From positions 385-64,384 of the forward strand of contig JAFYZX010000005.1 of NCBI GenBank assembly GCA_017548505.1: a stretch of DNA of 64,000 nucleotides, written 5' to 3'. The translations under genes and the position numbers were made by a program. The stretch comes from Bacteroidales bacterium (lineage in GTDB: Bacteria; Bacteroidota; Bacteroidia; Bacteroidales; UBA932). The notes under the pieces are model-generated. The model had not been told where the DNA came from. It searched no databases and saw only the letters and a list, made by a program, of their open reading frames with translations. Of this stretch, positions 1 through 64,000 are shown piece by piece (position 1 is the stretch's first letter; the number at the start of each line of letters is the position of its first letter).

Positions 1-873
1 GCCGAGGCTGTAGGCGATGAAACGGTCTTTGTAGAGTTCAATGGCTCTGACTACGTGCGGTCCGTGTCCGTAGATTATGTCCGCTCCGCAGTCTATTGCA
101 AAGTGGGCGAAATCCCTGAGGAAGCCTCTCTCGTCTCCGTAGAACATCTCCGAGCCGTAAGGCAGATGCCTTGCTGCGGAACCCTCTCTTCCGCCATGGA
201 AAGAAAGAATCACAATATCACAATGCTTTTCTTCCTTCAGCGTCTTGATAATCCTTCTGACTGTGGCGGTATCTCTTGTCCTGAGGCTATAGTCCTCATG
301 CCCGAATGCGCTGAATCCTACAAGGATAGTGTCTCCGTTAGGGGTTTCGAACAGTTTCGTGCAATATTCCCGGTGCGGATGCTGGCCCTTCGGGTCTTTG
401 GCCCCGGCATAGCCAAGTCCCGCCTTCTCGAGGTTCTCTTCCGTCTGTGTCATCGCCTCCTCGAAGAAGTCGTAGATGTGGTTGTTGGCAATGCCCACGA
501 AATCGAATCCGGCATCCAGAAGATGCTGCGTGTATCGCGGAGGCATCATAAACATGAATGCCATCGGGGCACCCAGGTTTTTCCTTGGCTTTCCGCTGGT
601 TGCGATGGTTCCCTCAAGGTTTCCGCAGGTTATGTCTGCGGTTTTCAGAAGGTCTCTTACATCGTCGAAAATATGCTTACCGTCCTCGGCAGGAAGCCTG
701 TTGCCGGGGAAAGTATTTCCCATCATAATGTCTCCCACAACGGCAACCGTAAGGGTATCGGGCTCTTTTTCTATTGTAACGGGCTGTTCAACAGGCTTGG
801 ACTGAGTGCTTTTGCAGGAGCAGGAAAAGGCCATGCACAGTACCGTGCAAAGAAGCCAGGCGTGATTTCTCAT
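1..873 (-). CDS. CapA-family metallophosphatase lipoprotein (C-terminus cut by window edge)
   Basis: Own reverse-strand translation from the ATG (complement of 871-873). It gives MRNHAWLLCTVLCMAFSCSCKS (signal/lipobox), then VAVVGDIMMGN, GNLEG, GIANNHIYDF, SFHGGREG, YGHGPHV. This is the metallophosphatase motif series typical of CapA/PGA_cap proteins. The frame stays open to position 1, so it is absent from the ORF track. Confidence 0.75.
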   Translation of the reverse strand, partial: MRNHAWLLCTVLCMAFSCSCKSTQSKPVEQPVTIEKEPDTLTVAVVGDIMMGNTFPGNRLPAEDGKHIFDDVRDLLKTADITCGNLEGTIATSGKPRKNLGAPMAFMFMMPPRYTQHLLDAGFDFVGIANNHIYDFFEEAMTQTEENLEKAGLGYAGAKDPKGQHPHREYCTKLFETPNGDTILVGFSAFGHEDYSLRTRDTATVRRIIKTLKEEKHCDIVILSFHGGREGSAARHLPYGSEMFYGDERGFLRDFAHFAIDCGADIIYGHGPHVVRAIELYKDRFIAYSLG

Positions 874-933
874 AGTTTTCTTAAATTTGTCTTTACAAAT
901 ATCGCGATAATAATAAAACAACATATTTGAATC

Positions 934-2148
934 ATGAAGAAATTATTCTGTTTGGCAGCGGCCGTTTTCTCTTGCCTTTTGGTGGCTGCGCAGGGAACCA
1001 GGCTTGAGCATTCCACCCCTGAACTGATGGGTATGTCTTCCCAGAGGCTTTCCGCAATAGACAATGTTATTGAAGAGGCTATCAAGGACACTCTGATTCC
1101 CGGAGCTGTAGTCTGCGTGGTCAGAAAAGACAAGGTTGTCTTCCTGAAGGCATACGGCAACAAGGCGATTTATCCGAAGAAGGAGAAGATGACGGAGAAC
1201 ACAGTCTTTGACCTGGCATCCTGCAGCAAGTGCGTTGGGACAACTCTGAGTTTCATGCAGCTGATAGAGCAGGGAAAGGTCCGGCTGATAGACAGGGTAG
1301 ATATGTATATCCCGGACTTTGAGCCATACGTGGATGAGGATGGCAATAAGGTAAATATCAGGATAATAGACCTTCTGACGCACACAAGCGGCCTTCCTGC
1401 TTACGTGAATCCTTCCGTTATTGAGGAGAAATACGGAAAGGCTGATGCCAAGAATCTTCTGGACTGGATATGCCATTGCAAGAGGATCTACAGGCCTGCA
1501 AAAGGACACGTGTACAGCTGCCTTAACTTCATCACCCTGCAGAATATTCTTCAGAAAATTACAGGAGAGAAACTCCAGGATTACGCACAGGAGAACGTTT
1601 TTGACCGCCTCGGCCTGAAGTACACCACATATTCTCCAAAACTTCAGAAAAAGAAGGATATCATGAAGCTGGTCGCTCCTACAGAAAAGCAGCCTGACGG
1701 AAAATGTCTTCTCGGCGAGGTTCACGATCCTTTGGCAAGGGTTTGCGGCAATGGAAATTCCGGCAATGCGGGAGTGTTCTCAAACGCTGAGGACCTTGCA
1801 GTTATCTGCGCTGCGCTTCTGAACGGCGGAGAGTATGACGGAAAGAGGATTCTCGGACCTCTTACCGTCAATGCGATGAGAACCGTTCCAAGAGAAGTCC
1901 GCCAGTTCGGACGCACCCTGGGCTGGGACAACGATGTGCATTACTACACCGCCGGAGACCTTTTCTCTGCAGAGACTTACGGCCACACAGGCTACACAGG
2001 CCCTTCAATCGTGATTGATCCGCAGACAAAGACCGCAGTTATTATACTTGCAAACAGGGTACACCCTTATGACACGGGAAATATGGCTCCTGTAAGGGCC
2101 AAGGTTTCCACCGTGGTGGCCGGCTCCATACTTATGCCGAGCCTATAA
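934..2148 (+). CDS. serine hydrolase, beta-lactamase fold (class C / esterase-like), secreted
   Basis: 404-aa ORF with an N-terminal signal peptide. S-x-x-K nucleophile motif ASCSKC, HTSGL, and C-terminal GHTGYTG (KTG-type triad position). Confidence 0.85.
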   Translation: MKKLFCLAAAVFSCLLVAAQGTRLEHSTPELMGMSSQRLSAIDNVIEEAIKDTLIPGAVVCVVRKDKVVFLKAYGNKAIYPKKEKMTENTVFDLASCSKCVGTTLSFMQLIEQGKVRLIDRVDMYIPDFEPYVDEDGNKVNIRIIDLLTHTSGLPAYVNPSVIEEKYGKADAKNLLDWICHCKRIYRPAKGHVYSCLNFITLQNILQKITGEKLQDYAQENVFDRLGLKYTTYSPKLQKKKDIMKLVAPTEKQPDGKCLLGEVHDPLARVCGNGNSGNAGVFSNAEDLAVICAALLNGGEYDGKRILGPLTVNAMRTVPREVRQFGRTLGWDNDVHYYTAGDLFSAETYGHTGYTGPSIVIDPQTKTAVIILANRVHPYDTGNMAPVRAKVSTVVAGSILMPSL

Positions 2149-3135
2149 CAGCATGTCCGCCAGGGCTATGGCGGCAACTGCCTCAGCAATTACAGGGCAT
2201 CGGAGAGCAATGCACGCATCGTGACGGCCTCCGATGCTCAGTTTTTCTATCCTGCCGGTTTTGAAATTGAAGGTTTCCTGAGGCTTGGCGATGCTTGCAG
2301 CAGGCCTGATATCCAGAGTAAATATTATTGGATTTCCGTTGGACAGACCACCGTTGATTCCGCCGCTGTGGTTGGTGGCGGTTGTGCCTTTTTCGTCTAT
2401 AATGGCATCGTTGAATACCGAGCCCTTGAAAGAAGAGGACTTGTCTCCGAAGCGGATACCCTTGACTCCCGGGATTGAGAAAGCAAGGTGGGCAATCTGT
2501 GATTCGATGGAGTTAAAGAACGGCTCTCCCTTTCCGGCAGGAACGCCGGTAATCGTGCAGGTGATTTCTCCGCCGATGGAATCTCCTTCTGCCTTAACGA
2601 TGTGGATTATATCCTCCCATTTGGCGGAATCATTTTCTCCTCCAATGGAAGATATTTCTGCGTGGAAGGTTATGCCGAGTCCCGCATCAAGGAGCATTTT
2701 CTTTGCTATGACTCCCGCCGCAACAAGCGGGAGGGTCATCCTTCCGGAAAACATCCCGCCTCCGCGTATATCGTTGAATCCCTTGAACTTTACTGATGCG
2801 GCAAAGTCTGATCGGGATGGCCTCGGATGATTTTTAAATGCGCTATAGTCTTTGGAAATCTGGTTTTTGTTTTCAAACAGAATGGTTAGCGGAGCGCCTG
2901 TGGTTACTCCTTCCAAAAGCCCCGAAGCCAAGATTGGAATATCTTCTTCCTGGCGGGCGGTAACACCTTCTGCAAGATTCGGAAATTCTCCCTTCTTTCT
3001 TCTTTCCGTATCTTGAGTGAAGTCTTCTTCAGATATTTTTATTCCCGGAGTAACACCATCTATAACGATACCGGTATAAGGGCCGTGGCTTTCTCCGAAC
3101 AGGGTGATTCTGAAATTCTTGCCGTATGTATTCAT
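2143..3135 (-). CDS. aroC: chorismate synthase
   Basis: 330-aa ORF. The N-terminus FRITLFGESHGPYTGIVIDG and the GGRHDACIA motif are characteristic of AroC. Confidence 0.93.
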   Translation of the reverse strand: MNTYGKNFRITLFGESHGPYTGIVIDGVTPGIKISEEDFTQDTERRKKGEFPNLAEGVTARQEEDIPILASGLLEGVTTGAPLTILFENKNQISKDYSAFKNHPRPSRSDFAASVKFKGFNDIRGGGMFSGRMTLPLVAAGVIAKKMLLDAGLGITFHAEISSIGGENDSAKWEDIIHIVKAEGDSIGGEITCTITGVPAGKGEPFFNSIESQIAHLAFSIPGVKGIRFGDKSSSFKGSVFNDAIIDEKGTTATNHSGGINGGLSNGNPIIFTLDIRPAASIAKPQETFNFKTGRIEKLSIGGRHDACIALRCPVIAEAVAAIALADMLL

Positions 3136-3141
3136 AAGTAT

Positions 3142-5229
3142 TTATGTTTTCTGGGTGTTAAACTGAAGCCTTTCCACAAAAGTAGGGAAAGATTTTCCGA
3201 TGCATTCTATATCGTCGAGGAAAACTTCCGCCGGCTTTGCGTTGAAACAGTTCCTCAGCATTGCACAGATTATTATTGCCATCGCGATCCTGTGGTCGTT
3301 GTGTGAGGAGCAGAAAATTTTGTCTTCTCCGTCAAGGGCCTTTCCGCCGTTTCCCTCCACCACGAGTTCATAGTCTTCTATATGGAGGTGATATCCCATT
3401 CTGCTGAATTCCAAGAGTATGGACTCTGCCCGGTTGCTTTCCTTGTTCACAAGCCGGTGGACTCCCTTTATGCGGCTTGTCCCGTTGCAGTAAACAGCCA
3501 GAGTTGTCAGGATAGGGAAGAGATCGGGACAATCTGTGGCATCGAAACTGAAAGCCTTAAGATGGTCTGCTTCTACCGTTATGTTTGAAAGATTCTGGTA
3601 ATACTGCTTGCGGGTGTCGTACCTGTAGTCAGATACTGTTACGAATTCGCTTCTGTCTGTTTTTTCTGTTTTAATACTTACTCCGCATTGGGATAGAACT
3701 TCCAATATACTTTCGTCTGCCTGGGAAGAATACGGGTGCATTTTCTTCACGGTGAGTTTTCCACAAATACTTCCGAGGACAAGGAAATTGGCTGCTCCGC
3801 TCCAGTCGCTTTCCAGGAACATGTCTACCGGAGAATAGCCCTGGCGGCCCTCTATGTTAAAATGCAGAGTGCGGCCTTCCCTTTCATATTCAAGCCTGAT
3901 TCCAAAAGCCATCAACACTTTGACAGTAAGGTCTATGTAAGGAATGCTTGATGCTTCTTCAACGGTTAGGCCAGTATCGTGGTGAAGCAGCGGAAGCACC
4001 ATAAGAAGCCCCGTAACGGTCTGGGACGTGTCTTTGCCGGAAATGGTAAAAGTCTTGCGGAAAGATGCTCCGCTAAGAGTTACCGGAATGGTGGTTCCTT
4101 TCAGGGTATTTGTACCCAGGCATTTTACTCCAGCCGTTTTCAGGGACTGGATATCTGAAGAGAGGTTCCTTCCGGCCAGAGAGCCGCTGCCTGTAACGGT
4201 AATCCTGGAGGAGATAACAGTACGGTTCCTTAAGCTTGAGGCGTAGGCGCATACCGGAAGAAGCATCCTCAGAAGCAGTGCGCTCTGTCCGGCCTCCGCC
4301 GTTTGAAAAGATTTCCATTTGGCGATGCCTGCACTTCTGATTATCAGCATCTTTTCTCCACGGGCGCTGTTGCCGTCGCGGGTGGCCTTGACCAAGCATC
4401 CGCACCTTCGGACAAAAGCAATGGCTGCCTTTATGTCTTCGCAAGGCTCAAAGTTTCTCAGAACACATTGTCCGTTGGTGATGGCGGCAGCGAGAATAGC
4501 CCTTTGCACAATGCTTTTGGAGCAAGGAACACAAACGCAAGCGTGTTTTTTCCGGGAGAACAGGCCGCTTTGCGAAATGTCGCCAATACGGAAAGTGGCA
4601 GGGACTTCTCTTGCCATCTCTTCATAACTGGACTGGCCCGGTGCCGTAGCCTTGCCGGCCGAGGCGTAAGAAACTGGAGATCCAAGACTTAGGCAAGCCA
4701 GTCTGGTCCACCTTCCCGCTTCTCCCTGGGCAAATGCTATTAGGCGCTCCCTTTCTATCACATCGCTGAAATAAAGCCTAAGCACTCTTGAAGCCTCTTC
4801 CAGGTTTTTTGCCGTTGGAGCAACCTTTACAATGTCCGCCCCTTTTTTCTTACAGTCTTCAACGATATCTACAAGTTCTTCAAGAGATGGTGTCGAATCT
4901 GAATGCCAGCTGATTATAAGTTTTGTGCCTGGCTGTTTTGCAATGGCCTTCCTGACCTTTGAAAGATAGGGCGCAGGAACGCCAAGATCAAGGTCCACGG
5001 CCCAGACTCCTTTTTTTATTGCAAGAAGCGTCTGCTCCAGAGATGTCTTTTTACCGGTTTCTGAAAATCTGTAAGTGAAAATGACATTTGTATTAAGATC
5101 CAGCAATTCCTCCACTTCTTTCAGGGACAGGCCGCATAGGTCTCCCCTTATTTCGCAGAAGGAGTACAGGGAAAGAAGTTCCCTGCATTTTCCGAAAACC
5201 TTTTCTCCTATGCTGGCGCAGATTTTCAT
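3142..5229 (-). CDS. fusion protein: type I 3-dehydroquinate dehydratase (N) + 3-phosphoshikimate 1-carboxyvinyltransferase/EPSP synthase (C)
   Basis: 695-aa ORF. Residues 1-207 carry type I DHQase signatures (ADIVKVAPTAK lysine context, GSPVSYAS..APGQ). Residues ~231-695 carry EPSPS signatures (VPCSKSIVQRAILAAAI, C-terminal NDHRIAMA). There is no stop or frameshift between the halves. Confidence 0.85.
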   Translation of the reverse strand: MKICASIGEKVFGKCRELLSLYSFCEIRGDLCGLSLKEVEELLDLNTNVIFTYRFSETGKKTSLEQTLLAIKKGVWAVDLDLGVPAPYLSKVRKAIAKQPGTKLIISWHSDSTPSLEELVDIVEDCKKKGADIVKVAPTAKNLEEASRVLRLYFSDVIERERLIAFAQGEAGRWTRLACLSLGSPVSYASAGKATAPGQSSYEEMAREVPATFRIGDISQSGLFSRKKHACVCVPCSKSIVQRAILAAAITNGQCVLRNFEPCEDIKAAIAFVRRCGCLVKATRDGNSARGEKMLIIRSAGIAKWKSFQTAEAGQSALLLRMLLPVCAYASSLRNRTVISSRITVTGSGSLAGRNLSSDIQSLKTAGVKCLGTNTLKGTTIPVTLSGASFRKTFTISGKDTSQTVTGLLMVLPLLHHDTGLTVEEASSIPYIDLTVKVLMAFGIRLEYEREGRTLHFNIEGRQGYSPVDMFLESDWSGAANFLVLGSICGKLTVKKMHPYSSQADESILEVLSQCGVSIKTEKTDRSEFVTVSDYRYDTRKQYYQNLSNITVEADHLKAFSFDATDCPDLFPILTTLAVYCNGTSRIKGVHRLVNKESNRAESILLEFSRMGYHLHIEDYELVVEGNGGKALDGEDKIFCSSHNDHRIAMAIIICAMLRNCFNAKPAEVFLDDIECIGKSFPTFVERLQFNTQKT

Positions 5230-5231
5230 TC

Positions 5232-6257
5232 TCAGATAACAAGACGGCCACAGGCTTTCCTCAGGTCAGAGGCCGTAATTAAATAACGTGCAACATTTCC
5301 GATTCCAAGCGGAAGAATCAGCGTGAGGATTTCTCCCGAAGCTTTTTTGTCTTGCTGCATTGTGTTGAATATCTTGGAGAAACTTACTCCAAAGGAAGTT
5401 TTAAGACCGACACTGTGGAAGTCTTCAGAAAGTTCTGAGGCAAGGCTTTTGGGGCATATTCCCATTATGGCCGCAGCCTTGGCGCTGGCTACGATTCCGG
5501 CGGCGACCGCTTCTCCGTGAAGGATCTTTCTATGGTTTGCAGCAGCCCAACCCTCAAGAGCGTGGGCGAAAGTGTGCCCAAGATTCAGAACCATTCTTTC
5601 TCCATGATCCCTTTCGTCTTTTTTCACGACTTCCATTTTCAATCTGGCACATTCCCTTACAAGTCTTTCCAGCAGCCTCTCTTCTTTTTCAGAAGGATTC
5701 CTGTGGTTGTATGATTTGAAAAATGAAACACAGAAAGCATAAAGATCAGGACTGAAAATCAGAAATGTCTTGAGCATCTCCGCGATGCCTTCCGTAAACA
5801 CCCGTCTCTGCAGAGTCCTGAAGAATACCGGAGACTGGAACACCCATTCAGGCTGGGTGATGGTTCCAATCATATTTTTGACTCTCAGGTGATTGACACC
5901 GTTCTTTCCTCCAAGAGCCGCGTCTGCCGAAGACAGCAGCGTGGTTGGAACCAGGCCGAATCGGACACCTCTCTTGTAGACAGAAGCGACGAAGCCGGCC
6001 AGGTCTGTGGTTACCCCTCCGCCGGCTCCGATAATAAAGCAATCCCTGTCTGCCTTGTTTTCCATAAGCCAGGAGCAGATATGGGCAGCCGTGCCTAAAG
6101 TTTTGGAAGATTCTAAGGCGCGAAGGGGAAAAATCTTCCAATTCTTCATCGCGGAGAAATAATCTTCCACTTTATTATCAATAATTGCAAAAACTCCGCT
6201 ATTTGCAGGGATAAGTTCAGTTAACTTATTGATATCTTTGCCTGTATATAACTTCAT
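5232..6257 (-). CDS. aroB: 3-dehydroquinate synthase
   Basis: Motifs GAGGGVTTDLAGFVAS, GHTFAHALE, HGEAVAAG. Start moved to the ATG at 6257 (MKLYTGKD) because a TATATTTG -7 box at 6286-6293 lies inside the longer ORF. Confidence 0.9.
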   Translation of the reverse strand: MKLYTGKDINKLTELIPANSGVFAIIDNKVEDYFSAMKNWKIFPLRALESSKTLGTAAHICSWLMENKADRDCFIIGAGGGVTTDLAGFVASVYKRGVRFGLVPTTLLSSADAALGGKNGVNHLRVKNMIGTITQPEWVFQSPVFFRTLQRRVFTEGIAEMLKTFLIFSPDLYAFCVSFFKSYNHRNPSEKEERLLERLVRECARLKMEVVKKDERDHGERMVLNLGHTFAHALEGWAAANHRKILHGEAVAAGIVASAKAAAIMGICPKSLASELSEDFHSVGLKTSFGVSFSKIFNTMQQDKKASGEILTLILPLGIGNVARYLITASDLRKACGRLVI

Positions 6258-6285
6258 GATATGATAATGGCTTGTGACAGATAGG

Positions 6286-6293
6286 CAAATATA
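6286..6293 (-). promoter_or_regulatory. -7 promoter box for aroB
   Basis: The minus strand reads TATATTTG, matching the Bacteroides consensus TAnnTTTG, 28 nt upstream of the ATG at 6257. Confidence 0.6.
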
Positions 6294-6423
6294 GCAAAAA
6301 TTACCCACAAAAGAAAGGGTTTTTCAGGCCATTTATAAAACATTATGTTAAATTTCAGTTACAAATTGTATCAACTTAACAAAAAAGATTTACCTTTGCA
6401 CTCGGTTATAGTGTGTGTGTTAT

Positions 6424-6452
6424 CCTGCTTTGAAAGAAGCGGGAATTTTTTT
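6424..6452 (+). terminator. short hairpin + T-tract between two -7 boxes upstream of DAHPS-CM (possible attenuator)
   Basis: CCTGCTT-TGAAAG-AAGCGGG (7 bp, one G-T pair) followed by AATTTTTTT. It lies after the TACCTTTG box (6391) and before the TATATTTG box (6463). Confidence 0.35.
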
Positions 6453-6462
6453 GCCCATTTAC

Positions 6463-6470
6463 TATATTTG
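6463..6470 (+). promoter_or_regulatory. -7 promoter box for DAHPS-CM
   Basis: TATATTTG, 31 nt upstream of the ATG at 6502. A second box, TACCTTTG, lies at 6391-6398. Confidence 0.55.
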
Positions 6471-6501
6471 CGGGGGAAAGTAAATAGGTTTCTTTTTTTT
6501 T

Positions 6502-7539
6502 ATGGAATCTCGGATAAAAATCATAGCCGGACCGTGCAGCGCTGAAACCAGAGACCAGGTTCTGGAAACGGCAAGAGCTTTGGCCAAGACAGGAATATAT
6601 GCCTTCAGGGCCGGATTGTGGAAGCCCAGAACAAGGCCAGGAATGTTTGAGGGAGTTGGCTCAAAAGGCCTGGAATGGCTGCAGGAGGTCAAAAGAGAAA
6701 CGGGGCTTAAAGTCTGCTGCGAAGTTGCAACCCCGGAGCATCTTCACCAGGCGCTGGAGGCTGGAGTGGACATTCTATGGATTGGGGCCCGCACTACCGC
6801 TGATCCGTTTGCTGTCCAGGCTCTGGCCGATGCTGTCAAAGGAGAATACATCTCTTTGCTCATAAAGAATCCCGTTAATCCGGACGTGGAACTCTGGGCG
6901 GGAGCCCTGGAGCGTTTCATGAATGCCGGAGTCAAAGACATTTCTCTTGTGCACAGAGGATTCAGTTCATACGGCAATCAAATCTACCGCAATCTTCCGC
7001 TGTGGCACATTCCAATCGAGATGAAACGCAGGTTTCCGGATATTCCTATGCTCTGCGATCCAAGCCACATGGGCGGCAAGCCGCAGCTTCTGGCGCCTAT
7101 TTCCCAGCAGGCACTCGACCTGATGTATGACGGCCTGATGATAGAGTGCCATATTAATCCGGACCAGGCACTCAGCGACAAGGCTCAGCAAATCACTCCG
7201 ATCCAACTTGAGAAAATCCTCAGTCATCTGACGGTCAGGGAAAATGTCCAGGACCAGCAAAGTCTTGAGTCTTTCCGTTCCCAGATCGACTCGCTGGACG
7301 AAAGTCTTTTCCAGATCCTTTCCAGGAGAATGGAAATCTCCCGCCAGATAGGGCATTACAAGCAACAGCATAATATGCCAGTTCTCCAGAGCAAGCGTTA
7401 CAGCGAGATTGTTGAAAACAGGTCTGACCTGGCAGAATCAATGGGTCTTGACAGGGATTTTGCCAAATCGCTGATGGAAATTATCCATAAGGAAAGCGTA
7501 AAGGTTCAGTTGGACTCTCCCCAGGTATCGGCAACATAG
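6502..7539 (+). CDS. bifunctional 3-deoxy-7-phosphoheptulonate (DAHP) synthase / chorismate mutase
   Basis: 345 aa. Type I-beta DAHPS/KDO8PS-like core (IIAGPCSAE, LWIGARTT, LCDPSH) followed by an AroQ-type chorismate mutase helix (IDSLDESLFQILSRRMEISRQIGHYK). A C-terminal CM fusion is known for Bacteroidetes DAHP synthases. Confidence 0.9.
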   Translation: MESRIKIIAGPCSAETRDQVLETARALAKTGIYAFRAGLWKPRTRPGMFEGVGSKGLEWLQEVKRETGLKVCCEVATPEHLHQALEAGVDILWIGARTTADPFAVQALADAVKGEYISLLIKNPVNPDVELWAGALERFMNAGVKDISLVHRGFSSYGNQIYRNLPLWHIPIEMKRRFPDIPMLCDPSHMGGKPQLLAPISQQALDLMYDGLMIECHINPDQALSDKAQQITPIQLEKILSHLTVRENVQDQQSLESFRSQIDSLDESLFQILSRRMEISRQIGHYKQQHNMPVLQSKRYSEIVENRSDLAESMGLDRDFAKSLMEIIHKESVKVQLDSPQVSAT

Positions 7540-8498
7540 TCCAGAAGCTGGAGGACTTTCTGAGGATCGTTCTCGGTGACGAGTTTCATCCTGGTTTCCT
7601 TGAAATTGAAAAGATTCTTGAAGTAACAGCTCAGATGGCGCCTCATTTCCAGCAGGCCGCGCCTTTCTCCCTTTACCTCTATTGATTTCAGAAAATGCCT
7701 CTTGGCAAGTGCAACCCTGTCATTCACACTCATTGGCGGGAGTTCTTCTCCGGTATCCAGATAGTGACGGATTTCCCTGAATATCCACGGATGGCCGTAT
7801 GTGGCCCTTCCTATCATAACGGCATCTACTCCATAGCGGTCAAAGGCTTCCTTGCAGGAAGGCCCGTCCGTGATATCTCCGTTACCGATTATAGGAATGT
7901 GCATCCTCGGATTCTCCTTGACTTTTCCGATAAGAGTCCAGTCCGCCTGCCCTTTGTACATTTGGCAGCGGGTCCTGCCGTGGATGGTAAGGGCGCTGAT
8001 TCCGGCATCCTGGAGCCTTTCCGCCAGTTCCACTATAATTAAGGAATCCTCGTCCCAGCCCAGCCTGGTTTTTACCGTAACGGGAAGATTAACGGCTTTT
8101 ACCACTTTCTCGGTGATTTCCACCATCAGATCGGGGAACCGCATCATTCCGCTCCCGGCGCCTCTCTTTGCGATTTTATTGACCGGGCAGCCGAAATTTA
8201 TGTCTATAAGGTCAGGATGGTATTGCTCGGCGAAGCGGGCGGCCTCCACCATCGCTTCTGGGATATGGCCGTAGATCTGGATGCCGATGGGCCTTTCGTA
8301 GTCGAAGACCTCCATCTTCTTGAAGGATTTCTCCGCATTGTGGGTAAGTCCGTCGGAGGAAACGAACTCCGTGTACATCATATCGGCCCCGTACTCCTTG
8401 CACACGAACCTGAATGAAGGATCAGTCACATCCTCCATAGGGGCAAGGAAAAGAGCCTTGTCGCGGAATTCTATGTCTCCGATCTTGAATTTTCCCAT
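7506..8498 (-). CDS. dusB: tRNA-dihydrouridine synthase
   Basis: 330 aa with LAPMEDVTDPSFR, DINFGCP and TIHGRTR motifs of the Dus family. The 3' end overlaps the convergent DAHPS-CM gene by 34 nt. Confidence 0.9.
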   Translation of the reverse strand: MGKFKIGDIEFRDKALFLAPMEDVTDPSFRFVCKEYGADMMYTEFVSSDGLTHNAEKSFKKMEVFDYERPIGIQIYGHIPEAMVEAARFAEQYHPDLIDINFGCPVNKIAKRGAGSGMMRFPDLMVEITEKVVKAVNLPVTVKTRLGWDEDSLIIVELAERLQDAGISALTIHGRTRCQMYKGQADWTLIGKVKENPRMHIPIIGNGDITDGPSCKEAFDRYGVDAVMIGRATYGHPWIFREIRHYLDTGEELPPMSVNDRVALAKRHFLKSIEVKGERRGLLEMRRHLSCYFKNLFNFKETRMKLVTENDPQKVLQLLDYVADTWGESN

Positions 8499-8506
8499 CG
8501 CGATGA

Positions 8507-8514
8507 CAAAGATA
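8507..8514 (-). promoter_or_regulatory. -7 promoter box for dusB
   Basis: The minus strand reads TATCTTTG, 8 nt upstream of the ATG at 8498. Confidence 0.55.
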
Positions 8515-8553
8515 GAGTTTTCTATTTGGATTTGCAGATAAGGAAAATTTGCC

Positions 8554-8561
8554 TATCTTTG
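8554..8561 (+). promoter_or_regulatory. -7 promoter box for rplM-rpsI
   Basis: TATCTTTG, about 66 nt upstream of the GTG at 8628. The leader contains CCCC-TTAAAAAA-GGGG. Confidence 0.6.
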
Positions 8562-8627
8562 CACCCCCTTAAAAAAGGGGACTCCGTTTTGAAGCGGGGA
8601 ATTATTAGTAATTTAAAACAACAAACA

Positions 8628-9080
8628 GTGGATTACAGAAGTTACAAATCTGTCTTTGTAAACGATAAGACAGCCACCAAGGAGTGGGTGATCATCGATG
8701 CAACTGATCAGGTTTTAGGTCGTCTTGCTTCCCGATTGGCACTGATCCTCAGGGGCAAGAACAAAGCCAACTTCACACCTCACACGGACTGCGGAGATAA
8801 CGTTATCGTTATCAACGCCGATAAGGTTCGCCTGACGGGCAAGAAGTTGACTGACAAGGTGTACGTACGTCACACCGGTTATCCTGGCGGCCAGCGTTTC
8901 ACAACTCCAGCAGAGTTGCTCAAGCGCAAGCCGGTAGCAGTATTAGAGGAAGCTGTAAGAGGAATGCTTCCTAAATCAAGGCTCGGAGCCCAGATGTTCC
9001 GCAACCTGCACGTTTATGCTGGCAGCGAACACCCTCATGGCTCTAATAAACCAAGAACAATCACTTTAAACGAGATTTAA
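8628..9080 (+). CDS. rplM: 50S ribosomal protein L13
   Basis: KEWVIIDATDQVLGRLAS..LRGK..FTPH.DCGD.VIVINADK is the L13 signature. I place the start at the in-frame GTG 8628 (MDYRSYKS), giving 150 aa. The longer track ORF starts at a TTG upstream of the TATCTTTG promoter box at 8554-8561. Confidence 0.93.
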   Translation: MDYRSYKSVFVNDKTATKEWVIIDATDQVLGRLASRLALILRGKNKANFTPHTDCGDNVIVINADKVRLTGKKLTDKVYVRHTGYPGGQRFTTPAELLKRKPVAVLEEAVRGMLPKSRLGAQMFRNLHVYAGSEHPHGSNKPRTITLNEI

Positions 9081-9084
9081 GAGC

Positions 9085-9474
9085 ATGGAGAAAGTAAACG
9101 CCCTTGGAAGACGTAAATCAGCTGTTGCTCGCGTTTATGTGGGTTCAGGCAAAGGCAACATCACAATCAACGGAAAGGAACTCGGAGTATATTTCCCTGA
9201 TGATTCCCTCAAGTACATTGTAATGCAGCCTCTTACAGTCACCAACACCCAGGCAAGCTTTGACATCACTGCCAACCTGGACGGTGGCGGAACCAAAGGA
9301 CAGGCTGAGGCTCTCCGCCTCGCTATCGCCCGCGCTCTCTGCAAGGTGGATGCCGAGGCATACCGCTCAATTCTCAAGAAGGAAGGATTCCTTTCAAGAG
9401 ATGCAAGAGAGGTGGAGAGAAAGAAGCCTGGTCAGCCTGGTGCACGCAGACGCTTCCAGTTCAGCAAGCGTTAG
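9085..9474 (+). CDS. rpsI: 30S ribosomal protein S9
   Basis: 129 aa. GRRKSAVARV N-terminus and the C-terminal ..PGARRRFQFSKR are diagnostic of S9. Confidence 0.97.
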   Translation: MEKVNALGRRKSAVARVYVGSGKGNITINGKELGVYFPDDSLKYIVMQPLTVTNTQASFDITANLDGGGTKGQAEALRLAIARALCKVDAEAYRSILKKEGFLSRDAREVERKKPGQPGARRRFQFSKR

Positions 9475-9649
9475 TATTTGCGTTGTAAAGAATCAAGCAC
9501 AGAAGAGGTAATAAAAGCTGTGGACTCGGAATGATTACCACTCTTTGCCCTTCTGCGGAAAACCTCAGAATCTGAGGTTGATGAAAAGAGGCCCGGAAAA
9601 GAAAGGCCGGGCAAAAAAGAAAAATTAACAAGCATTAAAGGAAAGTAAA

Positions 9650-10516
9650 ATGCCAAGAACAAATTTCCAAGAATTATTAGAGGCAGGCGCACACTTCGGA
9701 CACCTGAAGAGGAAATGGAATCCTAAGATGGCTCCTTATATCTTTATGGAGAAGAACGGAATCCATATCATCGACCTGCACAAGACCGTGCTTATGATTG
9801 ATGATGCGGCAGCTATGATGAAGAACCTCGCACGCACAGGACGCAGGATTCTTTTTGTCGCAACAAAGAAGCAGGCCAAAGACATTATCGCGGAGCAGGC
9901 CAAAGCCGTGAATATGCCGTATGTAACTGAAAGATGGCCAGGTGGTATGCTTACAAACTTCCCGACAATCCGCAAGGCTGTCAAGAAGATGAATACCATT
10001 GACAAGATGAAGACAGACGGAACCTACGAGACTCTTGCAAAGAGAGAGAAACTCCAGGTGGACCGTCAGAGGGCAAAGTTGGAGAAGAACTTAGGTTCAA
10101 TAGCAGATATGAGTCGTCTCCCGTCAGCACTGTTTGTTGTTGATGTTCAGAAAGAGGCTAACGCCGTTAAGGAGGCCAAGAGACTGAATATTCCTGTTAT
10201 CGCGATGGTTGACACATGCTGCGATCCAACCCCGATAGATTATGTGATTCCTGCTAACGACGATGCTGCAAAGAGCGTTGCAGTTGTAGTTAGCGCACTC
10301 TGCGGTGCAATTGCCGAGGGTCTCGAGGAGAGAAAGCTCGAGAGAGAGAAGGCTGCTGCAGAAGAGGAGAAGAGAGCAAAGGACAAGGCTCTTGCAAAGG
10401 CTGAGGGAGAGAAGAAAGCTTCCGACTCTATGCCAGAGGGCAAGAAGATCCGTCCGAGAAGAAAAGTCAATACCGAAGACAAGCCTGCAAAGAAGGCTGA
10501 ACCAAAGGCTGAATAA
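9650..10516 (+). CDS. rpsB: 30S ribosomal protein S2 with a ~50-aa Lys/Glu-rich C-terminal tail
   Basis: LLEAGAHFGHLKRKWNPKM, ILFVATKKQA and TNFPTIRK are S2 signatures. The tail is EEEKRAKDKALAKAEGEKK...KPAKKAEPKAE. Confidence 0.97.
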   Translation: MPRTNFQELLEAGAHFGHLKRKWNPKMAPYIFMEKNGIHIIDLHKTVLMIDDAAAMMKNLARTGRRILFVATKKQAKDIIAEQAKAVNMPYVTERWPGGMLTNFPTIRKAVKKMNTIDKMKTDGTYETLAKREKLQVDRQRAKLEKNLGSIADMSRLPSALFVVDVQKEANAVKEAKRLNIPVIAMVDTCCDPTPIDYVIPANDDAAKSVAVVVSALCGAIAEGLEERKLEREKAAAEEEKRAKDKALAKAEGEKKASDSMPEGKKIRPRRKVNTEDKPAKKAEPKAE

Positions 10517-10532
10517 TTAAAGGAGACGGATT

Positions 10533-11528
10533 ATGGAAATCAAAGCATCAGACGTAATGAAGCTCCGCCAGATGACGCAGGCCGGTATGATGGACTGCAA
10601 GAAGGCCTTGATAGAGGCTGAGGGCGACTTCGAAAAAGCAAAGGAAATCCTTAGGGAGAAGGGTAAGGTTATCGCTGCAAAGCGTTCTGACAGAGAGACC
10701 ACCGAGGGTGCTGTTCTTGCCAGGGCAAATGCAGACAAGACCGTAGCTACTCTCACCTGCCTGGGCTGCGAGACTGACTTCGTAGCCAAGACAGATGGTT
10801 TCCAGGCTCTTGCAAACGCTATTGCAGATGCGGCTATCGCAAATACTCCTGCAAATCTTGAGGATCTGAAGAACTGCAAGATTGGTGAATACACCATCGC
10901 CGATGCAGTTATGGACCAGACCGGAAAGAGCGGCGAGAAGCATGTTGTAGCTTGCTACGAGAAGATAGAGGCTCCTTTCGTAGGCTTCTACATTCACAGC
11001 AACCAGAAAGTTGCCACCATCGTAGGTTTCAGCAAGAAGATTTCTGACGATGTGGCAAAGGAGATTGCAATGCAGATTACCGCTATGGTTCCTATCGCTG
11101 TTACTGCAGACGATATCCCTCAGAAGATAAAGGATGAGGAACTCGCTCTTGCAGTTTCCAAGACTAAGGAAGAGATGATAAAGAAGGCTGTTGACGCTGC
11201 TCTCAGCAAGGCTGGCCTCAATCCTAACCACTTTGACAGCGAGGATCATATCGAAAGCAACACCGCTAAGGGATGGATCACCGCCGAAGAGGCTGAGAAG
11301 GGCCGCAAGATCATGAAGGAAGCTGCCGAGCAGAAGGCAGCCAACCTTCCTGAGGCTATGATCCAGAATATCGCTAACGGTCGTTTGCAGAAGTTCTTCA
11401 AGGAGAAAACTCTCAACGAGCAGATTCTGGCTCTTGGAGATGGCAAGGAGACCGTTGCACAGTATCTGAAGAGAATGGATCCTGAGGTAAAGGTTCTTTC
11501 TTTCCGCAGATTCTCTCTGAGCGACTAA
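10533..11528 (+). CDS. tsf: translation elongation factor Ts
   Basis: 331 aa. The N-terminal UBA-like VMKLRQMTQAGMMDCKKALIEAEGDFEKA is typical of EF-Ts. It sits downstream of rpsB as in most bacteria. Confidence 0.96.
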   Translation: MEIKASDVMKLRQMTQAGMMDCKKALIEAEGDFEKAKEILREKGKVIAAKRSDRETTEGAVLARANADKTVATLTCLGCETDFVAKTDGFQALANAIADAAIANTPANLEDLKNCKIGEYTIADAVMDQTGKSGEKHVVACYEKIEAPFVGFYIHSNQKVATIVGFSKKISDDVAKEIAMQITAMVPIAVTADDIPQKIKDEELALAVSKTKEEMIKKAVDAALSKAGLNPNHFDSEDHIESNTAKGWITAEEAEKGRKIMKEAAEQKAANLPEAMIQNIANGRLQKFFKEKTLNEQILALGDGKETVAQYLKRMDPEVKVLSFRRFSLSD

Positions 11529-11568
11529 AACCAGCAGGGTCCTGCCAGGGCAGGAAAATCACGCAAAA

Positions 11569-11605
11569 ATCGGGATGACGATACAGCCATCCCGATTTTT
11601 TTTTG
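11569..11605 (+). terminator. rho-independent terminator after tsf
   Basis: ATCGGGATG-10 nt-CATCCCGAT followed by T9. Confidence 0.85.
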
Positions 11606-11633
11606 TACTTTGCACCCAAATAGTGCTATTTTT

Positions 11634-14171
11634 ATGAGGAAGTTTTTAAAAATCTCAGTCATTGCAGCCATCGCAGCCATTTTCATTGGCAATACAATGT
11701 CTGCCCAGAGCAAGCTTGAAGAACGCTTCAAGGCTTACTCTCAACTCCTTTCCCCGGAAAAGCTTTACCTGCAGACAGACAGGGAGACTTACTGTGTAGG
11801 CGATACCGTATGGTTCAAGGGTTATCTGATTAACAATTCCCTTGTGTCCGAGTTCCCGGAGAGCAACTACATTTATGTGGAACTCATCACATATTACTTT
11901 GCCAAGAACGTATATTCCAATAAAATAGAGGAAACTCACAGGATGGTTCAGAGGGTAAAGGTAAAAAGACGCAACGGCGTGCTTCAGGGCTATATTGTCC
12001 TGGACAGCGACATGAATACAGGTACTGCAATCCTCAGGGCATATTCCTATTGGGCTCTCAATTTCCCGGCAGATTATATCTACAGCAGGATGATTACTGT
12101 AATCAATCCTATAAAGGACAATTACGTGAAGGATCTTGTGGACCACAAAGTGGACAATACGGAAGACTATACCAAGGTCGGAGTGCTTAATCCGTTCAAG
12201 AAGGAAAAGAAAGAAAGGCACGACGTGGACTGCCAGTTCCTGCCGGAAAGCGGACGCTATTTTGCGGGAACAAAGGCTGTTATGGGCGTAAAATGTGTGG
12301 ATGAGACCGGATTTGGAACGGAGGTGGAGGGAGATATCCTTGACAGTAGGGACAATAAAGTAGCCTCTTTCAAGACAAACCGTCTTGGAATGGGCAAATT
12401 CTCATTTGTTCCCGTGCCGGGCGGCAGCTATTATGCCAGGATAAAGGATACCAGGGATGTAGAGAAGAGAGTTAATCTTCCGTCTGCGGAAAATACCGGA
12501 GCCTTGATTAATCTTACTTTCAATGGAGACAATATAATCTCAGAGCTGTATGCTACAGATAATCTGGACAAGAATTCCCTTCAGTTCATTCTCTCTGACG
12601 GAACAGAAATTTTCTACTCCAAACCTCTGAGCGCGGCCTCCAAACTGGCGCTTCCGATCAAAAATCTCAGGGAGGGAGTCAATGTTGCAACTGTCGCCGA
12701 TCAGGAAGGAAACGTTTATGCCAAGAGGCCTTTCTTTATCCTCCCTGTTTCAGAAGGGGAAGTCAAGATGGAGACAGACCGCGCCACTTATGGGCAGAGA
12801 GATCCGGTCACCTGCACAATTACTCTTAACCGTCCGGTAAGCGGAGACCTTTCCGTATCCGTAACTGACGATACCCATGCCCCTTATCTTGGAACGGAAA
12901 ACAACATTGTTTCCTATATGCTGCTTTCTTCCGAGCTCAAGGGTTATGTGGAGAATCCTCAGTGGTATTTCGACGAAAGCGTTGATTTTGGCGAGAGGGA
13001 GGCTGCCGTGGATCTTCTGATGATGACTCAGGGATGGCAGTATTACGATCTTCCGGCAATCTTCAAAGGCCAGTACGACATGCCTCACTTCGGGAAGGAA
13101 TATATCCAGACCATTTCCGGAAGGGTAAAGAAGTCGTCGCTGAGGAAAAGCAAGGCTTCCATAGTTTCCTTTGTTGCTCCTTCCATCAACTTCACGGCTA
13201 TGGGGCAGCTGGATTCTTCAGGGTTCTTTGAGCTCAAGGATATAAACTTCCCTGATTCCACTCTGTTCATAGTCAATGCAGTAAGTATCGGTGGAAGAAA
13301 GTCTTTCATTCCTTACATAGATGACGATTCATTTGCTCCGGTCATCAACTACCAGAGAAGAAAAGAGAAGGTAGATTATTCTCAGGAAGCAGCCCAGTAC
13401 ATGATTCAGAATTATTACAACAGCGGTGGAGAGAAAGTTTACCAGCTGGATCCTATCTATATCACATCGCAGAGGATGGTAAAGGCAAAGGACAATATTT
13501 CTCCATTCCCTGTACAGTATTTCAAGGAGGGCCAGTTGAAGACCGAGGAAGACCTGAAGCCTTACATCGGATATGACCTGTTCACTTACGTGCTGGAAAA
13601 CTACACTGGCATCAGGGAAGACCGCGACACGACTTCCGGAGACAGAAAACTGGTCTGCAGGGTACCTGCCCGCGCGGCCAACTGGGAGATAAGCGATTAT
13701 ACCGAGATTATAGTTTACATAGACGGATTCCAGGCTCCATCTTCTTCAGAACTTGACCACTATGTTGTAGATGAACTGGAGGCATTCGTATTCCTTAGGG
13801 GAATGGATGCCGCTCCATTCTCTCCGATGCAGGATGGAAGCGGGTCAATCATCCCTGTCATTATGATCAAGACAAAACCGAGCGCCAAAACCGGAATGCC
13901 AAAGAATGTTACTAAGGGATATCCGCTGGGATGGCAGCGGCCGAAGAAATTCTACAGTCCGGCATACGATGTCCAGGGCAAGGCGATAAGCCGTTCGGGA
14001 AGCGACAAGAGGGCTACAATTTACTGGGAGCCGGCACTTAGGGTTGAGGACGGAAAGGGACAGTTCCATTTCAACACTTCGGACGGAAGGTCGGGATATA
14101 CGGTTGTTATCGAGGGTGTTACCAATGATGGCGAGTATATCTTCTCCAAGCAGCAGATAAAGAGGGACTGA
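11634..14171 (+). CDS. large secreted MG2-domain (alpha-2-macroglobulin-like) protein, function unknown
   Basis: Signal peptide MRKFLKISVIAAIAAIFIGNTMSAQ. The LYLQTDRETYCVGDTVWFKGYL motif is typical of MG2 domains. Start moved to the ATG at 11634. No enzymatic motif recognised. Confidence 0.6.
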   Translation: MRKFLKISVIAAIAAIFIGNTMSAQSKLEERFKAYSQLLSPEKLYLQTDRETYCVGDTVWFKGYLINNSLVSEFPESNYIYVELITYYFAKNVYSNKIEETHRMVQRVKVKRRNGVLQGYIVLDSDMNTGTAILRAYSYWALNFPADYIYSRMITVINPIKDNYVKDLVDHKVDNTEDYTKVGVLNPFKKEKKERHDVDCQFLPESGRYFAGTKAVMGVKCVDETGFGTEVEGDILDSRDNKVASFKTNRLGMGKFSFVPVPGGSYYARIKDTRDVEKRVNLPSAENTGALINLTFNGDNIISELYATDNLDKNSLQFILSDGTEIFYSKPLSAASKLALPIKNLREGVNVATVADQEGNVYAKRPFFILPVSEGEVKMETDRATYGQRDPVTCTITLNRPVSGDLSVSVTDDTHAPYLGTENNIVSYMLLSSELKGYVENPQWYFDESVDFGEREAAVDLLMMTQGWQYYDLPAIFKGQYDMPHFGKEYIQTISGRVKKSSLRKSKASIVSFVAPSINFTAMGQLDSSGFFELKDINFPDSTLFIVNAVSIGGRKSFIPYIDDDSFAPVINYQRRKEKVDYSQEAAQYMIQNYYNSGGEKVYQLDPIYITSQRMVKAKDNISPFPVQYFKEGQLKTEEDLKPYIGYDLFTYVLENYTGIREDRDTTSGDRKLVCRVPARAANWEISDYTEIIVYIDGFQAPSSSELDHYVVDELEAFVFLRGMDAAPFSPMQDGSGSIIPVIMIKTKPSAKTGMPKNVTKGYPLGWQRPKKFYSPAYDVQGKAISRSGSDKRATIYWEPALRVEDGKGQFHFNTSDGRSGYTVVIEGVTNDGEYIFSKQQIKRD

Positions 14172-14221
14172 TTTTTGAGAGACTAGTTAAAAAAGGCGAA
14201 ATATTTAAATAAGAAAGAGTT

Positions 14222-15763
14222 ATGAAACGTTCAGAATTCTATCTAAAGGCAAAGACACTGCTGATGGCGGTGTTGATGGTATCTTCATCGCTGATCCTTA
14301 CAAATTGCGGCGGAGGCGGAAGCGGAGAAAAGGGGAAAATCGAGCCAGAACCAGTTACACCGGTAATATCGACAAAGTGCGAACTTTCAACTTTTCAGTT
14401 CAAGGCAACTTCAAATCCCGGCCTTGTGACAAATCCGTCTGCAACGATTGCCACCATTCAGAACAGAAACCTCGTCTTGATAACAGTTCCGGAGTCGGCT
14501 GATCTGACAAAGCTTGTTCCAACTTTCAATGCCAGTGACAAGGCTACAGTCAAACTGGGCGGCGCAGCAGCAACTTCAGGCGTAACGGCGGCAAACTTCA
14601 CAAACGATGTCGAGCTGGTTGTAACAGCTGAGGACGGAAAGCACTCGAAGTACTATTACGTGCTGGTTCGCAAGGGCAATGCCGAGATGGACGGTGAGGT
14701 TTATGCCATAATGAAGAAATACAACATTCCGGGTATAAGCGTTGCAACCACCAAAAACGAGAAACTTGCCTACACTGCAGGATACGGATATGCTGTAATA
14801 GACCAGACTCCAAGGGTTAGGGTTACTCCGGATATGCTGTTCCGCCTGGCCAGCGTTTCCAAGTTCCAGTGCGCTCTCTGCATAATGTCCCTGTATGAGG
14901 ATGGCCTGCTTTCTCCTGACGATTATGTATTCGCTCCGGCAGGAGCAAATGGTCCTGACAGCAAGGAGGGTATTCTCCAGAGTATGTATCCGGGCGCTCA
15001 CGCAACCGGCGTGGACCAGATTAAGGTACGCCACCTTCTCACCCATACTTCCGGCTGGCAATATGCAACCACCGGCGGCGTGGATCCTATCTTTACGGGA
15101 GACAGCCGTTTCTATGGCAAGAACCTCAAGCAAAGGGTGGAATATATGGTCAAGACCGCCGTTTCCAACACTCCGGGATCCGTTTATTCCTATTATAACC
15201 TCGGCTACTGCGTTCTTGGACAGATTGTAGAGCAGGTTACAGGCGGTACATACGAGGCCTACCTGAAGCAGGTTGAGGCAAAGGCCGGAATTACAGACGT
15301 ATGGATGGGCAAGAGTTCCAAGTCGCAACTCAGAGCCAATGAGGTTCACTATTATGCCCAGCAGAGCACCGATGCCTATCAGAACGATATGAATGTGGTT
15401 GGAGCCTGCGGTGCGGTAATCAATTCTGCCGTTAACCTTATGCAGCTTGTATGCGCCATTGATTACGGAACCGTTGTTCCTGACATTCTTCAGAAAGAAA
15501 CTCTGGATATGGTTTACACCAATTATACTTCTTCCGGCAAGGGTGGTTACGGTTTCGGATGGAGAATAGGGCACAACACCCTTACAAGATGGGCTTCCTA
15601 TCACGGAGGAAACATCAACGGAACAGCAACTATCATAGTTAGGGGAAATAACGGAGTCCATGGTGTTCTTCTCTGCAATTCAAGAAGTTATATTGATGAC
15701 TTTGACACGGCTCTGTATGTAGGCCTGGATGCTATCATGTCTAGGGTAAATAGCACTTATTGA
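14222..15763 (+). CDS. lipoprotein: N-terminal Ig-like/surface domain + beta-lactamase-fold serine hydrolase
   Basis: Lipobox LILTNCGGGG. S-x-x-K motif ASVSKF and HTSGW in the C-terminal ~370 aa. This is the second serine hydrolase paralog class in the window. Confidence 0.8.
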   Translation: MKRSEFYLKAKTLLMAVLMVSSSLILTNCGGGGSGEKGKIEPEPVTPVISTKCELSTFQFKATSNPGLVTNPSATIATIQNRNLVLITVPESADLTKLVPTFNASDKATVKLGGAAATSGVTAANFTNDVELVVTAEDGKHSKYYYVLVRKGNAEMDGEVYAIMKKYNIPGISVATTKNEKLAYTAGYGYAVIDQTPRVRVTPDMLFRLASVSKFQCALCIMSLYEDGLLSPDDYVFAPAGANGPDSKEGILQSMYPGAHATGVDQIKVRHLLTHTSGWQYATTGGVDPIFTGDSRFYGKNLKQRVEYMVKTAVSNTPGSVYSYYNLGYCVLGQIVEQVTGGTYEAYLKQVEAKAGITDVWMGKSSKSQLRANEVHYYAQQSTDAYQNDMNVVGACGAVINSAVNLMQLVCAIDYGTVVPDILQKETLDMVYTNYTSSGKGGYGFGWRIGHNTLTRWASYHGGNINGTATIIVRGNNGVHGVLLCNSRSYIDDFDTALYVGLDAIMSRVNSTY

Positions 15764-16842
15764 TTGTGGCATCTACCGGAATCGCAAGCAAGACACTCCT
15801 GTTCCCTTACTGGCTGACCCTGGCCATAAGGAACAAGTTGTATGACAAAGGCATTTTCAAGTCTGAAAAGTTTGATATACCTGTAATATCGGTCGGAAAC
15901 ATTTCCGTGGGAGGAACAGGCAAGACTCCTCACACGGAAATGCTTGTTTCTCTATTGAAGAACAGTTACCGGGTTGCGGTCATCTCCAGGGGATACAAGA
16001 GGAAGACAAAAGGTTATCACGAAGTAAAGGTTACGGATGATTTCACAATGTGCGGAGACGAGCCTTTGCAGATGAAAAGGAAGTTCCCCGATGTTGTTGT
16101 AGCTGTCTGCAAGGATCGCGCCCAGGCTATCCGCAAGGTGAAGGAGGATTTCGGTGTCAACCTTGTAATCCTCGACGATGCCTACCAGCACCGCAAGATT
16201 ACCCCGTCCTGCAACATTCTTCTGGTCAACTATAACCGCACCATTGCGGGAGACAATCTTTTGCCCATCGGCCGTCTCCGCGATTTGGCCAGCCAGACTA
16301 AACGGGCGGATGCGGTGATAATCACCAAATGTCCGGATTTTGGCGAGTTTGACGGAAACCAAAATGAGGAAATGGGGTTGGAGGCAATCTCCGCCCAGGA
16401 GAAACTCTGGAGGAAGAGTCTCAAGCTCCGCGACGGCCAGCCGGTATTTTTCTCAACTGCCGAGTTCTGCCCGGCAGTTCCTGTTTTCCCGGGAATCTGC
16501 AATGTTCGCTACCTGTACTCAAAATTCGCGCTGGCTTTTACCGGCATCGCAGATGACACCCAGTTCCGCTCGCAGCTTGTGGCAACCCATCAGGTGGGAG
16601 AAATCCTGAAATTTGCGGACCACAAGAATTTCTCCCGGGGGGATATCCGCAAGATAGAGGCTATGGCACGCCGTCAGCAGGAGGCGGCAATAATCACTAC
16701 GGAGAAGGACAGCATGAGACTGAAAACCAACAAATATCTTTCTCAAGAGCTCAAGGAGAGGCTTTTCGCCCTGCCCGTAGGATGCCGAATCATAACTCAG
16801 GCCAAAAGAGATGAATTCCTGAAAATTATAACCAATAAATAA
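15760..16842 (+). CDS. lpxK: tetraacyldisaccharide 4'-kinase
   Basis: VGNISVGGTGKTPHTE P-loop and LDDAYQH motif of LpxK. There is no ATG near the N-terminus. The start is a TTG at 15760 or a GTG at 15766, overlapping the upstream stop codon. Confidence 0.88.
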   Translation: MIVASTGIASKTLLFPYWLTLAIRNKLYDKGIFKSEKFDIPVISVGNISVGGTGKTPHTEMLVSLLKNSYRVAVISRGYKRKTKGYHEVKVTDDFTMCGDEPLQMKRKFPDVVVAVCKDRAQAIRKVKEDFGVNLVILDDAYQHRKITPSCNILLVNYNRTIAGDNLLPIGRLRDLASQTKRADAVIITKCPDFGEFDGNQNEEMGLEAISAQEKLWRKSLKLRDGQPVFFSTAEFCPAVPVFPGICNVRYLYSKFALAFTGIADDTQFRSQLVATHQVGEILKFADHKNFSRGDIRKIEAMARRQQEAAIITTEKDSMRLKTNKYLSQELKERLFALPVGCRIITQAKRDEFLKIITNK

Positions 16843-16854
16843 AAACTAGCAATT

Positions 16855-18162
16855 ATGACTCAAGGTCAGACTAAAAATTACGTTATCCCATTAGCCTGCA
16901 TAGGATTCATGTTCTTTGCGGTGGGCTTTGCCCTGGGACTGAACGGGTATCTGATACCTCTTCTGAAAGGTTCCCTGAACGTTTCCGGAGCGGCTTCCTA
17001 CCTGATTGTATTCGTAACCTTTGCAGCCTTCCTCATCTTTGGCTACCCGGCAGGCAGCATAATCAAGAAGATTGGCTACAAGAAAACGATGGCGCTGGCG
17101 TTCCTTATTTTCACCATCGCGTTCCTGCTCTTCGTATGGCCGGCTAAAATCGCCGAGGCAAATATGGAAGGAGGGGTTGTCACCCAGAACATGAGGATGA
17201 AATGCCTGATACTTTTCCTTGTCGCTTCTTTCATCAGCGGACTCGGAAACACAATTCTCCAGGCAGCAATCAATCCTTACATCACGATTTTGGGCCCGAT
17301 GGAGACAGGTGCAAAGAGAATAAGCATCATGGGTATCTGCAACAAGCTGGCTTATCCGATTGCCACCCTGTTCCTGGCCTGGCTTATAGGAAAGTCCATC
17401 TCCAACGCCCAGGTTACAGACATTATCAAGCCGTTCTATGTGATTGCCGCCATTTTCTTCATTCTTGGAATACTGGTACTTTTTGCTCCGCTTGAGGAAA
17501 TCAAGGCGAAAGGAGAGGAGGAAGGTCACGAGGACGATTGCCCTTACGCGGCCAACAAGACTTCCATCTGGCAGTTCCCTCATCTGGTTTACGGATGCCT
17601 TACCTTATTCTTATATGTAGGAGTTGAAACCCTGGCCCTGCAGACTCCGGTCGATCTGGCCAATACCCTTGACCTCCCTCATCCGGAATTATATCCGTGG
17701 CTTCCTTCCATAGGAATGGTCATCGGATATATAATAGGTATACTGTTTATACCTAAAGTCCTTTCCCAGGCAAAAGCCCTCAAGATATGCGCATGGCTCG
17801 GTGTACTGGGCACATTGTGCGCCTTCCTGCTGGCAGTCTTGATGCCGGAGCAGTCTAAGTTGACCGTTTGGGTTCTGTTCACAACAGCCTTGGCGTGCTC
17901 CCTTATGTGGCCTGCAATCTGGCCTCTGGCTATGGCTGACCTTGGAAAGTTTACCAAGAAAGGCGCTGCCCTTCTGGTTGTTACAATCTTTGGCGGTGCC
18001 GTTATTCCTCCTCTTTTCGGCCTTTTGAAAGACTATCTGGAGAAATCCGCAGGCTTTACTCCGGAGAAAGCCATTCAGTATGCTTATCTGATTGCATTGC
18101 CTTGTTTCCTCGTGATTTTGTGGTACGCATACAGGGGACACAAGATCAGAAGGGAGTCCTGA
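16855..18162 (+). CDS. sugar MFS transporter (glucose/galactose-fucose permease family)
   Basis: 435 aa, about 12 hydrophobic segments. The N-terminal region IGFMFFAVGFALGLNGYLIPLLK resembles GluP/FucP-type transporters. Confidence 0.8.
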   Translation: MTQGQTKNYVIPLACIGFMFFAVGFALGLNGYLIPLLKGSLNVSGAASYLIVFVTFAAFLIFGYPAGSIIKKIGYKKTMALAFLIFTIAFLLFVWPAKIAEANMEGGVVTQNMRMKCLILFLVASFISGLGNTILQAAINPYITILGPMETGAKRISIMGICNKLAYPIATLFLAWLIGKSISNAQVTDIIKPFYVIAAIFFILGILVLFAPLEEIKAKGEEEGHEDDCPYAANKTSIWQFPHLVYGCLTLFLYVGVETLALQTPVDLANTLDLPHPELYPWLPSIGMVIGYIIGILFIPKVLSQAKALKICAWLGVLGTLCAFLLAVLMPEQSKLTVWVLFTTALACSLMWPAIWPLAMADLGKFTKKGAALLVVTIFGGAVIPPLFGLLKDYLEKSAGFTPEKAIQYAYLIALPCFLVILWYAYRGHKIRRES

Positions 18163-18243
18163 CATTAAGGCTAAAACTGGGCCAAATGCAACGAAAACTT
18201 CACTTTTCGCATCTATAATTAGGATTTTTAACTTTTTTTTAGG

Positions 18244-18251
18244 TATATTTG
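18244..18251 (+). promoter_or_regulatory. -7 promoter box for the SusC/D locus
   Basis: TATATTTG, 62 nt upstream of the ATG at 18314. Confidence 0.6.
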
Positions 18252-18313
18252 CGATTGTGTATTTTTCGGACTAAAAACCTATTAAAACACTATAACCAAC
18301 TAAAAAATTAACT

Positions 18314-21300
18314 ATGTTCAATCAAACAAAAACTAACAGGCATTTACGCCTGGGCGTTGCTTTTCTGATGGCAATGATGTTGACCATCGGACAGGTTTTC
18401 GCTCAGAATGTGAATGTTAGCGGAAAGGTCACCGACCAAAGCGGTGAGCCGGTTCCTGGTGCCGCAGTCTATGTAAAGGGCACCAAGACCGGAACAAGCA
18501 CGAACGTAGACGGTACCTATTCACTTAGGTGCGCTCCTAATGCAGTGCTTGTATTCCAGGCAGTTGGCTACGGCACCTTGGAGGTTCCCGTAAACAACAA
18601 GAGTGTGGTTAATGCTGTCCTTAACGAAGGCATCATGCTGGATGAGGCAGTGATTACCGCCGAGTACGGACAGAAGCGTGTACAGCGTTCCGTAGGATCC
18701 GCTGTGCAGAACGTAAAGGCAACCGATATCCAGGAATCTGGACGTGAGGCCTTCGTTAGCGCTCTCCAGGGTCGTGTGGCAGGTATCACGGTTACCACCA
18801 CAGGCGGTGCGCCAGGTGCTTCCACCAGCGTTATCCTCCGTTCTGTAACGTCAGTGTCAGGTAACAACCAGCCTCTGTACGTTATCGACGGTGTGCCAAT
18901 GAACAACAACACCTTCGACCCTAACCACGGTTTCGCAATGGATGATGAGGTCAGCAGCTACGCAGTTGACTACACCTCCAGAGGAAACGACCTCAACCCT
19001 GAGGACATCGAGAGCATGACAATCCTTAAGGGTGCTGCAGCTGCAGTGCTCTACGGATCAGATGCATCCAACGGTGCCATCGTGATCACCACGAAGAAGG
19101 GCCAGGCTGGAAGAGGAAAGGTTACCTACAGCAACCAGCTTACCTGGAGCCAGAGCTACGGCTTCCCTGAGATGCAGAAGGTATATGCCAACGGTCAGTA
19201 TGGCGTAACCAACTACTACATGCAGTCATACTTCGGAGGCAAGTATCCGAAGGACGGCAGCGTCAAGCTGTACGACAACGTAAAGGCTCTCCTCCAGACC
19301 GGATTCTCACACCAGCATAACCTGGCTGTAGAGGGCGGTACAGACAAGGTAACCGTACGTGGTTCCGCATCCTACCTGGATCAGAAGGGTACCGTAAAGA
19401 CTACGGACTACACCCGTCTGAACATCTCCCTTTCCGGAAAGGCTCAGGTAACCAAGTGGCTGAACTTCGATGCCAACATGGCTTACACCGAGACCACCAA
19501 CACCAAGGCCCGCAAGGGTATCTACGGTGTGTTCAGAAGAGCATCCAACTGGCCTATGACAGACAACATGGCCGAGTATCTGGATCCGGACGGAGTTCAG
19601 ATGAAGCTTCCTGTTCTCTACACCGATACAGACCTCTACAACCCTCTGTATGACCTGTACAAGAACAAGAACTACGACGAGTCAAAGAGATTCTTGACTA
19701 CTGTCGGCGTGAACATCACTCCTACCAAGAACACCTTCATCAGCGCAAAGATGGGTTGGGATAACTCCAGAAGTGTTTACGAGAACTTCTACCATCCTTA
19801 CTATGCAAGCCGTACAGGCTCCACATACGGAGACGGCGGTGGTGTTAACATTTCTCACTACAACTTGACCGACAAGTCTCTGAACGTTCTTGCAGGTTAC
19901 AACAACCAGTGGGGTGATTTCACCCTCCACGCACAGGTTGGTTACCACCAGCAGGAGAACGACAGGGAGAACATGGCATCCTACGGTAGCAAGTTCGGAG
20001 TTAAGGACTTCTACTCACTGGAGAACTGCGACCCTAAGACTATCGTTTCCCGTACCCGTAATTCCAAGAGAAGACTCCAGGGTATTTCCGGAGCCATCGA
20101 GCTGGGATGGAAGAACATGGCCTTCCTGAACTTCCGTGGACGTAACGACTGGTCATCCACCCTTCCAAAGGATAACCGCTCTTACTTCTATCCTGCAGTT
20201 GAGGCTTCCTTCATTGCAACTGAGCTTCCGTTCCTGAAGAACAACGACATCATCTCCTACTTGAAACTGAGAGCATCCTTCGCTTCTGTAGGTAAGGACG
20301 CATCCCCTCACGCTATCTACCCTGCCCTCGAGGCAACCGAGAACATCGGTGGTGGATTCAAGTACGGCTACACCGGTCCTAACCTGACCCTGAAGCCGGA
20401 GATGAACAACGAGACCGAGGTCGGCTTTGAGGCACGTCTGCTCAACGACCGTATCAATATGGACTTCTCCTACTTCTGGAGAAAATGTAAGAACCAGTAC
20501 ATCGAGAACTTCCGTCTGTCTTACGCTACCGGATTCGTATTGAATAATATGAACGTCGGTACCTTCAAGACTTGGGGATGGGAATTCCACATCGACGGCG
20601 ACATCCTCCGCACCTCTTCCGGTTGGAGATGGAACGTAGGTCTGAATATCGACCACAACGATTCAGAAGTTACCTACCTGCCTGAGAACGTAACCGAGTA
20701 CTACAACGCTTACACTTGGCTTTCCGGTAACCTCCGTAACGGTATCGTGAAGGGTTATCCTGTATTCGCCATGACCGGTAACGACTATCAGAGAAACGAC
20801 AAGGGACAGGTGCTCATCAGCGCTACCACCGGTCTTCCTCTGACACAGTCCACCAAGTGGTCTTACATGGGCGACCGTAACCCTAAACTGAAGTATGGTG
20901 TCACCACTTCCGTTTCCTGGAAGAACTTCCGCTTCAGCATGCTGCTCGACGGACGTTTCGGTGCAACCGTAGTTAACGCCACCAAGCGTCAGATGATGAG
21001 CAACGGTACATCTACCGAGTCTCTCTGGATGAGGACCAACGACAAGAAGTACATCTTCAACGGTGTGCTCAACGATGGCAAGCAGAACAGCGACAATCCT
21101 ACTCCATCCAACATCGCAGTTGACTTCTCCAACTACAGCACAATCTACAGCGGAACTGACTGGGATTGGCTGGAGAAGCACGTGAACTGGTTGAGACTGA
21201 AGGAAATCCGTCTCCAGTACACTCTTCCTAAGAACTGGCTGCAGAGCGCAACCCACAACCTGCTGAGTGCAGCAAGCGTATGGATCAGCGCAAATGACCT

Positions 21301-21445
21301 CTTCACCCTGACCAACTACTCCGGTGTTGACGCTGTTGGTAACTCCAACAACGCATCTATGGGTGGTACCGGTGGTATAGGAATCGATGCCTGGGGTATC
21401 CCTACTCCTAGAAGTATGTCTATCGGTATCAACTTAACCTTCTAA
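18314..21445 (+). CDS. SusC/RagA-family TonB-dependent outer membrane transporter
   Basis: 1043 aa. Signal peptide, carboxypeptidase-regulatory-like start ([23 protein letters not shown]), plug motif [36 protein letters not shown], and a C-terminal aromatic residue (..INLTF). Confidence 0.95.
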   Translation: [1043 protein letters not shown]

Positions 21446-21456
21446 TCGAAAGGAAT

Positions 21457-23391
21457 ATGAAAAAGATATATACTATAATTCTCGTTGCAACTCTTGGATT
21501 CTTCTTCGCAGGTTGCGACCACTATCTGGACGTGAACAAGAACACTGACGCTCCGGATGAAGCAATGGTTGAGGATTACCACTATCTGGCAGGCGTGGAG
21601 GCTTGTCTCCAGGGTCTGTACTGGGATATTAGGGCTACAGGTCCTCTTTCCCAGATGATGGGTACTTCTTCCTACACCGGATATTGCAACAACTACTGGA
21701 CTCCTTCCGATTCCGGTGGAGAAATGTGGAGGGTTACATACTGGCTCCAGGGTAAAAACCTTGAGAACCTTATTAACTATGCAATTGAGCATGAGCACTG
21801 GACCATTGCCGGTATCGGCTACGCCCTCAAGGCTCACTCTTGGGATGTTACTTCCAAGGAGAATGTGGATATGCCTCTCCGCCAGGCTTACGAGCCGGGA
21901 AGACTCTCCCACGACTATGACTATCAGGATTTGATCTACGACTCAATCCAGACTTGGGCTCTCAGGGCTATCGAGTATCTCGAGATGCCTGACGCTACCC
22001 AGTATTCTTCCGACGCAAAGAGTGCCGACATTATTTGGGGCCTCAAGAGTGAAAGATGGATCAAGTTTGCTCACGGAGTTCTTTGCCGCAACATGATCTC
22101 ACTGGTAAGGAAGACCGATTTCATTTCCAAGTATGCTGATCAGGTTATCGAGCACGGTAAACTGGCTATGCAGACTCTGGATGATGACTGCATCCTTCCG
22201 GTTCCGGGAGACGGCGCAGACGCACAGTTCAGTGCCATGAACAATTTCTGGTGCCCTAGAAGAGGCAACCTGACCAACTCCTACTGGCAGAGCGACTTCA
22301 TCGTAAAGATAATGACAGGTACCGTTCCTCTGTATGATCACGCTACCGGAGACCTTATCCCGACATCAAGGGAAGACATCGACACAGACTACTATCCTTA
22401 TGAACTGAATCCTAACCAGATTATCTGCGATACCAACAAGACTGACGCCGGTCACTTTGACCCACGTGTTGCAGCCAAGTTGGCTACAAGAGATAACCGC
22501 ACATTCGAGGATATTACCGATGAGGCCAAGGTTAAGAGCTACAAGTACTACGGTGCTGAATTTACTAGCAATGTAGGATACCAGGGCTGGACTGTTCCAA
22601 GTTTCTGGGGACGTACAGCTGTTGGAAGTACTGTTTATGACGGTATCGGCCGCTGGCTCTACCGCGAGAATGCACCTTACATCATTATGACTGCTGCCGA
22701 GATCAACTTTGAGATGGCAGAGGCTTACTGGTACAAGGGTGACAAGGCTAACGCACTGGCTTGCTGGAAGAAGGGTATTGAACTCGATATCCAGATGACC
22801 AGAAAGTACATCTATCCTGGAAAACCTATGAAGAACGACAAGGGAGAATTCGTTAATGACGGAGAACTCCCTGGAGGAGACAAGATAGCGCTTGCAGTTT
22901 ACGATAAGCTGGCCACAGAGTATCTCGCAGGTCCTTATGTAGCAGGCATCACCGCTTCTACCCTTACCCTGTCTCACATTATGATGCAGAAATATGTGCA
23001 TCTGTTCCCTTGGGGAGCTTACGAGGCTTGGGTTGACCTCCGCAAGTACCACTATGATATTGAATTCTCCGGAGACTATCCTTCCAACGGAAACGGTTGG
23101 TCAAACGAGAGAGTCAACCAGAAGTGGGATGAGGACGCAACGAAGGTTTACAAGGGATTCTACCTTAAGGCTGCAAACGTTCAACGCAGAAAGAGTGCAT
23201 ACAACATTAAGAACAATGGTTCTCCTGCTTACCGCAATACTCCTCGATACAACTCAGAGTATATGTGGAATCTTCCTGCATTGAAGGCTCTGAAGCCTAT
23301 CCCTGGCGCAGACGAGAATGGCGATTACCAGAATTACCATATCTCCATGCCGTGGTTCGTTTACCCTGGAGATTATCCAGAATCACTTTAA
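21457..23391 (+). CDS. SusD/RagB-family nutrient-binding lipoprotein
   Basis: 644 aa. Lipobox FFFAGCDHYLDVN, the typical SusD N-terminus, lies 11 nt after the SusC gene. TPR-like helical content, e.g. AEINFEMAEAYWYKGD. Confidence 0.9.
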   Translation: MKKIYTIILVATLGFFFAGCDHYLDVNKNTDAPDEAMVEDYHYLAGVEACLQGLYWDIRATGPLSQMMGTSSYTGYCNNYWTPSDSGGEMWRVTYWLQGKNLENLINYAIEHEHWTIAGIGYALKAHSWDVTSKENVDMPLRQAYEPGRLSHDYDYQDLIYDSIQTWALRAIEYLEMPDATQYSSDAKSADIIWGLKSERWIKFAHGVLCRNMISLVRKTDFISKYADQVIEHGKLAMQTLDDDCILPVPGDGADAQFSAMNNFWCPRRGNLTNSYWQSDFIVKIMTGTVPLYDHATGDLIPTSREDIDTDYYPYELNPNQIICDTNKTDAGHFDPRVAAKLATRDNRTFEDITDEAKVKSYKYYGAEFTSNVGYQGWTVPSFWGRTAVGSTVYDGIGRWLYRENAPYIIMTAAEINFEMAEAYWYKGDKANALACWKKGIELDIQMTRKYIYPGKPMKNDKGEFVNDGELPGGDKIALAVYDKLATEYLAGPYVAGITASTLTLSHIMMQKYVHLFPWGAYEAWVDLRKYHYDIEFSGDYPSNGNGWSNERVNQKWDEDATKVYKGFYLKAANVQRRKSAYNIKNNGSPAYRNTPRYNSEYMWNLPALKALKPIPGADENGDYQNYHISMPWFVYPGDYPESL

Positions 23392-23404
23392 TACACAGTA
23401 GAAT

Positions 23405-24286
23405 ATGAAAAAGATATTTTTATCAATACTGGCAATTGCAGCTGTCATCTCCCTGTCTTCCTGCGAGAAGCACAAGATGCACTTCGACGTAACCGAACTT
23501 CCGGATGATATAGCAGAATTCCAGCTGCACTATATGGAGGCTATCAACAACGTGGCAGCAAACAACTTTGACTCTACGTTTGTAAACGGACAGCTTTATT
23601 CCAACGCCGGCGGTTCCGGTATCCTCTATCCTTACAACGGAATTCCTTCCGGTGGCGCTGGAGGAAGATTCTTTGCAGCCAAGGTGGGCTCTAACCACTT
23701 CCAGCTTTACAGGGGTGCGGATATAGCTTATGACATGAATGTTACCCTTAAGAAGGGCAAGCAGAATGTCATAATCTATGACCTGACACAGGAGCCTATC
23801 ATCATCGATAACCCTGCCCCTTACTGGGCTGACAGGCAGATTACCGGTTCTAACTGGAACACCGACCAGGTATTCCAGGTGCAGTTTGTTAACCTCCTCT
23901 TCTCCAGACCTGGAACCCCTTACGCAGGAACTCTCCAGTATCAGTACAAGAGGGCAGGTAACATCCTGGATCCTATCACCGGCGAGGTTATAGGTCCTGA
24001 GCCTGAAGAATGGTACAACATGGGAGAACCTGTTGCATTCGGAGAAACCACCGGATTCCAGATTCTTGAGATGCACAAGCAGACCTTCAACTCTTCAGGT
24101 AGCCAGAGGTTCGACTACAGAATCCTCACCGAGACCGGTGAAGAGCTGATGAAGTGGAACGGCAGCAAGTATGTGAAATACACTGACTACTGGACAGCTT
24201 ACATCGGAAGAGTTTACACTCACTTCTTCCGCGGCAACCTGGACACTTCCCCAGTCTGCAACGTTTCACAGTGGGCTAATATGTAG
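23405..24286 (+). CDS. PUL-associated surface lipoprotein, unknown function
   Basis: 293 aa with lipobox ISLSSCEKH, 13 nt after susD. No recognisable catalytic motif. Confidence 0.6.
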   Translation: MKKIFLSILAIAAVISLSSCEKHKMHFDVTELPDDIAEFQLHYMEAINNVAANNFDSTFVNGQLYSNAGGSGILYPYNGIPSGGAGGRFFAAKVGSNHFQLYRGADIAYDMNVTLKKGKQNVIIYDLTQEPIIIDNPAPYWADRQITGSNWNTDQVFQVQFVNLLFSRPGTPYAGTLQYQYKRAGNILDPITGEVIGPEPEEWYNMGEPVAFGETTGFQILEMHKQTFNSSGSQRFDYRILTETGEELMKWNGSKYVKYTDYWTAYIGRVYTHFFRGNLDTSPVCNVSQWANM

Positions 24287-24294
24287 TATGACTT

Positions 24295-24334
24295 GTTACA
24301 GCAGAGCCTGAGAGGGCACTGCTGTAACTTTTTA
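24295..24334 (+). terminator. rho-independent terminator after the SusC/D locus
   Basis: GTTACAGCAG-14 nt-CTGCTGTAAC followed by TTTTTAT. Confidence 0.8.
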
Positions 24335-24347
24335 TACAGGTTCAGTT

Positions 24348-24410
24348 GGAACTGTCTTGAGAGGCACTTATAATATTGGAACAATATTTGATAGTCCTTA
24401 AGACAGTTCC
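24348..24410. repeat. long hairpin with inner palindrome upstream of the 24448 gene
   Basis: GGAACTGTCTT (24348-24358) pairs with AAGACAGTTCC (24400-24410). The loop contains the palindrome AATATTGGAACAATATT (24372-24388). Confidence 0.75.
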
Positions 24411-24447
24411 GATTGTTATCGAATGTTTAACTTAAACGAAAATTGAA

Positions 24448-24963
24448 ATGAAAAGATTTTTGATTCTTGCAGCAGCACTGATGATGGTGATTCCGTCATT
24501 TGCCCAGAAACTCTCCAAGGAGGAGAAGGCAGCTCAGCAGAAAGCTCTCTACGAGACTATGATCAAGGCTCTCGAGGAGAACGACTGGGCTATCGTGCCT
24601 ACTTCCTACATCGATGGTGACGGCGTGGACAACCAGCTTACAGACAACAGCATATTCATCTCTTACGAGAAGACAAACATGTTTATGCAGGGTGCCAGGG
24701 TATGCGGAAATGGCTACACCAACATCGCTGAGGTTAAAGATGTGGAGATGAACAAGGACAAGAAGGGAAACCTCAAGAACGTTATCATCAGGGTTCAGGG
24801 AAGACATATCCAGGGGACCTACAAGATTACCCTGCCTAAGGTAGATAACGGAAACGTTGTGGACGTTATTTTCACTCCGTCTTCCGGCACTGCCCGCAAG
24901 TTCCAGGGTCCGCTTGTTCCTTCAAAGGTTGCAGGTTTCTACAAGAAATCAAATCCGGAGTAA
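24448..24963 (+). CDS. small secreted protein, unknown function (possibly DUF4251-like)
   Basis: 171 aa, signal peptide MKRFLILAAALMMVIPSFAQ. The family assignment is from memory only. Followed by a strong terminator. Confidence 0.55.
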   Translation: MKRFLILAAALMMVIPSFAQKLSKEEKAAQQKALYETMIKALEENDWAIVPTSYIDGDGVDNQLTDNSIFISYEKTNMFMQGARVCGNGYTNIAEVKDVEMNKDKKGNLKNVIIRVQGRHIQGTYKITLPKVDNGNVVDVIFTPSSGTARKFQGPLVPSKVAGFYKKSNPE

Positions 24964-24986
24964 GAGGAACTATACGGTTCTTTGAA

Positions 24987-25027
24987 AAAGGGGATGATCA
25001 AGTTTTTGGTCATCCCTTTTGTTTTTT
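24987..25027 (+). terminator. rho-independent terminator after the 24448 gene
   Basis: AAAGGGGATGATCA-AGTTTT-TGGTCATCCCCTTT (14-bp stem with one G-T pair) followed by GTTTTTT. Confidence 0.85.
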
Positions 25028-25071
25028 CTAACTTTATATCGCGATATGAATAATTGTTAAAACCTTATAAT

Positions 25072-26463
25072 ATGTTTCCAAAGAAAGTTTATCAGACAAG
25101 GCGACAGATTCTGGCCAAGGATCTGGAGAGCGGAATAATTCTTATTCCGGGCAACAGCGAGGCTCCTGCAAACTACAGGGACAACTGCTACAAGTTCCGT
25201 CAGGACAGCACTTTCCTTTATTTCTTCGGTATAGCCGACCCTGATTTTGCCGGCGTGATCGACGTGGACAAGCACCAGGAAATCATTTTCGGCAACGATG
25301 TCTCGATAGATGACATTATCTGGATGGGGCCGCAGAAGAGTGTGGCGGACAAGGCCGCAAGAGTGGGGGTTGAAAAGACAAAGAAACTCTCGGATCTTCC
25401 AAAGTATATCAAGGCTGCAATCAAGGCAGGCAGGAAGATCCACTTTATAAACCCTTACAGGTATCAGGTAAAGCTTTGGCTCAGCGATATGCTTGGCGTT
25501 CCTGTTTCCGCTCTCGAGAAGAATCAGTCTGTGGACCTTATAAAAGCTATCGTATCGCAGAGAATAGTTAAGGACAAGTATGAGATTGCCGAGATTGACC
25601 ATGCTTGTGATATAGGCTATGCGATGCATTACTTTGTCATGCAGAACTGCAAGCCTGGAATGAGCGAGCAGACTTTGGCCGGAATGATGGATGGCATTGC
25701 AATGAGCAACGGCTCAATGGTTTCCTTTGCAACTATCCTCTCCCAGCACGGCGAGACTCTCCATAACCACGACCATAGCGGCATAATTACCCCGGGGAAT
25801 CTCCTTACGGTAGATGCCGGTGCTGAGAACAACAACAATTACTGCTCAGACTTTACCCGTACAATGCCTTGCAGCGGCAAGTTCACCACCAAGCAGAAGG
25901 AAATCTACCAGATTGTCTGCGATGCCAATAATCTTGCCCTGAAACTTGCAAAGCCTGGTGTTGCATACTTTGATGTCCATGTAGCCGTTTACAGGCTGTT
26001 TGCAGAGCGTCTGAAGGCTCTTGGACTGATGAAGGGAGATGTTGACGAGGCGGTGGAAGCAGGCGCTCCTGCCCTGTTCATGCCTCACGGCCTGGGCCAC
26101 AATATGGGTCTGGATGTTCACGATATGGAGAACTACGGAGAAGACTACGTTGGCTATGGCAGTGCCGCAAAGCGCAGCAAGAAGTTTGGCTACGGAAGTC
26201 TCCGCATGGCCCGCAAACTCGTTGAGGGTAACGTGATTACAGACGAGCCTGGCATCTACTTCATCCCTGCTCTTATCGAGAAATGGAAGAGGGAGAAGAT
26301 CAACGCACAGTTCATCAACTTTGCCAAGCTGAAGGATTACTATGACTTTGGCGGCATCCGTCTGGAGGATGACGTGCTGATTACCAAGACCGGCAACCGC
26401 CTGCTTGGTTCAAAGAGACTTCCAATCACAGTAAAGGAAGTTGAGGCAGCAATGAAGGGCTAA
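25072..26463 (+). CDS. pepP: Xaa-Pro aminopeptidase (M24B)
   Basis: M24 metal-ligand motifs: DAGAE..YCSDFTR, HGLGHNMGLDVHD, EPGIY, IRLEDD. Start set to the first ATG (MFPKKVY); the track ORF begins at a TTG 18 nt upstream. Confidence 0.9.
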   Translation: MFPKKVYQTRRQILAKDLESGIILIPGNSEAPANYRDNCYKFRQDSTFLYFFGIADPDFAGVIDVDKHQEIIFGNDVSIDDIIWMGPQKSVADKAARVGVEKTKKLSDLPKYIKAAIKAGRKIHFINPYRYQVKLWLSDMLGVPVSALEKNQSVDLIKAIVSQRIVKDKYEIAEIDHACDIGYAMHYFVMQNCKPGMSEQTLAGMMDGIAMSNGSMVSFATILSQHGETLHNHDHSGIITPGNLLTVDAGAENNNNYCSDFTRTMPCSGKFTTKQKEIYQIVCDANNLALKLAKPGVAYFDVHVAVYRLFAERLKALGLMKGDVDEAVEAGAPALFMPHGLGHNMGLDVHDMENYGEDYVGYGSAAKRSKKFGYGSLRMARKLVEGNVITDEPGIYFIPALIEKWKREKINAQFINFAKLKDYYDFGGIRLEDDVLITKTGNRLLGSKRLPITVKEVEAAMKG

Positions 26464-26467
26464 AGCA

Positions 26468-27277
26468 TTACTTAAGTTTCCTGAAATCTGCGGCAGGTTC
26501 TTGTATTTGGATCAAGGAATCTGCCGCAGGCTTTTTTAACAGGAATGTACGGGATTCCTTATTCAAAGTGTCTGAGATTATCAGTTTTTCAGCCACGTCA
26601 TATCTTGAGGGGCCGTGTCCGAAAATGAAAGTATAAGTTCCACTTCCATTACCCGCTTCTGCAAAATGCCAGGAGACAGTCTTTCCGTCTCCGTTGAAAA
26701 ACAGGGTGTCTGCCCCGCTTGCGAAAACTCCTGAAAGCGGCTCGGGTTCAGGGGTTCCCGGATCCGGTGGCAGGTTGATGTTCTTGCAGCCTTCCAGTAG
26801 AGAAGCCAGAAAGTACAGAATCATAAGCACCAGAAGGATGATAATCAGCCAGCTGAAAAAGCCTCTCTTCTTTTTCTGAGGAGCGGCAGCTTGCTGGTAT
26901 TTTGGCTGCTGCGCCTGCTGATAATTCTGCCGTGGTGGTTGCTGATAGCTTTGCTGTTGCTGGTAATTCTGCCGCGGTGGCTGCTGATATTGTGTTCCGG
27001 TTGCGGAAGCTTCTGGTTTCGGCTTAGGATTTTCCCAGGATGAAAGCACCACTTCTCCGGCGGTTTTTGATGCTCCCAAAAACTCTTCCTGATTACCCTC
27101 AAGGGTATTGGTTTGAGGGCTCTGGCGGACTGTCTGTTTGGGAGCGGCCGGTTTCTTGGGCTTTGCCGGAGCCGGCTTGCTGGCCGGTGCCTTTGCAAGT
27201 TCCTGTTTTGTTCCGCAGACAGAACAGAATTTGGCGTCATCGCTGAGCTGTGTTCCGCAATTTGTGCAGTATTTCAT
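26468..27277 (-). CDS. zinc-ribbon membrane protein with Pro/Lys- and Gln-rich linker, unknown function
   Basis: 269 aa. N-terminal CxxC..CxxC ribbon MKYCTNCGTQLSDDAKFCSVCGT, a PAPAKPKKPAAPK stretch, and the 14-aa repeat QQPPRQNYQQ.Q.Y twice. One TM (FFSWLIIILLVLMILYFLASLL) and a ~100-aa C-terminal domain. Last gene of the operon, 3 nt after the giant gene. Confidence 0.75.
   Translation of the reverse strand: MKYCTNCGTQLSDDAKFCSVCGTKQELAKAPASKPAPAKPKKPAAPKQTVRQSPQTNTLEGNQEEFLGASKTAGEVVLSSWENPKPKPEASATGTQYQQPPRQNYQQQQSYQQPPRQNYQQAQQPKYQQAAAPQKKKRGFFSWLIIILLVLMILYFLASLLEGCKNINLPPDPGTPEPEPLSGVFASGADTLFFNGDGKTVSWHFAEAGNGSGTYTFIFGHGPSRYDVAEKLIISDTLNKESRTFLLKKPAADSLIQIQEPAADFRKLK
26488..26537 (+). 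terminator. probable pepP terminator embedded in the 3' coding end of the convergent zinc-ribbon gene
   Basis: CTGCGGCAG...CTGCCGCAG (9-bp stem, 24-nt loop) followed by GCTTTTTT, 25-75 nt after the pepP stop. Confidence 0.6.
26922..26989. repeat. 42-nt in-frame tandem repeat inside the zinc-ribbon gene
   Basis: TAATTCTGCCGTGGTGGTTGCTGATA (26922-26947) and TAATTCTGCCGCGGTGGCTGCTGATA (26964-26989). They encode the duplicated QQPPRQNYQQ unit on the minus strand. Confidence 0.85.
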
Positions 27278-27280
27278 GGC

Positions 27281-30200
27281 TTATAGGTATTCGTTTATTT
27301 CTTTTATTACTCCGGCACATTCTTCCACAACCTGCTCGATTGTGCAGCCGTACTGGTCCTGAAGGACGAGCCTTGCCTCTTCCAGCGTGGTAGGGAGGAT
27401 GTCTTTTGGAGGAGGGTTGCCAATGGATTCGAGGATACGGATTTTCTCGTACAGAATGCTGTAATCCTTGCCCACTCCCTTTGCATTGAGAGCTGTGATT
27501 CTTGGGTCAAGTATGCGCTTGAACTGCTTTACATTCTGGCGGATACCCTCTTCTATAAGAGCGTCTCCATAGCCGCGCACATGCATAGCCTCTTCTATCA
27601 TTCCCATATCGTAGAGTTGCTGGGCCTGATTCTGGCAATTCTTGCCCTGGCTAATCCATTCCTTGCACTTGTACTCGAAGGTGTTGGCAACCCTTTCAGG
27701 ATCGTAAAGTTTATTGGTCTGGAATTCTTTCTTGATGATATTCTGGAGGTCTTTTCCGTATGATTCCTTTCCGAGTTCTCCGTGGACGGTTGCCTGGTCG
27801 AACTTCTTCAATGTCTTGATTGCCTGCTGCTTGTCTGCCGGCATGTATCCGTAATGGTACTCGTTGAAGGCCTCGGCGTATGCTTCTTCCATTAGATCTT
27901 CCTGGATATCAACCCACTTGCCGTCCTTGCCCCTTACCTGGAAGGTTACATCCCTGTCTGCACCGATCTTCTTTCCAAGATAGAGATCGTCACCGGCATT
28001 TCCGGTTGCTCCCTTGAAAGGCTGTATGTCTTTTTCGGGAACTCCGAGTTTCTTGGCCAGTTTCTTAATGGTCATAGGATCCACCTCGTCATATATCTTC
28101 TGCATCTGGGCGTTGTAGTTTGCCCTTAGCAAATCGGACGGGCTGTTACGCAGTAGGTTCTGGGCGTTCTTGTTGCCCTGGAGAGCAAGAGTTGCGCGCC
28201 TGACTTCTTCTGGAGTGGCGTTAGGATTGTTCATCACCTTCTTGAAGTCGTCATATATCTTCTGCGCATCCTTACGGGCAACCTTTGAACATTCCTCAGC
28301 GAACTTGGACTCTTTTGTAAAGATGGCGTCTCCCTTCATCCTGGTCTTGCGGATAGCGTCGTTGGCACCGGCAATTGAAGATTTCCTGGTCTTGCCCGCT
28401 TTCTTTCCGGCATCCGTTATCTTGTCAGCTATCTTCTTGGTACTGAAGCTGCTGCTGTTGGCTATCTTTTTAGTAGCATCCTTGCCTTCCTTTGCCTTGG
28501 TGACGTAATCCTTGATTTTTTTATAGCCTTCCTTGAGCTTTCCCCATCCTTCTTTTGCCTTGGCAACAGCTTTGGCTTCCACCTGCTGCCCGACCTGGGT
28601 TCCCCTGGCCCATTTGAGTGCCTTTCCTCCCACATAAAAGACTCCTTCCCAGAAGAACACTTCCACACTGGCAACCACAAAGCCCTTGAAGGCGCTGTCT
28701 CCGCCCTTGTCTACATATTCCTTCATCTTTACGACTCCACTGTACGGCATGAGCACAAGTTCGGAGGCTCCTGCAGTAAAGTAGGCCAGGGCGATTCTCA
28801 GTCCGATAACCGGAATGGACTTTTCCATAGAGGCGAAGGTTGCAACAAAGGCGTTGAAGTTCTCGTCCGCTTCTGTCCACTCCGGAGTCCAGGCTGCATC
28901 ATTCACAAAGTAATACCCGATCTGGCCGGAACAGTACTTGTCAAAGACATTCTTTATCTTTTTGTAGTCAGGCTCATAGACACCGAACCGGCTGTCGTAT
29001 CCTTCTATGAGGGCGTGTACCTTATAATAGAAAGGCATCAGGTATGAGAATCTTGGGTCAAAGCCTATCTTTGAGCGGATGTCTATAAGCTGGTTGAGCT
29101 TTTTCTCGTCGTCCTTGAGAGCCAGGTTATACTCCCTGTTGTCTGCGATGTCGCGGAACGGCTGGGATATGATCATCACTTCGTCGGTGTCTTCATATTC
29201 CTTTCCGTTGTAAGTAACCTTGAGGGTAACCTTTGCCTTTGCCCTGTTAGGAGGCAGAAGTCCTCCGCCTCCGGAATGAATCAGACCCACAACGGTATTG
29301 TCCGAACGCACTTCCTTGCACACAAACTTGAAGTTCATCAAAGCGCAAGGATTTGGAACGTCATTCCCGTACTTGTCTCTGAAGAGAACATTTCCTTCAG
29401 GCATATCTTCGAAGGTGAAAACAGGCTCTGCATCAGGCAGTACGCTTCTGATATCACCTGTCTTTTTATCCTCGGCGATGAGCTTGAAAGTTACCTTGCT
29501 TTCTCCCCATTTCTTTCTTGCCTTAGGGTTGGTGGCAAGGATTTCATTCTCCAGGGTGCTGTCATAATCAACAAGGTATGCTTTAAGGGCCCGGATGTCC
29601 ATGTGGACGCCAAGATTCATCCTGTAAAGGTCGAACGTTGTTTTCAGAGGTTCTTTGCGTCCTTCCAGATTTACAGTCACGTAGCAAGTATAACGTTCAG
29701 CATCTCCTGCAATGGCGTTCTCCTTTTCCTTTTCCGTAATCTTTCCGCATTCCGTAACGTTTATCCGGAATTTAACGGGAATCTTCTCGTCCTGTAAAGT
29801 TTCTGCGCTGAAAAATTTTGCTCCGCCCTTGTCCATAGAAACATCAACGCCCAGCACTTCCGTGGTGCAGTTGTTGATTCCAAACTCCATGAACAGGGTC
29901 TTTCCGCCTCCAGCTTCAAATGTAAGCGCCTCTCCGATCACTATTTCCGGGCAGGCCACAACTTTGAAGACCACGTGGTTAATTAGTGTTCCGGCATGTC
30001 CGTTGAAGACAAATCTTACCTTGGCCTTGCCTTCTTCTCCCTCAGGAGGGGCATTTTTTGCCACAACGTTGCAGCTCATATATTTGCCCACCATCCGGGA
30101 ATCGCTGATGGAACAATTCTCCTCTTCAAAAATTGAAATCTGGGCTGAGAGGTCCGGCCTGTTTATCTTCTCTCCGTAAACGTTTATTTCTTCGATTCGG

Positions 30201-31060
30201 GCTCCAATCATCTGAGGAGGATCTCCCACCACGAGAGTATCTCCAAAATCCTTATAGAGAAGCATCCGGAAGCGGCTGCGGTCCTTGTCGTCGTCATCAT
30301 TCTTCTGCTCTTTCTTCTGAGGTTCTTTCTTTGCCGGCTTTGCCTTCGGCTTCTTCTTTTTGCCGATAAGAGCCGCTCCGCCTATAACAGCTGCACCGCC
30401 ACCTATGATGTAAATCCACGGAATCTCTGTTCCTTCTTCTTCCTCACCTTCCTTATCCGAGGCAACGGTGGTCTTTTCCGTCAGCTGCCCGGGTCCGCGG
30501 TATTCATATAGATATTTCTGATATACTGCAATTTCGTGCGCTCCCGCCTGAAGCAATTTGCAGCTTACCATTATCAGCAGTTTGGAATCCCTGCCAGGAT
30601 TAATGTTCTCAGATGGAAAATGTTCGTAAACTCTGAAAACTTTGCCGTCTCCCCGGAAAAAGGCCTGAGAGTATGAAGATGTCATTGTTGCTCCAATCTG
30701 GTAAACGAGCTTACATGCTTTTAGAGCCTGAGGAGTAAGACCCGGGTCAAATGCCCTGTCGTACTGGAAAGTTACATTGTCCTCATCTCCAAAGCGTATC
30801 TTGGAAGGAGGATCCTGCCAGGTCATGGTAACTGTGCCGTCGTTTGTGCGTGCATAGTTCCTTCTGATGGTCCACAGCTGTTTCTTATCTCTCCCGCTTC
30901 CGTTATGGGAAATGCCATCGCTGTTTTCCTGAATCTCGGTCTTTACCAGCACCCAGTAGCCTTCTTCTGCAAATGCTGAGGAAACTGTCGCGATAAAGAT
31001 GAAAAGAAACAAGCACTGTCTAATCCATCCCAATCGCTGGGAAAAACTATGATGGTTCAT
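27281..31060 (-). CDS. giant (1259 aa) multi-domain membrane protein, no recognisable family
   Basis: Signal peptide (res 1-31), ~180-aa ectodomain, TM WIYIIGGGAAVIGGAALIG (215-233), then a poly-Lys/Asp stop-transfer region. A beta-rich region (263-640) is followed by a hydrophobic hairpin (748-812), a Lys-rich low-complexity stretch (820-915) and a ~345-aa helical C-terminal domain. I recognise no catalytic motif. Confidence 0.8.
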   Translation of the reverse strand: MNHHSFSQRLGWIRQCLFLFIFIATVSSAFAEEGYWVLVKTEIQENSDGISHNGSGRDKKQLWTIRRNYARTNDGTVTMTWQDPPSKIRFGDEDNVTFQYDRAFDPGLTPQALKACKLVYQIGATMTSSYSQAFFRGDGKVFRVYEHFPSENINPGRDSKLLIMVSCKLLQAGAHEIAVYQKYLYEYRGPGQLTEKTTVASDKEGEEEEGTEIPWIYIIGGGAAVIGGAALIGKKKKPKAKPAKKEPQKKEQKNDDDDKDRSRFRMLLYKDFGDTLVVGDPPQMIGARIEEINVYGEKINRPDLSAQISIFEEENCSISDSRMVGKYMSCNVVAKNAPPEGEEGKAKVRFVFNGHAGTLINHVVFKVVACPEIVIGEALTFEAGGGKTLFMEFGINNCTTEVLGVDVSMDKGGAKFFSAETLQDEKIPVKFRINVTECGKITEKEKENAIAGDAERYTCYVTVNLEGRKEPLKTTFDLYRMNLGVHMDIRALKAYLVDYDSTLENEILATNPKARKKWGESKVTFKLIAEDKKTGDIRSVLPDAEPVFTFEDMPEGNVLFRDKYGNDVPNPCALMNFKFVCKEVRSDNTVVGLIHSGGGGLLPPNRAKAKVTLKVTYNGKEYEDTDEVMIISQPFRDIADNREYNLALKDDEKKLNQLIDIRSKIGFDPRFSYLMPFYYKVHALIEGYDSRFGVYEPDYKKIKNVFDKYCSGQIGYYFVNDAAWTPEWTEADENFNAFVATFASMEKSIPVIGLRIALAYFTAGASELVLMPYSGVVKMKEYVDKGGDSAFKGFVVASVEVFFWEGVFYVGGKALKWARGTQVGQQVEAKAVAKAKEGWGKLKEGYKKIKDYVTKAKEGKDATKKIANSSSFSTKKIADKITDAGKKAGKTRKSSIAGANDAIRKTRMKGDAIFTKESKFAEECSKVARKDAQKIYDDFKKVMNNPNATPEEVRRATLALQGNKNAQNLLRNSPSDLLRANYNAQMQKIYDEVDPMTIKKLAKKLGVPEKDIQPFKGATGNAGDDLYLGKKIGADRDVTFQVRGKDGKWVDIQEDLMEEAYAEAFNEYHYGYMPADKQQAIKTLKKFDQATVHGELGKESYGKDLQNIIKKEFQTNKLYDPERVANTFEYKCKEWISQGKNCQNQAQQLYDMGMIEEAMHVRGYGDALIEEGIRQNVKQFKRILDPRITALNAKGVGKDYSILYEKIRILESIGNPPPKDILPTTLEEARLVLQDQYGCTIEQVVEECAGVIKEINEYL

Positions 31061-31071
31061 TGTAACCTGTT

Positions 31072-31842
31072 TTATTTCTTTACTTTAGGGCAACGGGACT
31101 TTATATAGTTGTACACAAAGTCAAAGTCTTTCTTAGGCACATATATCTGGTTGTGCTCAAAAGGCTCGTGAACCTTGATGCACTTTAGCCATCTGAGAGG
31201 CTTTATCCTGCGTACAACCTTGAAAGTGGAGGTTGAAACCTGCTTGGTGGTAGAAAGGATTCCGACACCGGTAGTGGTGAGATTTCCCGTTGACGCACCA
31301 GCCATGGCAGTTATCCAACCCAGAATCTGGGCTTTCTTGAATTGCTTTGGCACCTGGATATGGCGGATCTGTTCTTCATCCATTTCAAACAGAACGCAAT
31401 AGCTGCCGCCATAAATAAAAGTAAGTACAATCAGGCTGATAATTGTGAGGCCTGCCATAATAGCCATGGCTATCAAAAGAGCCTCTCCCATTCCTGTCAA
31501 TTGATCCCAGTCTCCGTGTATGATAGCCGGTATTACTCCGAATACCAGCATCATACCCGCCAGAATAAAGAAGAAAATCTTGAGTACGGTAAACAGGATT
31601 ACTGGATTTGTAAGCATATTGAGCTTGTAAACCCAGCGGTACTTGCCATCGTTGCAGAGCTTGATTTCGGCACCCTGGTAGTTTTTATCTGCGGCTTCTC
31701 CTTCCGCATGCTTTTCTTCCGAATAGTGTTCCTTCTCTACGGGGATGTTCTCTTTTGCGGAGCCTTCCACCGGATTTCCGCAACTGGTGCAGAATTTTGC
31801 GTTGTCCGGCAACTGTGTTCCGCAGTTTGTGCAAAATTTCAT
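31072..31842 (-). CDS. zinc-ribbon polytopic membrane protein, unknown function
   Basis: 256 aa. MKFCTNCGTQLPDNAKFCTSCGN ribbon and a CNDGKYRWVYKLNMLTNP motif, followed by 3-4 hydrophobic helices and a basic C-terminal domain. It lies 11 nt upstream of the giant gene. Confidence 0.75.
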   Translation of the reverse strand: MKFCTNCGTQLPDNAKFCTSCGNPVEGSAKENIPVEKEHYSEEKHAEGEAADKNYQGAEIKLCNDGKYRWVYKLNMLTNPVILFTVLKIFFFILAGMMLVFGVIPAIIHGDWDQLTGMGEALLIAMAIMAGLTIISLIVLTFIYGGSYCVLFEMDEEQIRHIQVPKQFKKAQILGWITAMAGASTGNLTTTGVGILSTTKQVSTSTFKVVRRIKPLRWLKCIKVHEPFEHNQIYVPKKDFDFVYNYIKSRCPKVKK

Positions 31843-31864
31843 AGGACTATGTTTTTAATTATTT

Positions 31865-32071
31865 CTAGGAAAGGTCTATCCCGCAGCTGCGCAGGCCGAG
31901 CAATACAAAAATCAGCAAGGCGGCGGAAAGAACGAGGGTAATGACCATAAGAAGCCAGTTCTTTCTGTTTTTCCTCTGCGATAAAAGTCTGGCAATTAAG
32001 ACCAAAGACAAAACCAAGATTGCTACGACAATCCAGTTCTGAGTCTGGCTGAGTGCAAGAATTGTATTCAT
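31865..32071 (-). CDS. 68-aa two-TM membrane protein
   Basis: MNTILALSQTQNWIVVAILVLSLVLIARLL-SQRKNRKN-WLLMVITLVLSAALLIFVLLGL. Two hydrophobic helices are joined by a basic loop. The gene is wedged 8 nt and 22 nt from its neighbours. Confidence 0.55.
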   Translation of the reverse strand: MNTILALSQTQNWIVVAILVLSLVLIARLLSQRKNRKNWLLMVITLVLSAALLIFVLLGLRSCGIDLS

Positions 32072-32079
32072 GGCAGGCC

Positions 32080-33609
32080 CTAAAAATTGAAACCGATATC
32101 CTTTACCAGGCGGACGGCAAAGCCGGCAGCTTTTGAGTTAGAGGGATCATTATATACTCCTTTTAAAACTGAGGAAATAATCACAGCACCTCCCTCCGTG
32201 GAAGTCCAATAGAAGCCTTCTCCAAGACGATCAACATTCGTACCCATACGCCCTCCGGTAATAGGAAGGAAGACGGCGCCCTTAGGCTCCCAATCGGTTT
32301 TCCAATCGGATGAAGAAACTGTATTATCATTAAAGTTTGAGTGGGCTGAGTTCATCGCCGGGCTTGTCCAGGAGCCATCCGGGAGAAGGATAAGGCCCAT
32401 TATCCCATTTACAGTTGCAAAGCCATATTTTGTTGACGCATCGGCGCGGTGAGTCGTGATTTCCGACTCGGGGATGCCGAGCAAATAACCCCACTCCGCG
32501 CGTGACAGAGTTCGCCAACCGAAGCCGGAGGCATTGCCGCCGTTCGTGATTGCACTATTGCCCCATTCAGACCAGCTATAATCATTTTCATCATCGCTGA
32601 CGTTGTTTGGATTGTTTTGCGTTCCCCATCCCAAAAGATCCCGGTGATCGTCGATCTGCGAATTGCCGAAGCTGTCCCACTGGTTTTCGGCAAATTGCCA
32701 GGAACCCACGTACTGCAGGTTACCCTGAGAGAAATAGACCTTTTTCTCTTCCGAGACGGAGAACTTGCCGATGTATCTGGCGGTTTTCCACATGTGAGAA
32801 GCGTCATCAAGGCTCTTGAACTTGTAGAAAGTGCTAGGTGTGAGAGCACGAGTTTTTTCAAATATAGTATAATTATCTCCGTTGCATAGGTAAAAATAGT
32901 AATCCAACACAGTTCCCGGGCTGTCGATGTATCCTGAATAAACTACACCCTCGGCATCGGCAAACCCGGCAAGGGGACCGGTTGGGAGGGTATATTTAAT
33001 ACCATCATCCTGAATGCCTCTGACTTGCCGAGGCCTGACGTTGCTTACACGGAATGAATAATTCTTGAAGGTTGTTTGCAGGCCAGGAATGTGGAACTGG
33101 ACGGAATTCTCCGGGATGCTCAGGCTCAGGTTCAAAGTAATAGCCGTTCCGCTGACGGTGTATGGGACATTCTGCTGCTCCAGGTAATAGGTTGCCGGCC
33201 ATGCGTCGTCGGCAGTGACGAACTCAAGAATCTGCTTGTCGTTGAATGTAGTAAATTGCGGTGTAACATTGACCGGGAAATAGATGGCGTGGCAATACTT
33301 TCTGGCGGCGGCAAAATCACCCTCGGTAAAAGCGGCGCTCTGCGTTGCCTCCCATGTAGAAGCTCCAGCGTTGTATGTAAGAGTGAGATACTTGTTGTTT
33401 ATATCCTGAAACTTGACATAAATCTTATCTCCGCCGAGCCATACAGATTTGGCCTCCGCTTTGGTCTTTGGCGCATCGACGGTTACCTTGAAGGTAAAGT
33501 GGGCGGTCTCTTCCTTATCTGTTCCGTTGTCGTCAGGGGCCGGAAGATCATTCTTAGTGCAGGCGAAAAGCGCAGCGAACGCGCAAAGGAAAACAAATGC
33601 TTTTTTCAT
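32080..33609 (-). CDS. surface lipoprotein with C-terminal FISUMP/DUF1566-type (lectin-like) domain
   Basis: Lipobox FAALFACTKN when started at the ATG at 33609 (MKKAFVFLCAF). The C-terminal 200 aa carry GWRTLSRAEWGYLL, GAVFLPITGGR, FYWTSTE and AAGFAVRLVKD, resembling the Fibrobacter-succinogenes-major-paralogous/DUF1566 fold. First large gene of the operon. Confidence 0.7.
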   Translation of the reverse strand: MKKAFVFLCAFAALFACTKNDLPAPDDNGTDKEETAHFTFKVTVDAPKTKAEAKSVWLGGDKIYVKFQDINNKYLTLTYNAGASTWEATQSAAFTEGDFAAARKYCHAIYFPVNVTPQFTTFNDKQILEFVTADDAWPATYYLEQQNVPYTVSGTAITLNLSLSIPENSVQFHIPGLQTTFKNYSFRVSNVRPRQVRGIQDDGIKYTLPTGPLAGFADAEGVVYSGYIDSPGTVLDYYFYLCNGDNYTIFEKTRALTPSTFYKFKSLDDASHMWKTARYIGKFSVSEEKKVYFSQGNLQYVGSWQFAENQWDSFGNSQIDDHRDLLGWGTQNNPNNVSDDENDYSWSEWGNSAITNGGNASGFGWRTLSRAEWGYLLGIPESEITTHRADASTKYGFATVNGIMGLILLPDGSWTSPAMNSAHSNFNDNTVSSSDWKTDWEPKGAVFLPITGGRMGTNVDRLGEGFYWTSTEGGAVIISSVLKGVYNDPSNSKAAGFAVRLVKDIGFNF

Positions 33610-33625
33610 AATACAATCCTCCCGG

Positions 33626-33745
33626 TTAAATGTCTTCTTCATTCCACTTAGCTGGATTGGATACCTGTAACAAGGAAACAGCAGCCGTCAGTTCCACCAT
33701 TATGACAGAAGGTGCTGAATAGGTTTCTTTCATCATTTTATCCAT
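33626..33745 (-). CDS. candidate 39-aa sORF upstream of the operon
   Basis: Own translation: MDKMMKETYSAPSVIMVELTAAVSLLQVSNPAKWNEEDI. It lies between the predicted -7 box (33810-33817) and the lipoprotein ATG (33609). It is below the ORF-track size cut-off, and no homology was assessed. Confidence 0.3.
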   Translation of the reverse strand: MDKMMKETYSAPSVIMVELTAAVSLLQVSNPAKWNEEDI

Positions 33746-33809
33746 AGTATATCGTTTGTTTATTACTTTTCTGGAACAGAGGCGATGAGGGCCCAATCTC
33801 TCAGTTATG

Positions 33810-33817
33810 CAAATATA
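33810..33817 (-). promoter_or_regulatory. -7 promoter box for the zinc-ribbon/giant-protein operon
   Basis: The minus strand reads TATATTTG. It is 64 nt upstream of the sORF ATG (33745) and about 200 nt upstream of the lipoprotein ATG. Confidence 0.5.
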
Positions 33818-33944
33818 CCTTTTTTATCCTATTCCGGCTAGCTTATTAAGGGATTTTGAAAATTCAAGCTCGGGGGGGGTGCGGTGGAACTCATCGAGAA
33901 GATAGGCACTCAGAACTGGCTATTGCTACAACTGTAAGTATATG

Positions 33945-34015
33945 GGCCGGCAAAGCCGGAGCGTTGTAATCGTTGATGATGCGTGGCTATCGTGTATTCA
34001 GTATCGTATTCTAGA
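33945..34015. repeat. island repeat right-arm copy with alternative GC hairpin junction
   Basis: GGCCGGCAAAGCCGG (also present at 41621-41635) is joined directly to AGCGTTGTAATCGTTGATGATGCGTGGCTATCGTGTATTCAGTATCGTATTC. Confidence 0.8.
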
Positions 34016-34020
34016 AGGTT

Positions 34021-34084
34021 GATTTTTGTAAAATATCGCATTTTAAAATGCTGATTTTTGTAAAATATCGCGTTTTGAGAAAAT
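34021..34084. repeat. 32-bp tandem duplication containing a 14-bp perfect palindrome
   Basis: GATTTTTGTAAAATATCGC occurs at 34021 and again at 34053. GCATTTTAAAATGC (34038-34051) is a perfect palindrome. TATCGCGTTTTGAG (34065-34078) is shared with unit D (41485-41498). Confidence 0.85.
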
Positions 34085-34320
34085 TTCAGTACCTCTACGC
34101 CGTAAATAGAACAATGCTATGATAGACAAGAGAACATTGGTTTCTACAGATGATTATACAGCCTTTATCTGGAATGAGGGGAAGAATCTCACCGTGTTTT
34201 ATTATAACACCAGAGACAAGAAGGAAGCCGCTTAGAGCCCCAATAAATAATGGTTGTCACCAATAAGGGCAACCTCAAAATGTTGACCAAAAAGTGACCA
34301 ATTTTGGGGGATAAAAAGGA

Positions 34321-34368
34321 AAAGACTTTGTATGATGCTTGGAAATGAGCAACTTACAAAGTCTTTTT
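34321..34368 (+). terminator. hairpin + T-tract inside repeat unit A
   Basis: AAAGACTTTGTA-22 nt-TACAAAGTCTTT followed by TT, then the tRNA-end core. It is preceded by an A-tract, so it could act in both directions. Confidence 0.55.
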
Positions 34369-34382
34369 GTACCCGGAGCCGG
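34363..34382. repeat. direct duplicate of the tRNA-Leu 3' end plus flank (att-core-like), copy 1
   Basis: CTTTTTGTACCCGGAGCCGG is identical over 20 nt to 41681-41700, which is the 3'-terminal 14 nt of tRNA-Leu plus 6 nt of downstream flank, in the same orientation. Confidence 0.9.
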
Positions 34383-34496
34383 AGCGTTGGAATCGTTGAT
34401 AATGCGTGGCTATCGTGTATTCATTGGTGGCTGTATAAAGGAAAGCTCATCAAATGCTTAACTTTTCGGGTGATGTATTCACGATAATCCCCGAGA

Positions 34497-34556
34497 AACG
34501 CGGTCAAACGCGGTCAAGTTTTGGAAACGTGGTCAATTGTGGTCAAGCTAGAGGGG
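34497..34556. repeat. iteron block: four GGTCAA(A/G) repeats
   Basis: AACGCGGTCAAACGCGGTCAAG...AACGTGGTCAATTGTGGTCAAGCTAGAGGGGG. Same motif family as at 35324, 37984, 37995, 41509 and 41520. Confidence 0.8.
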
Positions 34557-34665
34557 GCGGACAAATCTCAAGATTGTACCATAAAAAAGAATCTTGATAG
34601 GGGCGGAATGGATGGGGTTTTATCTAAAAAACATCTATTTTTGTTCAAACAATGAAATATTATTG

Positions 34666-35304
34666 ATGAAACGGAAAGCTTACATTTTTTTAGCAATAAT
34701 ATTCACCAGTTTAAGTTTTATTGTCATCTACCCGAGACTGAGGCCAGGCAATTTGAAATCAATAGCACAGAAAGTAAGACTCAGCGATGACATTAAATAT
34801 GCAATTCTGGTAGATTATGGGAGGCATTCCGGAAGGAACCGCTTCTTTGTCTGGGACTTTGAAAAGGACAAGGTTGTGCTCTCATCTCCTTGTGCTCATG
34901 GTTATGGTGGTGGCAGCACAGCCCGCCATTGTGTTTTCAGCAACAAGATTGGAAGCCATTGTTCTTCTGAAGGAAGATATACATTAGAGAAAGAGAGACA
35001 GATGTACCAGTTTTCAGGAAGGAAATGCTTTCCGGTAAAAGGATTGGATAAGGGTATAAATGATAATGCTGAAAAGAGAGCTATACTGATCCATCCGGCC
35101 AGAATGCCATCTTTTCCCATTTATCCGTTTCTTTTCCCAGTGCGAGTTATAAATCTGGGTTTCTGGACTATTCGTCCTGCAAGTGAGGGTTGTATCACTA
35201 TTCCTGGAAAGCAGTATGAGGAATTGAGAAAAATTGTCGCAGCCGCGGGTGTCAAACACGTTATGCTCTATGTTTATGATTCTTCCAGTCTGAATGATTC
35301 TTAA
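34666..35304 (+). CDS. L,D-transpeptidase catalytic-domain family protein (YkuD_2-like), membrane anchored
   Basis: N-terminal TM KRKAYIFLAIIFTSLSFIVIY. Motifs CAHGYGGGS, ILIHPA and the catalytic-Cys context PASEGCITIP. Start set to the ATG at 34666. Confidence 0.7.
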   Translation: MKRKAYIFLAIIFTSLSFIVIYPRLRPGNLKSIAQKVRLSDDIKYAILVDYGRHSGRNRFFVWDFEKDKVVLSSPCAHGYGGGSTARHCVFSNKIGSHCSSEGRYTLEKERQMYQFSGRKCFPVKGLDKGINDNAEKRAILIHPARMPSFPIYPFLFPVRVINLGFWTIRPASEGCITIPGKQYEELRKIVAAAGVKHVMLYVYDSSSLNDS

Positions 35305-35311
35305 GGGGAGA

Positions 35312-35370
35312 TTCTGAAAAATGTGGTCAAATTTGGGGGATAATCGCTATCTATCGTTTATTCATTGTGC
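35312..35370. repeat. island repeat unit E (short form)
   Basis: TTCTGAAAAATGTGGTCAAATTTGGGGGATAA, followed by TCGCTATCTATCGTTTATTCATTG, which resembles the GGCTATCGTGTATTCATTGG end of the right arm. Confidence 0.8.
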
Positions 35371-35371
35371 A

Positions 35372-36265
35372 TTACTTTGCCAGAAATTCCGAAGGTGTGC
35401 TGCCTGTGACCTTCTTGAACAATCTGCTGAAATGGTGGGGATATTCAAAGCCCAGCAGGTCGGCCACTTCGCCAACACTTAGCCCTTTCATCAGGAGGTT
35501 CTTGGCCTGATCAATTACGAAACTGTGGATGTAGCCGATGGCAGTGCCGCCGGTGCCCTGATGGATCATATCACCAAAGTAACGGGCTGAATAAGCTAGT
35601 TCTCCGGCACAATATGAAACGGTAGGAAGGCCCTTTTCATGTTGCAGCCCTTGGGTGAAATAATCGACAAGCAAGCGGTGGAAGCGTTTGAGGATATCGC
35701 TTTCGCCACTTTCTTTCTGTGAAAGTTGGCGTAGATAGATTCGTTGGCAATATTCCAGAATCAGTTGGAGGTAGCTTGTAAGGATATTCCTGAGCGCAGG
35801 TGAATCCGGATTCTCCTGCATTTCTTTGCGCATAGTGACCAGAAGAAGCGAGAAACGCTCATATTCGGAGGATGTCATCCGCAACCAGTCCGTATCGAAG
35901 TAGGAGAAAAAATGGTATCCTTCCATTTTCCCTTCGAGCGGAGATCCTTTCAACAGTTCCGGGGACCAGAGCAAGGCCCAACCATTGATGTACAGGGGCG
36001 TTCCGTTGTCTTCTCCTCCGCCTATCTGTCCCGGCGCTACGGCAATGATGGAGCTATCTCCTACGATAATGGATTTGGTGCCATAGGACAGATATTTAGG
36101 GAATTGCTGCTGAATGAAGAGACCGTAAACCCCATAATTATTGAGACTGTTCCGGAACGGAGAAACTTCATCATAACTGATGAGCGCCAGCTGAGGATGC
36201 AGGATAGGAGCGCCTACATATTCCGCATAGACATTAGGATTAGAAACCTTCAGAATCTTCTTCAT
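35372..36265 (-). CDS. AraC-family transcriptional regulator
   Basis: C-terminal double HTH (SYCAGELAYSARYFGDMI...VGEVADLLGFEYPHHFSRLFKKVTGSTPSEF). Start at the ATG at 36265 (MKKILKVSNPN), because the TATCTTTG -7 box (36273-36280) lies inside the longer ORF. Confidence 0.85.
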   Translation of the reverse strand: MKKILKVSNPNVYAEYVGAPILHPQLALISYDEVSPFRNSLNNYGVYGLFIQQQFPKYLSYGTKSIIVGDSSIIAVAPGQIGGGEDNGTPLYINGWALLWSPELLKGSPLEGKMEGYHFFSYFDTDWLRMTSSEYERFSLLLVTMRKEMQENPDSPALRNILTSYLQLILEYCQRIYLRQLSQKESGESDILKRFHRLLVDYFTQGLQHEKGLPTVSYCAGELAYSARYFGDMIHQGTGGTAIGYIHSFVIDQAKNLLMKGLSVGEVADLLGFEYPHHFSRLFKKVTGSTPSEFLAK

Positions 36266-36272
36266 AACCCTG

Positions 36273-36280
36273 CAAAGATA
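36273..36280 (-). promoter_or_regulatory. -7 promoter box for AraC regulator 1
   Basis: The minus strand reads TATCTTTG, only 7 nt upstream of the ATG at 36265. Confidence 0.55.
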
Positions 36281-36344
36281 GCAAAATCTGCGAAATTGGT
36301 ATAAAGTCAGCGAATATTGACACAAAAAGCTGCGGGCCTCGCCG

Positions 36345-36352
36345 TACCTTTG
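36345..36352 (+). promoter_or_regulatory. -7 promoter box for the cyclophilin-like/hydrolase pair
   Basis: TACCTTTG, 19 nt upstream of the ATG at 36372. Divergent from the AraC promoter. Confidence 0.55.
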
Positions 36353-36371
36353 CATCGTAAAACCAATAGAT

Positions 36372-36887
36372 ATGAAACGAATGACTACATTGCTTCTTGC
36401 CTGCCTCGCTTCTTTGGCACTTTTCTCCTGCGAAAAGATTGAGCCGGTTGAGATTCCGGAGCCTCAGAAAGGAGAAGAGAAGCAGCCGGAGGACAATAAA
36501 TACAACTCCAACAATAACGACCAAACAACCATAATGGTTATGAACATAACTGCCGGCGGAAAGACCATTACCGCCACACTGTCCAATAACGAGACCGCCA
36601 AAGAACTGGCCAAGAAGCTGAAAGCTGGCGCTGTTACCGTCCAGATGAAGGCCAATGGATTCGAGCACTACGGGCCGCTGGGTTTTACGCTCACCAACCA
36701 CAACGAGCAGATTGCGGCCGCCTCCGGAGATATTATGCTCTACAACAGCAATAATATCTGTGTGTTCTATGGCAACAACAGCTGGTACTACACCCCGCTC
36801 GGAAAGGTGGACGGTCTCTCTGCAGACGAGCTAAAGACATTCTTCGGCACAGGCGACATCTCCGTCACATATTCACTGAAACAATAA
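36372..36887 (+). CDS. cyclophilin-like-fold lipoprotein, unknown function
   Basis: 171 aa, lipobox LALFSCEK. ITAGGKTITATLSNNETAKEL...GDIMLYNSNNICVFYG resembles the cyclophilin-like-fold family often found next to reductases in gut anaerobes. Assignment from memory. Confidence 0.5.
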   Translation: MKRMTTLLLACLASLALFSCEKIEPVEIPEPQKGEEKQPEDNKYNSNNNDQTTIMVMNITAGGKTITATLSNNETAKELAKKLKAGAVTVQMKANGFEHYGPLGFTLTNHNEQIAAASGDIMLYNSNNICVFYGNNSWYYTPLGKVDGLSADELKTFFGTGDISVTYSLKQ

Positions 36888-36893
36888 CACGTT

Positions 36894-37934
36894 ATGCAAA
36901 AGATACTCATCACCCTTGCGGGCATCGCCCTGCTGGCATCCTGCTGCAACAACAAAAACACAAATGATATGAACCTCACACAGGAATGGGACAAGACGTT
37001 CCCAAAATCCGACCTGGTGGAGCATTCCAAGGTCACTTTCCACAACCACTACGGCATTACTCTGGTTGCTGATATGTATATACCCAAAGGCGCAGAGGGC
37101 AAGCTGCCCGCTATAGCGGTCTCCGGTCCTTTCGGAGCCGTTAAGGAGCAGACCAGCGGTATCTATGCCCAGCATTTGGCAGAACGGGGCTTTCTCACCA
37201 TTGCTTTTGACCCGTCCTATACTGGCGAGAGTGGCGGAGAACCCCGCCGGATGGCTTCCCCGGACATCAATACCGAGGACTTTCTGGCTGCTGTGGATTT
37301 CCTTTCCGTGCAGGAGAATGTGGATTCTGAGCGTATTGGCATTATCGGTATATGCGGTTGGGGCGGAATGGCCATCAATGCAGCGGCTCTTGACCCCCGC
37401 ATCAAAGCAACTCTCACTTCCACTATGTACGATATGTCTCGCGTGGCACGTGAAGGATATTTCGGTAGTGCCGATAATGTCGAGGCTCGCGACGCACAGC
37501 GCGCAGCCTGGGCTGCCCAGCGAACGGAAGATTATCGTACTGGTAATTACAAGCGCGCCGGCGGTGTTGTTGATCCACTTCCGGAGGATGCTCCTTGGTT
37601 CGTGAAGGACTACTACGATTACTACAAGACCGAACGCGGCTATCACCCTCGCAGCGGCAACTCCAATGACGGATGGAACATCACGGGCACAATGTCCTTC
37701 CTGAACCAGCCTCTGCTGGATATGGCCGGTGAAATCAAGACTCCTGTGCTTCTGATTCACGGTGAGAAGGCCCACAGCCGCTATTTCAGCGAAGGTGCTT
37801 TTGCTAAACTTAAGGGAGACAATAAGGAACTCCTCATCATCCCTGGCGCTGTACATACGGACCTGTATGACGATAAGGCAGGCGTAATTCCTTACGACAA
37901 GATAGAATCATTCTTCAAGGAAAACCTGAAATAA
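36894..37934 (+). CDS. alpha/beta hydrolase, dienelactone-hydrolase-like (Cys nucleophile)
   Basis: 346 aa, lipobox LLASCCNN. The nucleophile elbow is G-I-C-G-W-G (GxCxG rather than GxSxG), as in dienelactone hydrolases. Late His in PGAVHTDLY. Confidence 0.7.
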   Translation: MQKILITLAGIALLASCCNNKNTNDMNLTQEWDKTFPKSDLVEHSKVTFHNHYGITLVADMYIPKGAEGKLPAIAVSGPFGAVKEQTSGIYAQHLAERGFLTIAFDPSYTGESGGEPRRMASPDINTEDFLAAVDFLSVQENVDSERIGIIGICGWGGMAINAAALDPRIKATLTSTMYDMSRVAREGYFGSADNVEARDAQRAAWAAQRTEDYRTGNYKRAGGVVDPLPEDAPWFVKDYYDYYKTERGYHPRSGNSNDGWNITGTMSFLNQPLLDMAGEIKTPVLLIHGEKAHSRYFSEGAFAKLKGDNKELLIIPGAVHTDLYDDKAGVIPYDKIESFFKENLK

Positions 37935-38021
37935 GTTGAAAGGCATTTTATAATGGTTGTCACCAATAAGGGCATTCTGAAAATGTGGTCAAAATGTGGT
38001 CAAATTTGGGGGATAAAAAGG

Positions 38022-38069
38022 AAAAGACTTTGTATGGTGCTTGAAAATGAGCAACTTACAAAGTCTTTT
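38022..38069 (+). terminator. hairpin + T-tract inside repeat unit B (after the hydrolase gene; convergent with SDR)
   Basis: Same 12-bp stem as unit A, with an A-tract upstream and a T-tract downstream. It sits between convergent genes. Confidence 0.6.
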
Positions 38070-38082
38070 TGTACCCGGAGCC
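38064..38082. repeat. direct duplicate of the tRNA-Leu 3' end plus flank (att-core-like), copy 2
   Basis: CTTTTTGTACCCGGAGCCG is identical over 19 nt to 41681-41699, in the same orientation. Confidence 0.9.
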
Positions 38083-38108
38083 GTAGCGGTTAAACCGATT
38101 GTCACCGT

Positions 38109-38957
38109 TTATCCCTGCAGTTTGAACATTCCTGTGCGGATGCTGGCGATGACACCGCCGTCGATGAGCAGGTCGGTGCCATTGATGAAGGTGGCGTGCT
38201 CGCCAAGCAGGAACGAAGCGGCATCGGCAATCTCATCGCTGGTGGCCACGCGGCGTGCTGCAGAGGCATCGATCATGGCCTGATAGCCGTCACCGTTGGC
38301 ATTGAACTCATCGTAGGCCAGGGGAGTGACGATTATGCCCGGCGAGATGGTGTTGATGCGGGCACGACGCTCGCGCCATGTGGTAGTGGCTGCCCGCTGA
38401 GCCTGCAGGTGGTTTACGCGCTTGGCAATCATATAGGCAAACCCGCTATTCTGCATTGCTACATTCTTGATGATAGGCAGTTCTGAAAGCTGCTCGGTGG
38501 TGGCGTTCACAATCTGAAGCTCATCCTCGTTGGGGATAGGGTACATGTAAGCGGCCTGACTCGAAATTATAAGTCCTGCCCCGCCCTCAGCCATCACTTT
38601 ACCGAAAGCATCAACAGCATAGCCCGTGCCCACCATATCGAGGTTCACGATATGTTCTGGTGAGGCCTGATTGGGCGATGCGCCTGCCGTGTCGATGAAG
38701 TACATCACCGGGCCGAGTTCCGCCGCCTTCTTGGCAAAGGCCTCGATGCTCTCCTTTTCCAGGGCGTTCACCACGCATGTCTCCACATCGTAGCCGCTAC
38801 GGCGAAAATCATCGCTGACGCGCTCCAGTGCCTTTTCGCTGATGTCGCCCAGCAGAATCTTCTTGCCTGCCGCAATGCGACGTACGATGGCTGTTCCCAT
38901 ACTGCCGGCACCCAGCAGTGCCACTACCTGTTTCTTCTCGTTTCTGTCGAAAATCAT
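38109..38957 (-). CDS. SDR-family oxidoreductase
   Basis: 282 aa. Rossmann motif VALLGAGSMGTAI and a C-terminal SDR-like segment (INTISPGII.TP). Confidence 0.75.
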   Translation of the reverse strand: MIFDRNEKKQVVALLGAGSMGTAIVRRIAAGKKILLGDISEKALERVSDDFRRSGYDVETCVVNALEKESIEAFAKKAAELGPVMYFIDTAGASPNQASPEHIVNLDMVGTGYAVDAFGKVMAEGGAGLIISSQAAYMYPIPNEDELQIVNATTEQLSELPIIKNVAMQNSGFAYMIAKRVNHLQAQRAATTTWRERRARINTISPGIIVTPLAYDEFNANGDGYQAMIDASAARRVATSDEIADAASFLLGEHATFINGTDLLIDGGVIASIRTGMFKLQG

Positions 38958-38994
38958 AGTATCTGTCTTTTAAAGATGATAGGTTGTCAGTCTC

Positions 38995-39963
38995 TTAGTC
39001 CCAAATCTGATAGTCTCCCATCCAGGCTTTAATCTGGTCATAGGACATGGTGAAGTAGCGCTTCTCCTGATCTAGGGCCTCCATTCTGGCCATCTCTTCC
39101 GGAGTCAGCTCGAAATCGAAGACCTCGATGTTCTCCTGAATGTGCTTTGGGTTGGATGAGCCAGGAACCACGCTGAAGCCCTTCTGGATGTGCCAGCGGA
39201 TAATGGTCTGGACGGCGGACTTGCCGTGAGCGGTGGCAATCTCATTGATGACCGGGTCGCGAATCACTTCACCCTTGCTGTCACGGCCGCCAAGAGGGAA
39301 CCAGCACTCGATCTTGATGTTGTATTTCTTACACATCTCCTGCCAATGCTTGCGCTGGGCGTATGGATGGCATTCGATCTGGAATATCTGTGGCTTGACA
39401 GTAGCTGTTTCCACGATGGAGTTGAACAGTTCGTCGTTGAAATCAAAATTACTGATGCCTATGGCACGTACTTTACCGTCAGCCTGCGCTTTCTCCATCT
39501 CTTTCCAGCCCTCGATATAGTTTCCCAGCGGCTGGTGGAAGTAAATCAGGTCTATGTAATCCAGGCCCAGGCGCTCCAGCATCTTGTCTATCTGCTGCTG
39601 GATAACCTTTGGATCGTACTCATTAGGCCAAAGCTTGGAGGTAATCCAGATCTCTTCACGGGGAATGCCGCTGTCCTTGACAGCCTGTCCTACACTGCGC
39701 TCATTGCCGTAGGCATGGGCGGTATCAATATGGCGGTAGCCGGCTTTCAGTGCTGCAAGTACGGAGTTGTAGGTAGTTACTCCAGCAGGGATGGAATAGA
39801 CGCCGAGTCCGAACTGAGGAATGACAACGCCGTTGTTAAGTTTAAGAGTGGTCTGGTTCATGGGGTAATCTGTTTTAGTTATTGTCTCTTGTTCTTTTAT
39901 CTGAGCAGCGCAACTAACGCTCAGCGCCAGAGCAGCAATGGTAAGAAGGTGTCTCATAATCAT
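38995..39963 (-). CDS. aldo/keto reductase (long form carries a lipoprotein-type signal peptide)
   Basis: AKR signatures GYRHIDTAHAYGNE, WITSKLW, IGISNF, PGSSNPKHI. The longest ORF starts MIMRHLLTIAALALSVSCAAQ and overlaps the upstream stop (ATGA). A conventional AKR start, MNQTTLKLNNG, exists at 39861. Confidence 0.85.
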   Translation of the reverse strand: MIMRHLLTIAALALSVSCAAQIKEQETITKTDYPMNQTTLKLNNGVVIPQFGLGVYSIPAGVTTYNSVLAALKAGYRHIDTAHAYGNERSVGQAVKDSGIPREEIWITSKLWPNEYDPKVIQQQIDKMLERLGLDYIDLIYFHQPLGNYIEGWKEMEKAQADGKVRAIGISNFDFNDELFNSIVETATVKPQIFQIECHPYAQRKHWQEMCKKYNIKIECWFPLGGRDSKGEVIRDPVINEIATAHGKSAVQTIIRWHIQKGFSVVPGSSNPKHIQENIEVFDFELTPEEMARMEALDQEKRYFTMSYDQIKAWMGDYQIWD

Positions 39964-40487
39964 TCAATGGTTTTAATGAGTTTTGCAGGATTTCCGCCAA
40001 CAATCGTGTTGGGAGCAACATCCTTGGTAACAACAGCACCGGCAGCCACTACGGCGTTCTCGCCAACTGTTACGCCGGGCAGGATGGTAGCACCGGCTCC
40101 AATCCAGGCGTTGCGGCAGATGTGAACAGGCTTGCACACCAGCAGCTGGTGGTCATGCAGGTCGTGGTTGTTGGAGATGAGCTGCACGTTGGCTGCAATC
40201 ATGGCTCCGTCATCGATGGTAATGCCGCCGCGGGACATCATCAGACAACCGCCCATTACAAGGACATTCTCTCCGATAGTAACTTCGCTGGCACATACTA
40301 GGTTGAGCGGAGGGAGCACCCGGCTGCCTTCACCTATTTTGCCGACAAATAGTTCCTTCACCAGGTTATCGTATTCTTCTGTATAGGGCATCGTGTGGTT
40401 GATGCCAAAGACGAGTTTCACATCGCGCAATCCCTTCTCAAACTCTTCGGGACCGGACTTGCGGGGGTCAACAATGAATCCTTCCAT
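39960..40487 (-). CDS. sugar O-acetyltransferase (left-handed beta-helix, maltose/galactoside acetyltransferase-like)
   Basis: 175 aa with hexapeptide repeats IGAGATILPGVTVGENAVVAAGAVV and a Mac-type N-terminal segment. Confidence 0.8.
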   Translation of the reverse strand: MEGFIVDPRKSGPEEFEKGLRDVKLVFGINHTMPYTEEYDNLVKELFVGKIGEGSRVLPPLNLVCASEVTIGENVLVMGGCLMMSRGGITIDDGAMIAANVQLISNNHDLHDHQLLVCKPVHICRNAWIGAGATILPGVTVGENAVVAAGAVVTKDVAPNTIVGGNPAKLIKTIE

Positions 40488-40589
40488 TTTCTTGTGTATT
40501 TATTTTCTAGTACAAAGGTACATGGGTTCTATCCTTTCAGCCTTACTGTCATTTCGGAAAGATTTGACCAAATTTCCGTTTTGAATGAT

Positions 40590-40597
40590 TATCTTTG
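40590..40597 (+). promoter_or_regulatory. -7 promoter box for AraC regulator 2
   Basis: TATCTTTG, 5 nt upstream of the ATG at 40603. Confidence 0.55.
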
Positions 40598-40602
40598 CAT
40601 CT

Positions 40603-41421
40603 ATGGAAGATTACCTCTTTTTCAATACGCTTCAGGACCAGCGAAATCTGGCTGATTATCACAAGGATTACCATATCCATCTGCTTTGTCATGGAGGAGA
40701 GATGTCCTTTTCCATGGGGGCAAAATGCCATCTGGTTAGGGAAGGCGATTTGCTGATCTGGCAGATGACTACAGATTTTGACGAGATTACCTGTTCGGAA
40801 GACTTCAATGCCGATGTGCTTCTGGTGTCCGGACACTTCCTGAGTCTCTACAACCCCGAGCAAATCTGGGCCACCAAAGCCTACATCTATATCAAAAACA
40901 ATCCTGTTTTCCATTTGGAAGATGCCGAGAGGACGTTAGTCGAGACCGACTTCCGTGCTTTCCGCTTGAGAATCAGTACAGAGGTGCGCTTGTTTGAAGA
41001 GGAAATCATCGGCGAAATGCTCCGCATCTTCCTCTATGACCTTTGGAATGTTTATTCGCAAGAGATAGAGAAACACCAGACCGAGGACATCACCTCCAGT
41101 CATTTCCTGCGCGTCCTGCTTCTTGTGCAGGAACACTGCATCCGTGAGAGAGAAGTGGCTTGGTACGCCGACAAACTGAACCTGGCCCCCAAGTATCTCT
41201 CGGAGGTTTGCAAGGACATTTCCAGCAAACCGGCCTCTGTATGGATACAGCACTACACAGCTCACGAATTGACCAAACTGCTTTCCGACAAAAGCCTCAC
41301 GCTCACCGACATCTCCGACCGGATGGGCTTCTCATCCCAGGCCGTTCTGACCCGCTACCTCAAGCGCACACTAGGTATGAATCCATCAGAGTTTCGAAGA
41401 AAGAATCAAACGGCCAAGTAA
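40603..41421 (+). CDS. AraC-family transcriptional regulator
   Basis: C-terminal HTH pair (YADKLNLAPKYLSEVCKD...LTDISDRMGFSSQAVLTRYLKRTLGMNPSEFRR). Start at the ATG at 40603 (MEDYLFFN), because the TATCTTTG -7 box at 40590-40597 lies within the longer ORF. Confidence 0.85.
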   Translation: MEDYLFFNTLQDQRNLADYHKDYHIHLLCHGGEMSFSMGAKCHLVREGDLLIWQMTTDFDEITCSEDFNADVLLVSGHFLSLYNPEQIWATKAYIYIKNNPVFHLEDAERTLVETDFRAFRLRISTEVRLFEEEIIGEMLRIFLYDLWNVYSQEIEKHQTEDITSSHFLRVLLLVQEHCIREREVAWYADKLNLAPKYLSEVCKDISSKPASVWIQHYTAHELTKLLSDKSLTLTDISDRMGFSSQAVLTRYLKRTLGMNPSEFRRKNQTAK

Positions 41422-41441
41422 ATTACCTGTTTATCTTCACT

Positions 41442-41540
41442 GTGCCCAGAGCCGGAGCGTTGGAATCGTTGATAAAGCGTGGCTATCGCGTTTTGAGCAA
41501 CTAAAAATGTGGTCAAATTGTGGTCAATTTTGGGGGATTG
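41442..41540. repeat. island repeat unit D (degenerate core + right arm + iteron block)
   Basis: GTGCCCAGAGCCGG (12/14 match to GTACCCGGAGCCGG), then AGCGTTGGAATCGTTGATAAAGCGTGGCTATCGCGTTTTGAG, then AAAAATGTGGTCAAATTGTGGTCAATTTTGGGGGAT. Confidence 0.85.
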
Positions 41541-41576
41541 ACTCACGAGTAACGCTTAACAAGAGGACGATAATAA

Positions 41577-41635
41577 GGCGCTTCAGCGCCCGGCACGGAG
41601 TGCCGCAATGCCCCTAGAGGGGCCGGCAAAGCCGG
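41577..41635. repeat. run of four consecutive GC-rich mini-hairpins
   Basis: GGCGC-TTCA-GCGCC, CGGCAC-GGA-GTGCCG, GCCCCT-AG-AGGGGC, CCGGC-AAA-GCCGG, packed back to back within 59 nt between the iteron block and the tRNA-Leu terminator. Confidence 0.8.
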
Positions 41636-41660
41636 GGGTGAAAAAGTTTAGGTACAAGAA

Positions 41661-41687
41661 AAGGACTGCGGTTAGCAGTCCTTTTTG
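41661..41687 (-). terminator. tRNA-Leu terminator (bidirectional hairpin)
   Basis: AAGGACTGC-GGTTA-GCAGTCCTT lies immediately 3' of the tRNA. It is flanked by T-rich tracts on both strands. Confidence 0.7.
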
Positions 41688-41771
41688 TACCCGGAGCCGG
41701 GATCGAACCGGCACAGGTTTTACCCCACTGGTGTTTGAGACCAGCGCGTCTACCAATTCCGCCATCCGGGC
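41688..41771 (-). tRNA. tRNA-Leu (anticodon CAA)
   Basis: The reverse complement reads GCCCGGATGGCGGAATTGGTAGACGCGCTGGTCTCAAACACCAGTGGGGTAAAACCTGTGCCGGTTCGATCCCGGCTCCGGGTA. Acceptor GCCCGGA/TCCGGGT, anticodon stem CTGGT/ACCAG with loop CTCAAAC, long variable arm, T-arm GCCGG-TTCGATC-CCGGC. CCA is not encoded. Confidence 0.92.
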
Positions 41772-41787
41772 CTCTCAAACAGGATTG

Positions 41788-41795
41788 CAAAGATA
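41788..41795 (-). promoter_or_regulatory. -7 promoter box for tRNA-Leu
   Basis: The minus strand reads TATCTTTG, 16 nt upstream of the tRNA 5' end. Confidence 0.65.
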
Positions 41796-41871
41796 ATCAA
41801 AAAATGCAAAAAGCAACCTATATCAAATTAAAATACACTGCAATGTAAGTACCAGAAAATCTGTTATTTAG

Positions 41872-41903
41872 TAAAAATTCCTCCTGCGATTTAGCGGGAG
41901 GAA
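41872..41903 (-). terminator. rho-independent terminator after the OsmC-family gene
   Basis: Minus strand: TTCCTCCCGC-TAAATC-GCAGGAGGAA followed by TTTTT. Confidence 0.8.
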
Positions 41904-41955
41904 GTTTTATTAATAGGCTGGTAGACAGGTGTTTATATTGCAGCTGTTTTTGCGG

Positions 41956-42363
41956 TTACCAGTTAAAGTTGATGGTCTTTTTCAAGTCCGGATGCAGGCT
42001 GTTGGCAACCGGGCAGGTCTTGGCGGCAGATTCTATGATGCGCTTCTGCTGAGGGGTGAAGTTGCTGCCTTCAGGGAAGTGGAAGTCTATCTTTATTTCA
42101 ACGACACGCCGTGGGTCTGTGCCCATGATCTTTTCAGTTTCTACGGTTGTGCCTTCGAGGGAAAAGCCGTAACTTTCTGCACTAATGCCCATTATAGTGA
42201 GCATGCAGCAGCCCAGGGAACTGGCCAGAAGGTCTGTAGGGGAGAAGCTTTCTCCCTTGCCGTGGTTGTCCAGAGGAGCATCGGTGAGGATGGTTGTTCC
42301 ACTCTGGAGATGGGTTACCTCGTTACGCAGGTTGCCCTTGTATTTGGTGAGCATCATTGTCAT
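41956..42363 (-). CDS. OsmC/Ohr-family peroxiredoxin-like protein
   Basis: 135 aa. PTDLLASSLGCCMLT and a second conserved Cys region (AAKTCPV) are typical of the OsmC family. Confidence 0.85.
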   Translation of the reverse strand: MTMMLTKYKGNLRNEVTHLQSGTTILTDAPLDNHGKGESFSPTDLLASSLGCCMLTIMGISAESYGFSLEGTTVETEKIMGTDPRRVVEIKIDFHFPEGSNFTPQQKRIIESAAKTCPVANSLHPDLKKTINFNW

Positions 42364-42378
42364 GTCGCTGAGTATTGG

Positions 42379-43833
42379 TTATTTCTTTTTTGTTTTGTTT
42401 TTTTGGTTTCTTGTGCGGACAATGGTTTTTCTGATTTTTTCCCTGATTTCGCTGAGGCCTTCCTCTATTGTTTCCTCTGCCTTTTCTATAAGGGATTTTG
42501 GAATCTCGACGATTTCCCCCATAAGGGTGGCCTGGGTGCAGGTGAGGATTTTAACCCAGACAAGGTCTCCCGGCTTGGCATCCTTGGCGTCGAAAACGCA
42601 GAAGCGGTTGCCTGGGGTGCGGCCTGTCATCTGGGTGTCTGAACGCTTGGAAGGGCCTTCCACGAGAACCTCGTAGGTCTGGCCGATGCACTTTTGGTTG
42701 GATTTGAGGCTGAGAGTGTTCTGGAGGGCGATAATCTCGTTCAGGCGGCGTGTTTTTTCCTCTTCCGGGACATCGTCCGGATATCTTTTTGCCGCAAGCG
42801 TGTTGGGCCTCTGGGAATACTGGAACATGAAGGCTCCGTCGTACTGGACTTCAGTCATCAGGCTGAGAGTCTGCTGGTGGTCTTCCTCAGTCTCCGAGCA
42901 GAAGCCAGCAATTATATCAGTGGTGATGGCGCAGTCCGGCATAATGTTTCTGATATCGCTGATCTTCTGGAGGTAATCCTCGCGGGTGTATTTGCGGTTC
43001 ATCTTCTGAAGAAGGCGGGTGCTTCCGCTCTGGACAGGGAGATGGATGTGAGGGCAGATGTTAGGGTACATTGCCATAGTGTAGAGCACTCCCTTGCGTA
43101 TATCTTTTGGATGGGAGGTCTGGAAGCGGATTCTCATCTTAGGACAGGCGATGGCCACAAGTTCCAGAAGTTGGGAGAAATTAACCTTTCTTGTGGTGTT
43201 CTCAGGGTCTGTCCAGTTGTAGGAATCTACGTTCTGGCCAAGGAGGGTAACCTCCTTATATCCTTCTTTTGCAAGCTGTTCCGCTTCGGCGACGATGCTT
43301 TTTGGATCCCGGCTCCTTTCCCTTCCCCTGGTAAACGGGACAATGCAATATGAGCATAGGTTGTTGCAACCCCTCATAATGGAGATGAAGGCTGAAACGC
43401 CGTTGGAGTCTGTGCGGACAGGCTCGATATCGGCGTATGTTTCAAGGGAGGAAAGGTTGGTTTCCGTCATCTTGCCGCCCCGGTCGCTGATGAAAGAAAT
43501 CACGGCAGGCAGGCTGCGGTAAGAGTCCGGCCCCAGGGTGAAGTCCACAGCGGGGTTCTCCAGAAGCTTTTCCTTAAGCCTCTGGGCCATGCAGCCGAGC
43601 ACTCCTACAATTACCTTGCGGTTTTTCTTTTCCAGACGGAAAACGTCAAGACGGCCCAGCACCCTCTTTTCAGCGTTGTCTCTTACGGAACAGGTGTTTA
43701 CAAGAATGACATCTGCCTTTTTTATTTCATCCGTGAAACTGCAGCCGGAGGCCTTCAGAATAGCGGAAGCCACCTGGGAATCCGCCACGTTCATCTGGCA
43801 GCCGTAGGTCTCTATGTACACTTTCAGATCCAT
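42379..43833 (-). CDS. miaB: tRNA-2-methylthio-N6-dimethylallyladenosine synthase with basic C-terminal tail
   Basis: YIETYGCQMN (UPF0004 domain), radical-SAM CNNLCSYCIVP, and a TRAM domain. It ends in an extra ~45-aa tail, ...REKIRKTIVRTRNQKNKTKKK. Start at the ATG at 43833, 18 nt after the TATCTTTG box. Confidence 0.92.
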   Translation of the reverse strand: MDLKVYIETYGCQMNVADSQVASAILKASGCSFTDEIKKADVILVNTCSVRDNAEKRVLGRLDVFRLEKKNRKVIVGVLGCMAQRLKEKLLENPAVDFTLGPDSYRSLPAVISFISDRGGKMTETNLSSLETYADIEPVRTDSNGVSAFISIMRGCNNLCSYCIVPFTRGRERSRDPKSIVAEAEQLAKEGYKEVTLLGQNVDSYNWTDPENTTRKVNFSQLLELVAIACPKMRIRFQTSHPKDIRKGVLYTMAMYPNICPHIHLPVQSGSTRLLQKMNRKYTREDYLQKISDIRNIMPDCAITTDIIAGFCSETEEDHQQTLSLMTEVQYDGAFMFQYSQRPNTLAAKRYPDDVPEEEKTRRLNEIIALQNTLSLKSNQKCIGQTYEVLVEGPSKRSDTQMTGRTPGNRFCVFDAKDAKPGDLVWVKILTCTQATLMGEIVEIPKSLIEKAEETIEEGLSEIREKIRKTIVRTRNQKNKTKKK

Positions 43834-43851
43834 TTTGCAGTATTTGCTTGA

Positions 43852-43859
43852 CAAAGATA
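43852..43859 (-). promoter_or_regulatory. -7 promoter box for miaB
   Basis: The minus strand reads TATCTTTG, 18 nt upstream of the ATG at 43833. Confidence 0.6.
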
Positions 43860-43866
43860 AGATTTT

Positions 43867-43874
43867 TAACTTTG
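43867..43874 (+). promoter_or_regulatory. -7 promoter box for the LEA_2-like/SPOR gene pair
   Basis: TAACTTTG, 4 nt upstream of the GTG at 43879. Confidence 0.5.
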
Positions 43875-43878
43875 CGGT

Positions 43879-44388
43879 GTGAGAATTGTTGCGTTAAGAA
43901 ACAGGGCTTTTTTGTTTTTGCTTGCTGCTTTTGCCGCGGCATTGCTTTTGCCGTCGTGCGCAGACAGGTACAAGGACATTCAGGTTACCAGCTTAAAGCT
44001 GGAACGCATTATCCCGTCTTCCCTGAAGAGCGTGGATGCGGTGGTTCTGGTGGATGTGGACAATCCCCTAAGGTCGAAAGTCAGGGTAAGGAAGATGATG
44101 GGAACCGTTTACCAGAACGGCAAGCAAATTGCAACCCTTAATTCTGACGACGAGGTGGAACTGGCACCTAAAGGCATTTCCTCTCATCGTATAAAGATCA
44201 GGGTAACAGTAGATAACGCATTGTTTTTCTTTGAACAGTTTCAAAGAGGAGTGCGTCCTGATTACAAGGAGTTTACGGTGGACTTGAGCGCCATGGCGGG
44301 ATCGGGCCTGTTCCAGTTCCCGGTGGAGAAGAAAAACATGCCGGTGGAAGAATTGGTAAGGCAGGCCCGCGCAGTCTGGAAAAGGTAA
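43879..44388 (+). CDS. LEA_2/NDR1-HIN1-like lipoprotein, unknown function
   Basis: 169 aa, GTG start, lipobox LLLPSCADR. IQVTSLKLERIIPSSLKSVDAVVLVDVDNP resembles LEA type-2 domains. Confidence 0.55.
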   Translation: MRIVALRNRAFLFLLAAFAAALLLPSCADRYKDIQVTSLKLERIIPSSLKSVDAVVLVDVDNPLRSKVRVRKMMGTVYQNGKQIATLNSDDEVELAPKGISSHRIKIRVTVDNALFFFEQFQRGVRPDYKEFTVDLSAMAGSGLFQFPVEKKNMPVEELVRQARAVWKR

Positions 44389-44392
44389 CGTT

Positions 44393-44875
44393 ATGAAGAA
44401 AATATTTTTGCTGGCGGTTTTTGTTGTTGCGGTTTCCATTAACATGGGAGCCCAGGACACCACTGCCGTTAAGAATCTGAGTCTTGTGGATTCATCCCTG
44501 GTTAACACCTCCGTGTTCTCCCTGCTTTCTTCGGAAGGGGGAGGAAGCGCCGTCATAGACCAGACAGACCAGGTAAGGCAGGCCTTTGACCGGTACAATT
44601 CATCCGCTTCTTCCAGGAAGAGCTATGGCTACAAGATTATGGTCTATTCCAGTAACGGAAAGGAAGCCAGAGGCGTTTCATCGGGTATTGCAGGTTCTCT
44701 GAAGAACACTTATCCCCATCTGAACGTTTACCGCTCATACAAAGCGCCTTTCTTTATGGTGCATGTAGGGGATTTCAGAACAAAAAGCGATGCCATGAAA
44801 ATCCTTCACGACATCTCTTCTTCTCATAAACAGGCCAAGATAGTGCGCTCCACTATCGGCTGGTATGCTTTTTAA
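44393..44875 (+). CDS. SPOR-domain protein
   Basis: 160 aa with a signal peptide. The C-terminal YKIMVYSSNGKEARG...FFMVHVGDFRTKSDAMKI matches the SPOR peptidoglycan-binding repeat pattern. Confidence 0.75.
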   Translation: MKKIFLLAVFVVAVSINMGAQDTTAVKNLSLVDSSLVNTSVFSLLSSEGGGSAVIDQTDQVRQAFDRYNSSASSRKSYGYKIMVYSSNGKEARGVSSGIAGSLKNTYPHLNVYRSYKAPFFMVHVGDFRTKSDAMKILHDISSSHKQAKIVRSTIGWYAF

Positions 44876-45824
44876 ATCTCTTCCACCACTTGTTTTTTTT
44901 GTCCAGGGCCCATCTGCGGATAGGCTTTACGTGGCGGTCTATCTTCTCCGGATAGATGTCTGAAATCTTTATCAGCATTCCTGTTTCCTCAACTCCGCCG
45001 AAATAATCGTTGATGGCGGTATCGAAAACCTTCATGGAAGGGGAAAGGTTCATGTAGGAATGAATCAGCGGCGGGACATTTTCTCCGTTGGCCTTGAGTT
45101 CTTTCTGCATAACCTTGAGGGCATCCTTGTATTCCAGGCCCTCGAAAAGGGAATTGATGTAAGGGTCGTCTCCGATGCCTTCCAGTGGCTTATAGGCGGT
45201 TACCAGATGCTCCGGGTCCGGGAAGTACTTGTGAAGGAAACAGAGCAGGGTGTTTCTTGCCCTGCTGTTGTAGCCTGTGTACATGGTGACCTTGCCGAAG
45301 AAATACTTTATGTTCTCGTACTTGGCAACCAGAGCTCCCAGTCCGTCCCAGAGATTATCCAGAGCGTATATGCTTTTGCGTCTGAGGTTTGCGCTCTGGT
45401 AGTTCGGCTGGATGAAGGAGCGTCCGAGTTCGATTGTCCACGGGAGATATTCCTTCTTGAACTGCTCGGAGAAGGAAAGGATTTCCGTTGTGGCCATTTT
45501 CTCGGTAGGCAGGGCGCTGCACACGATATAGCGGTAGCCTCCGATGATCTCCTGGTTGTCTGAATCCCATACGAGAAGCTGCTTGTAGGCGTCGTGAGGG
45601 TCGGTATCGAACTCATCTATGTCGCAGGCCTTGCCCGTTCCTCCGCCGCCGAGGCGGAAGGAAATTTCGCGGAGCCTTCCGATTTCCCTCATCGTGAAAG
45701 GGGAATCTTCCGCAGTGATCTCGAAGATCATGTTGTCTCCCTTGCGGGTCTTGCCGATGAACTTTTCCGGAGTGAGTTCCCTTTTGATGAGGTCTCTATC
45801 TATTGGCTGAATTACTTTTTCCAT
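44853..45824 (-). CDS. GNAT-type N-acyltransferase (OlsB/GlsB-like, hemolysin-like)
   Basis: 323 aa. REISFRLGGGGTGK and the overall layout resemble the Acetyltransf_5 lipid N-acyltransferases. Paired with the upstream PlsC-like acyltransferase. Confidence 0.7.
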   Translation of the reverse strand: MEKVIQPIDRDLIKRELTPEKFIGKTRKGDNMIFEITAEDSPFTMREIGRLREISFRLGGGGTGKACDIDEFDTDPHDAYKQLLVWDSDNQEIIGGYRYIVCSALPTEKMATTEILSFSEQFKKEYLPWTIELGRSFIQPNYQSANLRRKSIYALDNLWDGLGALVAKYENIKYFFGKVTMYTGYNSRARNTLLCFLHKYFPDPEHLVTAYKPLEGIGDDPYINSLFEGLEYKDALKVMQKELKANGENVPPLIHSYMNLSPSMKVFDTAINDYFGGVEETGMLIKISDIYPEKIDRHVKPIRRWALDKKNKWWKRFKKHTSR

Positions 45825-46629
45825 AACTGTAAACTGTCTCTCTGATTTTGTCGCACCACTGCTGAGGAGTTTCCTTGGAATTCAGGATTTCCTCAGGGGT
45901 TATAGGGTCGCCGATGGTCAAAACGAAGGTTCTGTTCTTCTGGCGGAACATCTCGTGAGGAAGGAGAATCATCTCTATGAAAGACTTTATGCCAAGGGCC
46001 ATCCTGATCTTTGAGGACCAGTAGAATAGCCTTGAGTTCTTTCCCTTGAAGTGCATAGGCACTATGCAGCGGCCGCTGTTGGTGGCCTGGCGAACGAAGC
46101 TCCTCTTCCACTCCAGATCCTGGATCTTGCCCTTGATAAGCCTGGAGCACGCTCCCGCAGGGAAGTTGAGGACGTTGTAGTCAGAGTTATAAAGATCCAT
46201 TACTCCGCGAACCTGTTTTCCGCCGGCGGTTCCGAGATTGTTTACCGGAACGAAGAGTTCCTGCAGAGGCTCAAGGTTCATCAGAATATCGTTGACAAGA
46301 AACTTGGAAGGACCGAATCTCTTGCTCAGTTCCGTGGTGATTATGAGCCCGTCCAGACCGCCGAGAGGATGGTTGCTGACAAAGACGTATTTTTCTCCTT
46401 CCCTGAAGTTTTCAGGATGGAGGATATTCACGTTGTTCTTGACATTAAGGTACTCGAGGCATCCGTTTGCGAAATCCAGCCCCTTGAGGTCTCCGTACTT
46501 TGCCAGAATCTTGTTTATTTCCTTGAGATGTATGATTTTACCAAGTATCCAGATGACGAATCCGGGCAGCTTTTTTGCCAGACGCGGGTTCTTCTTTCTG
46601 ATGACTTCCTTAAGGTTGATAGGTTCCAT
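45796..46629 (-). CDS. lysophospholipid/PlsC-like O-acyltransferase (GlsA-like)
   Basis: Acyltransferase motif region FVSNHPLGGLDGL and FPAGACSR. Start set to the ATG at 46629 (MEPINLKE). The 3' end overlaps the next gene by 29 nt. Confidence 0.7.
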   Translation of the reverse strand: MEPINLKEVIRKKNPRLAKKLPGFVIWILGKIIHLKEINKILAKYGDLKGLDFANGCLEYLNVKNNVNILHPENFREGEKYVFVSNHPLGGLDGLIITTELSKRFGPSKFLVNDILMNLEPLQELFVPVNNLGTAGGKQVRGVMDLYNSDYNVLNFPAGACSRLIKGKIQDLEWKRSFVRQATNSGRCIVPMHFKGKNSRLFYWSSKIRMALGIKSFIEMILLPHEMFRQKNRTFVLTIGDPITPEEILNSKETPQQWCDKIRETVYSYGKSNSANR

Positions 46630-46680
46630 TCTGCCTTGCTTTATGGGCTTTGGTTTAGAGGACAAAATTAAAAAAAATAG

Positions 46681-46688
46681 TATCTTTG
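46681..46688 (+). promoter_or_regulatory. -7 promoter box for rpoN
   Basis: TATCTTTG, 6 nt upstream of the ATG at 46695. Confidence 0.55.
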
Positions 46689-46694
46689 TTCCAA

Positions 46695-48131
46695 ATGATG
46701 ATGGAAGGTTCAAAATCGGGAATTGGCATCGGGCAGAAAGTTGTCCAGACGCAGACTCTGACTCCTATCCAGATCCAGACAATCAAGCTGCTGGAGCTTC
46801 CGCTCGTGGAACTTGAACAGAGGATCCAGAAGGAGATAGAGGAGAATCCTGTGCTGGAAGATCCTGTTGAGACCGAGATGGAGGAGAATCCCCAGGAAAG
46901 GAAGAAAGTTTCCCTTTCCGAGGTCAAGGATGACTCCATTCCGTCCTACCGCCTTTACATCAACAACCGCGGCCGGGACGAAAGGCCCGAATACAACACC
47001 TTCTCCGTAAAGGAAAGTTTCTACCAGTCTCTGCTCAACCAGCTTGGATACAGGAAGATGGATGAGCGCCGCCGCAATATTGCCACGTTCATGGTATGCA
47101 GCCTGGATTCTACCGGTTATCTTTCCAGAAATCTCGAATCCCTTGCAAACGACATTTATCTCCGTCTGGGAATAGAAACAGACGAGAAGGAACTTGAGAC
47201 CATACTTACGGAAGACATCCAGCAGCTGGATCCGGTAGGGGTTGGCGCCCGCAATACCAGGGAGTGCCTGCTGCTGCAGCTCAAGGCCAAGGAGAACCGC
47301 ACTCCGGCTATGGAGAACGCCATAAAAATCCTGGACGGTTACTACGAGGAGTTCACAAAGAAGCACTTCGAGAAGATAATGAGCCGCCTTAACATTACGG
47401 AAGACGAGATAAAGGATGCCTACGACGAGATCCGCAAGCTTTATCTCCATCCGGGAGGACAGGTGGACGATTCCTACACAGACCAGACAATGCAGATTGT
47501 GCCGGACTTCATCCTGGAGAACGAAGACGGCCGCCTGACGGTTTCCCTTCCTAAGCTCAAGATTCCGCAGATAAAGGTCAACAAGGACTATGAGAGATAT
47601 GTGGAGAAGAAGCAGGACAGCACCAAGGCGGAGAAAGAGGCCACAAGTTTCGTGAAGAACAAGCTGGACAGCGCCAAGTGGTTCCAGGAAGCTATCCGCC
47701 GCCGCCAGGACACTATGCAGCGGACAATGAACGCTATAGTGGATTTCCAGAAGGAGTATTTCCTGGACGGAGACGATACGCGTCTCAAACCGATGGTTCT
47801 GAGGAACATCGCTGAGGTTACAGGTCTTGACATCTCCACCATTTCCAGAGTGGTGAACAGCAAATATGTCCAGACTCCTTTCGGCATCTATCCTCTCAAG
47901 CACTTCTTCTCCGAGGGTATGGTCACCGATTCGGGAGAGGAGGTTTCCACCCGCGAGATAAAGAAGATTCTCCAGCAGAGTGTCGAGAACGAGGACAAGT
48001 CCAACCCTCTGACAGACGAGGAATTGGTGGATCTGCTGACGGCCAAGGGATACAAGATTTCCAGGCGAACCATAGCCAAGTACCGCAGCCAGCTGGACAT
48101 TCCTATAGCCCGAATGAGAAGGGAAATATGA
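46695..48131 (+). CDS. rpoN: RNA polymerase sigma-54 factor
   Basis: Gln/Leu-rich region I (QTQTLTPIQIQTIKLLELPLVELEQRIQKEIEENPVLE) and a C-terminal HTH plus RpoN box (ISRRTIAKYRSQLDIP). Start at the ATG at 46695, since TATCTTTG at 46681-46688 covers the track's TTG start. Confidence 0.93.
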   Translation: MMMEGSKSGIGIGQKVVQTQTLTPIQIQTIKLLELPLVELEQRIQKEIEENPVLEDPVETEMEENPQERKKVSLSEVKDDSIPSYRLYINNRGRDERPEYNTFSVKESFYQSLLNQLGYRKMDERRRNIATFMVCSLDSTGYLSRNLESLANDIYLRLGIETDEKELETILTEDIQQLDPVGVGARNTRECLLLQLKAKENRTPAMENAIKILDGYYEEFTKKHFEKIMSRLNITEDEIKDAYDEIRKLYLHPGGQVDDSYTDQTMQIVPDFILENEDGRLTVSLPKLKIPQIKVNKDYERYVEKKQDSTKAEKEATSFVKNKLDSAKWFQEAIRRRQDTMQRTMNAIVDFQKEYFLDGDDTRLKPMVLRNIAEVTGLDISTISRVVNSKYVQTPFGIYPLKHFFSEGMVTDSGEEVSTREIKKILQQSVENEDKSNPLTDEELVDLLTAKGYKISRRTIAKYRSQLDIPIARMRREI

Positions 48132-49765
48132 AATATCTGAAAACCATAGCCGCCGTCCTTGCCGGGATGGCTTTTTTTCAATCATGCACTATGAAGACAA
48201 ATGTTGACCTTATAGGTATCAACGGAAAGGTTTATACCGTGGATTCCGCTTTCAGTATCGCTGAGGCTTTTGCCGTAAAGGACGGCAAGTTCCTGTTTGT
48301 GGGCACTACGGAAGAGGTGCAAAAGAATTACACCTCAGACAATGTGATTGACTTTAAGGGCGGGGCCGTTTATCCGGGTCTTATAGATGCGCACTGCCAC
48401 CTTCTGGAACTCGGGCAGAACCTTATGAGCGCCGACTTGAGGGGCTGCCGCAGCCTGGAGGAGGTTGTGGACAGGGTTAAGGCCTTCCACTCCTGCCACC
48501 CGAACCTGAAGCTCATAACCGGAGCGGGATGGGACCAGAATCTCTGGCCTGACAAGAGTTTTCCGGACAATACCCTTCTAAACGAGGCTTTCCCTGAAAT
48601 TCCCGTATGCCTTTCCAGAATAGACGGGCACGCTGTTCTTGCCAACGATGCGGCTATCAGGGCTATGGGGCTGGATATCAACGATAAATATTTGAACAGG
48701 GGAGAATGCAAGATACTTAACGGCCGCTTTACTGGAGTCTTTATGGAGAACACTTGCGTAAGGTTCAAGACAGACCTTTCTCCGGTAAATGCGGACAGTC
48801 TCAGCGATGTTCTGCTGGAAGCCCAGATGGAATGCTTCCGCTACGGCCTGACCTCCGTTTGCGATGCCGAAGAAGAGTATCCGACTCTTCAAGCCCTGAT
48901 TTCCCTGGCTGAAGACGGAAAGCTCCTTCTCAAGGTTGACGCCTGGCCGCTTCCAACCCAGGAGAACTTTGAGAAGGTGGCCCAACCTTTCACCCGCAAG
49001 AATGTGAAGGTGGATACATACAAGCTCTATAGAGACGGTGCTCTGGGATCCAGAGGCTCCCTTCTGAAGGAGGACTATTCCGATATGCCTGGAACAAAAG
49101 GCCTTGAATTCTATGCTTATGACCGCTTCAAGAGTTACTGCCAGTGGTGCTATGAACACGGATTTAGGGTTGCAACCCATTGTATCGGAGACTCTGCGGT
49201 TGCCTCTGCCCTGGATGTCTATGCAGAATTCCTCAAAGGAGAAAACAATTTAGGCTGGAGGATTGAGCACGCTCAGACCGTGGCCGATGAAGACATAGAT
49301 AAATTCAGCCGTTATTCCGTTATTCCTTCCGTTCAGCCAACGCACTGTACTTCGGACATGTTCTGGGCAAAGGACAGGCTTGGAGACAGAATCAGGACAG
49401 GTTACCGCTACAAGGATCTTCTGAACCAGCTAGGCTGGATTCCAAGCGGCACAGACTTCCCTATAGAGAGCGTGAACCCAATCTACACTTTCTTTGCCGC
49501 AGTCTTCCGCAAGAATCTGGAATTTAAGCCAGAGGAAGGCTTCCAGATGGAAAACGCCCTGACAAAGGAAGAGGCTCTGCGTTCTATGACAATTTGGGCC
49601 GCAAAGTCTACAAGCGAAGAGGCACAGAAGGGCAGCATTGAGACGGGCAAGGCAGCAGACTTCATAACAACGGACATAGATTTCTACATCGCCGAGGAAA
49701 AGAAAGTGCCGAAGGCTCGCGTCACCGGCACCTGGATCAACGGAGAAAAAGTTTTCTCCCTGTAA
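48128..49765 (+). CDS. amidohydrolase-family metal-dependent hydrolase (YtcJ-like), lipoprotein
   Basis: 545 aa, lipobox AFFQSCT. The GLIDAHCHL metal-binding motif and later H/D ligands (ATHCIGD, GTDFP) are present. The start overlaps the rpoN stop by 4 nt. Confidence 0.8.
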   Translation: MKYLKTIAAVLAGMAFFQSCTMKTNVDLIGINGKVYTVDSAFSIAEAFAVKDGKFLFVGTTEEVQKNYTSDNVIDFKGGAVYPGLIDAHCHLLELGQNLMSADLRGCRSLEEVVDRVKAFHSCHPNLKLITGAGWDQNLWPDKSFPDNTLLNEAFPEIPVCLSRIDGHAVLANDAAIRAMGLDINDKYLNRGECKILNGRFTGVFMENTCVRFKTDLSPVNADSLSDVLLEAQMECFRYGLTSVCDAEEEYPTLQALISLAEDGKLLLKVDAWPLPTQENFEKVAQPFTRKNVKVDTYKLYRDGALGSRGSLLKEDYSDMPGTKGLEFYAYDRFKSYCQWCYEHGFRVATHCIGDSAVASALDVYAEFLKGENNLGWRIEHAQTVADEDIDKFSRYSVIPSVQPTHCTSDMFWAKDRLGDRIRTGYRYKDLLNQLGWIPSGTDFPIESVNPIYTFFAAVFRKNLEFKPEEGFQMENALTKEEALRSMTIWAAKSTSEEAQKGSIETGKAADFITTDIDFYIAEEKKVPKARVTGTWINGEKVFSL

Positions 49766-49774
49766 GCGTCAATC

Positions 49775-50428
49775 TTAAATCTTCTCTCCATAGGCAAGGT
49801 CTCCTGCATCTCCCAGACCCGGGATGATGTAGGCTTTGTTGGTGAGTTCCTCGTCCACCGCTCCGACCCAAAGAGTTACTCTCTTGTGAGGCAACTGCTT
49901 TGAAAGATATCTGAGAGCTGCCTCGCTGCAGATAGATGCCACGATATGGGTGTGGATAGGTTCTCCCTCGTCTATGAGTTTGTTGTAGGTTAGCATAAGG
50001 GAGCTTCCTGTTGCAATCATGCAGTCTGTGATAATAAGTACCTTACCCTCCATAGGCGGACGGCTCATATATTCCATCTGGATTACAAACTTGTTGTCAT
50101 TTCCGTATTTGCGGTAAGCTGCTATGAAGGAATTCTCCGCCTTGTCAAAAACTTCCAGCACTCCGTTGTGAAGGGTAAGTCCGGCCCTCATTATGGATGC
50201 AATCACTACCTTGTCGGCCAGGGTTTTGCACTGTGCAATGCCAAGCGGAGTGGCAATCTCCGTGTCTTTGTAGGCCAGGGTCTTGCTTATCTCCATTGCC
50301 GCGAAAATACCAATCCTTTCCATATTGCGCCTAAAACGCATGCTGTCTTTCTGGATTTTCTTGTCCCTTAGTTCAGCCAGATACTGGCAAACGATGGAGT
50401 TCTTTTCGCAGAGATTAACTATTTTCAT
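49775..50428 (-). CDS. upp: uracil phosphoribosyltransferase
   Basis: PRPP loop VLIITDCMIATGSS and C-terminal YIIPGLGDAGD. Start at the ATG at 50428, 23 nt after the TATCTTTG box (50452-50459). Confidence 0.9.
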   Translation of the reverse strand: MKIVNLCEKNSIVCQYLAELRDKKIQKDSMRFRRNMERIGIFAAMEISKTLAYKDTEIATPLGIAQCKTLADKVVIASIMRAGLTLHNGVLEVFDKAENSFIAAYRKYGNDNKFVIQMEYMSRPPMEGKVLIITDCMIATGSSLMLTYNKLIDEGEPIHTHIVASICSEAALRYLSKQLPHKRVTLWVGAVDEELTNKAYIIPGLGDAGDLAYGEKI

Positions 50429-50451
50429 AACATGTTTTGTTTTGGTTAAAG

Positions 50452-50459
50452 CAAAGATA
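50452..50459 (-). promoter_or_regulatory. -7 promoter box for upp
   Basis: The minus strand reads TATCTTTG, 23 nt upstream of the ATG at 50428. Confidence 0.6.
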
Positions 50460-50467
50460 AACAAAAT

Positions 50468-51160
50468 CTACAATGCGCCGTCGTCTGAAAAGGAGAAATA
50501 ACTGTTTCCGGCAATAATCAGGTGATCCATAAGCTTGATGTCGCAGGCCTGTGCGGCTTCCTTGAGCCTTTGAGTCTGGATAATGTCTTCCTTCCCGGGT
50601 GTGCGGTTGCCGCTCGGATGGTTGTGGACCAGGATGATGGAACTGGCAAGCTTGCCCATGGCTTTCTTGAGAATCATCTTGGTGTCCATGACGGTGGCGC
50701 CGATGCCGCCGCTGCTTAGCTTTTCCTGTGAAATAAGGCGGTTGCCGCGGTTAAGGTACATAATCCAGCACTCTTCGTGTGTAAGGTCCTTAAGCAATGG
50801 AGAGATTGTCTGGGCTGCCGCTGCAGATGAGTAAATCTGCGGAAGCGGAGGAGCCGACTGGATCTGATAGCGTCTTGAGATTTCAAATACGGCCATAAGC
50901 TTTACTGCCTTGCTCATGCCGATTCCGGGGAAACTGCGGAAATCTTCTTCTGAAAAACGGGAAAGATGGGCGAGGTCATTTGAGGCGGAGTCCAGGATTT
51001 CCCTGGCAAGCTCCACAGCGTTCTTTTCGGGCGTTCCGCTTGAGATAATAATCGCGATGAGTTCTTCCGTGCTCAGAGCCTGGGCCCCTTTCTGCACGAA
51101 CTTTTCCCTGGGTCTCTGGCTAAGGTCCCAGCTGGTGATTGTCGAAAGATTCTTTTTCAT
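50468..51160 (-). CDS. radC: RadC-family (JAB/MPN domain) protein
   Basis: 230 aa with an HhH region (FPGIGMSKAVKLMA) and the JAMM motif ILVHNHPSG. Confidence 0.9.
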   Translation of the reverse strand: MKKNLSTITSWDLSQRPREKFVQKGAQALSTEELIAIIISSGTPEKNAVELAREILDSASNDLAHLSRFSEEDFRSFPGIGMSKAVKLMAVFEISRRYQIQSAPPLPQIYSSAAAAQTISPLLKDLTHEECWIMYLNRGNRLISQEKLSSGGIGATVMDTKMILKKAMGKLASSIILVHNHPSGNRTPGKEDIIQTQRLKEAAQACDIKLMDHLIIAGNSYFSFSDDGAL

Positions 51161-51170
51161 GGCATTATAA

Positions 51171-51198
51171 ATAAAAAAACTTCCCGAAAGTCGGGAAG
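51171..51198 (-). terminator. rho-independent terminator after rpsT
   Basis: Minus strand: CTTCCCGACTTTCGGGAAG followed by TTTTTTTAT. Confidence 0.8.
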
Positions 51199-51284
51199 TT
51201 TTTCTGTAACGCCATGCAAAACAGTAAATTCGCTGCAGTGTGAATCTTAAGAAAGTAAAAAACTTTCAGTTTTTGTACGATTGA

Positions 51285-51554
51285 CTACTTTGCAGCAGCC
51301 TCTTCGAGCTTTGCCACGTGCTTTACAAGACCGCTCTTGAGGTTGGAAGCCTTGTTCTTGTGGATGATGCCCTTTGCTGCGAGCTTGTCCAGCATGGCGG
51401 CCATCTTAGGAAGCTTCTCCTCAGCCTCTTTCTTGTCTGTAGTCTCCCTCAAAGCCTTTACGGCGTTGCGGGCAGTCTTTGCATAATAGTGGTTATGCTC
51501 TTTGCGCTTTGCAGTCTGGCGTACGCGCTTGTCTGCACTCTTATGATTTGCCAT
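51285..51554 (-). CDS. rpsT: 30S ribosomal protein S20
   Basis: 89 aa. MANHKSADKRVRQTAKR is the S20 N-terminal signature. Confidence 0.95.
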   Translation of the reverse strand: MANHKSADKRVRQTAKRKEHNHYYAKTARNAVKALRETTDKKEAEEKLPKMAAMLDKLAAKGIIHKNKASNLKSGLVKHVAKLEEAAAK

Positions 51555-51582
51555 AAATAATGTTTTTGTTTTTAAAAATCTG

Positions 51583-51654
51583 TAGTCGGTAGGAGAATCG
51601 AACTCCTATTACAAGAATGAAAATCTTGTGTCCTAACCGTTAGACGAACCGACC
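51583..51654 (-). tRNA. tRNA-Glu (anticodon TTC)
   Basis: The reverse complement reads GGTCGGTTCGTCTAACGGTTAGGACACAAGATTTTCATTCTTGTAATAGGAGTTCGATTCTCCTACCGACTA. Anticodon stem CAAGA/TCTTG with loop TTTTCAT, T-arm AGGAG-TTCGATT-CTCCT. It lies upstream of rpsT on the same strand, with a TATCTTTG box 10 nt upstream. Confidence 0.9.
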
Positions 51655-51664
51655 AATTGGGGCG

Positions 51665-51672
51665 CAAAGATA
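51665..51672 (-). promoter_or_regulatory. -7 promoter box for tRNA-Glu (and probably rpsT)
   Basis: The minus strand reads TATCTTTG, 10 nt upstream of the tRNA-Glu 5' end. Confidence 0.65.
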
Positions 51673-51679
51673 TAAAAAT

Positions 51680-52681
51680 TTATTTATTCTGAAAATTTTC
51701 TGCCCATTCAAATGAATAAACTACACTTTCCACCTGGCGGACAAGGTTTCTCTTCTTATATCGCGGAGCATAGACAAAACCTTGTATTACAAGTAGTTTG
51801 TTGGGATCTTTGGAGTAGATTACGTGTTCTACGAAAGGTCCGCCCATATAATCGTTTGCAACCTCCCAGAGACCGCGGATTTCCACATAGCTCTTGTCTT
51901 TGTACTTGTAGGAGGTCATTGTAGGGGTCACTGCGGTGGCTGTTGTCATATAACTGTTAGGGAACATTCCCGGAACATTGTTCTTGAGAACTTCATTTTG
52001 CTCGGCGATGACCGTTTCCATAGGCGGGAACTGAACTCCATCAAATGGAATTGTGTAGATGAGGATGCCCTGGTTAATGTAGGTCTTCTCGCTGGAAACC
52101 CAGATGAAGTTGTCTGCCACCTTCTTTATGGAATATCCCTTAGGGAAATATGTGGAGCCGCCGAATCTCTCTGCCACCACGCTGCGGACTGAGCTTTCCT
52201 CGAATTTCTTGGAGGCGCGGGCGATCCTTTCCTTTTCTATCTGGTCTATTGCACTGAAAATCACTTCTCCGTCTGCTTTCACAAGAGAATCTGCGATGTG
52301 AGCGTCCTTGGCGTCAACGGTTATGACAATCTGAGGCTGTGCCCAGACGTTCCTTTTTACAAATACTCCGTTCTCTGCAACCTTGCTGCTGATATTGAAG
52401 TATAGGATGTTACGATGACCCTTAAAGAGGTCTGAGAAAGCGTTCTCGTTGATGTTTATAAGGGTGAAGGAAGGCTCTCTCTGAGGAAGCATAGGATAAT
52501 CCTTGGCCAAGACATCCCTTACGGAAGTTCCCACTTCTGAATCCCAGTTGGTCTTGTCCAGAATGACTATAACCTCTCCAGCTTTGCCGTTTACGGTCTT
52601 CATATAGGCGGAATCATCGCTGTTCCCGCAGGAGGTCAGGGCGAAAGCCGCAATGGCGAGCAATAACAAACTTTTACGCAT
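51680..52681 (-). CDS. conserved Bacteroidetes lipoprotein, unknown function (possibly DUF4837)
   Basis: 333 aa, lipobox AFALTSCGNSD. No catalytic motif. The family name is from memory only. Confidence 0.55.
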   Translation of the reverse strand: MRKSLLLLAIAAFALTSCGNSDDSAYMKTVNGKAGEVIVILDKTNWDSEVGTSVRDVLAKDYPMLPQREPSFTLININENAFSDLFKGHRNILYFNISSKVAENGVFVKRNVWAQPQIVITVDAKDAHIADSLVKADGEVIFSAIDQIEKERIARASKKFEESSVRSVVAERFGGSTYFPKGYSIKKVADNFIWVSSEKTYINQGILIYTIPFDGVQFPPMETVIAEQNEVLKNNVPGMFPNSYMTTATAVTPTMTSYKYKDKSYVEIRGLWEVANDYMGGPFVEHVIYSKDPNKLLVIQGFVYAPRYKKRNLVRQVESVVYSFEWAENFQNK

Positions 52682-52758
52682 AGCAGTATCTTTTTACGCT
52701 ACAAAAATATCATAATCGGCGACAGGAGCTCTGCCGGGAATATCAATAAAATATCAAA

Positions 52759-54138
52759 CTATTTAAGCAGGCGGAAGATATCGTTTCCGAATGCCAGTAT
52801 CATAAGTCCTATCAATAGTATCATTCCCACTGTCTGGGCAGCGATGAGGAATTTGTCGCTTGGTTTCCTTCCCGTGATCATTTCGTACAGGGTGAACAGG
52901 ATATGTCCTCCGTCCAGAGCCGGGATAGGCAGTATGTTCAGAACGGCCAGCATGATTGAAAGGAAGGCGGTGATGCTCCAGAAGGCCCTCCAGTTCCAGT
53001 ATCCAGGGAAAATCTGCCCGATCGCGATAAAGCTTCCCACAGATTTGTAGGCCTTTGTCTTTGGGGTGAAAATCAGCTTGAGCTGCTTCCAGTAGTTGGA
53101 TATCTGCTCTCCGGCCTTTTTGATTCCTGCAGGAATTGCCTGAAGGAAGGAGTACTTGCGTTTTGTGATGTTGTAGAACTTGGAGAGATCTCCTTCCACT
53201 ACCACCCCGAAGAATCCCTCCGGACTGATCTGAAGCGGAATCTGGAGAAGCTGGAGGCTGTCAGCGTCTCTCTGGACGGTTGCCATCGCAGTTTTCCCGG
53301 GATGGGATGAGATGAATTCCAGGACCTCGGTGAACATAAGCGTTCTGCCTTCTGAAAGCAGGGTGGTGTCCTGGGCGGTGCTGTCCTGAGCCGGTATGTT
53401 CAGGGCCAGAAGCCTGTCTCCCTTCATTAGGCCCGCTGAGGCGTTTATGGACGTATCCGGAACTTCTGCCACCACAAACGGAATTCCGTACTCGAACAGG
53501 TCTGCGCTTTCCAGTATGGCTGGCATATATACGGGATCGATGGCGATTTCCTTGTTGGCACCTTCTCTTTCCACGGTTGCGGTCTTGGCCTGCTCCTGGA
53601 TGAGCTGGAGGCGGAGTTCGTCGAACTTCTCCACCGGCTTGCCGTCGAAACTTAAGACCTTGTCAGCATTTCGGAAACCGATCTCGCGTCCCAGGCTGTT
53701 GGTTGCGATACCTGTTGTAACATCCTCGTTCTTTATGTATTCCTCTCCCCAGGATGCCATAATGCAGGAATAAAGCACCACGGCAAGTATCACGTTGAAA
53801 AATACTCCCCCGAACAGCACGAAGAATCTCTGCCAGGCAGGATGGGAACGGAACTCCCACGGCTGAGGATCTTTCTTCATCTGCTCCTTGTCCATGGACT
53901 CGTCTATCATTCCCGCAATCTTGCAGTAGCCTCCCAGAGGGAGCCAGCCGATTCCGTATTCAGTGTCTGATTTCTTCGGTTTCCATCTGAAAAGCGCGAA
54001 TCCGGCGTCGAAGAACAGGTAGAATTTCTCCACCTTGATCTTGAACAGGCGGGCAAAGAAATAATGTCCGAATTCGTGTACGAGAACAAGCAGGCTGAGA
54101 GCCAGCACTACTTGCAGTATCTTCATTAAAACTGCCAT
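52759..54138 (-). CDS. rseP: RIP site-2 metalloprotease RseP
   Basis: HEFGHYFFAR zinc motif in TM1, a central PDZ region, and the C-terminal NILPIPALDGGH motif. Located downstream of dxr, a common arrangement. Confidence 0.92.
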   Translation of the reverse strand: MAVLMKILQVVLALSLLVLVHEFGHYFFARLFKIKVEKFYLFFDAGFALFRWKPKKSDTEYGIGWLPLGGYCKIAGMIDESMDKEQMKKDPQPWEFRSHPAWQRFFVLFGGVFFNVILAVVLYSCIMASWGEEYIKNEDVTTGIATNSLGREIGFRNADKVLSFDGKPVEKFDELRLQLIQEQAKTATVEREGANKEIAIDPVYMPAILESADLFEYGIPFVVAEVPDTSINASAGLMKGDRLLALNIPAQDSTAQDTTLLSEGRTLMFTEVLEFISSHPGKTAMATVQRDADSLQLLQIPLQISPEGFFGVVVEGDLSKFYNITKRKYSFLQAIPAGIKKAGEQISNYWKQLKLIFTPKTKAYKSVGSFIAIGQIFPGYWNWRAFWSITAFLSIMLAVLNILPIPALDGGHILFTLYEMITGRKPSDKFLIAAQTVGMILLIGLMILAFGNDIFRLLK

Positions 54139-54144
54139 AAATTA

Positions 54145-55305
54145 TCAAATCTGTTTTAATACCTCCTGAGCCCTTTCCTTGGACTGCCTGTCCGTAGAGA
54201 AAATGTCTTCCACGGTAGGAGAGGCGACAAAATTACATTTTTCTATTGTCTTTTCTATAACGAGAGGTATCTGTGTGAACTTTATTTCTCCCTTGAGGAA
54301 CGATGCCACAGCTACTTCATTGGCAGCATTCATTGCGCAAGGGATGTTGCCTCCTTTCTTGAAGGAAGAGTATGCGATTGCCAGGCAAGGGAACTTCTCA
54401 AGGTCCGGAGCAAAGAATGTGAGAGATCCGAGTTCAGGGAAACTTATGCGCTTGGTATTCAAATCTATGCGATTCGGATAAGACAGGGCGTACTGGATAG
54501 GGACTCTCATGTCCGGGTATCCGAGCTGGGCCTTGATGCTTCCGTCCGTGAACTGCACCATCGAGTGTATGATTGACTGCGGATGCACCACCACCTCAAT
54601 CTTGTCTACCGGGATGTTGAACAGCCAGGCGGCTTCCATTATCTCCAGTCCCTTGTTCATCATCGATGCGGAATCTATGGTGACCTTGCTGCCCATTTTC
54701 CAGTTAGGGTGGTTGAGGGCCTGCTCTACGGTTATGCTGTCAAATTCTTTCCTGTCAAGGTGCAGGAACGGCCCGCCGCTTGCGGTAAGAAGGAGTTTCT
54801 CGATAGAGGCCCTTTCTCCCTGCAGGCTCTGGAATATGGCGGAGTGCTCGCTGTCCACCGGAATAAGCGGGCTGCCGCATTCCCGGCTCAAACGGCTGAT
54901 TATGCTTCCTGCCGCTACCAGGGTTTCCTTGTTTGCAAGGGCTATGACTTTGCCCTTTTTCATCGCGGAGATGGTAGGGGCAAGTCCGGAAAAACCCACC
55001 ATTGCTGCAAGGACTATGTCCACATTGCTTCCTCCGGCAAGGTCTCCTGCGCTCTCCACTCCTGCAAATACCTTTATGTCCAAAGGTTCAAGAGCGTCCT
55101 TTACTTCCCTGTATTTGTCCTTGTTGCAGATGACCACGGAATTCGGATTAAACTGCCTTGCCTGCTGGATCAGCAGAGAGGCGTTGCTTCCTGCCGAGAG
55201 CATTTCCACCTGGAAAAGGTCTTGGTGGCGTGAGATTACGTCCAGAGCCTGGGTGCCGATGGATCCTGTGGACCCGAGTATGGCTATCCTTCTTTTCTGT
55301 TCCAT
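54145..55305 (-). CDS. dxr: 1-deoxy-D-xylulose 5-phosphate reductoisomerase
   Basis: ILGSTGSIGTQALDV NADPH loop, LANKETLV, DSEHSAIFQ, HPNWKMG. Confidence 0.96.
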   Translation of the reverse strand: MEQKRRIAILGSTGSIGTQALDVISRHQDLFQVEMLSAGSNASLLIQQARQFNPNSVVICNKDKYREVKDALEPLDIKVFAGVESAGDLAGGSNVDIVLAAMVGFSGLAPTISAMKKGKVIALANKETLVAAGSIISRLSRECGSPLIPVDSEHSAIFQSLQGERASIEKLLLTASGGPFLHLDRKEFDSITVEQALNHPNWKMGSKVTIDSASMMNKGLEIMEAAWLFNIPVDKIEVVVHPQSIIHSMVQFTDGSIKAQLGYPDMRVPIQYALSYPNRIDLNTKRISFPELGSLTFFAPDLEKFPCLAIAYSSFKKGGNIPCAMNAANEVAVASFLKGEIKFTQIPLVIEKTIEKCNFVASPTVEDIFSTDRQSKERAQEVLKQI

Positions 55306-55306
55306 C

Positions 55307-55609
55307 TTACGGGTTATCGTTTTGTTTTTCCTGCTGCGGGATCTGGCCCGAGGTTATCGTCTGGATGTCCTGCATCTGCTTTTGCCACTGAAGGATTTCC
55401 TGCTTTAGGGAGTCCAGCATAATGCGGTTCTGCACCATTTCCTTCCTGGTCTGCTCGTTAGGGTAACCGGGTATGAGCCTTTTGAGCGGTGTAATGGAGA
55501 TTATCAGAAAACTCAGCAGAAATGCGGCTACCGCTCCAATCAGAACATACAGCAGCAGGCTTCTTCTGCTAACCTCCAGGTGATATTTGCCGGATAACGA
55601 TTTTAACAT
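55307..55609 (-). CDS. small membrane-anchored coiled-coil protein, unknown function
   Basis: 100 aa from the ATG at 55609 (MLKSLSGKYHLE...), with one TM (LLLYVLIGAVAAFLLSFLIISI) and a Gln-rich tail. The longer track ORF (to 55939) would overlap ruvX and its promoter. Confidence 0.55.
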   Translation of the reverse strand: MLKSLSGKYHLEVSRRSLLLYVLIGAVAAFLLSFLIISITPLKRLIPGYPNEQTRKEMVQNRIMLDSLKQEILQWQKQMQDIQTITSGQIPQQEKQNDNP

Positions 55610-55618
55610 AAATTCATT

Positions 55619-55626
55619 TAACTTTG
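55619..55626 (+). promoter_or_regulatory. -7 promoter box for ruvX-def
   Basis: TAACTTTG, 10 nt upstream of the ATG at 55637. Confidence 0.55.
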
Positions 55627-55636
55627 CACCCGTCAG

Positions 55637-56089
55637 ATGGAGAGAGTCATCGGTATAGATTACGGAAGAAAGCGTACTGGGATTGCCCAAAGCGATCCTC
55701 TCGGAATCTTTGCCTCTGCCCTTGACTTCGTGCCAAGTGCAAAGATAATTGATTATCTGAAAAACTACGCCCAGAAGGAGACCATAACCCTGTTTGTGGT
55801 GGGTTATCCCAAGAATCTGGACAATACTCCGAGCGAGAACCTCAAATATGTGGACGCTTTCCTGAAAAACCTCAAGAAGGCTTTCCCCGATATTCCGGTT
55901 GAACTCGAAGACGAAAGGTTCACCTCCACAATCGCTCACCGCACCATGATTGAGGGCGGTATGAAAAAGAGCGACCGCAGAGTCAAGGGCAATGCGGACA
56001 AGATCAGCGCGGTGCTGATTCTCCAGTCATACCTGAACCGCAAGGCATCGCAGAGCAAGAACACACAGAACACAACAAACACACAATAA
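55637..56089 (+). CDS. ruvX: Holliday junction resolvase-like RuvX/YqgF
   Basis: VIGIDYGRKRTGIAQSD N-terminal RNase H-like motif and DERFTS. Confidence 0.9.
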   Translation: MERVIGIDYGRKRTGIAQSDPLGIFASALDFVPSAKIIDYLKNYAQKETITLFVVGYPKNLDNTPSENLKYVDAFLKNLKKAFPDIPVELEDERFTSTIAHRTMIEGGMKKSDRRVKGNADKISAVLILQSYLNRKASQSKNTQNTTNTQ

Positions 56090-56108
56090 AAAAGAATAAA
56101 CACAGAAT

Positions 56109-56654
56109 ATGATACTCCCTATATATGTTTACGGACAGCCTGTCCTCAGAGAAATAGCAAAGCCGGTTGACCTCAATATGGAAGGCCTTGACCAGCTCAT
56201 CAGCGATATGTACGAAACCATGAAAAATGCCGACGGCGTGGGCATTGCCGCTCCGCAGGTTGGCAAGAGCCTCAGGATCGTAATCGTCGATGGCACAGAC
56301 CTGACAGAAGATTATCCTGAACTCAAGGATTTCAAGAGGATTATGATCAATCCTGAAATCATCGAGAAAAGCGAGGAGACTGCCGAGTATTCAGAGGGCT
56401 GCCTTAGCGTTCCGGACATCAACTGCAACGTTGTCCGCCCAAAGAGCATTACCGTAAAGTACATCAACGAGAAAAGGGAAACCGTTACAGAGAAGTTCGA
56501 CGGCTTCGGCTGCCGTATGGTAGAGCACGAACTGGACCATCTGGATGGCCACATGTTCATTGACCGCGTATCCCAGATACGAAGGAAACTCATAGGCGGC
56601 AAGCTCCGCAAACTGGAGACCCGCAACTTCCGCCCAAGATATAAAATCAAGTAG
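56109..56654 (+). CDS. def: peptide deformylase
   Basis: GIAAPQVG, EGCLSVP and HELDHL motifs. Confidence 0.96.
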   Translation: MILPIYVYGQPVLREIAKPVDLNMEGLDQLISDMYETMKNADGVGIAAPQVGKSLRIVIVDGTDLTEDYPELKDFKRIMINPEIIEKSEETAEYSEGCLSVPDINCNVVRPKSITVKYINEKRETVTEKFDGFGCRMVEHELDHLDGHMFIDRVSQIRRKLIGGKLRKLETRNFRPRYKIK

Positions 56655-56671
56655 ATTCAGCAGATAACATA

Positions 56672-56789
56672 ATTACAGGCAACCTTTTTCAAGGCCTGTG
56701 GCCGCCCATGGCCTCATGAATGGGTGGCCTGCCTTCAGGCAGGTCGGGACGAGCGAAGCGAGGGCATTTGAAAAAGGGTTGCCTGTAAT
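56672..56789. repeat. ~120-nt nested-hairpin element between convergent def and DUF3298 genes
   Basis: Outer 21-bp inverted repeat ATTACAGGCAACCTTTTTCAA / TTGAAAAAGGGTTGCCTGTAAT. It encloses a 10-bp stem (GGCCGCCCAT...ATGGGTGGCC) and a 6-bp stem (CCTGCC-TTCA-GGCAGG). The interior is GC-rich. Confidence 0.8.
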
Positions 56790-56794
56790 GTGCT

Positions 56795-57655
56795 TTATTT
56801 CAAGAGGTCGAGAACGGATGGGGTGAGGTACTTCTCGATCTCGGCGTAAGGAACTACGAACTCAGGAGCGCCGGCAGCGTATGCGGCAATCTCGTATTCC
56901 TGGTAGGAGAAGAGGATTCCGTCCTTAACAAGGCAAGGAGGAGTCTGAGGCCTTGCGGCAGAATACTTGGAAACGGAATTCTCCCAGCAATAATCGTAAA
57001 GAGTTTCCTCATCGCCGATATTCCAGTAATCCATAAGGCCCTTCTTGATGATCTTGTCAAGGCCTTCGTCCGTAACGTCTTTGAGGATGAAGAAGTCTCT
57101 AATGATCTTGCCGTCAGCCTTGCGGAAAGTTACGCCGTAATGGGTTCTGCCGCCGTGTGCTCCGCCAAGATAGACATCAAACGTGTACATGAAAGTCACG
57201 CACTTGTCGTTCTCGAAGTCTTTCTTTATCCCGATTTCGTAGCTCAAGGCAGGAGCCGCAAAGTCAGAGGATTTCTCAAACCTTTCCTTGTAGGAATCTC
57301 CGTAAAGCTTCACTATTGCCTTGGCGTCTTCCATATCTCCCTCATAGACTTTATCGTATTCGTTGAGGAAAGAAAGATGCTCCTTGATCCAGTCTCTTAC
57401 GGCGTTGACAGACACGATGTTCTTGCCGTTGGACTTTGGCCAGTCGATATCCAGGCTTACCAGAATCTCGGTGCTGTCCTGGTCTTCTATCGGCTCGTCA
57501 AGGGTGAGCATAACCTTGTTCTCATAGTCATACTTTGCATTCTCAACCTGGAAATCTCCTGTAGCAAAAGGATCGTTGGAAGAAGAGAAATATTTGCATC
57601 CAGGGAATGAAGCAGCAACAATCAGGGCGGCGGCAATTAGAAGAGTCTTTTTCAT
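56795..57655 (-). CDS. DUF3298/DUF4163-type lipoprotein (RsiV/PdaC-like fold)
   Basis: 286 aa, lipobox ASFPGCKY. The YLGGAHG motif and C-terminal QEYEIAAYAAGAPEFVVPY are typical of DUF3298. Confidence 0.7.
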   Translation of the reverse strand: MKKTLLIAAALIVAASFPGCKYFSSSNDPFATGDFQVENAKYDYENKVMLTLDEPIEDQDSTEILVSLDIDWPKSNGKNIVSVNAVRDWIKEHLSFLNEYDKVYEGDMEDAKAIVKLYGDSYKERFEKSSDFAAPALSYEIGIKKDFENDKCVTFMYTFDVYLGGAHGGRTHYGVTFRKADGKIIRDFFILKDVTDEGLDKIIKKGLMDYWNIGDEETLYDYCWENSVSKYSAARPQTPPCLVKDGILFSYQEYEIAAYAAGAPEFVVPYAEIEKYLTPSVLDLLK

Positions 57656-57678
57656 ATCTGTAATGTTTTTGTTTTCTG

Positions 57679-58554
57679 TTATTTGAGAAGATCTGCCGCA
57701 GCAGGGGAAAGAAGACCTTCCATCTTGTCGTAAGGAATTGTGAAGCCTGGCATTCCGGCAGCGTAAGCGGCAATCTCATATTGCTGGAACTGGAAGTCTA
57801 CGCCTGTAGAGGTAAACCAAGGACCGTATTTAGGAAGTGGAAGAAGGTATTCCCTTAAGCTTCCGTCTGTATATTCTCCGAGAACTTCTTCCTTGGTTGC
57901 ATTGAAGTATTCGCACAGGCCGTCGAATGCCATAGGGATGAGTTTCTGCTCGGCTTCATAATCGTGAGAAACAATATCATTGCCGAACATTCTTCCGTCT
58001 TCCTTGCGGAATGTTGCGCCATAGTAGGAGTGAAATCCGTGGGCGCCACCGGTGTATTCTTCTACGACAAACATCCAGGTGACACATTTAGCATTCTCGA
58101 AAAGTTTGCTGGTAGAAATTTCCACATCCCTGTAGCCGTTGAAAATAGGCGGATCTATGGTTTCCTCAAGAGCTTTCTTTATTTCGTTTCCATAATAGTC
58201 TGCCATGGCCTGTCCGTTTTGCATATCCCCTTCAAAATACATTGGACCCTGGGAATTGTTGGCTGAAATCTGCTCGTTCACCCATTCCCTGACTCTGCGT
58301 GCCAGGATGGAATTTCCTTCAGGAAGATCCAGGTCGAGGCTAACGATAATGTGAACGGAATCGTCATCGTTCTTGTATTCGGAATCTGCAGGAGGAAGAG
58401 GGGCAAGCCTGTTGTCTACATAAGAGTACTTGAACTTCTTTACGGAAACGCTGTCTCCAGGTTTCAGGATAGTTGGTCCGCCTGCGTTATCCTTGCAGGA
58501 AAACAGAGCCATTGAAAGCATTACGGATGCTGCTACAATAAAGATTCTTTTCAT
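57679..58554 (-). CDS. DUF3298/DUF4163-type lipoprotein, tandem paralog
   Basis: 291 aa, lipobox MALFSCKD, with YTGGAHG and QQYEIAAYAAGMPGFTIPY. Clear paralog of the gene immediately downstream. Confidence 0.7.
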   Translation of the reverse strand: MKRIFIVAASVMLSMALFSCKDNAGGPTILKPGDSVSVKKFKYSYVDNRLAPLPPADSEYKNDDDSVHIIVSLDLDLPEGNSILARRVREWVNEQISANNSQGPMYFEGDMQNGQAMADYYGNEIKKALEETIDPPIFNGYRDVEISTSKLFENAKCVTWMFVVEEYTGGAHGFHSYYGATFRKEDGRMFGNDIVSHDYEAEQKLIPMAFDGLCEYFNATKEEVLGEYTDGSLREYLLPLPKYGPWFTSTGVDFQFQQYEIAAYAAGMPGFTIPYDKMEGLLSPAAADLLK

Positions 58555-58569
58555 GGTATATGTTTTTAA

Positions 58570-59852
<1,283 letters not shown>

Positions 59853-59858
59853 TTCCCC

Positions 59859-61730
59859 TTACAGCAGAGGGAAGGTTTTCTCAAGGCCGATGGAGTGGGA
59901 GCCTTTAATCAGTATGGTCTTGTCTTTCATCGGATTCTTCTCAAGCCAGGCTATCAGGGCAGGGGTGTCCTGGAACAGAAGCACTTCCGTGGTGTCCTTG
60001 GCGGCCTTGATGCCGGTGGATTTCCTGGTGTGGAGCTCCTTGTAGGCCTTGGCGAACTCTTCTCCCACAAGAAGGACTTTTTCTGTCTGCATCTTCAGGG
60101 CCTGCTCCAGAATATTGCGGTGTTCCTTCTGGGAGTCGGCTCCCAGCTCTCTCATATCGCCGAGCAGAAGAACCTTCTTTCCCTTGCGGCTGGAAAGGGA
60201 AAGGTTCTGGAAACTCTCCAGAGAGGCCTTCATGCTGGTAGGGTTGGCGTTGTATGTGTCCTTGATCAGTATGTTGTGCCTTGTCTTGGTCATCTGGGAG
60301 CGGTTGTTGGACGGCTCGTATGAGGAGACAGCCTTTACTGCATCCGATGTAGGAACGGCGAAGTAGGTTCCTATGCTGATGGCGGCAAGGACGTTGTCGG
60401 AGTTGTAGCTTCCGATGAGGTTGGTCTTTATCTTGATCATCTTTCCGCCCTTGCTTCCGGAAGGATCTGCAATCTCCAGCTTGAGGAACGGATCCTTGTC
60501 TGTGTTAGGAAGGATTTTGGCGCTGTTGCTGGAAAGGCCGTAAGGCACAATCTGCATCTCCGGACGCTTCTCCGCCATTTCCCTGAGCAGCGGATTGTCC
60601 GTGTTTACAAACGCTATCTTCTTGTGTTCCTGAAGGTTGTCGTAGAGTTTGCCCTTGGCTTTCATAACGCCTTCCAGAGAGCCGAAGCCTTGGAGATGAG
60701 CCTTGCCGATGCTGGTAATCAGTCCGAAGGAAGGGCAGACTACAGCGGAAAGGACGGCAATGTCTTCCGGATGGGATGCTCCCATCTCCACAACGGCAAC
60801 TTCCGTGTCCTTGTCGATTCTGAGGAGAGTCAGCGGAACACCGATGTCGTTATTGAGGTTGCCCTCTGTTGCAACTACCTTGTATCTTGTGGAAAGGACA
60901 GCGTTTATAAGTTCCTTGGTTGTGGTCTTGCCGTTGGTTCCGGTAAGTCCGATTACAGGAATCTTGAACTGAAGCCTGTGGTGCTTTGCCAGCTGCTGTA
61001 GAGTCTTGAGGGAATTATCCACGATGATGACTTTCTTCGGGAACTCTTTCTTGGCCTGCTTTGCCTTGGCCTTGTTGTCTGAAATCACGTATGCGGCTCC
61101 CTTTTCCAGAGCCTGAGTGAGGAAGTCGTTGCCGTCGAAGTTTTCTCCCTTCAGGGCCAGGAACATGCAACCTTCCTGAATCTTGCGGGTATCGGTGCAT
61201 AGGCCGGTGGTCTTCTGGTAAAGCGTGTAGAGCTTGTAGATGTCCGGTTTGCCGTCTTTAGAGCAAATCTTGTTTACCGATATGTTGTTGGCCTTGACTC
61301 CGAGTCCGGTGGAGCCGAATCCGCCCTCTCCCCTGAGAGTTTCGGAAAGCTTGTCCACCTGCTGCCACTGCACTTGGGAATACTTTGCAATCACCATCTG
61401 TGCGATCCTTTCTCCAGGCTTGATGGTGAAAGTTTCCTTGGAAAGATTCACAAGTATGACCTTTATTTCTCCGCGATAATCCGCGTCTATTGTGCCCGGA
61501 GCGTTGGCTACGGTAATGCCGAACTTTGCTGCCAGTCCGCTCCTCGGACGGATCTGTGCCTCATAGCCTTGCGGGAGTTCTATGAACAGGCCGGTTGGCA
61601 CTATGGTTCTCTCCAGGGAGTGGAGTTCAATCGGAGAGTCAATGTTTGCGTTAAGGTCCATTCCGGCCGAAAGGCTGGTTGCGTATTTCGGCAGCGGATA
61701 GGCAGACTGGTTTACTATCTTTACTATCAT
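59859..61730 (-). CDS. in-frame fusion: dUTP diphosphatase (N) + UDP-MurNAc-tripeptide--D-Ala-D-Ala ligase MurF (C)
   Basis: 623 aa. Residues 1-142 are a complete dUTPase ([29 protein letters not shown]). Residues ~163-623 are MurF ([45 protein letters not shown]-like GASHPED, DTYNANP). The 20-codon linker has no stop and no ATG/GTG/TTG. Confidence 0.85.
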
Positions 61731-63283
61731 CGTGATAATTTAATTTTTGTCTTTTTCTTAAGGAACACCAGGAAGACTCCGAGCAATAAAGTGTTGAAAG
61801 CGAGCTTGGCAATCAGCATTCCGGTGTTCTGCAGGTCTGCGGTTTGGCCTGTTATCTTTTCAAGGGCGAACTGAGCTCCTAAGGCAACAAGATACAGGAT
61901 CACTCCCACGGCTATGTATGAAAGTATCTGTTTCCATCTGTATGGGATCGGATAATATTTCTGCCCGAGGTAGGCGCTCAGCAGAAGCATTGCAAGGCAG
62001 CTTGCCAGGTGAACCCAAACGGAAGCCCAGTAGGAGAACATAGGCATGAATATCAGGTTGCCCACAATGGTAACTCCCAGTCCCAGAAGGGTTATGACAA
62101 TGGCGTATTTTGTCTGGCCGCTTAGCTTGTACCACATGCTGACATTGAACAGCATTCCCAGAATCATATAGGCGATCAGCATGATCGGAACCGTTCCCAG
62201 CGCACTGCGGAAGTCCTTGCCGAGTATCAGGCCTATGATGTCCATGTAGAAAACTATGCCCAGGAATATCAGCATGCAGAATGCCACAAAGTATTCCATC
62301 ACCTTGGCGTATAGCTCGTTGGATCCTTTCTCCTTATACCTCGAGAAGAAGAACGGCTCAGCCGCATAGCGGAACATCTGTATGAACAGGTTCATTATTA
62401 CGGCCAGCTTGATTGCCGCCTGGTAGACTCCGAGGTCCGCCTTCCATCCGTCTCCGGTGATGCCGTCCCCAACCAGGAAGCGGAACAGAAACCTGTCCGC
62501 GCTCTCGTTGATGATTCCCGGAAGGTTTGCGATCATAAGCGGCAGGGAATAGAGCATCATCTTCTTCCACAGGGCTCCGTCGAACTTGAAACGTATTTTC
62601 AGAAGGTCCGGAATGAAGAGCAGGAAGCAGAGGACGCAGCTCAGGAATACCGCAAAGATTATGTAGGAGAAGTGAATCTGCTCAGGAATGAAAGCCGTAA
62701 GGAAGTTGCCCGGATGGGATGCCATGAACTTTGGCACTGCAAAGAAGAGCAGCAAGTTGAATCCAAGTTCGCTGACAATCTTGATGGATTTGAACAGGGC
62801 GAATTTCAGGGCTTTCTGCTGGTACCTCAGCCTTGCAAACAGTATTGCCGTTATGGCATCCAGGGCCAGGATTCCTCCCACATAGACTATCATTTTGGAA
62901 TAGCCCTCATATCCCATCGCGGAGGAAATGTTTCCGCTGAAAAGCCAGCACCCCGCAAAGAAGAATATGGCAAGGGTGGTTACAGTGGAAAGGGCGGTGG
63001 AGAAGACCGTGTGATGCCGTTGAGTGTCAACACCGCTATCCGTTCCGTCTTCCGATGTTGTGCCCTTTGAGGCAAACTTGAAGCACCCGGTTTCCAGACC
63101 GAGGACCAGCACTACCTGGAACACGGCTATGTAGCTCATTATCTCCGCATACGAGCCATATCCGTCTGTTGTGAGGATCCTCGTGTAGATAGGTACGAAG
63201 AAGAAGTTGATGATTCTGGCCAGTATCGTGCTAAGCCCGTATATGGCGGTTTCGCCCGCAAGTTTTTTCAGAGGATTTGCCAT
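61727..63283 (-). CDS. MOP-superfamily polysaccharide/oligosaccharide flippase (Wzx/MurJ-like)
   Basis: 518 aa, about 14 hydrophobic helices. The N-terminus [30 protein letters not shown] is typical of polysaccharide biosynthesis (Polysacc_synt) proteins. The stop overlaps the dut-murF start (ATGA). Confidence 0.8.
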
Positions 63284-63284
63284 A

Positions 63285-64000
63285 TCAGTCTTCCATAGAT
63301 TTCTTGTTGAACAGCAGCAGTCCGATGTTTATCTGAGGATACCATTTGTACTCTCCGTGGCTGTAATAGGTTGTGGAAAGGGAGATTGGACCTATCGGAC
63401 TCTGCCAGACCAGGGCTGCGTTTGCAATCCAGTGCCCCTTTGGCATCTTTTCCGAATAAGTGAAGCTCCATCCGTCTGCATCCTTGGTAATATGCCTGTA
63501 AGGCTGGAAATACGCTCCTGTCGTGTGCAGGTAAACCTTGTCTGCAAAGCGGATTACAGGATGCAGTGCCACGGCTCCGAACGTGTTGGCCCTATAGCCT
63601 TCCATAAGCAAGGTTGTGGCGTGCGGAACCGGCTGGTATGCAGGCATTGCCAGAAGGTCTGAATAATAATTGGCAAACTTTCCCTTCTGGCTTAATACCA
63701 TATCCAGCGAGGCACCAATGGAGAAGTTCTTGTCTGCCCTAAGATATCTTTCTCCCGTTATTCTCAGCGACGGGATATTGTGCTTTTTGCCCTTGATGTG
63801 CACTGCCGCGTGGTTGGTGGAGCCCGGGGAATACTCTTCCACCACGTAGGTGAATCTAGGCCTTATGCTCCACATAACTCCCACAGTTGGGTAGAGAGGA
63901 TAGTCCAGAGTGTTCTTTTTCAGGACTACCTTGGCTGAAACCAGAAACGCGCTTCCCTTGTCCGGAGTATCTGTGCTCAGATAATCTTCCGTCAGATAGA
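63285..64000 (-). CDS. beta-rich outer-membrane-type protein, N-terminus outside window
   Basis: The reading frame stays open from 63884 to the window edge by my own translation (...YLTEDYLSTDTPDKGSAFLVSAKVVLKKNTLDYPLYPTVGVMWSIRP). It has alternating hydrophobic/aromatic beta-strand character and ends ...GLLLFNKKSMED. Family not recognised. Confidence 0.45.
   Translation of the reverse strand, partial: YLTEDYLSTDTPDKGSAFLVSAKVVLKKNTLDYPLYPTVGVMWSIRPRFTYVVEEYSPGSTNHAAVHIKGKKHNIPSLRITGERYLRADKNFSIGASLDMVLSQKGKFANYYSDLLAMPAYQPVPHATTLLMEGYRANTFGAVALHPVIRFADKVYLHTTGAYFQPYRHITKDADGWSFTYSEKMPKGHWIANAALVWQSPIGPISLSTTYYSHGEYKWYPQINIGLLLFNKKSMED

Follow-up and report, generated by a model that had tools for sequence, protein, structure and literature searches.

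Comparative sequence analysis indicates that the conserved unit in this part of the window (the whole 64-kb stretch of DNA analysed) is a cassette of four genes, B-C-D-E, and not the five genes that an initial annotation had treated as one unit; the unit of study was corrected accordingly. With well under even confidence, B-C-D-E is proposed to encode a novel type of inner-membrane complex, a sensor–effector or a scaffold, built around the giant protein D.

The features are listed in Table 1. The five minus-strand open reading frames are packed in the order A-B-C-D-E with gaps of 8, 22, 11 and 3 nt, and E is separated from a convergent pepP-like gene by 4 nt. This layout, the membrane segments (by hydropathy) and the Bacteroidetes-type -7 box TATATTTG upstream of A were as initially annotated. 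The length of A was corrected from 510 to 509 aa, counted from the second ATG (33609). A second TATATTTG is found within A on the minus strand (32866-32859), and the region preceding B in relatives is missing from the window. In this genome, TATATTTG at 33817-33810 likely drives A and, by presumed read-through, B-E; A is physically adjacent to B-E and probably co-transcribed with them here.

Table 1. Coordinates of the cassette, gene A and their features in the window
Feature	Position	Strand	Basis or remark
Gene E, 269 aa	26468..27277	minus	ORF list
E single membrane helix	26795-26851	minus	
E zinc ribbon	27206-27271	minus	PF13240
Gene D, 1259-aa giant, cassette core	27281..31060	minus	ORF list
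D residues 915-1259, C-terminal alpha+beta domain	27284..28318	minus	AlphaFold
D1035-R-D1037 codons, invariant DxD on beta strand	27950..27958	minus	Alignments; strand from AlphaFold model
D residues 831-914, lysine-rich low-complexity helical linker	28319..28570	minus	Sequence
D residues 641-830, helical region ending in two hydrophobic helices	28571..29140	minus	Sequence, dN/dS
D residues 263-631, three tandem Ig-like beta-sandwich domains, predicted cytoplasmic	29168..30274	minus	AlphaFold
D residues 214-234, glycine-rich membrane helix, then KKKKPKAKPAKK (predicted cytoplasmic side)	30359..30421	minus	Hydropathy
D residues 32-213, predicted extracytoplasmic domain, fastest-evolving part	30422..30967	minus	Identity, dN/dS
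D residues 1-31, signal peptide or N-terminal anchor (…SSAFA/EE)	30968..31060	minus	Hydropathy
Gene C, 256 aa	31072..31842	minus	ORF list
C two-helix membrane hairpin	31423-31578	minus	
C zinc ribbon	31768-31836	minus	PF13240
Gene B, 68 aa	31865..32071	minus	ORF list
ORF A	32080-33642	minus	ORF list; lipoprotein from ATG at 33609
Gene A, 509-aa lipoprotein, Cys17 lipobox	32080..33609	minus	Absent from conserved cassette
TATATTTG, Bacteroidetes-type -7 box upstream of A	33810..33817	minus	Sequence

Homologues of A were absent from related loci (0/76), including relatives in which D is 86-93% identical. Synteny with the closest relatives stops at 32078, with A on the island side of the break, and homology begins 7 nt upstream of B. 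From the absence in 76 loci and this starting point of homology, A was assigned to the tRNA-Leu island as its last gene. A Bacteroidales MAG encodes the same protein at 100% identity, a 76%-identical homologue lies in an unrelated gene context without B-E, and the C-terminal module of A was found in >2000 surface proteins of a large modular family. For the FISUMP/DUF1566-type domain annotated at the C-terminus, the motif likeness held (GFYWTSTE … GFAVRLVKD resemble DUF1566/Fib_succ_major modules), but the Pfam search of A gave no DUF1566 (PF07603) or Fib_succ_major (PF09603) match at E<=1; a minority of homologues with the same C-terminal module carry PF09603 or PF07603, elsewhere in their sequence. 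A is best regarded as an unrelated surface-protein gene and a recent neighbour, joined to the cassette by island turnover at the tRNA-Leu hotspot. The cassette itself had been called probably accessory because of its place beside the island, but B-E lie outside it: they adjoin pepP syntenically in relatives of 76-93% identity, and their G+C content is the same as that of the flanks.

That the five genes form one trans-envelope machine, with A as its outer component, is very improbable. The short A-B gap would fit such a machine, as would the fact that A's promoter or the internal -7 box is the only recognisable transcription source for B-E, and non-homologous lipoproteins or secreted proteins adjoin giants in other loci. 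Against it stand the missing homologues and the synteny break, the close homologue of A found elsewhere without B-E, and the modular family to which A belongs. The cassette is also present in bacteria without an outer membrane (single-membrane Clostridia and Coriobacteriia), and a reach to the outer membrane, as in the trans-envelope complex first suggested, is not conserved. The five-gene reading is largely refuted by these comparative data.

Eighty-one close homologues of D were found, and at least 764 representative clusters at 50% identity. Close relatives keep B, C, D and E together, and across phyla C and D are retained along with ribbon proteins. Of the 27 loci with enough flanking DNA, at least 22 have C-like and/or zinc-ribbon membrane genes <=4 kb from the giant, and a zinc ribbon is fused to the giant's own N-terminus in 9/32 distant giants. 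The initial view that giant and ribbon proteins belong together was thus supported; the five genes as a whole are not co-conserved. The pairing of a giant with zinc-ribbon/C-type proteins was found in four phyla (Bacteroidota, Actinomycetota, Bacillota and a Treponema), and the sources of the carriers are almost all ruminant-gut MAGs, rumen isolates or anaerobic digesters. Relatives have 1-4 giants in tandem, which differ chiefly in the outer domain, together with free secreted copies of that domain.

Both C (39.5 bits, E 4e-10) and E (38.2 bits, E 1e-9) matched Zn_Ribbon_1 (PF13240, gathering cut-off 25 bits) and have CX2C-X10-CX2C spacing, which places them in this family and confirms the ribbons annotated as CxxC-x(10-12)-CxxC. 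Matches of the ribbon proteins to NCBIfam TcaA reached 14-15 bits, far under its cut-off of 550. Protein C also has a DGKYRW motif and a conserved C-terminal domain, predicted to be cytoplasmic, and has at least 755 homologues, in which Pfam recognises nothing but the ribbon; C homologues adjoin giants in distant loci (E 1e-25 to 1e-67) and across phyla, and C is taken to be a conserved partner of D. Protein E also has a P/Q-rich linker and a small outer domain, with homologues in loci L008, L010, L011, L012 and others. Protein B has two membrane helices and is conserved in close relatives only (8/76 loci), with homologues at the same position in L011 (E 6e-33) and L010 (E 1e-31).

The ribbon-linker-helix layout of C and E is that of Zn_Ribbon_1 membrane proteins in general, e.g. 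TcaA. [quoted passage not shown] As in C and E, an N-terminal CX2C-X10-CX2C ribbon is followed by a linker and a membrane helix or helices, and, as in the cassette, the operon combines two ribbon proteins with a very small membrane protein. However, homology to C and E is confined to the 23-residue ribbon, and the giant, the C-type membrane module and the E-type outer domain all lack a counterpart in the L. lactis operon. The shared ribbon and membrane-anchor layout (PMC4628341) would suit a cassette that serves as a structural or maintenance envelope scaffold, organising wall, membrane or surface-polymer synthesis with no signalling; so would its stable chromosomal position within the lineage and the housekeeping flanks, which in some loci include murF/alr, mraZ/rsmH and glycosyltransferases. 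This role is considered unlikely, with only the 23-residue ribbon common to the L. lactis proteins and with tandem giants of divergent outer domains that are hard to fit to a pure scaffold. The cassette is also missing from most relatives of carrier taxa and seems habitat-restricted, which is unexpected for a basic envelope function.

The layout of D, with a signal peptide or membrane helix, a variable domain, a membrane helix and a conserved core, was found family-wide; at the N-terminus, relatives either match D or replace the signal peptide or anchor with a zinc ribbon and membrane helices. The topology was predicted from hydropathy and charge rules. The glycine-rich helix has the conserved motif IPW..I.GG...VGG, and KKKKPKAKPAKK is placed on the cytoplasmic side by the positive-inside rule. 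One Eggerthellaceae relative encodes the C-terminal domain in a gene of its own (284 aa) that lacks a signal peptide, so the domain is read as a cytoplasmic module. The family-wide layout and this split-off domain agree with the earlier prediction of an outer N-domain and a cytoplasmic remainder. The outer domain is 13-33% identical where the remaining protein is 55-97% identical, and conservation increases from it toward the cytoplasmic part. Against orthologues, dN/dS was 0.01-0.39 in every region of D; for the outer domain it was 0.18 (range 0.12-0.22), which is purifying, not positive, selection. Its dS was twice that of the 3' part (vs locus L012), it shows signs of recombination, and it is homologous to the free secreted proteins of relatives (350-390 aa).

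RsgI-type anti-sigma factors of cellulolytic Clostridia are single-pass sensors with variable outer domains. Like them, D joins a variable outer domain through one membrane helix to a conserved cytoplasmic part, and the cassette likewise occurs in plant-fibre-degrading anaerobes, with a CBM_48 match in the outer part of one distant giant. Unlike them, D has no anti-sigma or other known output domain, no sigma factor gene is conserved nearby, and its cytoplasmic part consists of about 1000 residues of Ig-like and novel domains. That length is very large for a sensor, and three cytoplasmic Ig-like domains are unusual; both count against the sensor–effector reading.

The Ig-like part was modelled by AlphaFold at pLDDT about 90, and Foldseek returned only generic Ig, cadherin and S-layer arrays (E 1e-8 to 1e-10, TM-scores about 0.2, identities about 10%). 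PorM/GldM (T9SS), S-layer and cadherin-like arrays resemble D in having a membrane anchor and then tandem beta-sandwich domains, but the match is fold-generic without sequence homology, and the array of D is predicted to lie on the opposite, cytoplasmic side. Residues 641-830, with the motifs RIALG..TAGASELV..P and YVDKGGDS, are the most constrained part of the protein (dN/dS 0.01); substitutions are absent at S766 and almost absent at R755, T762, G764 and E767. AlphaFold pLDDT was <50 for residues 729-830, and the equivalent segment attains membrane-helix hydrophobicity in some relatives. The lysine-rich linker gave only coiled-coil-type chance matches to PDB sequences.

The C-terminal domain was modelled at pLDDT 92.1 and pTM 0.88, and Foldseek gave no structural neighbour (best E 0.37 in PDB and 0.31 in BFVD); the model suggests a novel fold. 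The sole PDB sequence-profile match was KWOCA_102, a de novo designed helical-repeat protein (E 1.9e-7), which was read as a low-complexity helical match. A conserved GATGN loop precedes D1035-x-D1037, and D1035, D1037, K1131 and K1178 are invariant in alignments A3 and A6. Pol-beta-type nucleotidyltransferases have the pattern hG[GS]-x9-13-DxD. The likeness of D to them lies in the order strand, GATGN loop, short helix, strand with D1035-x-D1037 and beta hairpin, with the G/N and DxD positions conserved. However, the spacing in D is 14 residues, and distant members have no conserved third carboxylate, D1051 and E1054 being conserved only in closer ones. No nucleotidyltransferase match was found by PDB sequence profiles or Foldseek, and Pfam at E<=5 gave nothing relevant, only HIGH_NTase1 (E 0.51) on a different stretch. 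A DxD motif alone is no proof of catalysis, a further point against a sensor–effector.

In the proposed inner-membrane complex, the fast-evolving and recombining outer domain of D would project from the outer face of the cytoplasmic membrane to bind a variable ligand, either external or from the envelope, and the glycine-rich helix would couple it to a highly constrained cytoplasmic machine. The three Ig-like domains may be a spacer or interaction array, and the hydrophobic helical hairpin that follows is probably in or on the inner leaflet, ahead of the lysine-rich linker and the C-terminal domain of putatively novel fold. Judging from the invariant DxD, the two lysines and an E..RQ..K helix there, the output may be enzymatic or one of binding and would depend on metal or phosphate. 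C, with its hairpin and cytoplasmic domain, and the single-pass E would be obligate partners of D, and their predicted cytoplasmic zinc ribbons may dock onto D's cytoplasmic part or onto its target. The proposal draws on the cross-phylum co-occurrence of giants with C-type and ribbon genes, the ribbon fusions, the family-wide layout of D and its split-off C-terminal domain, the rise in conservation toward the cytoplasmic side, the confident C-terminal model with its invariant residues, the tandem giants and free outer domains, and the CBM_48 match.

Searches of the five proteins against Pfam, NCBIfam, PADLOC and PHROGs found no enzymatic, ATPase, nuclease or transport family and recognised only the ribbons, as the initial annotation had judged by eye; nor did profiles and Foldseek assign the giant or ribbon proteins to a family of defined function. 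No kinase, cyclase, anti-sigma or DNA-binding domain was found in D and its partners (Pfam, NCBIfam). That no signalling output domain is recognisable also weighs against the sensor–effector reading. In PADLOC-DB 2.0, A and D were without match and C and E matched via the ribbon only (E 0.005-0.08), short of a defence-model assignment. No cassette relative was found in IMG/VR viral contigs and phage records. The 115 proteins flanking 11 loci were mostly housekeeping with no recurring neighbour; their few restriction-modification and generic ATPase-type PADLOC matches form a pooled tally under our own interpretation. Further gene neighbourhoods likewise showed housekeeping flanks. By this descriptive tally and the searches above, the co-localisation with defence islands raised initially was not found.

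A biological-conflict system, directed against phage (anti-phage or abortive infection) or against bacteriocins or predators, is a doubtful explanation. The variable outer domain would detect the attacker, and the conserved cytoplasmic domain, or the hairpin with the glycine-rich helix, would be a toxic or membrane-disrupting effector. The patchy, habitat-tied distribution across phyla, which suggests horizontal transfer, is in keeping with conflict, as are the tandem paralogue expansion, domain fission and fusion and variable accessory genes of relatives, and the quick, recombining diversification of the outer domain. Yet PADLOC matched the ribbons only (E 0.005 or weaker), relatives were not found in the viral or phage records, the 11 examined loci have mostly housekeeping flanks, the pepP-adjacent position is stable within the lineage, no known effector domain was found, and the outer domain is under purifying selection. 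As a polymorphic toxin or contact-dependent inhibition system the cassette was rejected: the pattern is reversed, variation being greatest in the N-terminal outer domain while the C-terminal domain ranks with the best-conserved parts. Toxin families in Pfam and NCBIfam gave no match in the cassette proteins.

The locus shows how an unrelated gene can become attached to a conserved operon through turnover at a tRNA-Leu hotspot. The remaining cassette contains three co-inherited families without annotation (giant, C-type and E-type), in which the only Pfam domain is a 23-residue ribbon and for which the searched solved structures and predicted viral structures yielded no relative. Cultured carriers exist (Butyrivibrio sp. 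NC2007, Ruminococcaceae bacterium YRB3002 and Acetoanaerobium noterae DSL2), so the question is open to experimental test. The spread over four phyla of one- and two-membrane bacteria and the near-exclusive ruminant-gut and anaerobic-digester occurrence point to a transferable, habitat-tied function. More tentatively than the complex itself, giant, C-type and zinc-ribbon proteins could be a new class of membrane-embedded sensor–effector machine exchanged among phyla in anaerobic communities that degrade plant fibre, with a new DxD-using enzyme fold triggered by a rapidly diversifying outer receptor; if so, it could serve to defend against a habitat-specific threat or to sense habitat-specific polymers.

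The five minus-strand ORFs reported in the initial annotation (genes A to E; coordinates in the table) are present in the sequence, with gaps of 8, 22, 11 and 3 nt at A/B, B/C, C/D and D/E, and the end of a convergent pepP-like gene lies 4 nt from E. Gene A encodes a lipoprotein whose signal, MKKAFVFLCAFAALFAC, starts at the second ATG, gene B encodes a tiny membrane protein, and gene D encodes a giant protein. Genes C and E encode membrane proteins in which Zn_Ribbon_1 scored above the Pfam cut-off, both with CX2C-X10-CX2C. A TATATTTG box occupies minus-strand positions 33817-33810, with a further copy within A (32866-32859), and a 39-aa ORF (MDKMMKETYSAPSVIMVELTAAVSLLQVSNPAKWNEEDI; minus strand, 33626-33745) located between the box and A, perhaps a leader peptide and perhaps fortuitous, overlaps the first in-frame ATG of A (33642). 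On the plus strand, AT skew is strongly negative (-0.17 to -0.31) at 27000-31000, over gene D, because the strand coding for the giant is rich in A (many Lys and Glu codons).

Coordinates and properties of the features in the window and in related loci (L numbers)
Feature	Location	Strand	Description
Gene A	32080-33642	minus	ORF 520 aa; 509 aa from second ATG at 33609
Gene B	31865-32071	minus	68 aa, two hydrophobic helices
Gene C	31072-31842	minus	256 aa
Gene D	27281-31060	minus	1259 aa
Gene E	26468-27277	minus	269 aa
D outer domain	residues 32-213		dN/dS 0.12-0.22
D Ig-like region			dN/dS about 0.1
D constrained helical segment	residues 641-830		dN/dS 0.01-0.06
D C-terminal domain	residues 915-1259		dN/dS 0.03-0.06
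Repeated intergenic element (50-150 nt)	33945-33998, 34247-34421, 37950-38097, 41441-41538		delimits the individual cargo modules from tRNA-Leu to A
Secreted outer-domain paralogues	L001 11849-14181; L003 12061-14399 and 18370-19416; also L020, L021, L023, L024, L035, L038		
Stand-alone C-terminal domain gene	L004 4730-5584		Eggerthellaceae MAG; directly after giant without that domain

Homologues of D were located and their neighborhoods read, after which one genome per GTDB species was scanned, yielding 76 loci whose ORFs were searched with the proteins of the window. D was found in 73 of the 76 loci, C in 40, E in 31, and B in 8 (close relatives only); the same ORF search with A gave 0/76. 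A C-type and/or zinc-ribbon membrane gene lies within 4 kb of the giant in 22 of the 27 loci having at least 3 kb on each side of it. Among the five apparent exceptions, L025 and L031 have a 1210-aa giant resembling that of L006, whose neighbor has a double zinc ribbon detected by Pfam only. Of 32 distant members, 9 have the ribbon fused onto the giant, and with the neighborhood counts this upholds the earlier linking of ribbon proteins to the giant. Distant giants have N-terminal regions with several helices; these were tested as fused C-type modules, which was ruled out. Transglutaminase-core neighbors were rejected as general partners: they belong to two different families and are present at or near the cassette in four loci, L011 (5981-6898), L005 (13397-14374), L073 (1284-3119, fused to a zinc ribbon), and L069 (17385-19154). 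In L012 a remnant alone (8036-8338) persists immediately upstream of B, and no such gene is present in the window.

In a DNA comparison, the window was collinear with its closest relatives from the pepP side to 32078, 7 nt upstream of the ATG of B, where collinearity breaks. The protein encoded by A matches a hypothetical protein from a Bacteroidales MAG at 100% identity, its 76%-identical homologue sits in an unrelated gene context, and its family comprises more than 2000 modular surface proteins. Because A is absent from the loci, collinearity stops before it, and its family is modular, the conserved cassette is B-C-D-E, with the giant, the C-type protein, and the ribbon proteins as the core shared across phyla. 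A is a neighbor gained through island turnover and not a cassette member; the lipoprotein was dropped from the system, and the original reading of the five closely spaced genes as one trans-envelope machine is now very improbable. The C-terminal ~225 aa of A (32080-32760) form a module common to more than 2000 Bacteroidales-type surface proteins, joined elsewhere with PF26707, PF18998, PF09603, PF07603, LRR_5, and Big_2 domains and itself without a Pfam model; the DUF1566/FISUMP domain previously seen in A was not recognized by Pfam, NCBIfam, PADLOC, or PHROGs.

The whole stretch from A to tRNA-Leu (41687-41771) consists of modular cargo. The repeated intergenic element in this island contains GTGGTCAAA…TTTGGGGGAT, is found at this hotspot in the relatives L010, L011, L012, and L017 as well, and may drive module turnover as a site of recombination or insertion. 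A 32-nt unit (TATCG[T/C]AT…GATTTTTGTAAAA) occurs in two tandem intergenic copies at 34002-34065, upstream of A. The sequence preceding B in relatives was removed here by insertion, so B-E are probably transcribed by read-through from the promoter of A. The argument that the genes are accessory because they adjoin the island is not supported, given that the cassette is collinear with relatives on the pepP side and has the G+C of its flanks.

Using hydropathy and charge, residues 1-31 of D were assigned to a signal peptide, 32-213 to an outer domain, and 214-234 to a glycine-rich membrane helix followed by KKKKPKAKPAKK, with the ~1000 residues after the helix on the cytoplasmic side. This layout recurs across the family, which supports the topology first proposed; the accompanying outer-membrane-spanning picture was not supported. 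In some members, a zinc ribbon and membrane helices replace the signal peptide, so that the N-terminus lies on the cytoplasmic side together with the conserved core. D was modeled in parts by AlphaFold (residues 255-830 and 915-1259). The first part was predicted as three Ig-like beta sandwiches at ~263-631 (pLDDT ~90) followed by helices, with poor modeling of the hydrophobic stretch 729-830, and Foldseek with this middle model gave no matches beyond generic arrays of the Ig, cadherin, and S-layer kinds.

The C-terminal part was predicted as a helix-rich domain round a small sheet (pLDDT 92, pTM 0.88). The model is confident, yet Foldseek found it no neighbor among the solved structures of the PDB (best E 0.37, TM <0.25) or the predicted viral structures of BFVD, and PDB sequence profiles gave nothing meaningful, their sole matches being de novo designed helical repeats. 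Invariance extends to the most distant set for D1035-x-D1037 (the DxD motif, located on a strand), K1131, and K1178; a GATGN loop before DxD, S1100/G1102/D1104, and E1171/R1174 are conserved too. In an Eggerthellaceae relative, the domain is encoded by a separate gene (284 aa) directly downstream of a truncated giant, which is a natural fission of the giant; since the separate gene has no signal peptide, the domain is an independent cytoplasmic module.

Comparison with orthologues indicated purifying selection on every part of D (dN/dS in the table). Synonymous divergence from the closest relative is twice as high in the outer-domain region as in the 3' part, which suggests that this region recombined, and family-wide identity is 13-33% in the outer domain versus 55-97% in the core. 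Relatives carry one to four giants in tandem, and in a Bacteroidales subgroup, secreted 350-390-aa proteins beside the giants are homologous to (paralogues of) their outer domain. These secreted proteins have an internal duplication (GG[VI]SF.L…PD.L.G twice). A polymorphic toxin was ruled out because the conservation gradient runs the opposite way.

When 1.84 billion representative proteins were searched with a profile, 764 clusters matched at E ≤ 1e-3, 200 of them at E ≤ 1e-30. The GTDB loci are nearly all from ruminant-gut MAGs and rumen isolates, a habitat pattern that rests on a pattern-based scan and on the choice of genomes in databases. Carriers include Bacteroidales, Prevotellaceae, Bacteroidaceae, Coriobacteriales/Eggerthellaceae, Lachnospiraceae, Ruminococcus, Oscillospiraceae, Butyrivibrio sp. 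NC2007, and a Treponema. Further carriers among the clusters with named members are Ruminococcaceae bacterium YRB3002, Saccharofermentans, Thermoclostridium, and Ruminiclostridium, and Acetoanaerobium noterae (digester sludge) has a 1576-aa giant adjoined by ribbon genes. Phage or plasmid carriage was rejected, with no viral or phage match and a 2.6-Mb replicon as the sole 'plasmid' match. The HGT-like distribution, paralogue arrays, and modularity would fit a conflict or defense system, but the flanks are mostly housekeeping genes (e.g., pta-ackA, hisS, murF/alr, mraZ/rsmH, purA, glycosidases), restriction-modification matches are scattered only, and no recurrent neighbor was found among the flanking genes, nor any relatives on IMG/VR contigs or in phage records. 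As effector signatures are also lacking, such a role is unlikely, and the defense-island speculation was not borne out.

Searches of all five proteins with Pfam, NCBIfam, PADLOC, and PHROGs found ribbons only, and PDB sequence profiles gave coiled-coil noise for the whole giant and chance membrane matches for the C family. Pfam found ribbons, one CBM_48, one CwsA, and nothing more in the 32 distant giants, and a permissive Pfam scan of stand-alone C-terminal domains and neighbor proteins found nothing. The sources name the family 'hypothetical' or 'zinc-ribbon domain-containing' and nothing else, and full-text literature searches found no account of it. The sole literature analogue, a distant one, is the zinc membrane proteins Llmg_0524/0526 of L. 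lactis (PMC4628341); by that likeness the cassette might be an envelope-maintenance scaffold, a reading we consider doubtful.

The explanation that we tentatively favor is an inner-membrane complex in which the diversifying outer receptor domain of D would be coupled to a highly constrained cytoplasmic machine, the novel DxD-bearing domain would be the output, and the zinc-ribbon membrane proteins would be partners of D; confidence is low because no output activity was identified for the complex. Conserved 'hypothetical' clusters are numerous, and how this one works is conjecture so far. Characterized relatives are lacking for all three core families, the C-terminal domain has no structural neighbor among the structures searched, and the genes recur together in several phyla; the cassette was therefore rated as a new kind of system rather than a variant of a known one.

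What the first reader, a model, noticed from the sequence alone, without database searches (positions are those of the whole stretch)
27281..31060. Architecture of the 1259-aa giant protein: ectodomain, TM, poly-Lys stop-transfer, beta-rich core, re-entrant hydrophobic hairpin, Lys-rich tether, helical C-terminal domain
From the translation: cleavable signal (1-31, ..SSAFA/EEG), an ectodomain to ~213, then a Gly/Ala-rich TM at 215-233 (nt 30362-30418). Next comes KKKKPKAKPAKKEPQKKEQKNDDDDKD, then about 380 aa rich in short beta-strand-like segments. Two hydrophobic segments follow at 748-812 (nt 28625-28819), then the low-complexity stretch KAVAKAKEGWGKLKEGYKKIKDYVTKAKEGKDATKK.. (820-915). A ~345-aa C-terminal domain (nt 27284-28318) has no motif I can name. 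A large cytoplasmic body tethered twice to the membrane, ending in a separate module after a flexible basic linker, resembles effector or toxin-type modular proteins. This is inference only.
Basis: inference. Interest (0 to 1): 0.65.

Follow-up and report, generated by a model that had tools for sequence, protein, structure and literature searches.

The report
Giant membrane protein with new enzyme-like domain
A 1259-residue inner-membrane protein of a rumen Bacteroidales bacterium has a fast-evolving outer domain and, on the cytoplasmic side, four Ig-like modules and a strongly conserved, previously undescribed enzyme-like end domain; it always travels with two zinc-ribbon membrane proteins, and its function is unknown.

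Summary
The ORF and nearly all listed features are real. Signal peptide, beta-rich ectodomain, Gly/Ala-rich TM, poly-Lys then acidic run, about four Ig/cadherin-like beta-sandwiches (263-631), Lys-rich helical linker and a confident C-terminal domain (pLDDT ~90) are all confirmed. The "re-entrant hairpin" (748-812) is not confirmed as membrane-spanning: hydropathy is sub-threshold, the second segment is not hydrophobic family-wide, and the model is poor there. It is nevertheless the most constrained part (dN/dS 0.01-0.04). The C-domain matches nothing in Pfam, NCBIfam, PADLOC, PHROGs, PDB or BFVD. It defines a family of 425 clusters with near-universal Q961, K964, D1035xD1037, K1131, E1171xxR1174xxxK1178. 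It is a separable module: a separate gene in Eggerthellaceae, and about 20% of long carriers have other N-terminal bodies, some placing it after a Pre-toxin-TG domain. In this clade, however, the variable end is the ectodomain and the C-domain is predicted cytoplasmic, so a delivered polymorphic toxin is unlikely. The gene forms a conserved three-gene module with two Zn-ribbon membrane proteins across phyla. Best guess, at low confidence, is an outside-in sensor-effector membrane complex. Function is untested.

The parts
27281..31060 (-). Giant gene, 1259 aa plus stop codon
   Evidence: ORF list. There are 81 homologues, almost all 1210-1390 aa and all annotated 'hypothetical'.
30968..31060 (-). 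Residues 1-31: Sec-type signal peptide (..SSAFA/EEG)
   Evidence: KD19 is 1.79. The N-terminal hydrophobic segment is conserved, with a family median of 1.78. Cleavage is inferred, not tested.
30449..30967 (-). Residues 32-204: fast-evolving beta-rich periplasmic ectodomain
   Evidence: AlphaFold pLDDT about 88. Lowest conservation in the protein, 0.33. Identity falls to 20-25% in relatives whose C-domain is 85-93% identical. dN/dS 0.14-0.24.
30359..30448 (-). Residues 205-234: conserved pre-TM motif (G205 E206 .. P214) and Gly/Ala-rich TM helix 215-233
   Evidence: KD19 1.74, family median 1.72. G205 is invariant; E206 and P214 are nearly invariant.
30275..30358 (-). Residues 235-262: poly-Lys stop-transfer run followed by an acidic run
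   Evidence: Net charge +7 in the 15 residues after the TM against -6 before it. The basic-then-acidic pattern is kept across the family. pLDDT is below 40.
29153..30274 (-). Residues 263-636: three to four tandem Ig/cadherin-like beta-sandwich modules, predicted cytoplasmic
   Evidence: pLDDT about 88. Foldseek against PDB gives E 1e-11 to 1e-8 for cadherin, titin and SbsC arrays at 7-10% identity. dN/dS 0.05-0.13.
28826..29152 (-). Residues 637-745: conserved helical region
   Evidence: Helices 641-724 with pLDDT about 85. dN/dS 0.005-0.07.
28616..28825 (-). Residues 746-815: moderately hydrophobic helix pair with conserved R755, T762, G764, S766, E767 and the DKGGDS loop. This is the most constrained part of the protein; membrane insertion is not established.
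   Evidence: KD19 1.43 and 1.42; family medians 1.43 and 1.15. pLDDT 44-55. dN/dS 0.008-0.04. muH about 0.1.
28316..28615 (-). Residues 816-915: Lys-rich (23% K, net +18) helical tether
   Evidence: Composition. Low-confidence long helices. Weak coiled-coil-type hits only. dN/dS 0.10-0.27. Amphipathic helix with muH 0.63.
27284..28315 (-). Residues 916-1259: C-terminal domain of a family absent from the libraries searched. It is mostly helical with a small four-stranded sheet. The core that stands alone as a gene elsewhere is about 996-1259.
   Evidence: pLDDT about 90. No Pfam, NCBIfam, PADLOC, PHROGs, PDB-sequence, PDB-fold or BFVD match. 425 cluster representatives at E<=1e-3.
27950..27958 (-). 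D1035-R-D1037: near-universal DxD on a predicted beta-strand
   Evidence: D1035 in 211/212 and D1037 in 212/212 representatives, remote carriers included.
27527..27550 (-). E1171-x2-R1174-x3-K1178 on one face of a long helix. With Q961, K964 and K1131 it forms the conserved polar constellation.
   Evidence: E in 213/215, R in 211/215, K in 216/216, K1131 in 213/214, Q961 in 202/209, K964 in 196/209.
31072..31842 (-). Upstream partner, 256 aa: cytoplasmic Zn-ribbon, two TM helices (89-107, 122-140) and a conserved cytoplasmic C-terminal domain. It lies 11 nt from the giant gene.
   Evidence: Pfam Zn_Ribbon_1, E 4e-10. TM peaks. Orthologues sit next to the giant gene in L001, L003-L005 and L008-L014. 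The family has 750 unnamed clusters.
26468..27277 (-). Downstream partner, 269 aa: cytoplasmic Zn-ribbon, Q/P-rich spacer, one TM (143-161) and a small external domain. It lies 3 nt from the giant gene.
   Evidence: Pfam Zn_Ribbon_1, E 1e-9. TM peak. Orthologues (46-82% identity) in L008-L013; in L005 a 258-aa Zn-ribbon protein at this position matches only over the ribbon. The external domain is also found in L004:14395-14871.

Best explanation
The gene encodes a bitopic (N-out, C-in) inner-membrane protein that is the large subunit of a conserved three-gene membrane module.

Shown or directly predicted:
- a Sec signal;
- a fast-evolving beta-rich periplasmic domain;
- one Gly/Ala-rich TM helix with a poly-Lys stop-transfer;
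- a cytoplasmic stalk of three to four Ig-like beta-sandwiches;
- a helical region ending in an extremely conserved, moderately hydrophobic helix pair;
- a Lys-rich amphipathic helical tether;
- a C-terminal domain of a family absent from the libraries searched, whose near-universal residues (Q, K, DxD, K, ExxRxxxK) look like a metal- and phosphate-binding active site;
- two Zn-ribbon membrane proteins, both with the ribbon in the cytoplasm, co-inherited with it across phyla.

Inferred: the module works outside-in.
- The variable periplasmic domain is the input.
- The hydrophobic helix pair docks on the membrane or on the TM hairpin of the polytopic partner.
- The C-domain is an enzymatic output acting in the producer's cytoplasm close to the membrane.
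- The Zn-ribbon partners regulate or restrain the C-domain.

Relatives of the C-domain sit behind Pre-toxin-TG modules in other bacteria. The output is therefore plausibly a toxic or effector-type activity, which would make this a conflict or defence-type sensor-effector rather than a delivered toxin.
For: Architecture.

Topology: signal plus TM plus charge asymmetry of -6/+7. The partners' Zn-ribbons have no signal peptide and precede their TMs.

Enzyme-like C-domain: invariant polar residues are kept in more than 200 representatives, including carriers with unrelated N-termini, and dN/dS is 0.03-0.06.

Module:
- Partners are adjacent in Bacteroidales loci L005 and L008-L014, in L001/L002, in L004 and in Eggerthellaceae L003.
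- Gene order is rearranged but linkage is kept in L012/L013.
- The cassette is duplicated in L009.
- The divergent polytopic carrier P0135 is also flanked by three Zn-ribbon genes.
- One giant homologue, P0123, has a fused N-terminal Zn-ribbon.

Variable input end: ectodomain identity is 20-25% where the C-domain is 85-93%, and the ectodomain dN/dS is 4-7 times that of the C-domain.

Toxin-type relatives: PT-TG lies directly upstream of the C-domain in P0210, P0195, P0223, P0211 (24.5 bits against a 23.5 cut-off), P0224 and, by BLAST only, P0192. PT-TG is associated with T6SS, T7SS and CDI toxins and with Big-repeat proteins lacking a known toxin domain (PMC13483458).
Against: - No activity, ligand or phenotype is known for any member, and the sensor-effector logic is inference from anatomy.
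- The Bacteroidales loci lie in stable housekeeping-type neighbourhoods, not defence islands.
- PADLOC has no hit.
- The ectodomain's dN/dS of 0.14-0.24 shows relaxed or partly diversifying constraint, not demonstrable positive selection. dS is near saturation, so cassette replacement cannot be told from fast drift.
- Arrays of Ig-like domains are more typical of extracytoplasmic proteins, which sits uneasily with the predicted cytoplasmic location.
- The C-domain has no structural neighbour, so 'enzyme' rests on the conservation pattern alone.
- PT-TG hits are marginal for five of the six proteins.
Confidence: 0.35

Rival explanations
1. Housekeeping envelope-associated enzyme or scaffold. 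The module is a constitutive inner-membrane complex. Its C-domain acts on a membrane-proximal cellular substrate, such as a lipid-linked or nucleotide-activated envelope precursor. The periplasmic domain only anchors or positions it.
For: Stable chromosomal position with conserved flanking synteny in close relatives. Neighbours are ordinary metabolic or envelope genes. Purifying selection is strong along the cytoplasmic part. The family occurs in both diderm Bacteroidales and monoderm Eggerthellaceae. A Lys-rich amphipathic tether is suited to lying on an anionic membrane.
Against: Tandem paralogue expansions: four giant genes in L006 and a duplicated cassette in L009. The ectodomain evolves fast. 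The C-domain sits behind PT-TG or Big-repeat carriers elsewhere. One divergent member lies among toxin-antitoxin, HNH and SNF2 genes. These features are unusual for a core biosynthetic enzyme.
Confidence: 0.27
2. One reading: a polymorphic toxin or effector whose C-terminal domain is delivered into other cells, with a neighbouring gene providing immunity.
For: The C-domain is a separable module. It is a split gene in L003, it occurs on alternative carriers, and it lies directly after PT-TG in a sister clade that includes signal-peptide-bearing proteins of about 750 aa. Tandem Ig-like repeats parallel the Big-repeat PT-TG proteins of PMC13483458. A gene follows the giant gene at a 3-nt distance.
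Against: The signal peptide plus TM plus poly-Lys run place the C-domain in the producer's cytoplasm. All full-length relatives in this clade carry the same strongly conserved C-domain, and the variable end is the N-terminus, which is the opposite of polymorphic toxins. No T6SS, T7SS, T9SS, CDI or Rhs domain was found in the protein or its neighbours. The canonical hydrophobic region is not a PT-TG domain. The downstream gene is a membrane protein with a variable external domain, not a typical small cytoplasmic immunity protein.
Confidence: 0.1
3. Non-enzymatic structural or adaptor protein. The C-domain is a binding module, for nucleic acid, lipid head-groups or another protein. The conserved charged residues are a binding surface, not an active site.
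For: No catalytic fold was recognised. E1171/R1174/K1178 line one face of a long helix, which would also suit a binding surface. Much of the C-half consists of long helices with only weak, generic resemblance to stalk, tape-measure or alpha-pore-former proteins.
Against: A near-universal DxD on a beta-strand together with invariant K, E, R and K across carriers with unrelated N-termini is more typical of catalysis. Placement after PT-TG suggests a payload.
Confidence: 0.15
4. The C-domain is a Pol-beta-type nucleotidyltransferase that makes a nucleotide signal. The motif [ST][GS]N - short helix - DxD on the next strand resembles hG[GS]x9-13DhD.
For: In the window's clade the pattern GATGN(x13)DRD, with strand, loop, helix and strand, mimics the NTase core.
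Against: The [ST][GS]N part is not kept in remote family members. No NTase appears in Pfam scans at E<=5, in PDB profile searches at E<=10 or in Foldseek. hhalign against a genuine MNT (L020:3740-4156) gives probability 0.2%.
Confidence: 0.05

Closest known systems
Big-repeat / PT-TG proteins without a recognised toxin domain (architecture groups 30/31 of Becerra Soto et al. 2026, PMC13483458)
   Same: Remote homologues of the window's C-domain (P0211, P0224, P0192) have exactly this layout: Big_7/CARDB Ig-like repeats, then PT-TG, then the C-domain. The window protein also has tandem Ig-like modules followed by a helical region and the same C-domain.
   Different: The window protein has no detectable PT-TG and no Pfam-recognisable Big domain. 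It has a signal peptide plus a stop-transfer TM that should leave the repeats and the C-domain in the cytoplasm, and it is partnered with Zn-ribbon membrane proteins.
Classical polymorphic toxins (CdiA, Rhs/WapA, LXG; Zhang et al. 2012, PMC3482391)
   Same: Large modular protein with a discrete C-terminal module after a linker. The module is found on several kinds of carrier.
   Different: The polymorphism is at the wrong end: the N-terminal ectodomain varies and the C-domain is conserved. There is no trafficking domain and no adjacent small immunity gene, and the payload is predicted cytoplasmic.
Type I (bitopic) receptor-type sensors with a cytoplasmic enzymatic output; membrane-embedded phage-defence sensor-effector complexes such as Kiwa or Zorya (from general knowledge, not tested here)
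   Same: Variable external domain, single TM, conserved cytoplasmic output, and co-inherited small membrane partners.
   Different: No homology to any of them. PADLOC has no hit. There is no defence-island context in the Bacteroidales loci. The resemblance is one of logic only.
TcaA-like or 'zinc ribbon domain-containing' membrane proteins (for the partners)
   Same: N-terminal cytoplasmic Zn-ribbon followed by TM helices and an external or cytoplasmic domain.
   Different: Similarity is confined to the roughly 25-residue ribbon, and the NCBIfam TcaA score of 14-15 bits is far below its 550-bit cut-off. The polytopic partner's body forms its own unnamed family of 750 clusters.

Membership tests
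Polymorphic toxin systems | Closely related N-terminal bodies carry unrelated, swappable C-terminal toxin domains | tested here: not met
   Nearly all full-length relatives (78 of 81 hits) carry the same C-domain. In the two Eggerthellaceae hits it is a separate adjacent gene, and only P0081 lacks it. The C-domain is 85-97% identical where the ectodomain is 20-70% identical. dN/dS of the C-domain is 0.03-0.06.
Polymorphic toxin systems | Recognisable secretion or trafficking domain (VgrG/PAAR, LXG/WXG, FHA/TPS, Rhs, T9SS CTD) or a pre-toxin domain | tested here: not met
   No such Pfam hit in the window protein or in 36 other canonical members. PT-TG is present only in a sister clade. The hydrophobic region compared with PT-TG by hhalign scores no better than a reversed control.
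Polymorphic toxin systems | Cognate immunity gene immediately downstream of the toxin domain | tested here: inconclusive
   The downstream gene (26468..27277) is a Zn-ribbon single-TM protein and is linked in most loci, but in L012/L013 and L004 another gene intervenes, and in L001 the Zn-ribbon genes are upstream. Neutralisation cannot be tested in silico.
Polymorphic toxin systems | Toxicity of the isolated C-terminal domain | not testable with these tools
   This needs expression of residues about 916-1259 (or 996-1259), with and without D1035A/D1037A, in E. coli or Bacteroides.
Pol-beta-like nucleotidyltransferases | hG[GS] x9-13 Dh[DE]h motif conserved across the family, with an NTase alpha/beta core | tested here: not met
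   DxD is universal, but the [ST][GS]N element is lost in remote members. No NTase hit by Pfam, PDB profile, Foldseek or hhalign.
   KD19 is 1.43 and 1.42. Family medians are 1.43 (16/60 reach 1.6) and 1.15 (1/60 reaches 1.6). Polar residues are conserved inside, pLDDT is 44-55, and muH is low, so the segments are not amphipathic either. No dedicated topology predictor was available.
Ig-like / cadherin-like beta-sandwich arrays | Tandem seven-to-nine-strand beta-sandwich modules | tested here: met
   AlphaFold model at pLDDT about 88 over 263-631. There are 374 PDB matches at E<=1e-3, led by cadherin, protocadherin, titin and SbsC arrays. This shows the fold only (7-10% identity), and no Pfam Ig family is matched.
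Known anti-phage defence systems (PADLOC-DB 2.0) | Significant match of any component to a defence-system model | tested here: not met
   No hit for the giant protein. There are only ribbon-level hits at E about 0.01 for the partners.

The most novel reading that the evidence does not exclude
The module is a new kind of transmembrane sensor-effector (defence or abortive-infection-like) complex. A toxin-type enzyme of a previously undescribed fold family is held in the producer's own cytoplasm on a Lys-rich tether. It is restrained by Zn-ribbon membrane partners and released or activated when the fast-evolving periplasmic domain detects an invader, such as a phage injection apparatus or an incoming bacteriocin. 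In other lineages the same enzyme domain is deployed as a secreted PT-TG-linked toxin.
Probability: 0.18. Interest if true: 0.8.

Novelty: new variant of a known kind. Interest (0 to 1): 0.6.

Why it matters
The work defines three things that are absent from the libraries searched:
- a widespread C-terminal domain family with an active-site-like signature (425 clusters at 50% identity, across Bacteroidales, Eggerthellaceae and other unidentified lineages);
- its canonical carrier, a giant bitopic protein with cytoplasmic Ig-like repeats;
- an obligate-looking partnership with Zn-ribbon membrane proteins.

It also offers a candidate identity for the 'missing' C-terminal payload of the Big-repeat/PT-TG proteins recently flagged as lacking a recognisable toxin domain.

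If the C-domain is an enzyme, it is a new catalytic family. If the module is a sensor-effector, it would be an unusual case of a toxin-type domain retained inside the producer. The family is abundant in ruminant-gut Bacteroidales, where almost nothing is known about such membrane complexes.

Tried and rejected
1. Nucleotidyltransferase reading of GATGN..DRD. Rejected: the motif is not conserved in remote members and there is no NTase signal by Pfam, PDB profile, Foldseek or hhalign.

2. Hydrophobic region 746-815 as a divergent PT-TG domain, suggested by its position and an apparent SxPVxG..TG..SG collinearity with P0224. Rejected: no PT-TG hit in 37 canonical members at E<=1, HMM matches are insignificant, and the hhalign score equals the reversed-sequence control.

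3. Recent recombination as the cause of a near-identical C-half with a divergent N-end. Not supported: dS is 0.5-2 along the whole gene, so the contrast reflects different selective constraint. For the 20%-identity ectodomains dS is saturated, and replacement cannot be told from drift.

4. Structural neighbours of the C-half. Foldseek gives a best E of 0.3 against PDB and 0.023 against BFVD. The hits are only generic long-helix matches such as dynein stalk, ClyA/SmhB, TolC and tape-measure proteins. They are not significant and I did not use them.

5. Profile searches of the full protein and of the C-domain against PDB sequences gave only coiled-coil or designed-helix noise.

6. PADLOC, PHROGs and NCBIfam gave nothing for the giant protein.

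7. A scan of species-representative genomes with the C-domain alignment failed because no stretch was conserved enough for a search pattern. The single-protein scan found only nine close loci, all ruminant Bacteroidales MAGs.

8. The promoter and terminator scans were uninformative, at about the number expected by chance, and sigma-70 consensus does not apply to Bacteroidota.

9. The 520-aa lipoprotein gene upstream (32080..33642) was considered as part of the module and excluded, because homology with syntenic loci stops at about 32080.

Full report
**Observation check.**
The ORF at 27281..31060 (-) is real and encodes 1259 aa. The window is Bacteroidales-like, with SusC/SusD genes at 18314-23391. 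The nine closest genomic relatives are all ruminant-gut Bacteroidales MAGs.

**N-terminal region.**
- Hydropathy supports the N-terminal signal (KD19 1.79) and the Gly/Ala-rich TM at 215-233 (KD19 1.74). Both are conserved as hydrophobic segments in 60 homologues, with medians of 1.78 and 1.72.
- Net charge is -6 in the 15 residues before the TM and +7 after it.
- The basic-then-acidic run after the TM and a pre-TM motif (G205, E206, P214) are kept family-wide.
- The topology is therefore N-out/C-in. This rests on hydropathy and the positive-inside rule; no dedicated predictor was available.

**Structure models.**
The protein was modelled in two overlapping halves from a 59-60-sequence alignment.
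- N-half model (residues 1-830, mean pLDDT 77.8):
  - a folded beta-rich ectodomain at 35-200 (pLDDT about 88);
  - an unstructured TM/poly-Lys zone (pLDDT below 40);
  - three to four beta-sandwich modules over 263-631 (pLDDT about 88);
  - helices at 641-724.
- Foldseek against the PDB returns 374 matches at E<=1e-3, led by cadherin, protocadherin, titin and S-layer SbsC arrays at 7-10% identity. That is a generic Ig-like repeat fold, not family membership.
- C-half model (residues 640-1259, mean pLDDT 74.1):
  - low confidence over the hydrophobic region and the linker;
  - a confident C-terminal domain from about 889 to 1259 (pLDDT about 90), made of long helices around a small four-stranded sheet.

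**The 'hairpin'.**
Residues 748-812 contain two moderately hydrophobic helices, but several lines of evidence fail to show that they span the membrane.
- KD19 peaks at only 1.43 and 1.42.
- Across the family the first segment is borderline (median 1.43; 16/60 reach 1.6) and the second is not membrane-like (median 1.15; 1/60).
- Nearly invariant polar residues lie inside: R755, T762, G764, S766 (invariant across the 60 aligned homologues) and E767.
- AlphaFold confidence is 44-55.
- The segments are not amphipathic either (muH about 0.1).

Even so, this is the most constrained part of the protein, with dN/dS of 0.008-0.04 at dS of 0.6-1.4. I read it as a critical interface. It could dip into the membrane, dock on the partner's TM hairpin, or form the buried core of a helical domain. 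'Tethered twice' remains unproven.

**Linker.**
Residues 816-915 are 23% Lys with net charge +18. They are modelled as low-confidence helices, one strongly amphipathic (muH 0.63). Together with the ectodomain this is the least constrained part.

**C-terminal domain.**
- It matches nothing in the searches run:
  - Pfam, including per-member scans at E<=5;
  - NCBIfam, PADLOC and PHROGs;
  - PDB sequences by profile;
  - PDB folds and BFVD viral folds.

- An exhaustive HMMER search of 1.84 billion representatives with a 16-sequence profile found 425 clusters at E<=1e-3 and 294 at E<=1e-10.
- Aligning more than 200 of them shows a near-universal constellation:
  - Q961 and K964;
  - D1035-x-D1037 on a predicted strand;
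  - K1131;
  - E1171-x2-R1174-x3-K1178 on one helix face.
- This pattern, with dN/dS of 0.03-0.06, suggests a metal- and phosphate-binding active site. That is inference, since no fold or activity is known.
- A nucleotidyltransferase reading of GATGN..DRD was tested and rejected.

**Is the C-domain a movable module?**
- In Eggerthellaceae (L003) the giant gene ends after the hydrophobic region, and the C-domain is a separate 284-aa gene directly downstream (30% identity to residues 996-1247, E 4e-19).
- Among 184 long carriers, 144 share both the beta-core and the helix/hydrophobic region. Another 21 share only the latter, often with polytopic N-termini, and 18 share neither.
- The outliers include [Big_7/CARDB repeats - PT-TG - C-domain] proteins (P0211, P0224, P0192).
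- They also include a clade of about 750-780 aa, [signal peptide - coiled coil - PT-TG - C-domain] (P0210, P0195, P0223).
- P0211 passes Pfam's PT-TG cut-off and the others score E of about 4e-4 at the same position.
- PT-TG is a pre-toxin domain linked to T6SS, T7SS and CDI toxins. Big-repeat PT-TG proteins without a recognised toxin domain were recently highlighted (PMC13483458). The C-domain family is a candidate for that missing payload.

**Why this clade does not behave like a polymorphic toxin.**
- All full-length relatives carry the same C-domain.
- The variable end is the ectodomain: 20-25% identity in P0004-P0007, where the hydrophobic region is 91-99% and the C-domain 85-93% identical.
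- dS is high along the whole gene, so the contrast reflects constraint and not recent recombination.
- The canonical hydrophobic region is not a PT-TG domain.
- No trafficking domain is present, and the C-domain is predicted to be cytoplasmic.

**Genomic context.**
- The giant gene lies 11 nt downstream of a 256-aa gene and 3 nt upstream of a 269-aa gene on the same strand.
  - The 256-aa product has a cytoplasmic Zn-ribbon, two strong TM helices and a conserved cytoplasmic tail.
  - The 269-aa product has a cytoplasmic Zn-ribbon, a Q/P-rich spacer, one TM and a small external domain.
- Orthologues of the polytopic partner flank the giant gene in L001/L002, L004, L005 and L008-L014, and partially in L003.
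- The order is rearranged but linkage is kept in L012/L013, and the cassette is duplicated in L009.
- A divergent polytopic carrier (P0135, L020) is also flanked by three Zn-ribbon genes.
- One giant homologue (P0123) has a fused N-terminal Zn-ribbon.
- The partner family has 750 clusters, none with a functional name.
- In close relatives the downstream flank (SusD to aminopeptidase P) is syntenic, and homology ends just upstream of the polytopic partner. The module therefore spans about 26468-32080 and sits in a stable chromosomal position.

**Interpretation.**
- The best-supported picture is a three-subunit inner-membrane complex. Its large subunit couples a fast-evolving periplasmic domain to a conserved cytoplasmic enzyme-like domain through an Ig-like stalk, a critical hydrophobic helix pair and a basic tether.
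- I commit, at about 0.35, to an outside-in sensor-effector mechanism. In this reading the C-domain's activity is toxin-like, because of its PT-TG relatives, and the Zn-ribbon partners regulate it.
- The rivals are:
  - a housekeeping envelope enzyme or scaffold (0.27);
  - a non-enzymatic adaptor (0.15);
  - a delivered polymorphic toxin (0.10);
  - an NTase (0.05).
- The architecture itself is well supported. The mechanism is inference throughout.

**Novelty and score.**
- None of the three proteins matches a described family beyond the Zn-ribbon itself.
- The C-domain is a new family with a clear signature and a link to the polymorphic-toxin world, but on an unusual carrier that faces the cytoplasm.
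- I rate it a new variant of a known kind and give it an interest of 0.6.
- It yields directly testable hypotheses: topology fusions, DxD mutants, partner rescue and multimer modelling.

Noticed in passing
L006:1-16002 (locus of P0056, NCBI GCA_017454905.1): Four giant paralogues lie in tandem (25-48% identity to the window protein). Between them are two secreted proteins of 385 and 392 aa that are orthologous to the two genes downstream of the giant gene in L001 (382 and 393 aa). This subfamily may use different accessory proteins.
   Followed up: partly
L009:314-10590: The giant-gene cassette is duplicated in tandem in one rumen MAG: a 5'-incomplete giant gene plus a Zn-ribbon-TM gene, then a polytopic partner, a complete giant gene and another Zn-ribbon-TM gene.
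   Followed up: partly
P0123 (1880 aa), residues 5-22: A giant homologue carries a fused N-terminal Zn-ribbon (CRYCGNPISEDDLFCGNC). This gene fusion supports a functional link between the Zn-ribbon partners and the giant protein.
   Followed up: partly
L020:369-4565: The divergent polytopic carrier P0135 lies next to an MNT/HepT toxin-antitoxin pair, an HNH protein, a DUF429 protein and a SNF2-type helicase. This looks like a defence island, unlike the Bacteroidales loci.
   Followed up: no
L004:13397-15885: In this locus the same-strand cluster continues with a transglutaminase-core protein and a PrsW-family membrane protease downstream of the Zn-ribbon genes.
   Followed up: no
window 32080-33642 (-): A 520-aa predicted lipoprotein (N-terminal hydrophobic signal ending in a Cys) has no hit in Pfam, NCBIfam, PADLOC or PHROGs. 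It is not conserved in the syntenic loci of close relatives.
   Followed up: partly
window 26468-27277 (-), residues about 95-135: The downstream partner has a Gln/Pro-rich imperfect repeat (YQQPPRQNYQQ..) between the Zn-ribbon and the TM. Similar Q/P-rich spacers occur in the L001 and L004 Zn-ribbon proteins.
   Followed up: no
window 23405-24286 (+) and 36873-37856 (-): Two further ORFs, of 293 and 327 aa, have no Pfam match.
   Followed up: no
L019:14351-14716: A small 121-aa gene lies directly downstream of the 2739-aa Big_7/PT-TG/C-domain protein P0224. It is a candidate immunity gene for the toxin-type clade.
   Followed up: no
P0180 residues 368-393; P0192 residues 1874-1899: In some atypical carriers a SHOCT-like domain directly follows the C-domain. 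In P0180 the C-domain is near the N-terminus (residues 104-359), after a signal peptide.
   Followed up: no

Follow-up and report, generated by a model that had tools for sequence, protein, structure and literature searches.

Serial integration and decay as the best explanation for a composite islet in the genome of an uncultured Bacteroidales bacterium, downstream of tRNA-Leu(CAA)

Introduction

An island beside a tRNA gene is a familiar route by which bacterial genomes gain accessory genes. The stretch of 64,000 nucleotides analysed here (the window), from an uncultured Bacteroidales bacterium of gut or rumen, raises the question of how copies of a tRNA-Leu 3' end came to lie among ordinary genes downstream of that tRNA. 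A sequence-only reading had proposed two integrase-less modules accreted at the tRNA.

Repeats of the tRNA-Leu 3' end and limits of the island

The tRNA gene, the repeats and the island boundaries are as follows.

41687-41771, minus: tRNA-Leu(CAA) gene (ARAGORN; Rfam RF00005, 54.5 bits)
41681-41700, plus: 20-mer copy 1, tRNA 3' end plus 6 nt of flank (41681-41686)
38065-38084, plus: 20-mer copy 2 (19/20)
34363-34382, plus: 20-mer copy 3 (20/20)
41644-41692, minus: 'N' terminator hairpin right after the tRNA, GGACTGC-TAACC-GCAGTCC, extended by GGTAC/GTACC
41620-41635, plus: 16-nt direct repeat GGGCCGGCAAAGCCGG, copy 2, probable proximal island boundary; homology ends on both sides
33944-33959, plus: 16-nt direct repeat GGGCCGGCAAAGCCGG, copy 1, distal island boundary

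The 20-mer CTTTTTGTACCCGGAGCCGG occurs three times in direct orientation on the plus strand. Its outer copies (20/20 each) lie where they had been reported, whereas the middle copy, placed earlier at 38064-38082, occupies 38065-38084 and mismatches at its last base, T. ARAGORN and Rfam agreed with the assignment of 41681-41700 to the last 14 nt of tRNA-Leu(CAA) plus downstream flank, and these 14 nt (41687-41700) form the core that is repeated in the island. Shuffled sequences gave a mean of 0.02 copies, none of 100 shuffles reached three matches, and no further copy was present in the 64-kb window outside the island. The repeats at 34363 and 38065 reach 108-130 nt with ~90% identity, and extra junction repeats at 33944-34003, 35304-35367 and 41441-41538 were found beyond or within the two intervals first proposed.

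The whole 7.66-kb island is bracketed by the two exact copies of the 16-nt repeat (none expected in the window). The flank carrying the 'N' hairpin (RNA fold -25.6 kcal/mol, z -7.2) matches that of 'empty' relatives (L089 and similar loci, 97.7% identical over 131 nt). Since the tRNA-proximal 20-mer is contiguous with this 'empty'-relative terminator, the inserted DNA may start at a secondary site, the 16-nt repeat, and not at the tRNA end itself. Composition is weak evidence for an island: GC content was 0.485 vs 0.487 for the window, and tetranucleotide distance ranked 2nd of 49 chunks.

Units and junctions

Downstream of tRNA-Leu(CAA), the region 33944-41700 is best explained as a composite genomic islet, a ~7.7-kb patchwork of at least five small units instead of the two modules proposed, none with its own integration enzyme. 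Unit sizes range from 0.16 to 3.4 kb; two units have arms only (U1, 164 nt; U5, 403 nt), one has one gene, one has three and one has four. The cargo consists of ordinary AraC-regulated redox/hydrolase genes and one L,D-transpeptidase. The earlier 3.7-kb interval comprises the YkuD_2 unit and the AraC/cyclophilin-like/hydrolase unit, and the 3.6-kb interval the four-gene unit, the 164-nt cargo-less unit and ~65 nt of the tRNA's own flank; the fifth unit, U5 (33960-34362), lies to the left of the earlier start. Gene and cargo assignments below are from Pfam.

41456-41619, minus: U1, cargo-less mini-unit with four short GC-rich stem-loops
41509-41538: U1 paired 8-mers and ATCCCCC motif
41456-41499: U1 left arm
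41441-41455, plus: variant core TGTGCCCAGAGCCGG, reading CCGGCTCTGGGCAC on the tRNA strand, directly beside the left arm of U1
38085-41440: U2, four genes, without R arm
40603-41421, plus: U2 AraC regulator
39960-40487, minus: U2 hexapeptide acetyltransferase
38995-39963, minus: U2 aldo/keto reductase
38109-38957, minus: U2 SDR
37950-38064, minus: U3 R arm
38022-38069: U3 R-arm terminator hairpin, then a T-rich tract (fold -19 kcal/mol, z -7.5)
37985-38014: U3 R-arm 8-mer pair ATCCCCCAAATTTGACCAC-N3-TTGACCAC
37950-37975: U3 R-arm short inverted repeat
35339-37949: U3 cargo
36894-37934, plus: U3 alpha/beta hydrolase
36381-36887, plus: U3 cyclophilin-like protein
35372-36265/36355, minus: U3 AraC regulator
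35339-35367: U3 left-arm remnant
35304-35341, minus: U3/U4 junction remnant, one 8-mer and ATCCCCC motif, without hairpin and core
34383-35303: U4
34666-35304, plus: U4 YkuD_2 L,D-transpeptidase gene
34500-34546: U4 four 8-mers TTGACCRC, 10-nt spacing
34383-34426: U4 left arm
34247-34362, minus: U5 R arm
34320-34367: U5 R-arm hairpin (fold -19.4 kcal/mol, z -8.6)
34283-34312: U5 R-arm degenerate 8-mer pair
34247-34275: U5 R-arm inverted repeat
34140-34232, plus: U5 gene remnant, 31 codons (tblastn E 3.7e-7)
33960-34071: U5 distal end
33960-34003: U5 left arm
34002-34071: U5 32-nt tandem repeat, 2.2 copies

Pfam agreed with the earlier calls for YkuD_2, both AraC regulators, the cyclophilin-like protein, SDR, AKR and the hexapeptide acetyltransferase, whereas the supposed 'Cys-type hydrolase' is an alpha/beta (serine) hydrolase with matches to Peptidase_S15, DLH and PETase-like models.

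In the direction of the tRNA strand, a full junction consists of a distal left arm of ~45 nt, the core, a terminator hairpin and an 8-mer pair. The hairpin and two 8-mers TTGACCAC, 11 nt apart (about one helical turn), make up the R arm of ~125 nt. The left arm reads ...CGATAGCCACGC-N5-TCAACGATTCCAACGCT and has three copies in the window against none expected. The core starts with CCGGCT and copies the tRNA 3' end (CCGGCTCCGGGTAC), and the hairpin after it is a replacement tRNA terminator. Beyond the left arm, the cores have CCGGCT in common and then diverge (CCGGGTAC, CTGGGCAC or TTGCCGGCCC), as would be expected of recombination between non-identical att sites. The variant core at 41441-41455 differs at two positions from the tRNA end of its own genome, and its final 11 nt, GCTCTGGGCAC, are identical to the end of tRNA-Leu(CAA) in L137/L139. 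Pairs of 8-mers with 10-11 nt spacing are clustered solely in the island, and the opposite arm of U4 carries the same 8-mers four times; they are putative arm-type sites to which a tyrosine integrase or its accessory protein would bind. In alignment A1, hairpin pairing is kept through compensatory changes at 7 of 16 pairs, and the 8-mer motif is nearly invariant. At 34247-34426, R arm, core and left arm stand in a row, an attP-like junction that joins two neighbouring units.

The units have decayed, in that several junctions are degenerate or coreless and one unit is a deletion remnant. The arm at the U3/U4 junction has an intact counterpart before the same YkuD_2 gene in L088/L097, where a U4-like unit (90% identical) stands in a different array context. 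The gene remnant of U5 is 68% identical to the C-terminus of a protein encoded beside the R arm in the ~9-kb islands at tRNA-Leu of other Bacteroidales, and on sequence grounds U5 is demonstrably the deletion remnant. Compared with the arm after the tRNA in L092, the R arms of U3 and U5 show 98.8% identity over 83 nt and 94.3% over 123 nt, respectively. In U2, the outermost genes stop 19 and 24 nt short of the cores on either side, and chromosomes of other Bacteroidales carry its operon (77-79% DNA identity) with no tRNA, core or arms beside it.

Relatives and the search for a recombinase

The intervening DNA proved accessory, as had been claimed, for relatives with 79-94% identical MiaB differ in content at the same tRNA. 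The proposed search for empty tRNA-Leu sites yielded nearly empty tRNA-Leu(CAA) loci in L089, L091, L093, L095 and L096; L092, L094, L098 and others have an S41 peptidase alone, L088 and L097 a solitary YkuD_2 unit that has an arm of its own, and L090 a Bro-N/HTH module. The 'T' modules, of four sizes (969-1641 nt) with common ends, lie precisely between ...GGGTAC and AAAAAG with GGGTAC repeated, and L092 is the matching empty site. The locus is conserved on both sides (MiaB/OsmC; a large downstream gene of 1287 aa). All seven same-species contigs were at least 99.8% identical and showed no circular junction and no polymorphism within the species. Outside its own species, the left arm was found only, and only partly, in L111. 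In other Bacteroidales, the R arm also stands behind tRNA-Leu(UAA) ends, complete or partial, and adjoins ~9-kb islands; in L115/L122/L126 and L137/L139, these islands carry an AAA_25 helicase-like gene.

Domain searches agreed with the earlier statement that the window has no recombinase gene: ORFs of at least 150 aa at 1-22 kb and 54-64 kb, and for 22-50 kb the genes called on same-species contigs, yielded no domain of an integrase, transposase or relaxase. L119 has a tyrosine-integrase-like gene ~165 nt away from the combination of a partial tRNA-Leu(UAA) core and an R arm. This gene has no homologue in the window or any other fetched locus, and the larger arm-sharing islands have no integrase recognisable by Pfam, PHROGs or NCBIfam.

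Origin of the island

We consider serial site-specific integration at tRNA-Leu followed by decay, leaving CIME-like remnants, to be the best explanation (probability about 0.6). Small elements of one family would have accreted by repeated integration downstream of tRNA-Leu(CAA), a tyrosine integrase probably making the junctions, and internal deletions would then have stripped from the units any recombination and replication genes that they had; we infer this order of events. The units are best read as CIME-like, with att sites kept and the recombinase absent. To move again, the units would have to draw on an integrase encoded elsewhere in the genome or brought in by an incoming element, and their dependence on an integrase in trans is a conjecture. 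Several points count against this explanation. No integrase was recognised in the window or in the larger islands that share the arm, and beyond the species the left arm is confined to a partial copy in L111. The junctions are irregular: one is coreless, 'empty' relatives have the same flank next to the tRNA, and U2 lacks an R arm and has an operon that is ordinary chromosomal DNA elsewhere. Overall, the sequence-only interpretation is partly supported.

Could the units instead be active, integron-like cassettes, non-autonomous and each with a recombination module of ~190 nt (left arm, core, hairpin, 8-mers), which a dedicated recombinase, encoded elsewhere and perhaps of a type not yet recognised, would cut out as circles and re-insert at tRNA-Leu ends or other junctions? 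Arms better conserved than cargo (98.8% identity of the U3 arm to L092 against ~88-90% for the neighbouring OsmC gene) would fit, as would both arms kept in the cargo-less units, genes flush against the junctions in U2, the differing array positions of one YkuD_2 unit, the four 'T' module sizes with both ends common, and the lack of an integrase even in the ~9-kb relatives. However, selection on the tRNA terminator could equally give high arm identity, no recombinase candidate was found, and the seven same-species contigs showed neither circles nor polymorphism. Junctions are degenerate at 41441 and 33944, the core is missing at 35304-35367, and U5, being a deletion remnant, speaks for decay and not design. 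We therefore regard active cassettes as unlikely.

It also seems improbable that the hairpin and 8-mer block are the native tRNA-Leu terminator or regulatory flank of these Bacteroidales, at a homologous-recombination hotspot where everything from tRNA-Leu up to the large downstream gene can be exchanged via conserved flanks and internal tRNA-end copies arise from local duplication and illegitimate recombination. The R arm does stand directly after the complete tRNA-Leu in three species-level lineages of the clade (L092, L098, L103) and after tRNA-Leu(UAA) in others; the locus is conserved on both sides, many deletions are visible (e.g. S41 peptidase remnants), and L119 has a hairpin-plus-motif copy behind a protein gene without a tRNA core. 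But a native flank is not expected to be 85-90% identical behind two tRNA-Leu isoacceptors in different genera, or to recur behind partial tRNA ends of 13-14 nt within arrays (L108, L111, L114, L119, L123). Helicase-bearing islands after the R arm, base-exact insertions at ...GGGTAC and left arms adjoining cores on the opposite side also argue against this reading. That the 20-mers match by chance, or belong to a generic REP-like family dispersed without relation to the tRNA, was suggested solely by the short repeat length first reported and is refuted by the copy counts and the tRNA-Leu association: a motif search of 241 million metagenome records gave 21 matches, 15 of them tying the R arm to whole or partial tRNA-Leu (CAA or UAA) 3' ends, and none came from IMG/VR, PLSDB or INPHARED. 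The earlier claim of att-type junctions at the tRNA-Leu 3' end is supported.

Comparison with known systems

The element family found here is undescribed. Integron gene cassettes and the pdif modules of Acinetobacter are likewise small recombinase-less modules with structured recombination-site borders; an enzyme encoded elsewhere serves them, as one may serve the island units. In contrast with integrons, no intI/attI platform adjoins the array, and in place of attC hairpins or XerC/D sites the island has cores that are tRNA 3' ends, with arms conserved in sequence.

CIMEs are likewise att-flanked units stripped of integration and transfer genes; a newcomer integrating into a resident's att site gives tandem arrays, and composite units are able to move together. 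In the accounts of ICESt1/ICESt3-related islands of Streptococcus thermophilus drawn on here (Pavlovic 2004; Bellanger 2011; reviewed in PMC5704250), CIMEs and tandem accretion are described, and such tandems are documented to arise by accretion with later decay to CIMEs (PMC5704250). Those CIMEs belong to another phylum and target fda, whereas the target here is a tRNA-Leu 3' end. The island also differs in having five very small units, two of them cargo-less, and no ICE/IME partner in cis; the sole parent type identified is the ~9-kb helicase-bearing island without a recognisable integrase, not an ICE or IME.

NBU1 of Bacteroides and MTnPi4 of Prevotella intermedia are integrative mobilizable elements that use a tRNA-Leu 3' end (PMC5704250, PMC4755523). 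Both share with the island the order Bacteroidales, this target and a short core identical to the tRNA end, and secondary-site integration is documented for NBU1. On its description, which this comparison uses, NBU1 carries IntN1, an excision region, oriT and a relaxase, and the window contains none of them.

Tycheposons, which build islands in Prochlorococcus (bioRxiv 10.1101/2020.12.28.424599), have their own tyrosine recombinases and cyanobacterial hosts, and the likeness is one of arrangement, with no sign of relatedness. There too, serial integration at one tRNA pushes older elements outward, partial tRNA copies separate elements, degenerate remnants and extra partial tRNAs are scattered, and attachment modules are common to cargo-carrying and replicative (helicase/primase) members.

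Repeat structure of the tRNA-Leu island

In the island downstream of tRNA-Leu(CAA) (~33.9-41.7 kb of the window), the 20-mer CTTTTTGTACCCGGAGCCGG was present on the + strand at 34363-34382, 38065-38084 (19/20) and 41681-41700; only 0.02 matches were expected by chance, and three copies were reached in no shuffle. Given that tRNA-Leu(CAA) is located at 41687-41771 on the - strand, the 20-mer is made up of the 14-nt 3' end of the tRNA and 6 nt of adjoining flank, which bears out the proposal of a sequence-only reading that the repeat is a tRNA-Leu 3' end with its flank. The two-interval, integrase-less array described by the same reading was real and polymorphic, but at least five units (U1-U5) could be distinguished, including cargo-less and remnant ones; the repeats were much longer than 20 nt, and the number of junctions exceeded three. 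Gene content of both intervals was also as described, except for an alpha/beta serine hydrolase gene, fourth in the first interval, which had been described as a Cys-type enzyme. From the tRNA outwards, the island is organized as follows:

41644-41692: tRNA with its own (N) terminator, a hairpin of -25.6 kcal/mol
41620-41635: 16-nt repeat, proximal copy
41456-41619: U1, no cargo (four small GC hairpins, 8-mer pair, left arm)
41441-41455: variant core CCGGCTCTGGGCAC
38085-41440: U2 (AraC, acetyltransferase, AKR, SDR)
38065-38084 and 37950-38064: core and R arm, U2/U3 junction
to 35339: U3 (hydrolase, cyclophilin-like protein, AraC)
35304-35367: U3/U4 junction remnant without core
34383-35303: U4 (YkuD_2 gene, four 8-mers, left arm)
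34363-34382 and 34247-34362: core and R arm, U4/U5 junction
33960-34362: U5, no intact genes
33944-33959: 16-nt repeat, distal copy, then chromosome

Arm anatomy is described here on the tRNA strand, which is the reverse complement of the window. The R arm (~125 nt after the cores at 34363 and 38065, with ~90% mutual identity) contains a hairpin (AAAAAGACTTTGTA...TACAAAGTCTTTT; fold -19 kcal/mol, z about -8) with a T-rich run after it, then ATCCCCCAAATTTGACCAC-N3-TTGACCAC and a short inverted repeat. This R hairpin was assessed by folding, and a simple terminator scan overlooks it because of its 22-nt loop. Across the core lies the left arm, a 45-nt sequence (...CGATAGCCACGCATTATCAACGATTCCAACGCT) with copies at 33960, 34383 and 41456 (0 expected) and a remnant at 35339-35367. 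All cores abutting a left arm start with CCGGCT, which is followed by CCGGGTAC, CTGGGCAC or TTGCCGGCCC. The 8-mers TTGACCAC/TTGACCGC occur as same-strand pairs or quartets with 10-11 nt spacing and, within the window, only in the island (four at 34500-34546, others at 37985-38003 and 41509-41527, and a degenerate pair at 34283-34312). A second direct repeat of 16 nt, GGGCCGGCAAAGCCGG, is found at 33944-33959 and 41620-41635 (0 expected), and its flanking homology stops on both sides.

Some smaller features were also observed. Between the U1 8-mer pair and the tRNA terminator, four successive short GC-rich stem-loops (GGCGCTTCAGCGCC, CGGCACGGAGTGCCG, GCCCCTAGAGGGGC and CCGGCAAAGCCGG) occupy 41578-41635, the last of which is the 16-nt direct repeat. 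Adjoining the U5 left arm, the 32-nt unit TATCGCATTCTAAAAGGCTGATTTTTGTAAAA is present in 2.2 tandem copies (34002-34071), which may represent iterons or what is left of a promoter from the parent island. A donor-lineage footprint was considered for the variant core at 41441, given its match to the L137-type tRNA end, and rejected because two transitions account for it equally well.

Composition and cargo

Other Bacteroidales chromosomes contain operons matching that of U2 (AraC, acetyltransferase and AKR, with or without SDR) with a DNA identity of 77-79% and no tRNA, core or arm nearby, and one such region also had cyclophilin-like and hydrolase genes resembling those of U3. Thus, the cargo represents ordinary AraC-regulated redox/hydrolase metabolism. 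A PADLOC scan of the cargo genes revealed no defence genes, and an Rfam scan of 30-45 kb (E up to 1) revealed no RNA families besides the tRNA. The GC content of the island (0.485) equals the window mean, with U4 and U5 being AT-richer, and its tetranucleotide distance ranked second from the highest among 49 equal-sized chunks.

The region to the left of the island (22080-33642) is a second, adjoining variable locus. It contains paralogous gene sets, namely a ~1260-1290-aa protein, a 68-aa ORF and a zinc-ribbon protein of 251-275 aa, and a repeat at 27211-27277 and 31776-31842. The first large gene of this region in the window encodes only 520 aa. Copy number of the set varies among relatives (one in L089, two in L091 and L092).

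The locus in close relatives

Seven metagenome contigs with identical proteins carried the same array at 99.8% identity or more to the window, and were therefore uninformative on polymorphism. A search of GTDB species representatives with MiaB, the product of a conserved gene neighbouring the tRNA, gave a best identity of 67%, and arms were present in none of them. Graded relatives were gathered by protein search with the neighbouring MiaB, and comparison of their contigs (L numbers) at the tRNA revealed several states:

L089, L091, L093, L095, L096: near-empty, with N terminator, ~120 nt of S41 peptidase remnants and a large downstream gene
L092, L094, L098, L099, L101, L102, L104: R arm and intact S41 gene
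L088, L097: T module (a small insertion of two genes), then GGGTAC, R arm and YkuD_2 unit
L090: Bro-N/HTH module with different cargo

The R arm was located straight after the tRNA in three species-level lineages of the S41-carrying state (L103 counted). The YkuD_2 unit of L088 and L097 was 90% identical to window 34616-35333. The T modules (969, 1128, 1623 and 1641 nt) had both ends in common and were inserted exactly between ...GGGTAC and AAAAAG with a repeat of GGGTAC, the unoccupied counterpart being L092. These states indicated that precise insertion has occurred repeatedly at this locus, that the YkuD_2 unit is an independent unit and that deletions are frequent. No integrase was found in the modules of relatives at the tRNA.

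The tRNA-proximal 131 nt of the window were 97.7% identical to near-empty relatives, and therefore the tRNA end of the window may be an unoccupied site. If so, the 7.66-kb island may lie between the 16-nt repeats, ~50 nt further downstream, that is, at a secondary site rather than at the tRNA end itself. Alternatively, the N flank may itself be element-borne.

In different strains of relatives with the same MiaB protein, the S41 gene adjoining tRNA-Leu was intact, internally deleted or reduced to ~120 nt (L089 12046-12270, L088 14430-14500, L090 14530-14740, L092 12105-13031), and no trace of it was found in the window. The idea that the S41 peptidase is a mobile cassette was dropped; it is more likely an ancestral neighbour because the 'empty' relatives retain its remnants. 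Contigs of this clade often stop inside the tRNA-Leu gene (such as the ends of L105 and L144), which was ruled out as population polymorphism and reflects an assembly break in multi-copy sequence.

The arm family beyond the clade

Scanning metagenomes for the 8-mer motif yielded 21 stretches, and in 15 of them the hairpin and motif came directly after a tRNA-Leu 3' end:

L110, L125: complete tRNA-Leu(CAA) ahead of the arm
L107, L115/L122/L126: complete tRNA-Leu(UAA) ahead of the arm
L108, L109, L111, L112, L114, L117, L118, L119, L123: partial tRNA ends (6-17 nt) inside arrays

An alignment of 20 arms revealed that compensatory changes preserve 7 of the 16 pairs of the R hairpin and that the motif TCCCCAAA-TTGryCAC-N3-TTGryCAC is near-invariant. 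The arm is followed by an island encoding a two-domain protein (389-841 aa), an AAA_25 helicase/primase-like protein and a WYL-like protein, both after tRNA-Leu(UAA) in L115/L122/L126 and after a different tRNA-Leu(CAA) in L137/L139/L145, with a covaried stem sequence. In the latter group, the islands (~9 kb) are directly 3' of tRNA-Leu(CAA) (L137 2168-11300, L139 1441-11305, L145 about 5200-11700). A stretch of 31 residues encoded at window 34140-34232 shares 68% identity with the C-terminus of the arm-adjacent protein (tblastn E 3.7e-7), and U5 is accordingly what remains of such an island after internal deletion, with both ends kept. The R arm had no blastn match in PLSDB or INPHARED, and the 8-mer motif, R junction, left arm and 389-aa island protein had none in IMG/VR. 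The element family thus appears to be undescribed, although structures of this kind are well known.

Several loci showed additional features. A group I intron splits the anticodon loop of tRNA-Leu(UAA) in the JGI metagenome contigs L115/L122/L126 (L122 876-1081; Rfam RF00028 at 57.7 bits), and a 183-aa ORF just upstream in L115 might encode a homing endonuclease. A weak prohead-protease (Peptidase_S78) match was found nearby in L145. In L119, another block of hairpin and 8-mers (9090-9180 of the reverse complement) occurs straight after a protein-coding stop codon and is not preceded by a tRNA core; it represents either a junction minus its core or use as a general terminator.

Searches for a recombinase

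No Phage_integrase domain was detected in the window, in agreement with the earlier claim that it has no integrase. Inside the units, Pfam analysis of the eight cargo genes and precomputed Pfam assignments of called genes revealed no integrase, excisionase, relaxase or transfer genes. Examination of every gene in the ~9-kb L137 and L139 islands (Pfam, PHROGs and NCBIfam) showed no recognisable integrase, and conjugation genes were absent from the larger tRNA-Leu islands. In L119, a 462-aa tyrosine-integrase-like gene (Phage_int_SAM_5 at threshold, Phage_integrase weak) was found ~165 nt from a partial tRNA-Leu(UAA) core and R arm, and tblastn detected no homologue in the window or the other loci.

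Two island proteins were also considered. The conserved 384-aa protein had no match in a PDB sequence search and looks like a WYL-type regulator. For the 389-aa protein next to the arm, AlphaFold2 predicted two confident ~100-residue alpha/beta domains; Foldseek comparison with PDB gave nothing at E <=0.001, and the protein was rejected as a recombinase since it is not recognisable as one.

Origin of the island

We consider it probable (roughly 60%) that the island arose by serial site-specific integration followed by decay. Elements whose attP would be ordered as left arm, CCGGCT core, terminator hairpin and paired 8-mers would insert into the tRNA-Leu 3' end or close to it and afterwards shed genes. 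The integrations would come one by one, each giving the tRNA a new terminator, and cargo and att sites would remain; this order of events is one that we infer. A tyrosine integrase with arm-type sites is the probable enzyme class, as indicated by the tRNA 3' end as target, the short cores identical to that target, the hybrid nature of the cores after the constant CCGGCT, and direct 8-mers helically phased on both arms. The 8-mers probably serve as the arm-type sites, or could instead be iterons for the island helicase. The previous interpretation of accreted modules is partly borne out, in a polymorphic integrase-less array at tRNA-Leu that has at least five units, may occupy a secondary site and shows clear decay.

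Other explanations appeared less plausible. An active integron-like cassette system served by an unrecognised recombinase is unlikely. It is rather improbable that Bacteroidales harbour an undescribed cassette-type system, in which small gene modules, some of them cargo-less, would shuttle between tRNA-Leu(CAA) and tRNA-Leu(UAA) ends with a ~190-nt attachment module and a recombinase that is never inside. The components of the attachment module would be the left arm, a core from the tRNA-Leu 3' end, a substitute terminator for the tRNA and the TTGACCAC sites in pairs. As the ~9-kb helicase-bearing members also have no recognisable integrase, the enzyme could be host-resident or structurally novel, and the system would then be a functional integron analogue anchored on a tRNA gene. 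A native tRNA flank combined with a homologous-recombination hotspot also seems doubtful, as the arm occurs after two isoacceptors and also after partial tRNA ends, and precedes helicase islands. A chance or REP-like repeat, the latter already raised as an objection by the sequence-only reading, was refuted: REP repeats have many tRNA-independent copies in a genome, whereas the window copies are confined to 33.9-41.7 kb and the metagenome matches are tied to tRNA-Leu ends.

If serial integration and decay is the right reading, the locus provides a finely resolved case of accessory-gene islet building at a tRNA in uncultured gut/rumen Bacteroidales. The attachment module (left arm, core, hairpin and 8-mers) is a searchable signature that would bound small integrase-less islets overlooked by gene-based mobile-element finders, and the locus flags tRNA-Leu-linked islands without a recognised recombinase. 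The missing recombinase is the point that could raise the significance of the array.

Comparison with known systems

An integron array is adjoined by intI, attI and Pc, whereas the array here is bordered at one end by tRNA-Leu, OsmC and MiaB and at the opposite end by a gene for a 520-aa protein. Integron cassettes end in attC sites, which are conserved in structure and variable in sequence; the junction hairpin here shows covariation, but its loop and flanks are conserved in sequence, it is a predicted tRNA terminator, and the cores are tRNA ends. Integrative mobilizable elements (IMEs) of the NBU1 type share the tRNA-Leu 3' end target and a short core (here, the repeated 14-nt end of tRNA-Leu(CAA)). 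However, they have their own IntN1-like tyrosine integrase, which the window does not, as well as an oriT and a MobP-type relaxase, whereas the island genes lacked relaxase and mobilisation domains by Pfam. Cis-mobilizable elements (CIMEs) are matched by the direct-repeat att-type flanks (core repeats, conserved arms on both sides and the exact insertion point in relatives) and by units devoid of integrase, excisionase, relaxase and transfer genes. Regarding derivation from an integrative conjugative element or IME, U5 retains a 31-codon gene remnant of the larger tRNA-Leu islands, which are themselves without integrase or conjugation genes, and one related array (L119) has an integrase-bearing unit. 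The proposed mechanism is documented for NBU1 and MTnPi4, which integrate at tRNA-Leu in the same order, Bacteroidales, and the documented origin of CIME-type tandems is accretion followed by decay (PMC5704250), with tycheposon islands as a comparison (bioRxiv 10.1101/2020.12.28.424599). The locus alone does not open a new mechanism; accretion and decay at tRNA genes are already well documented.
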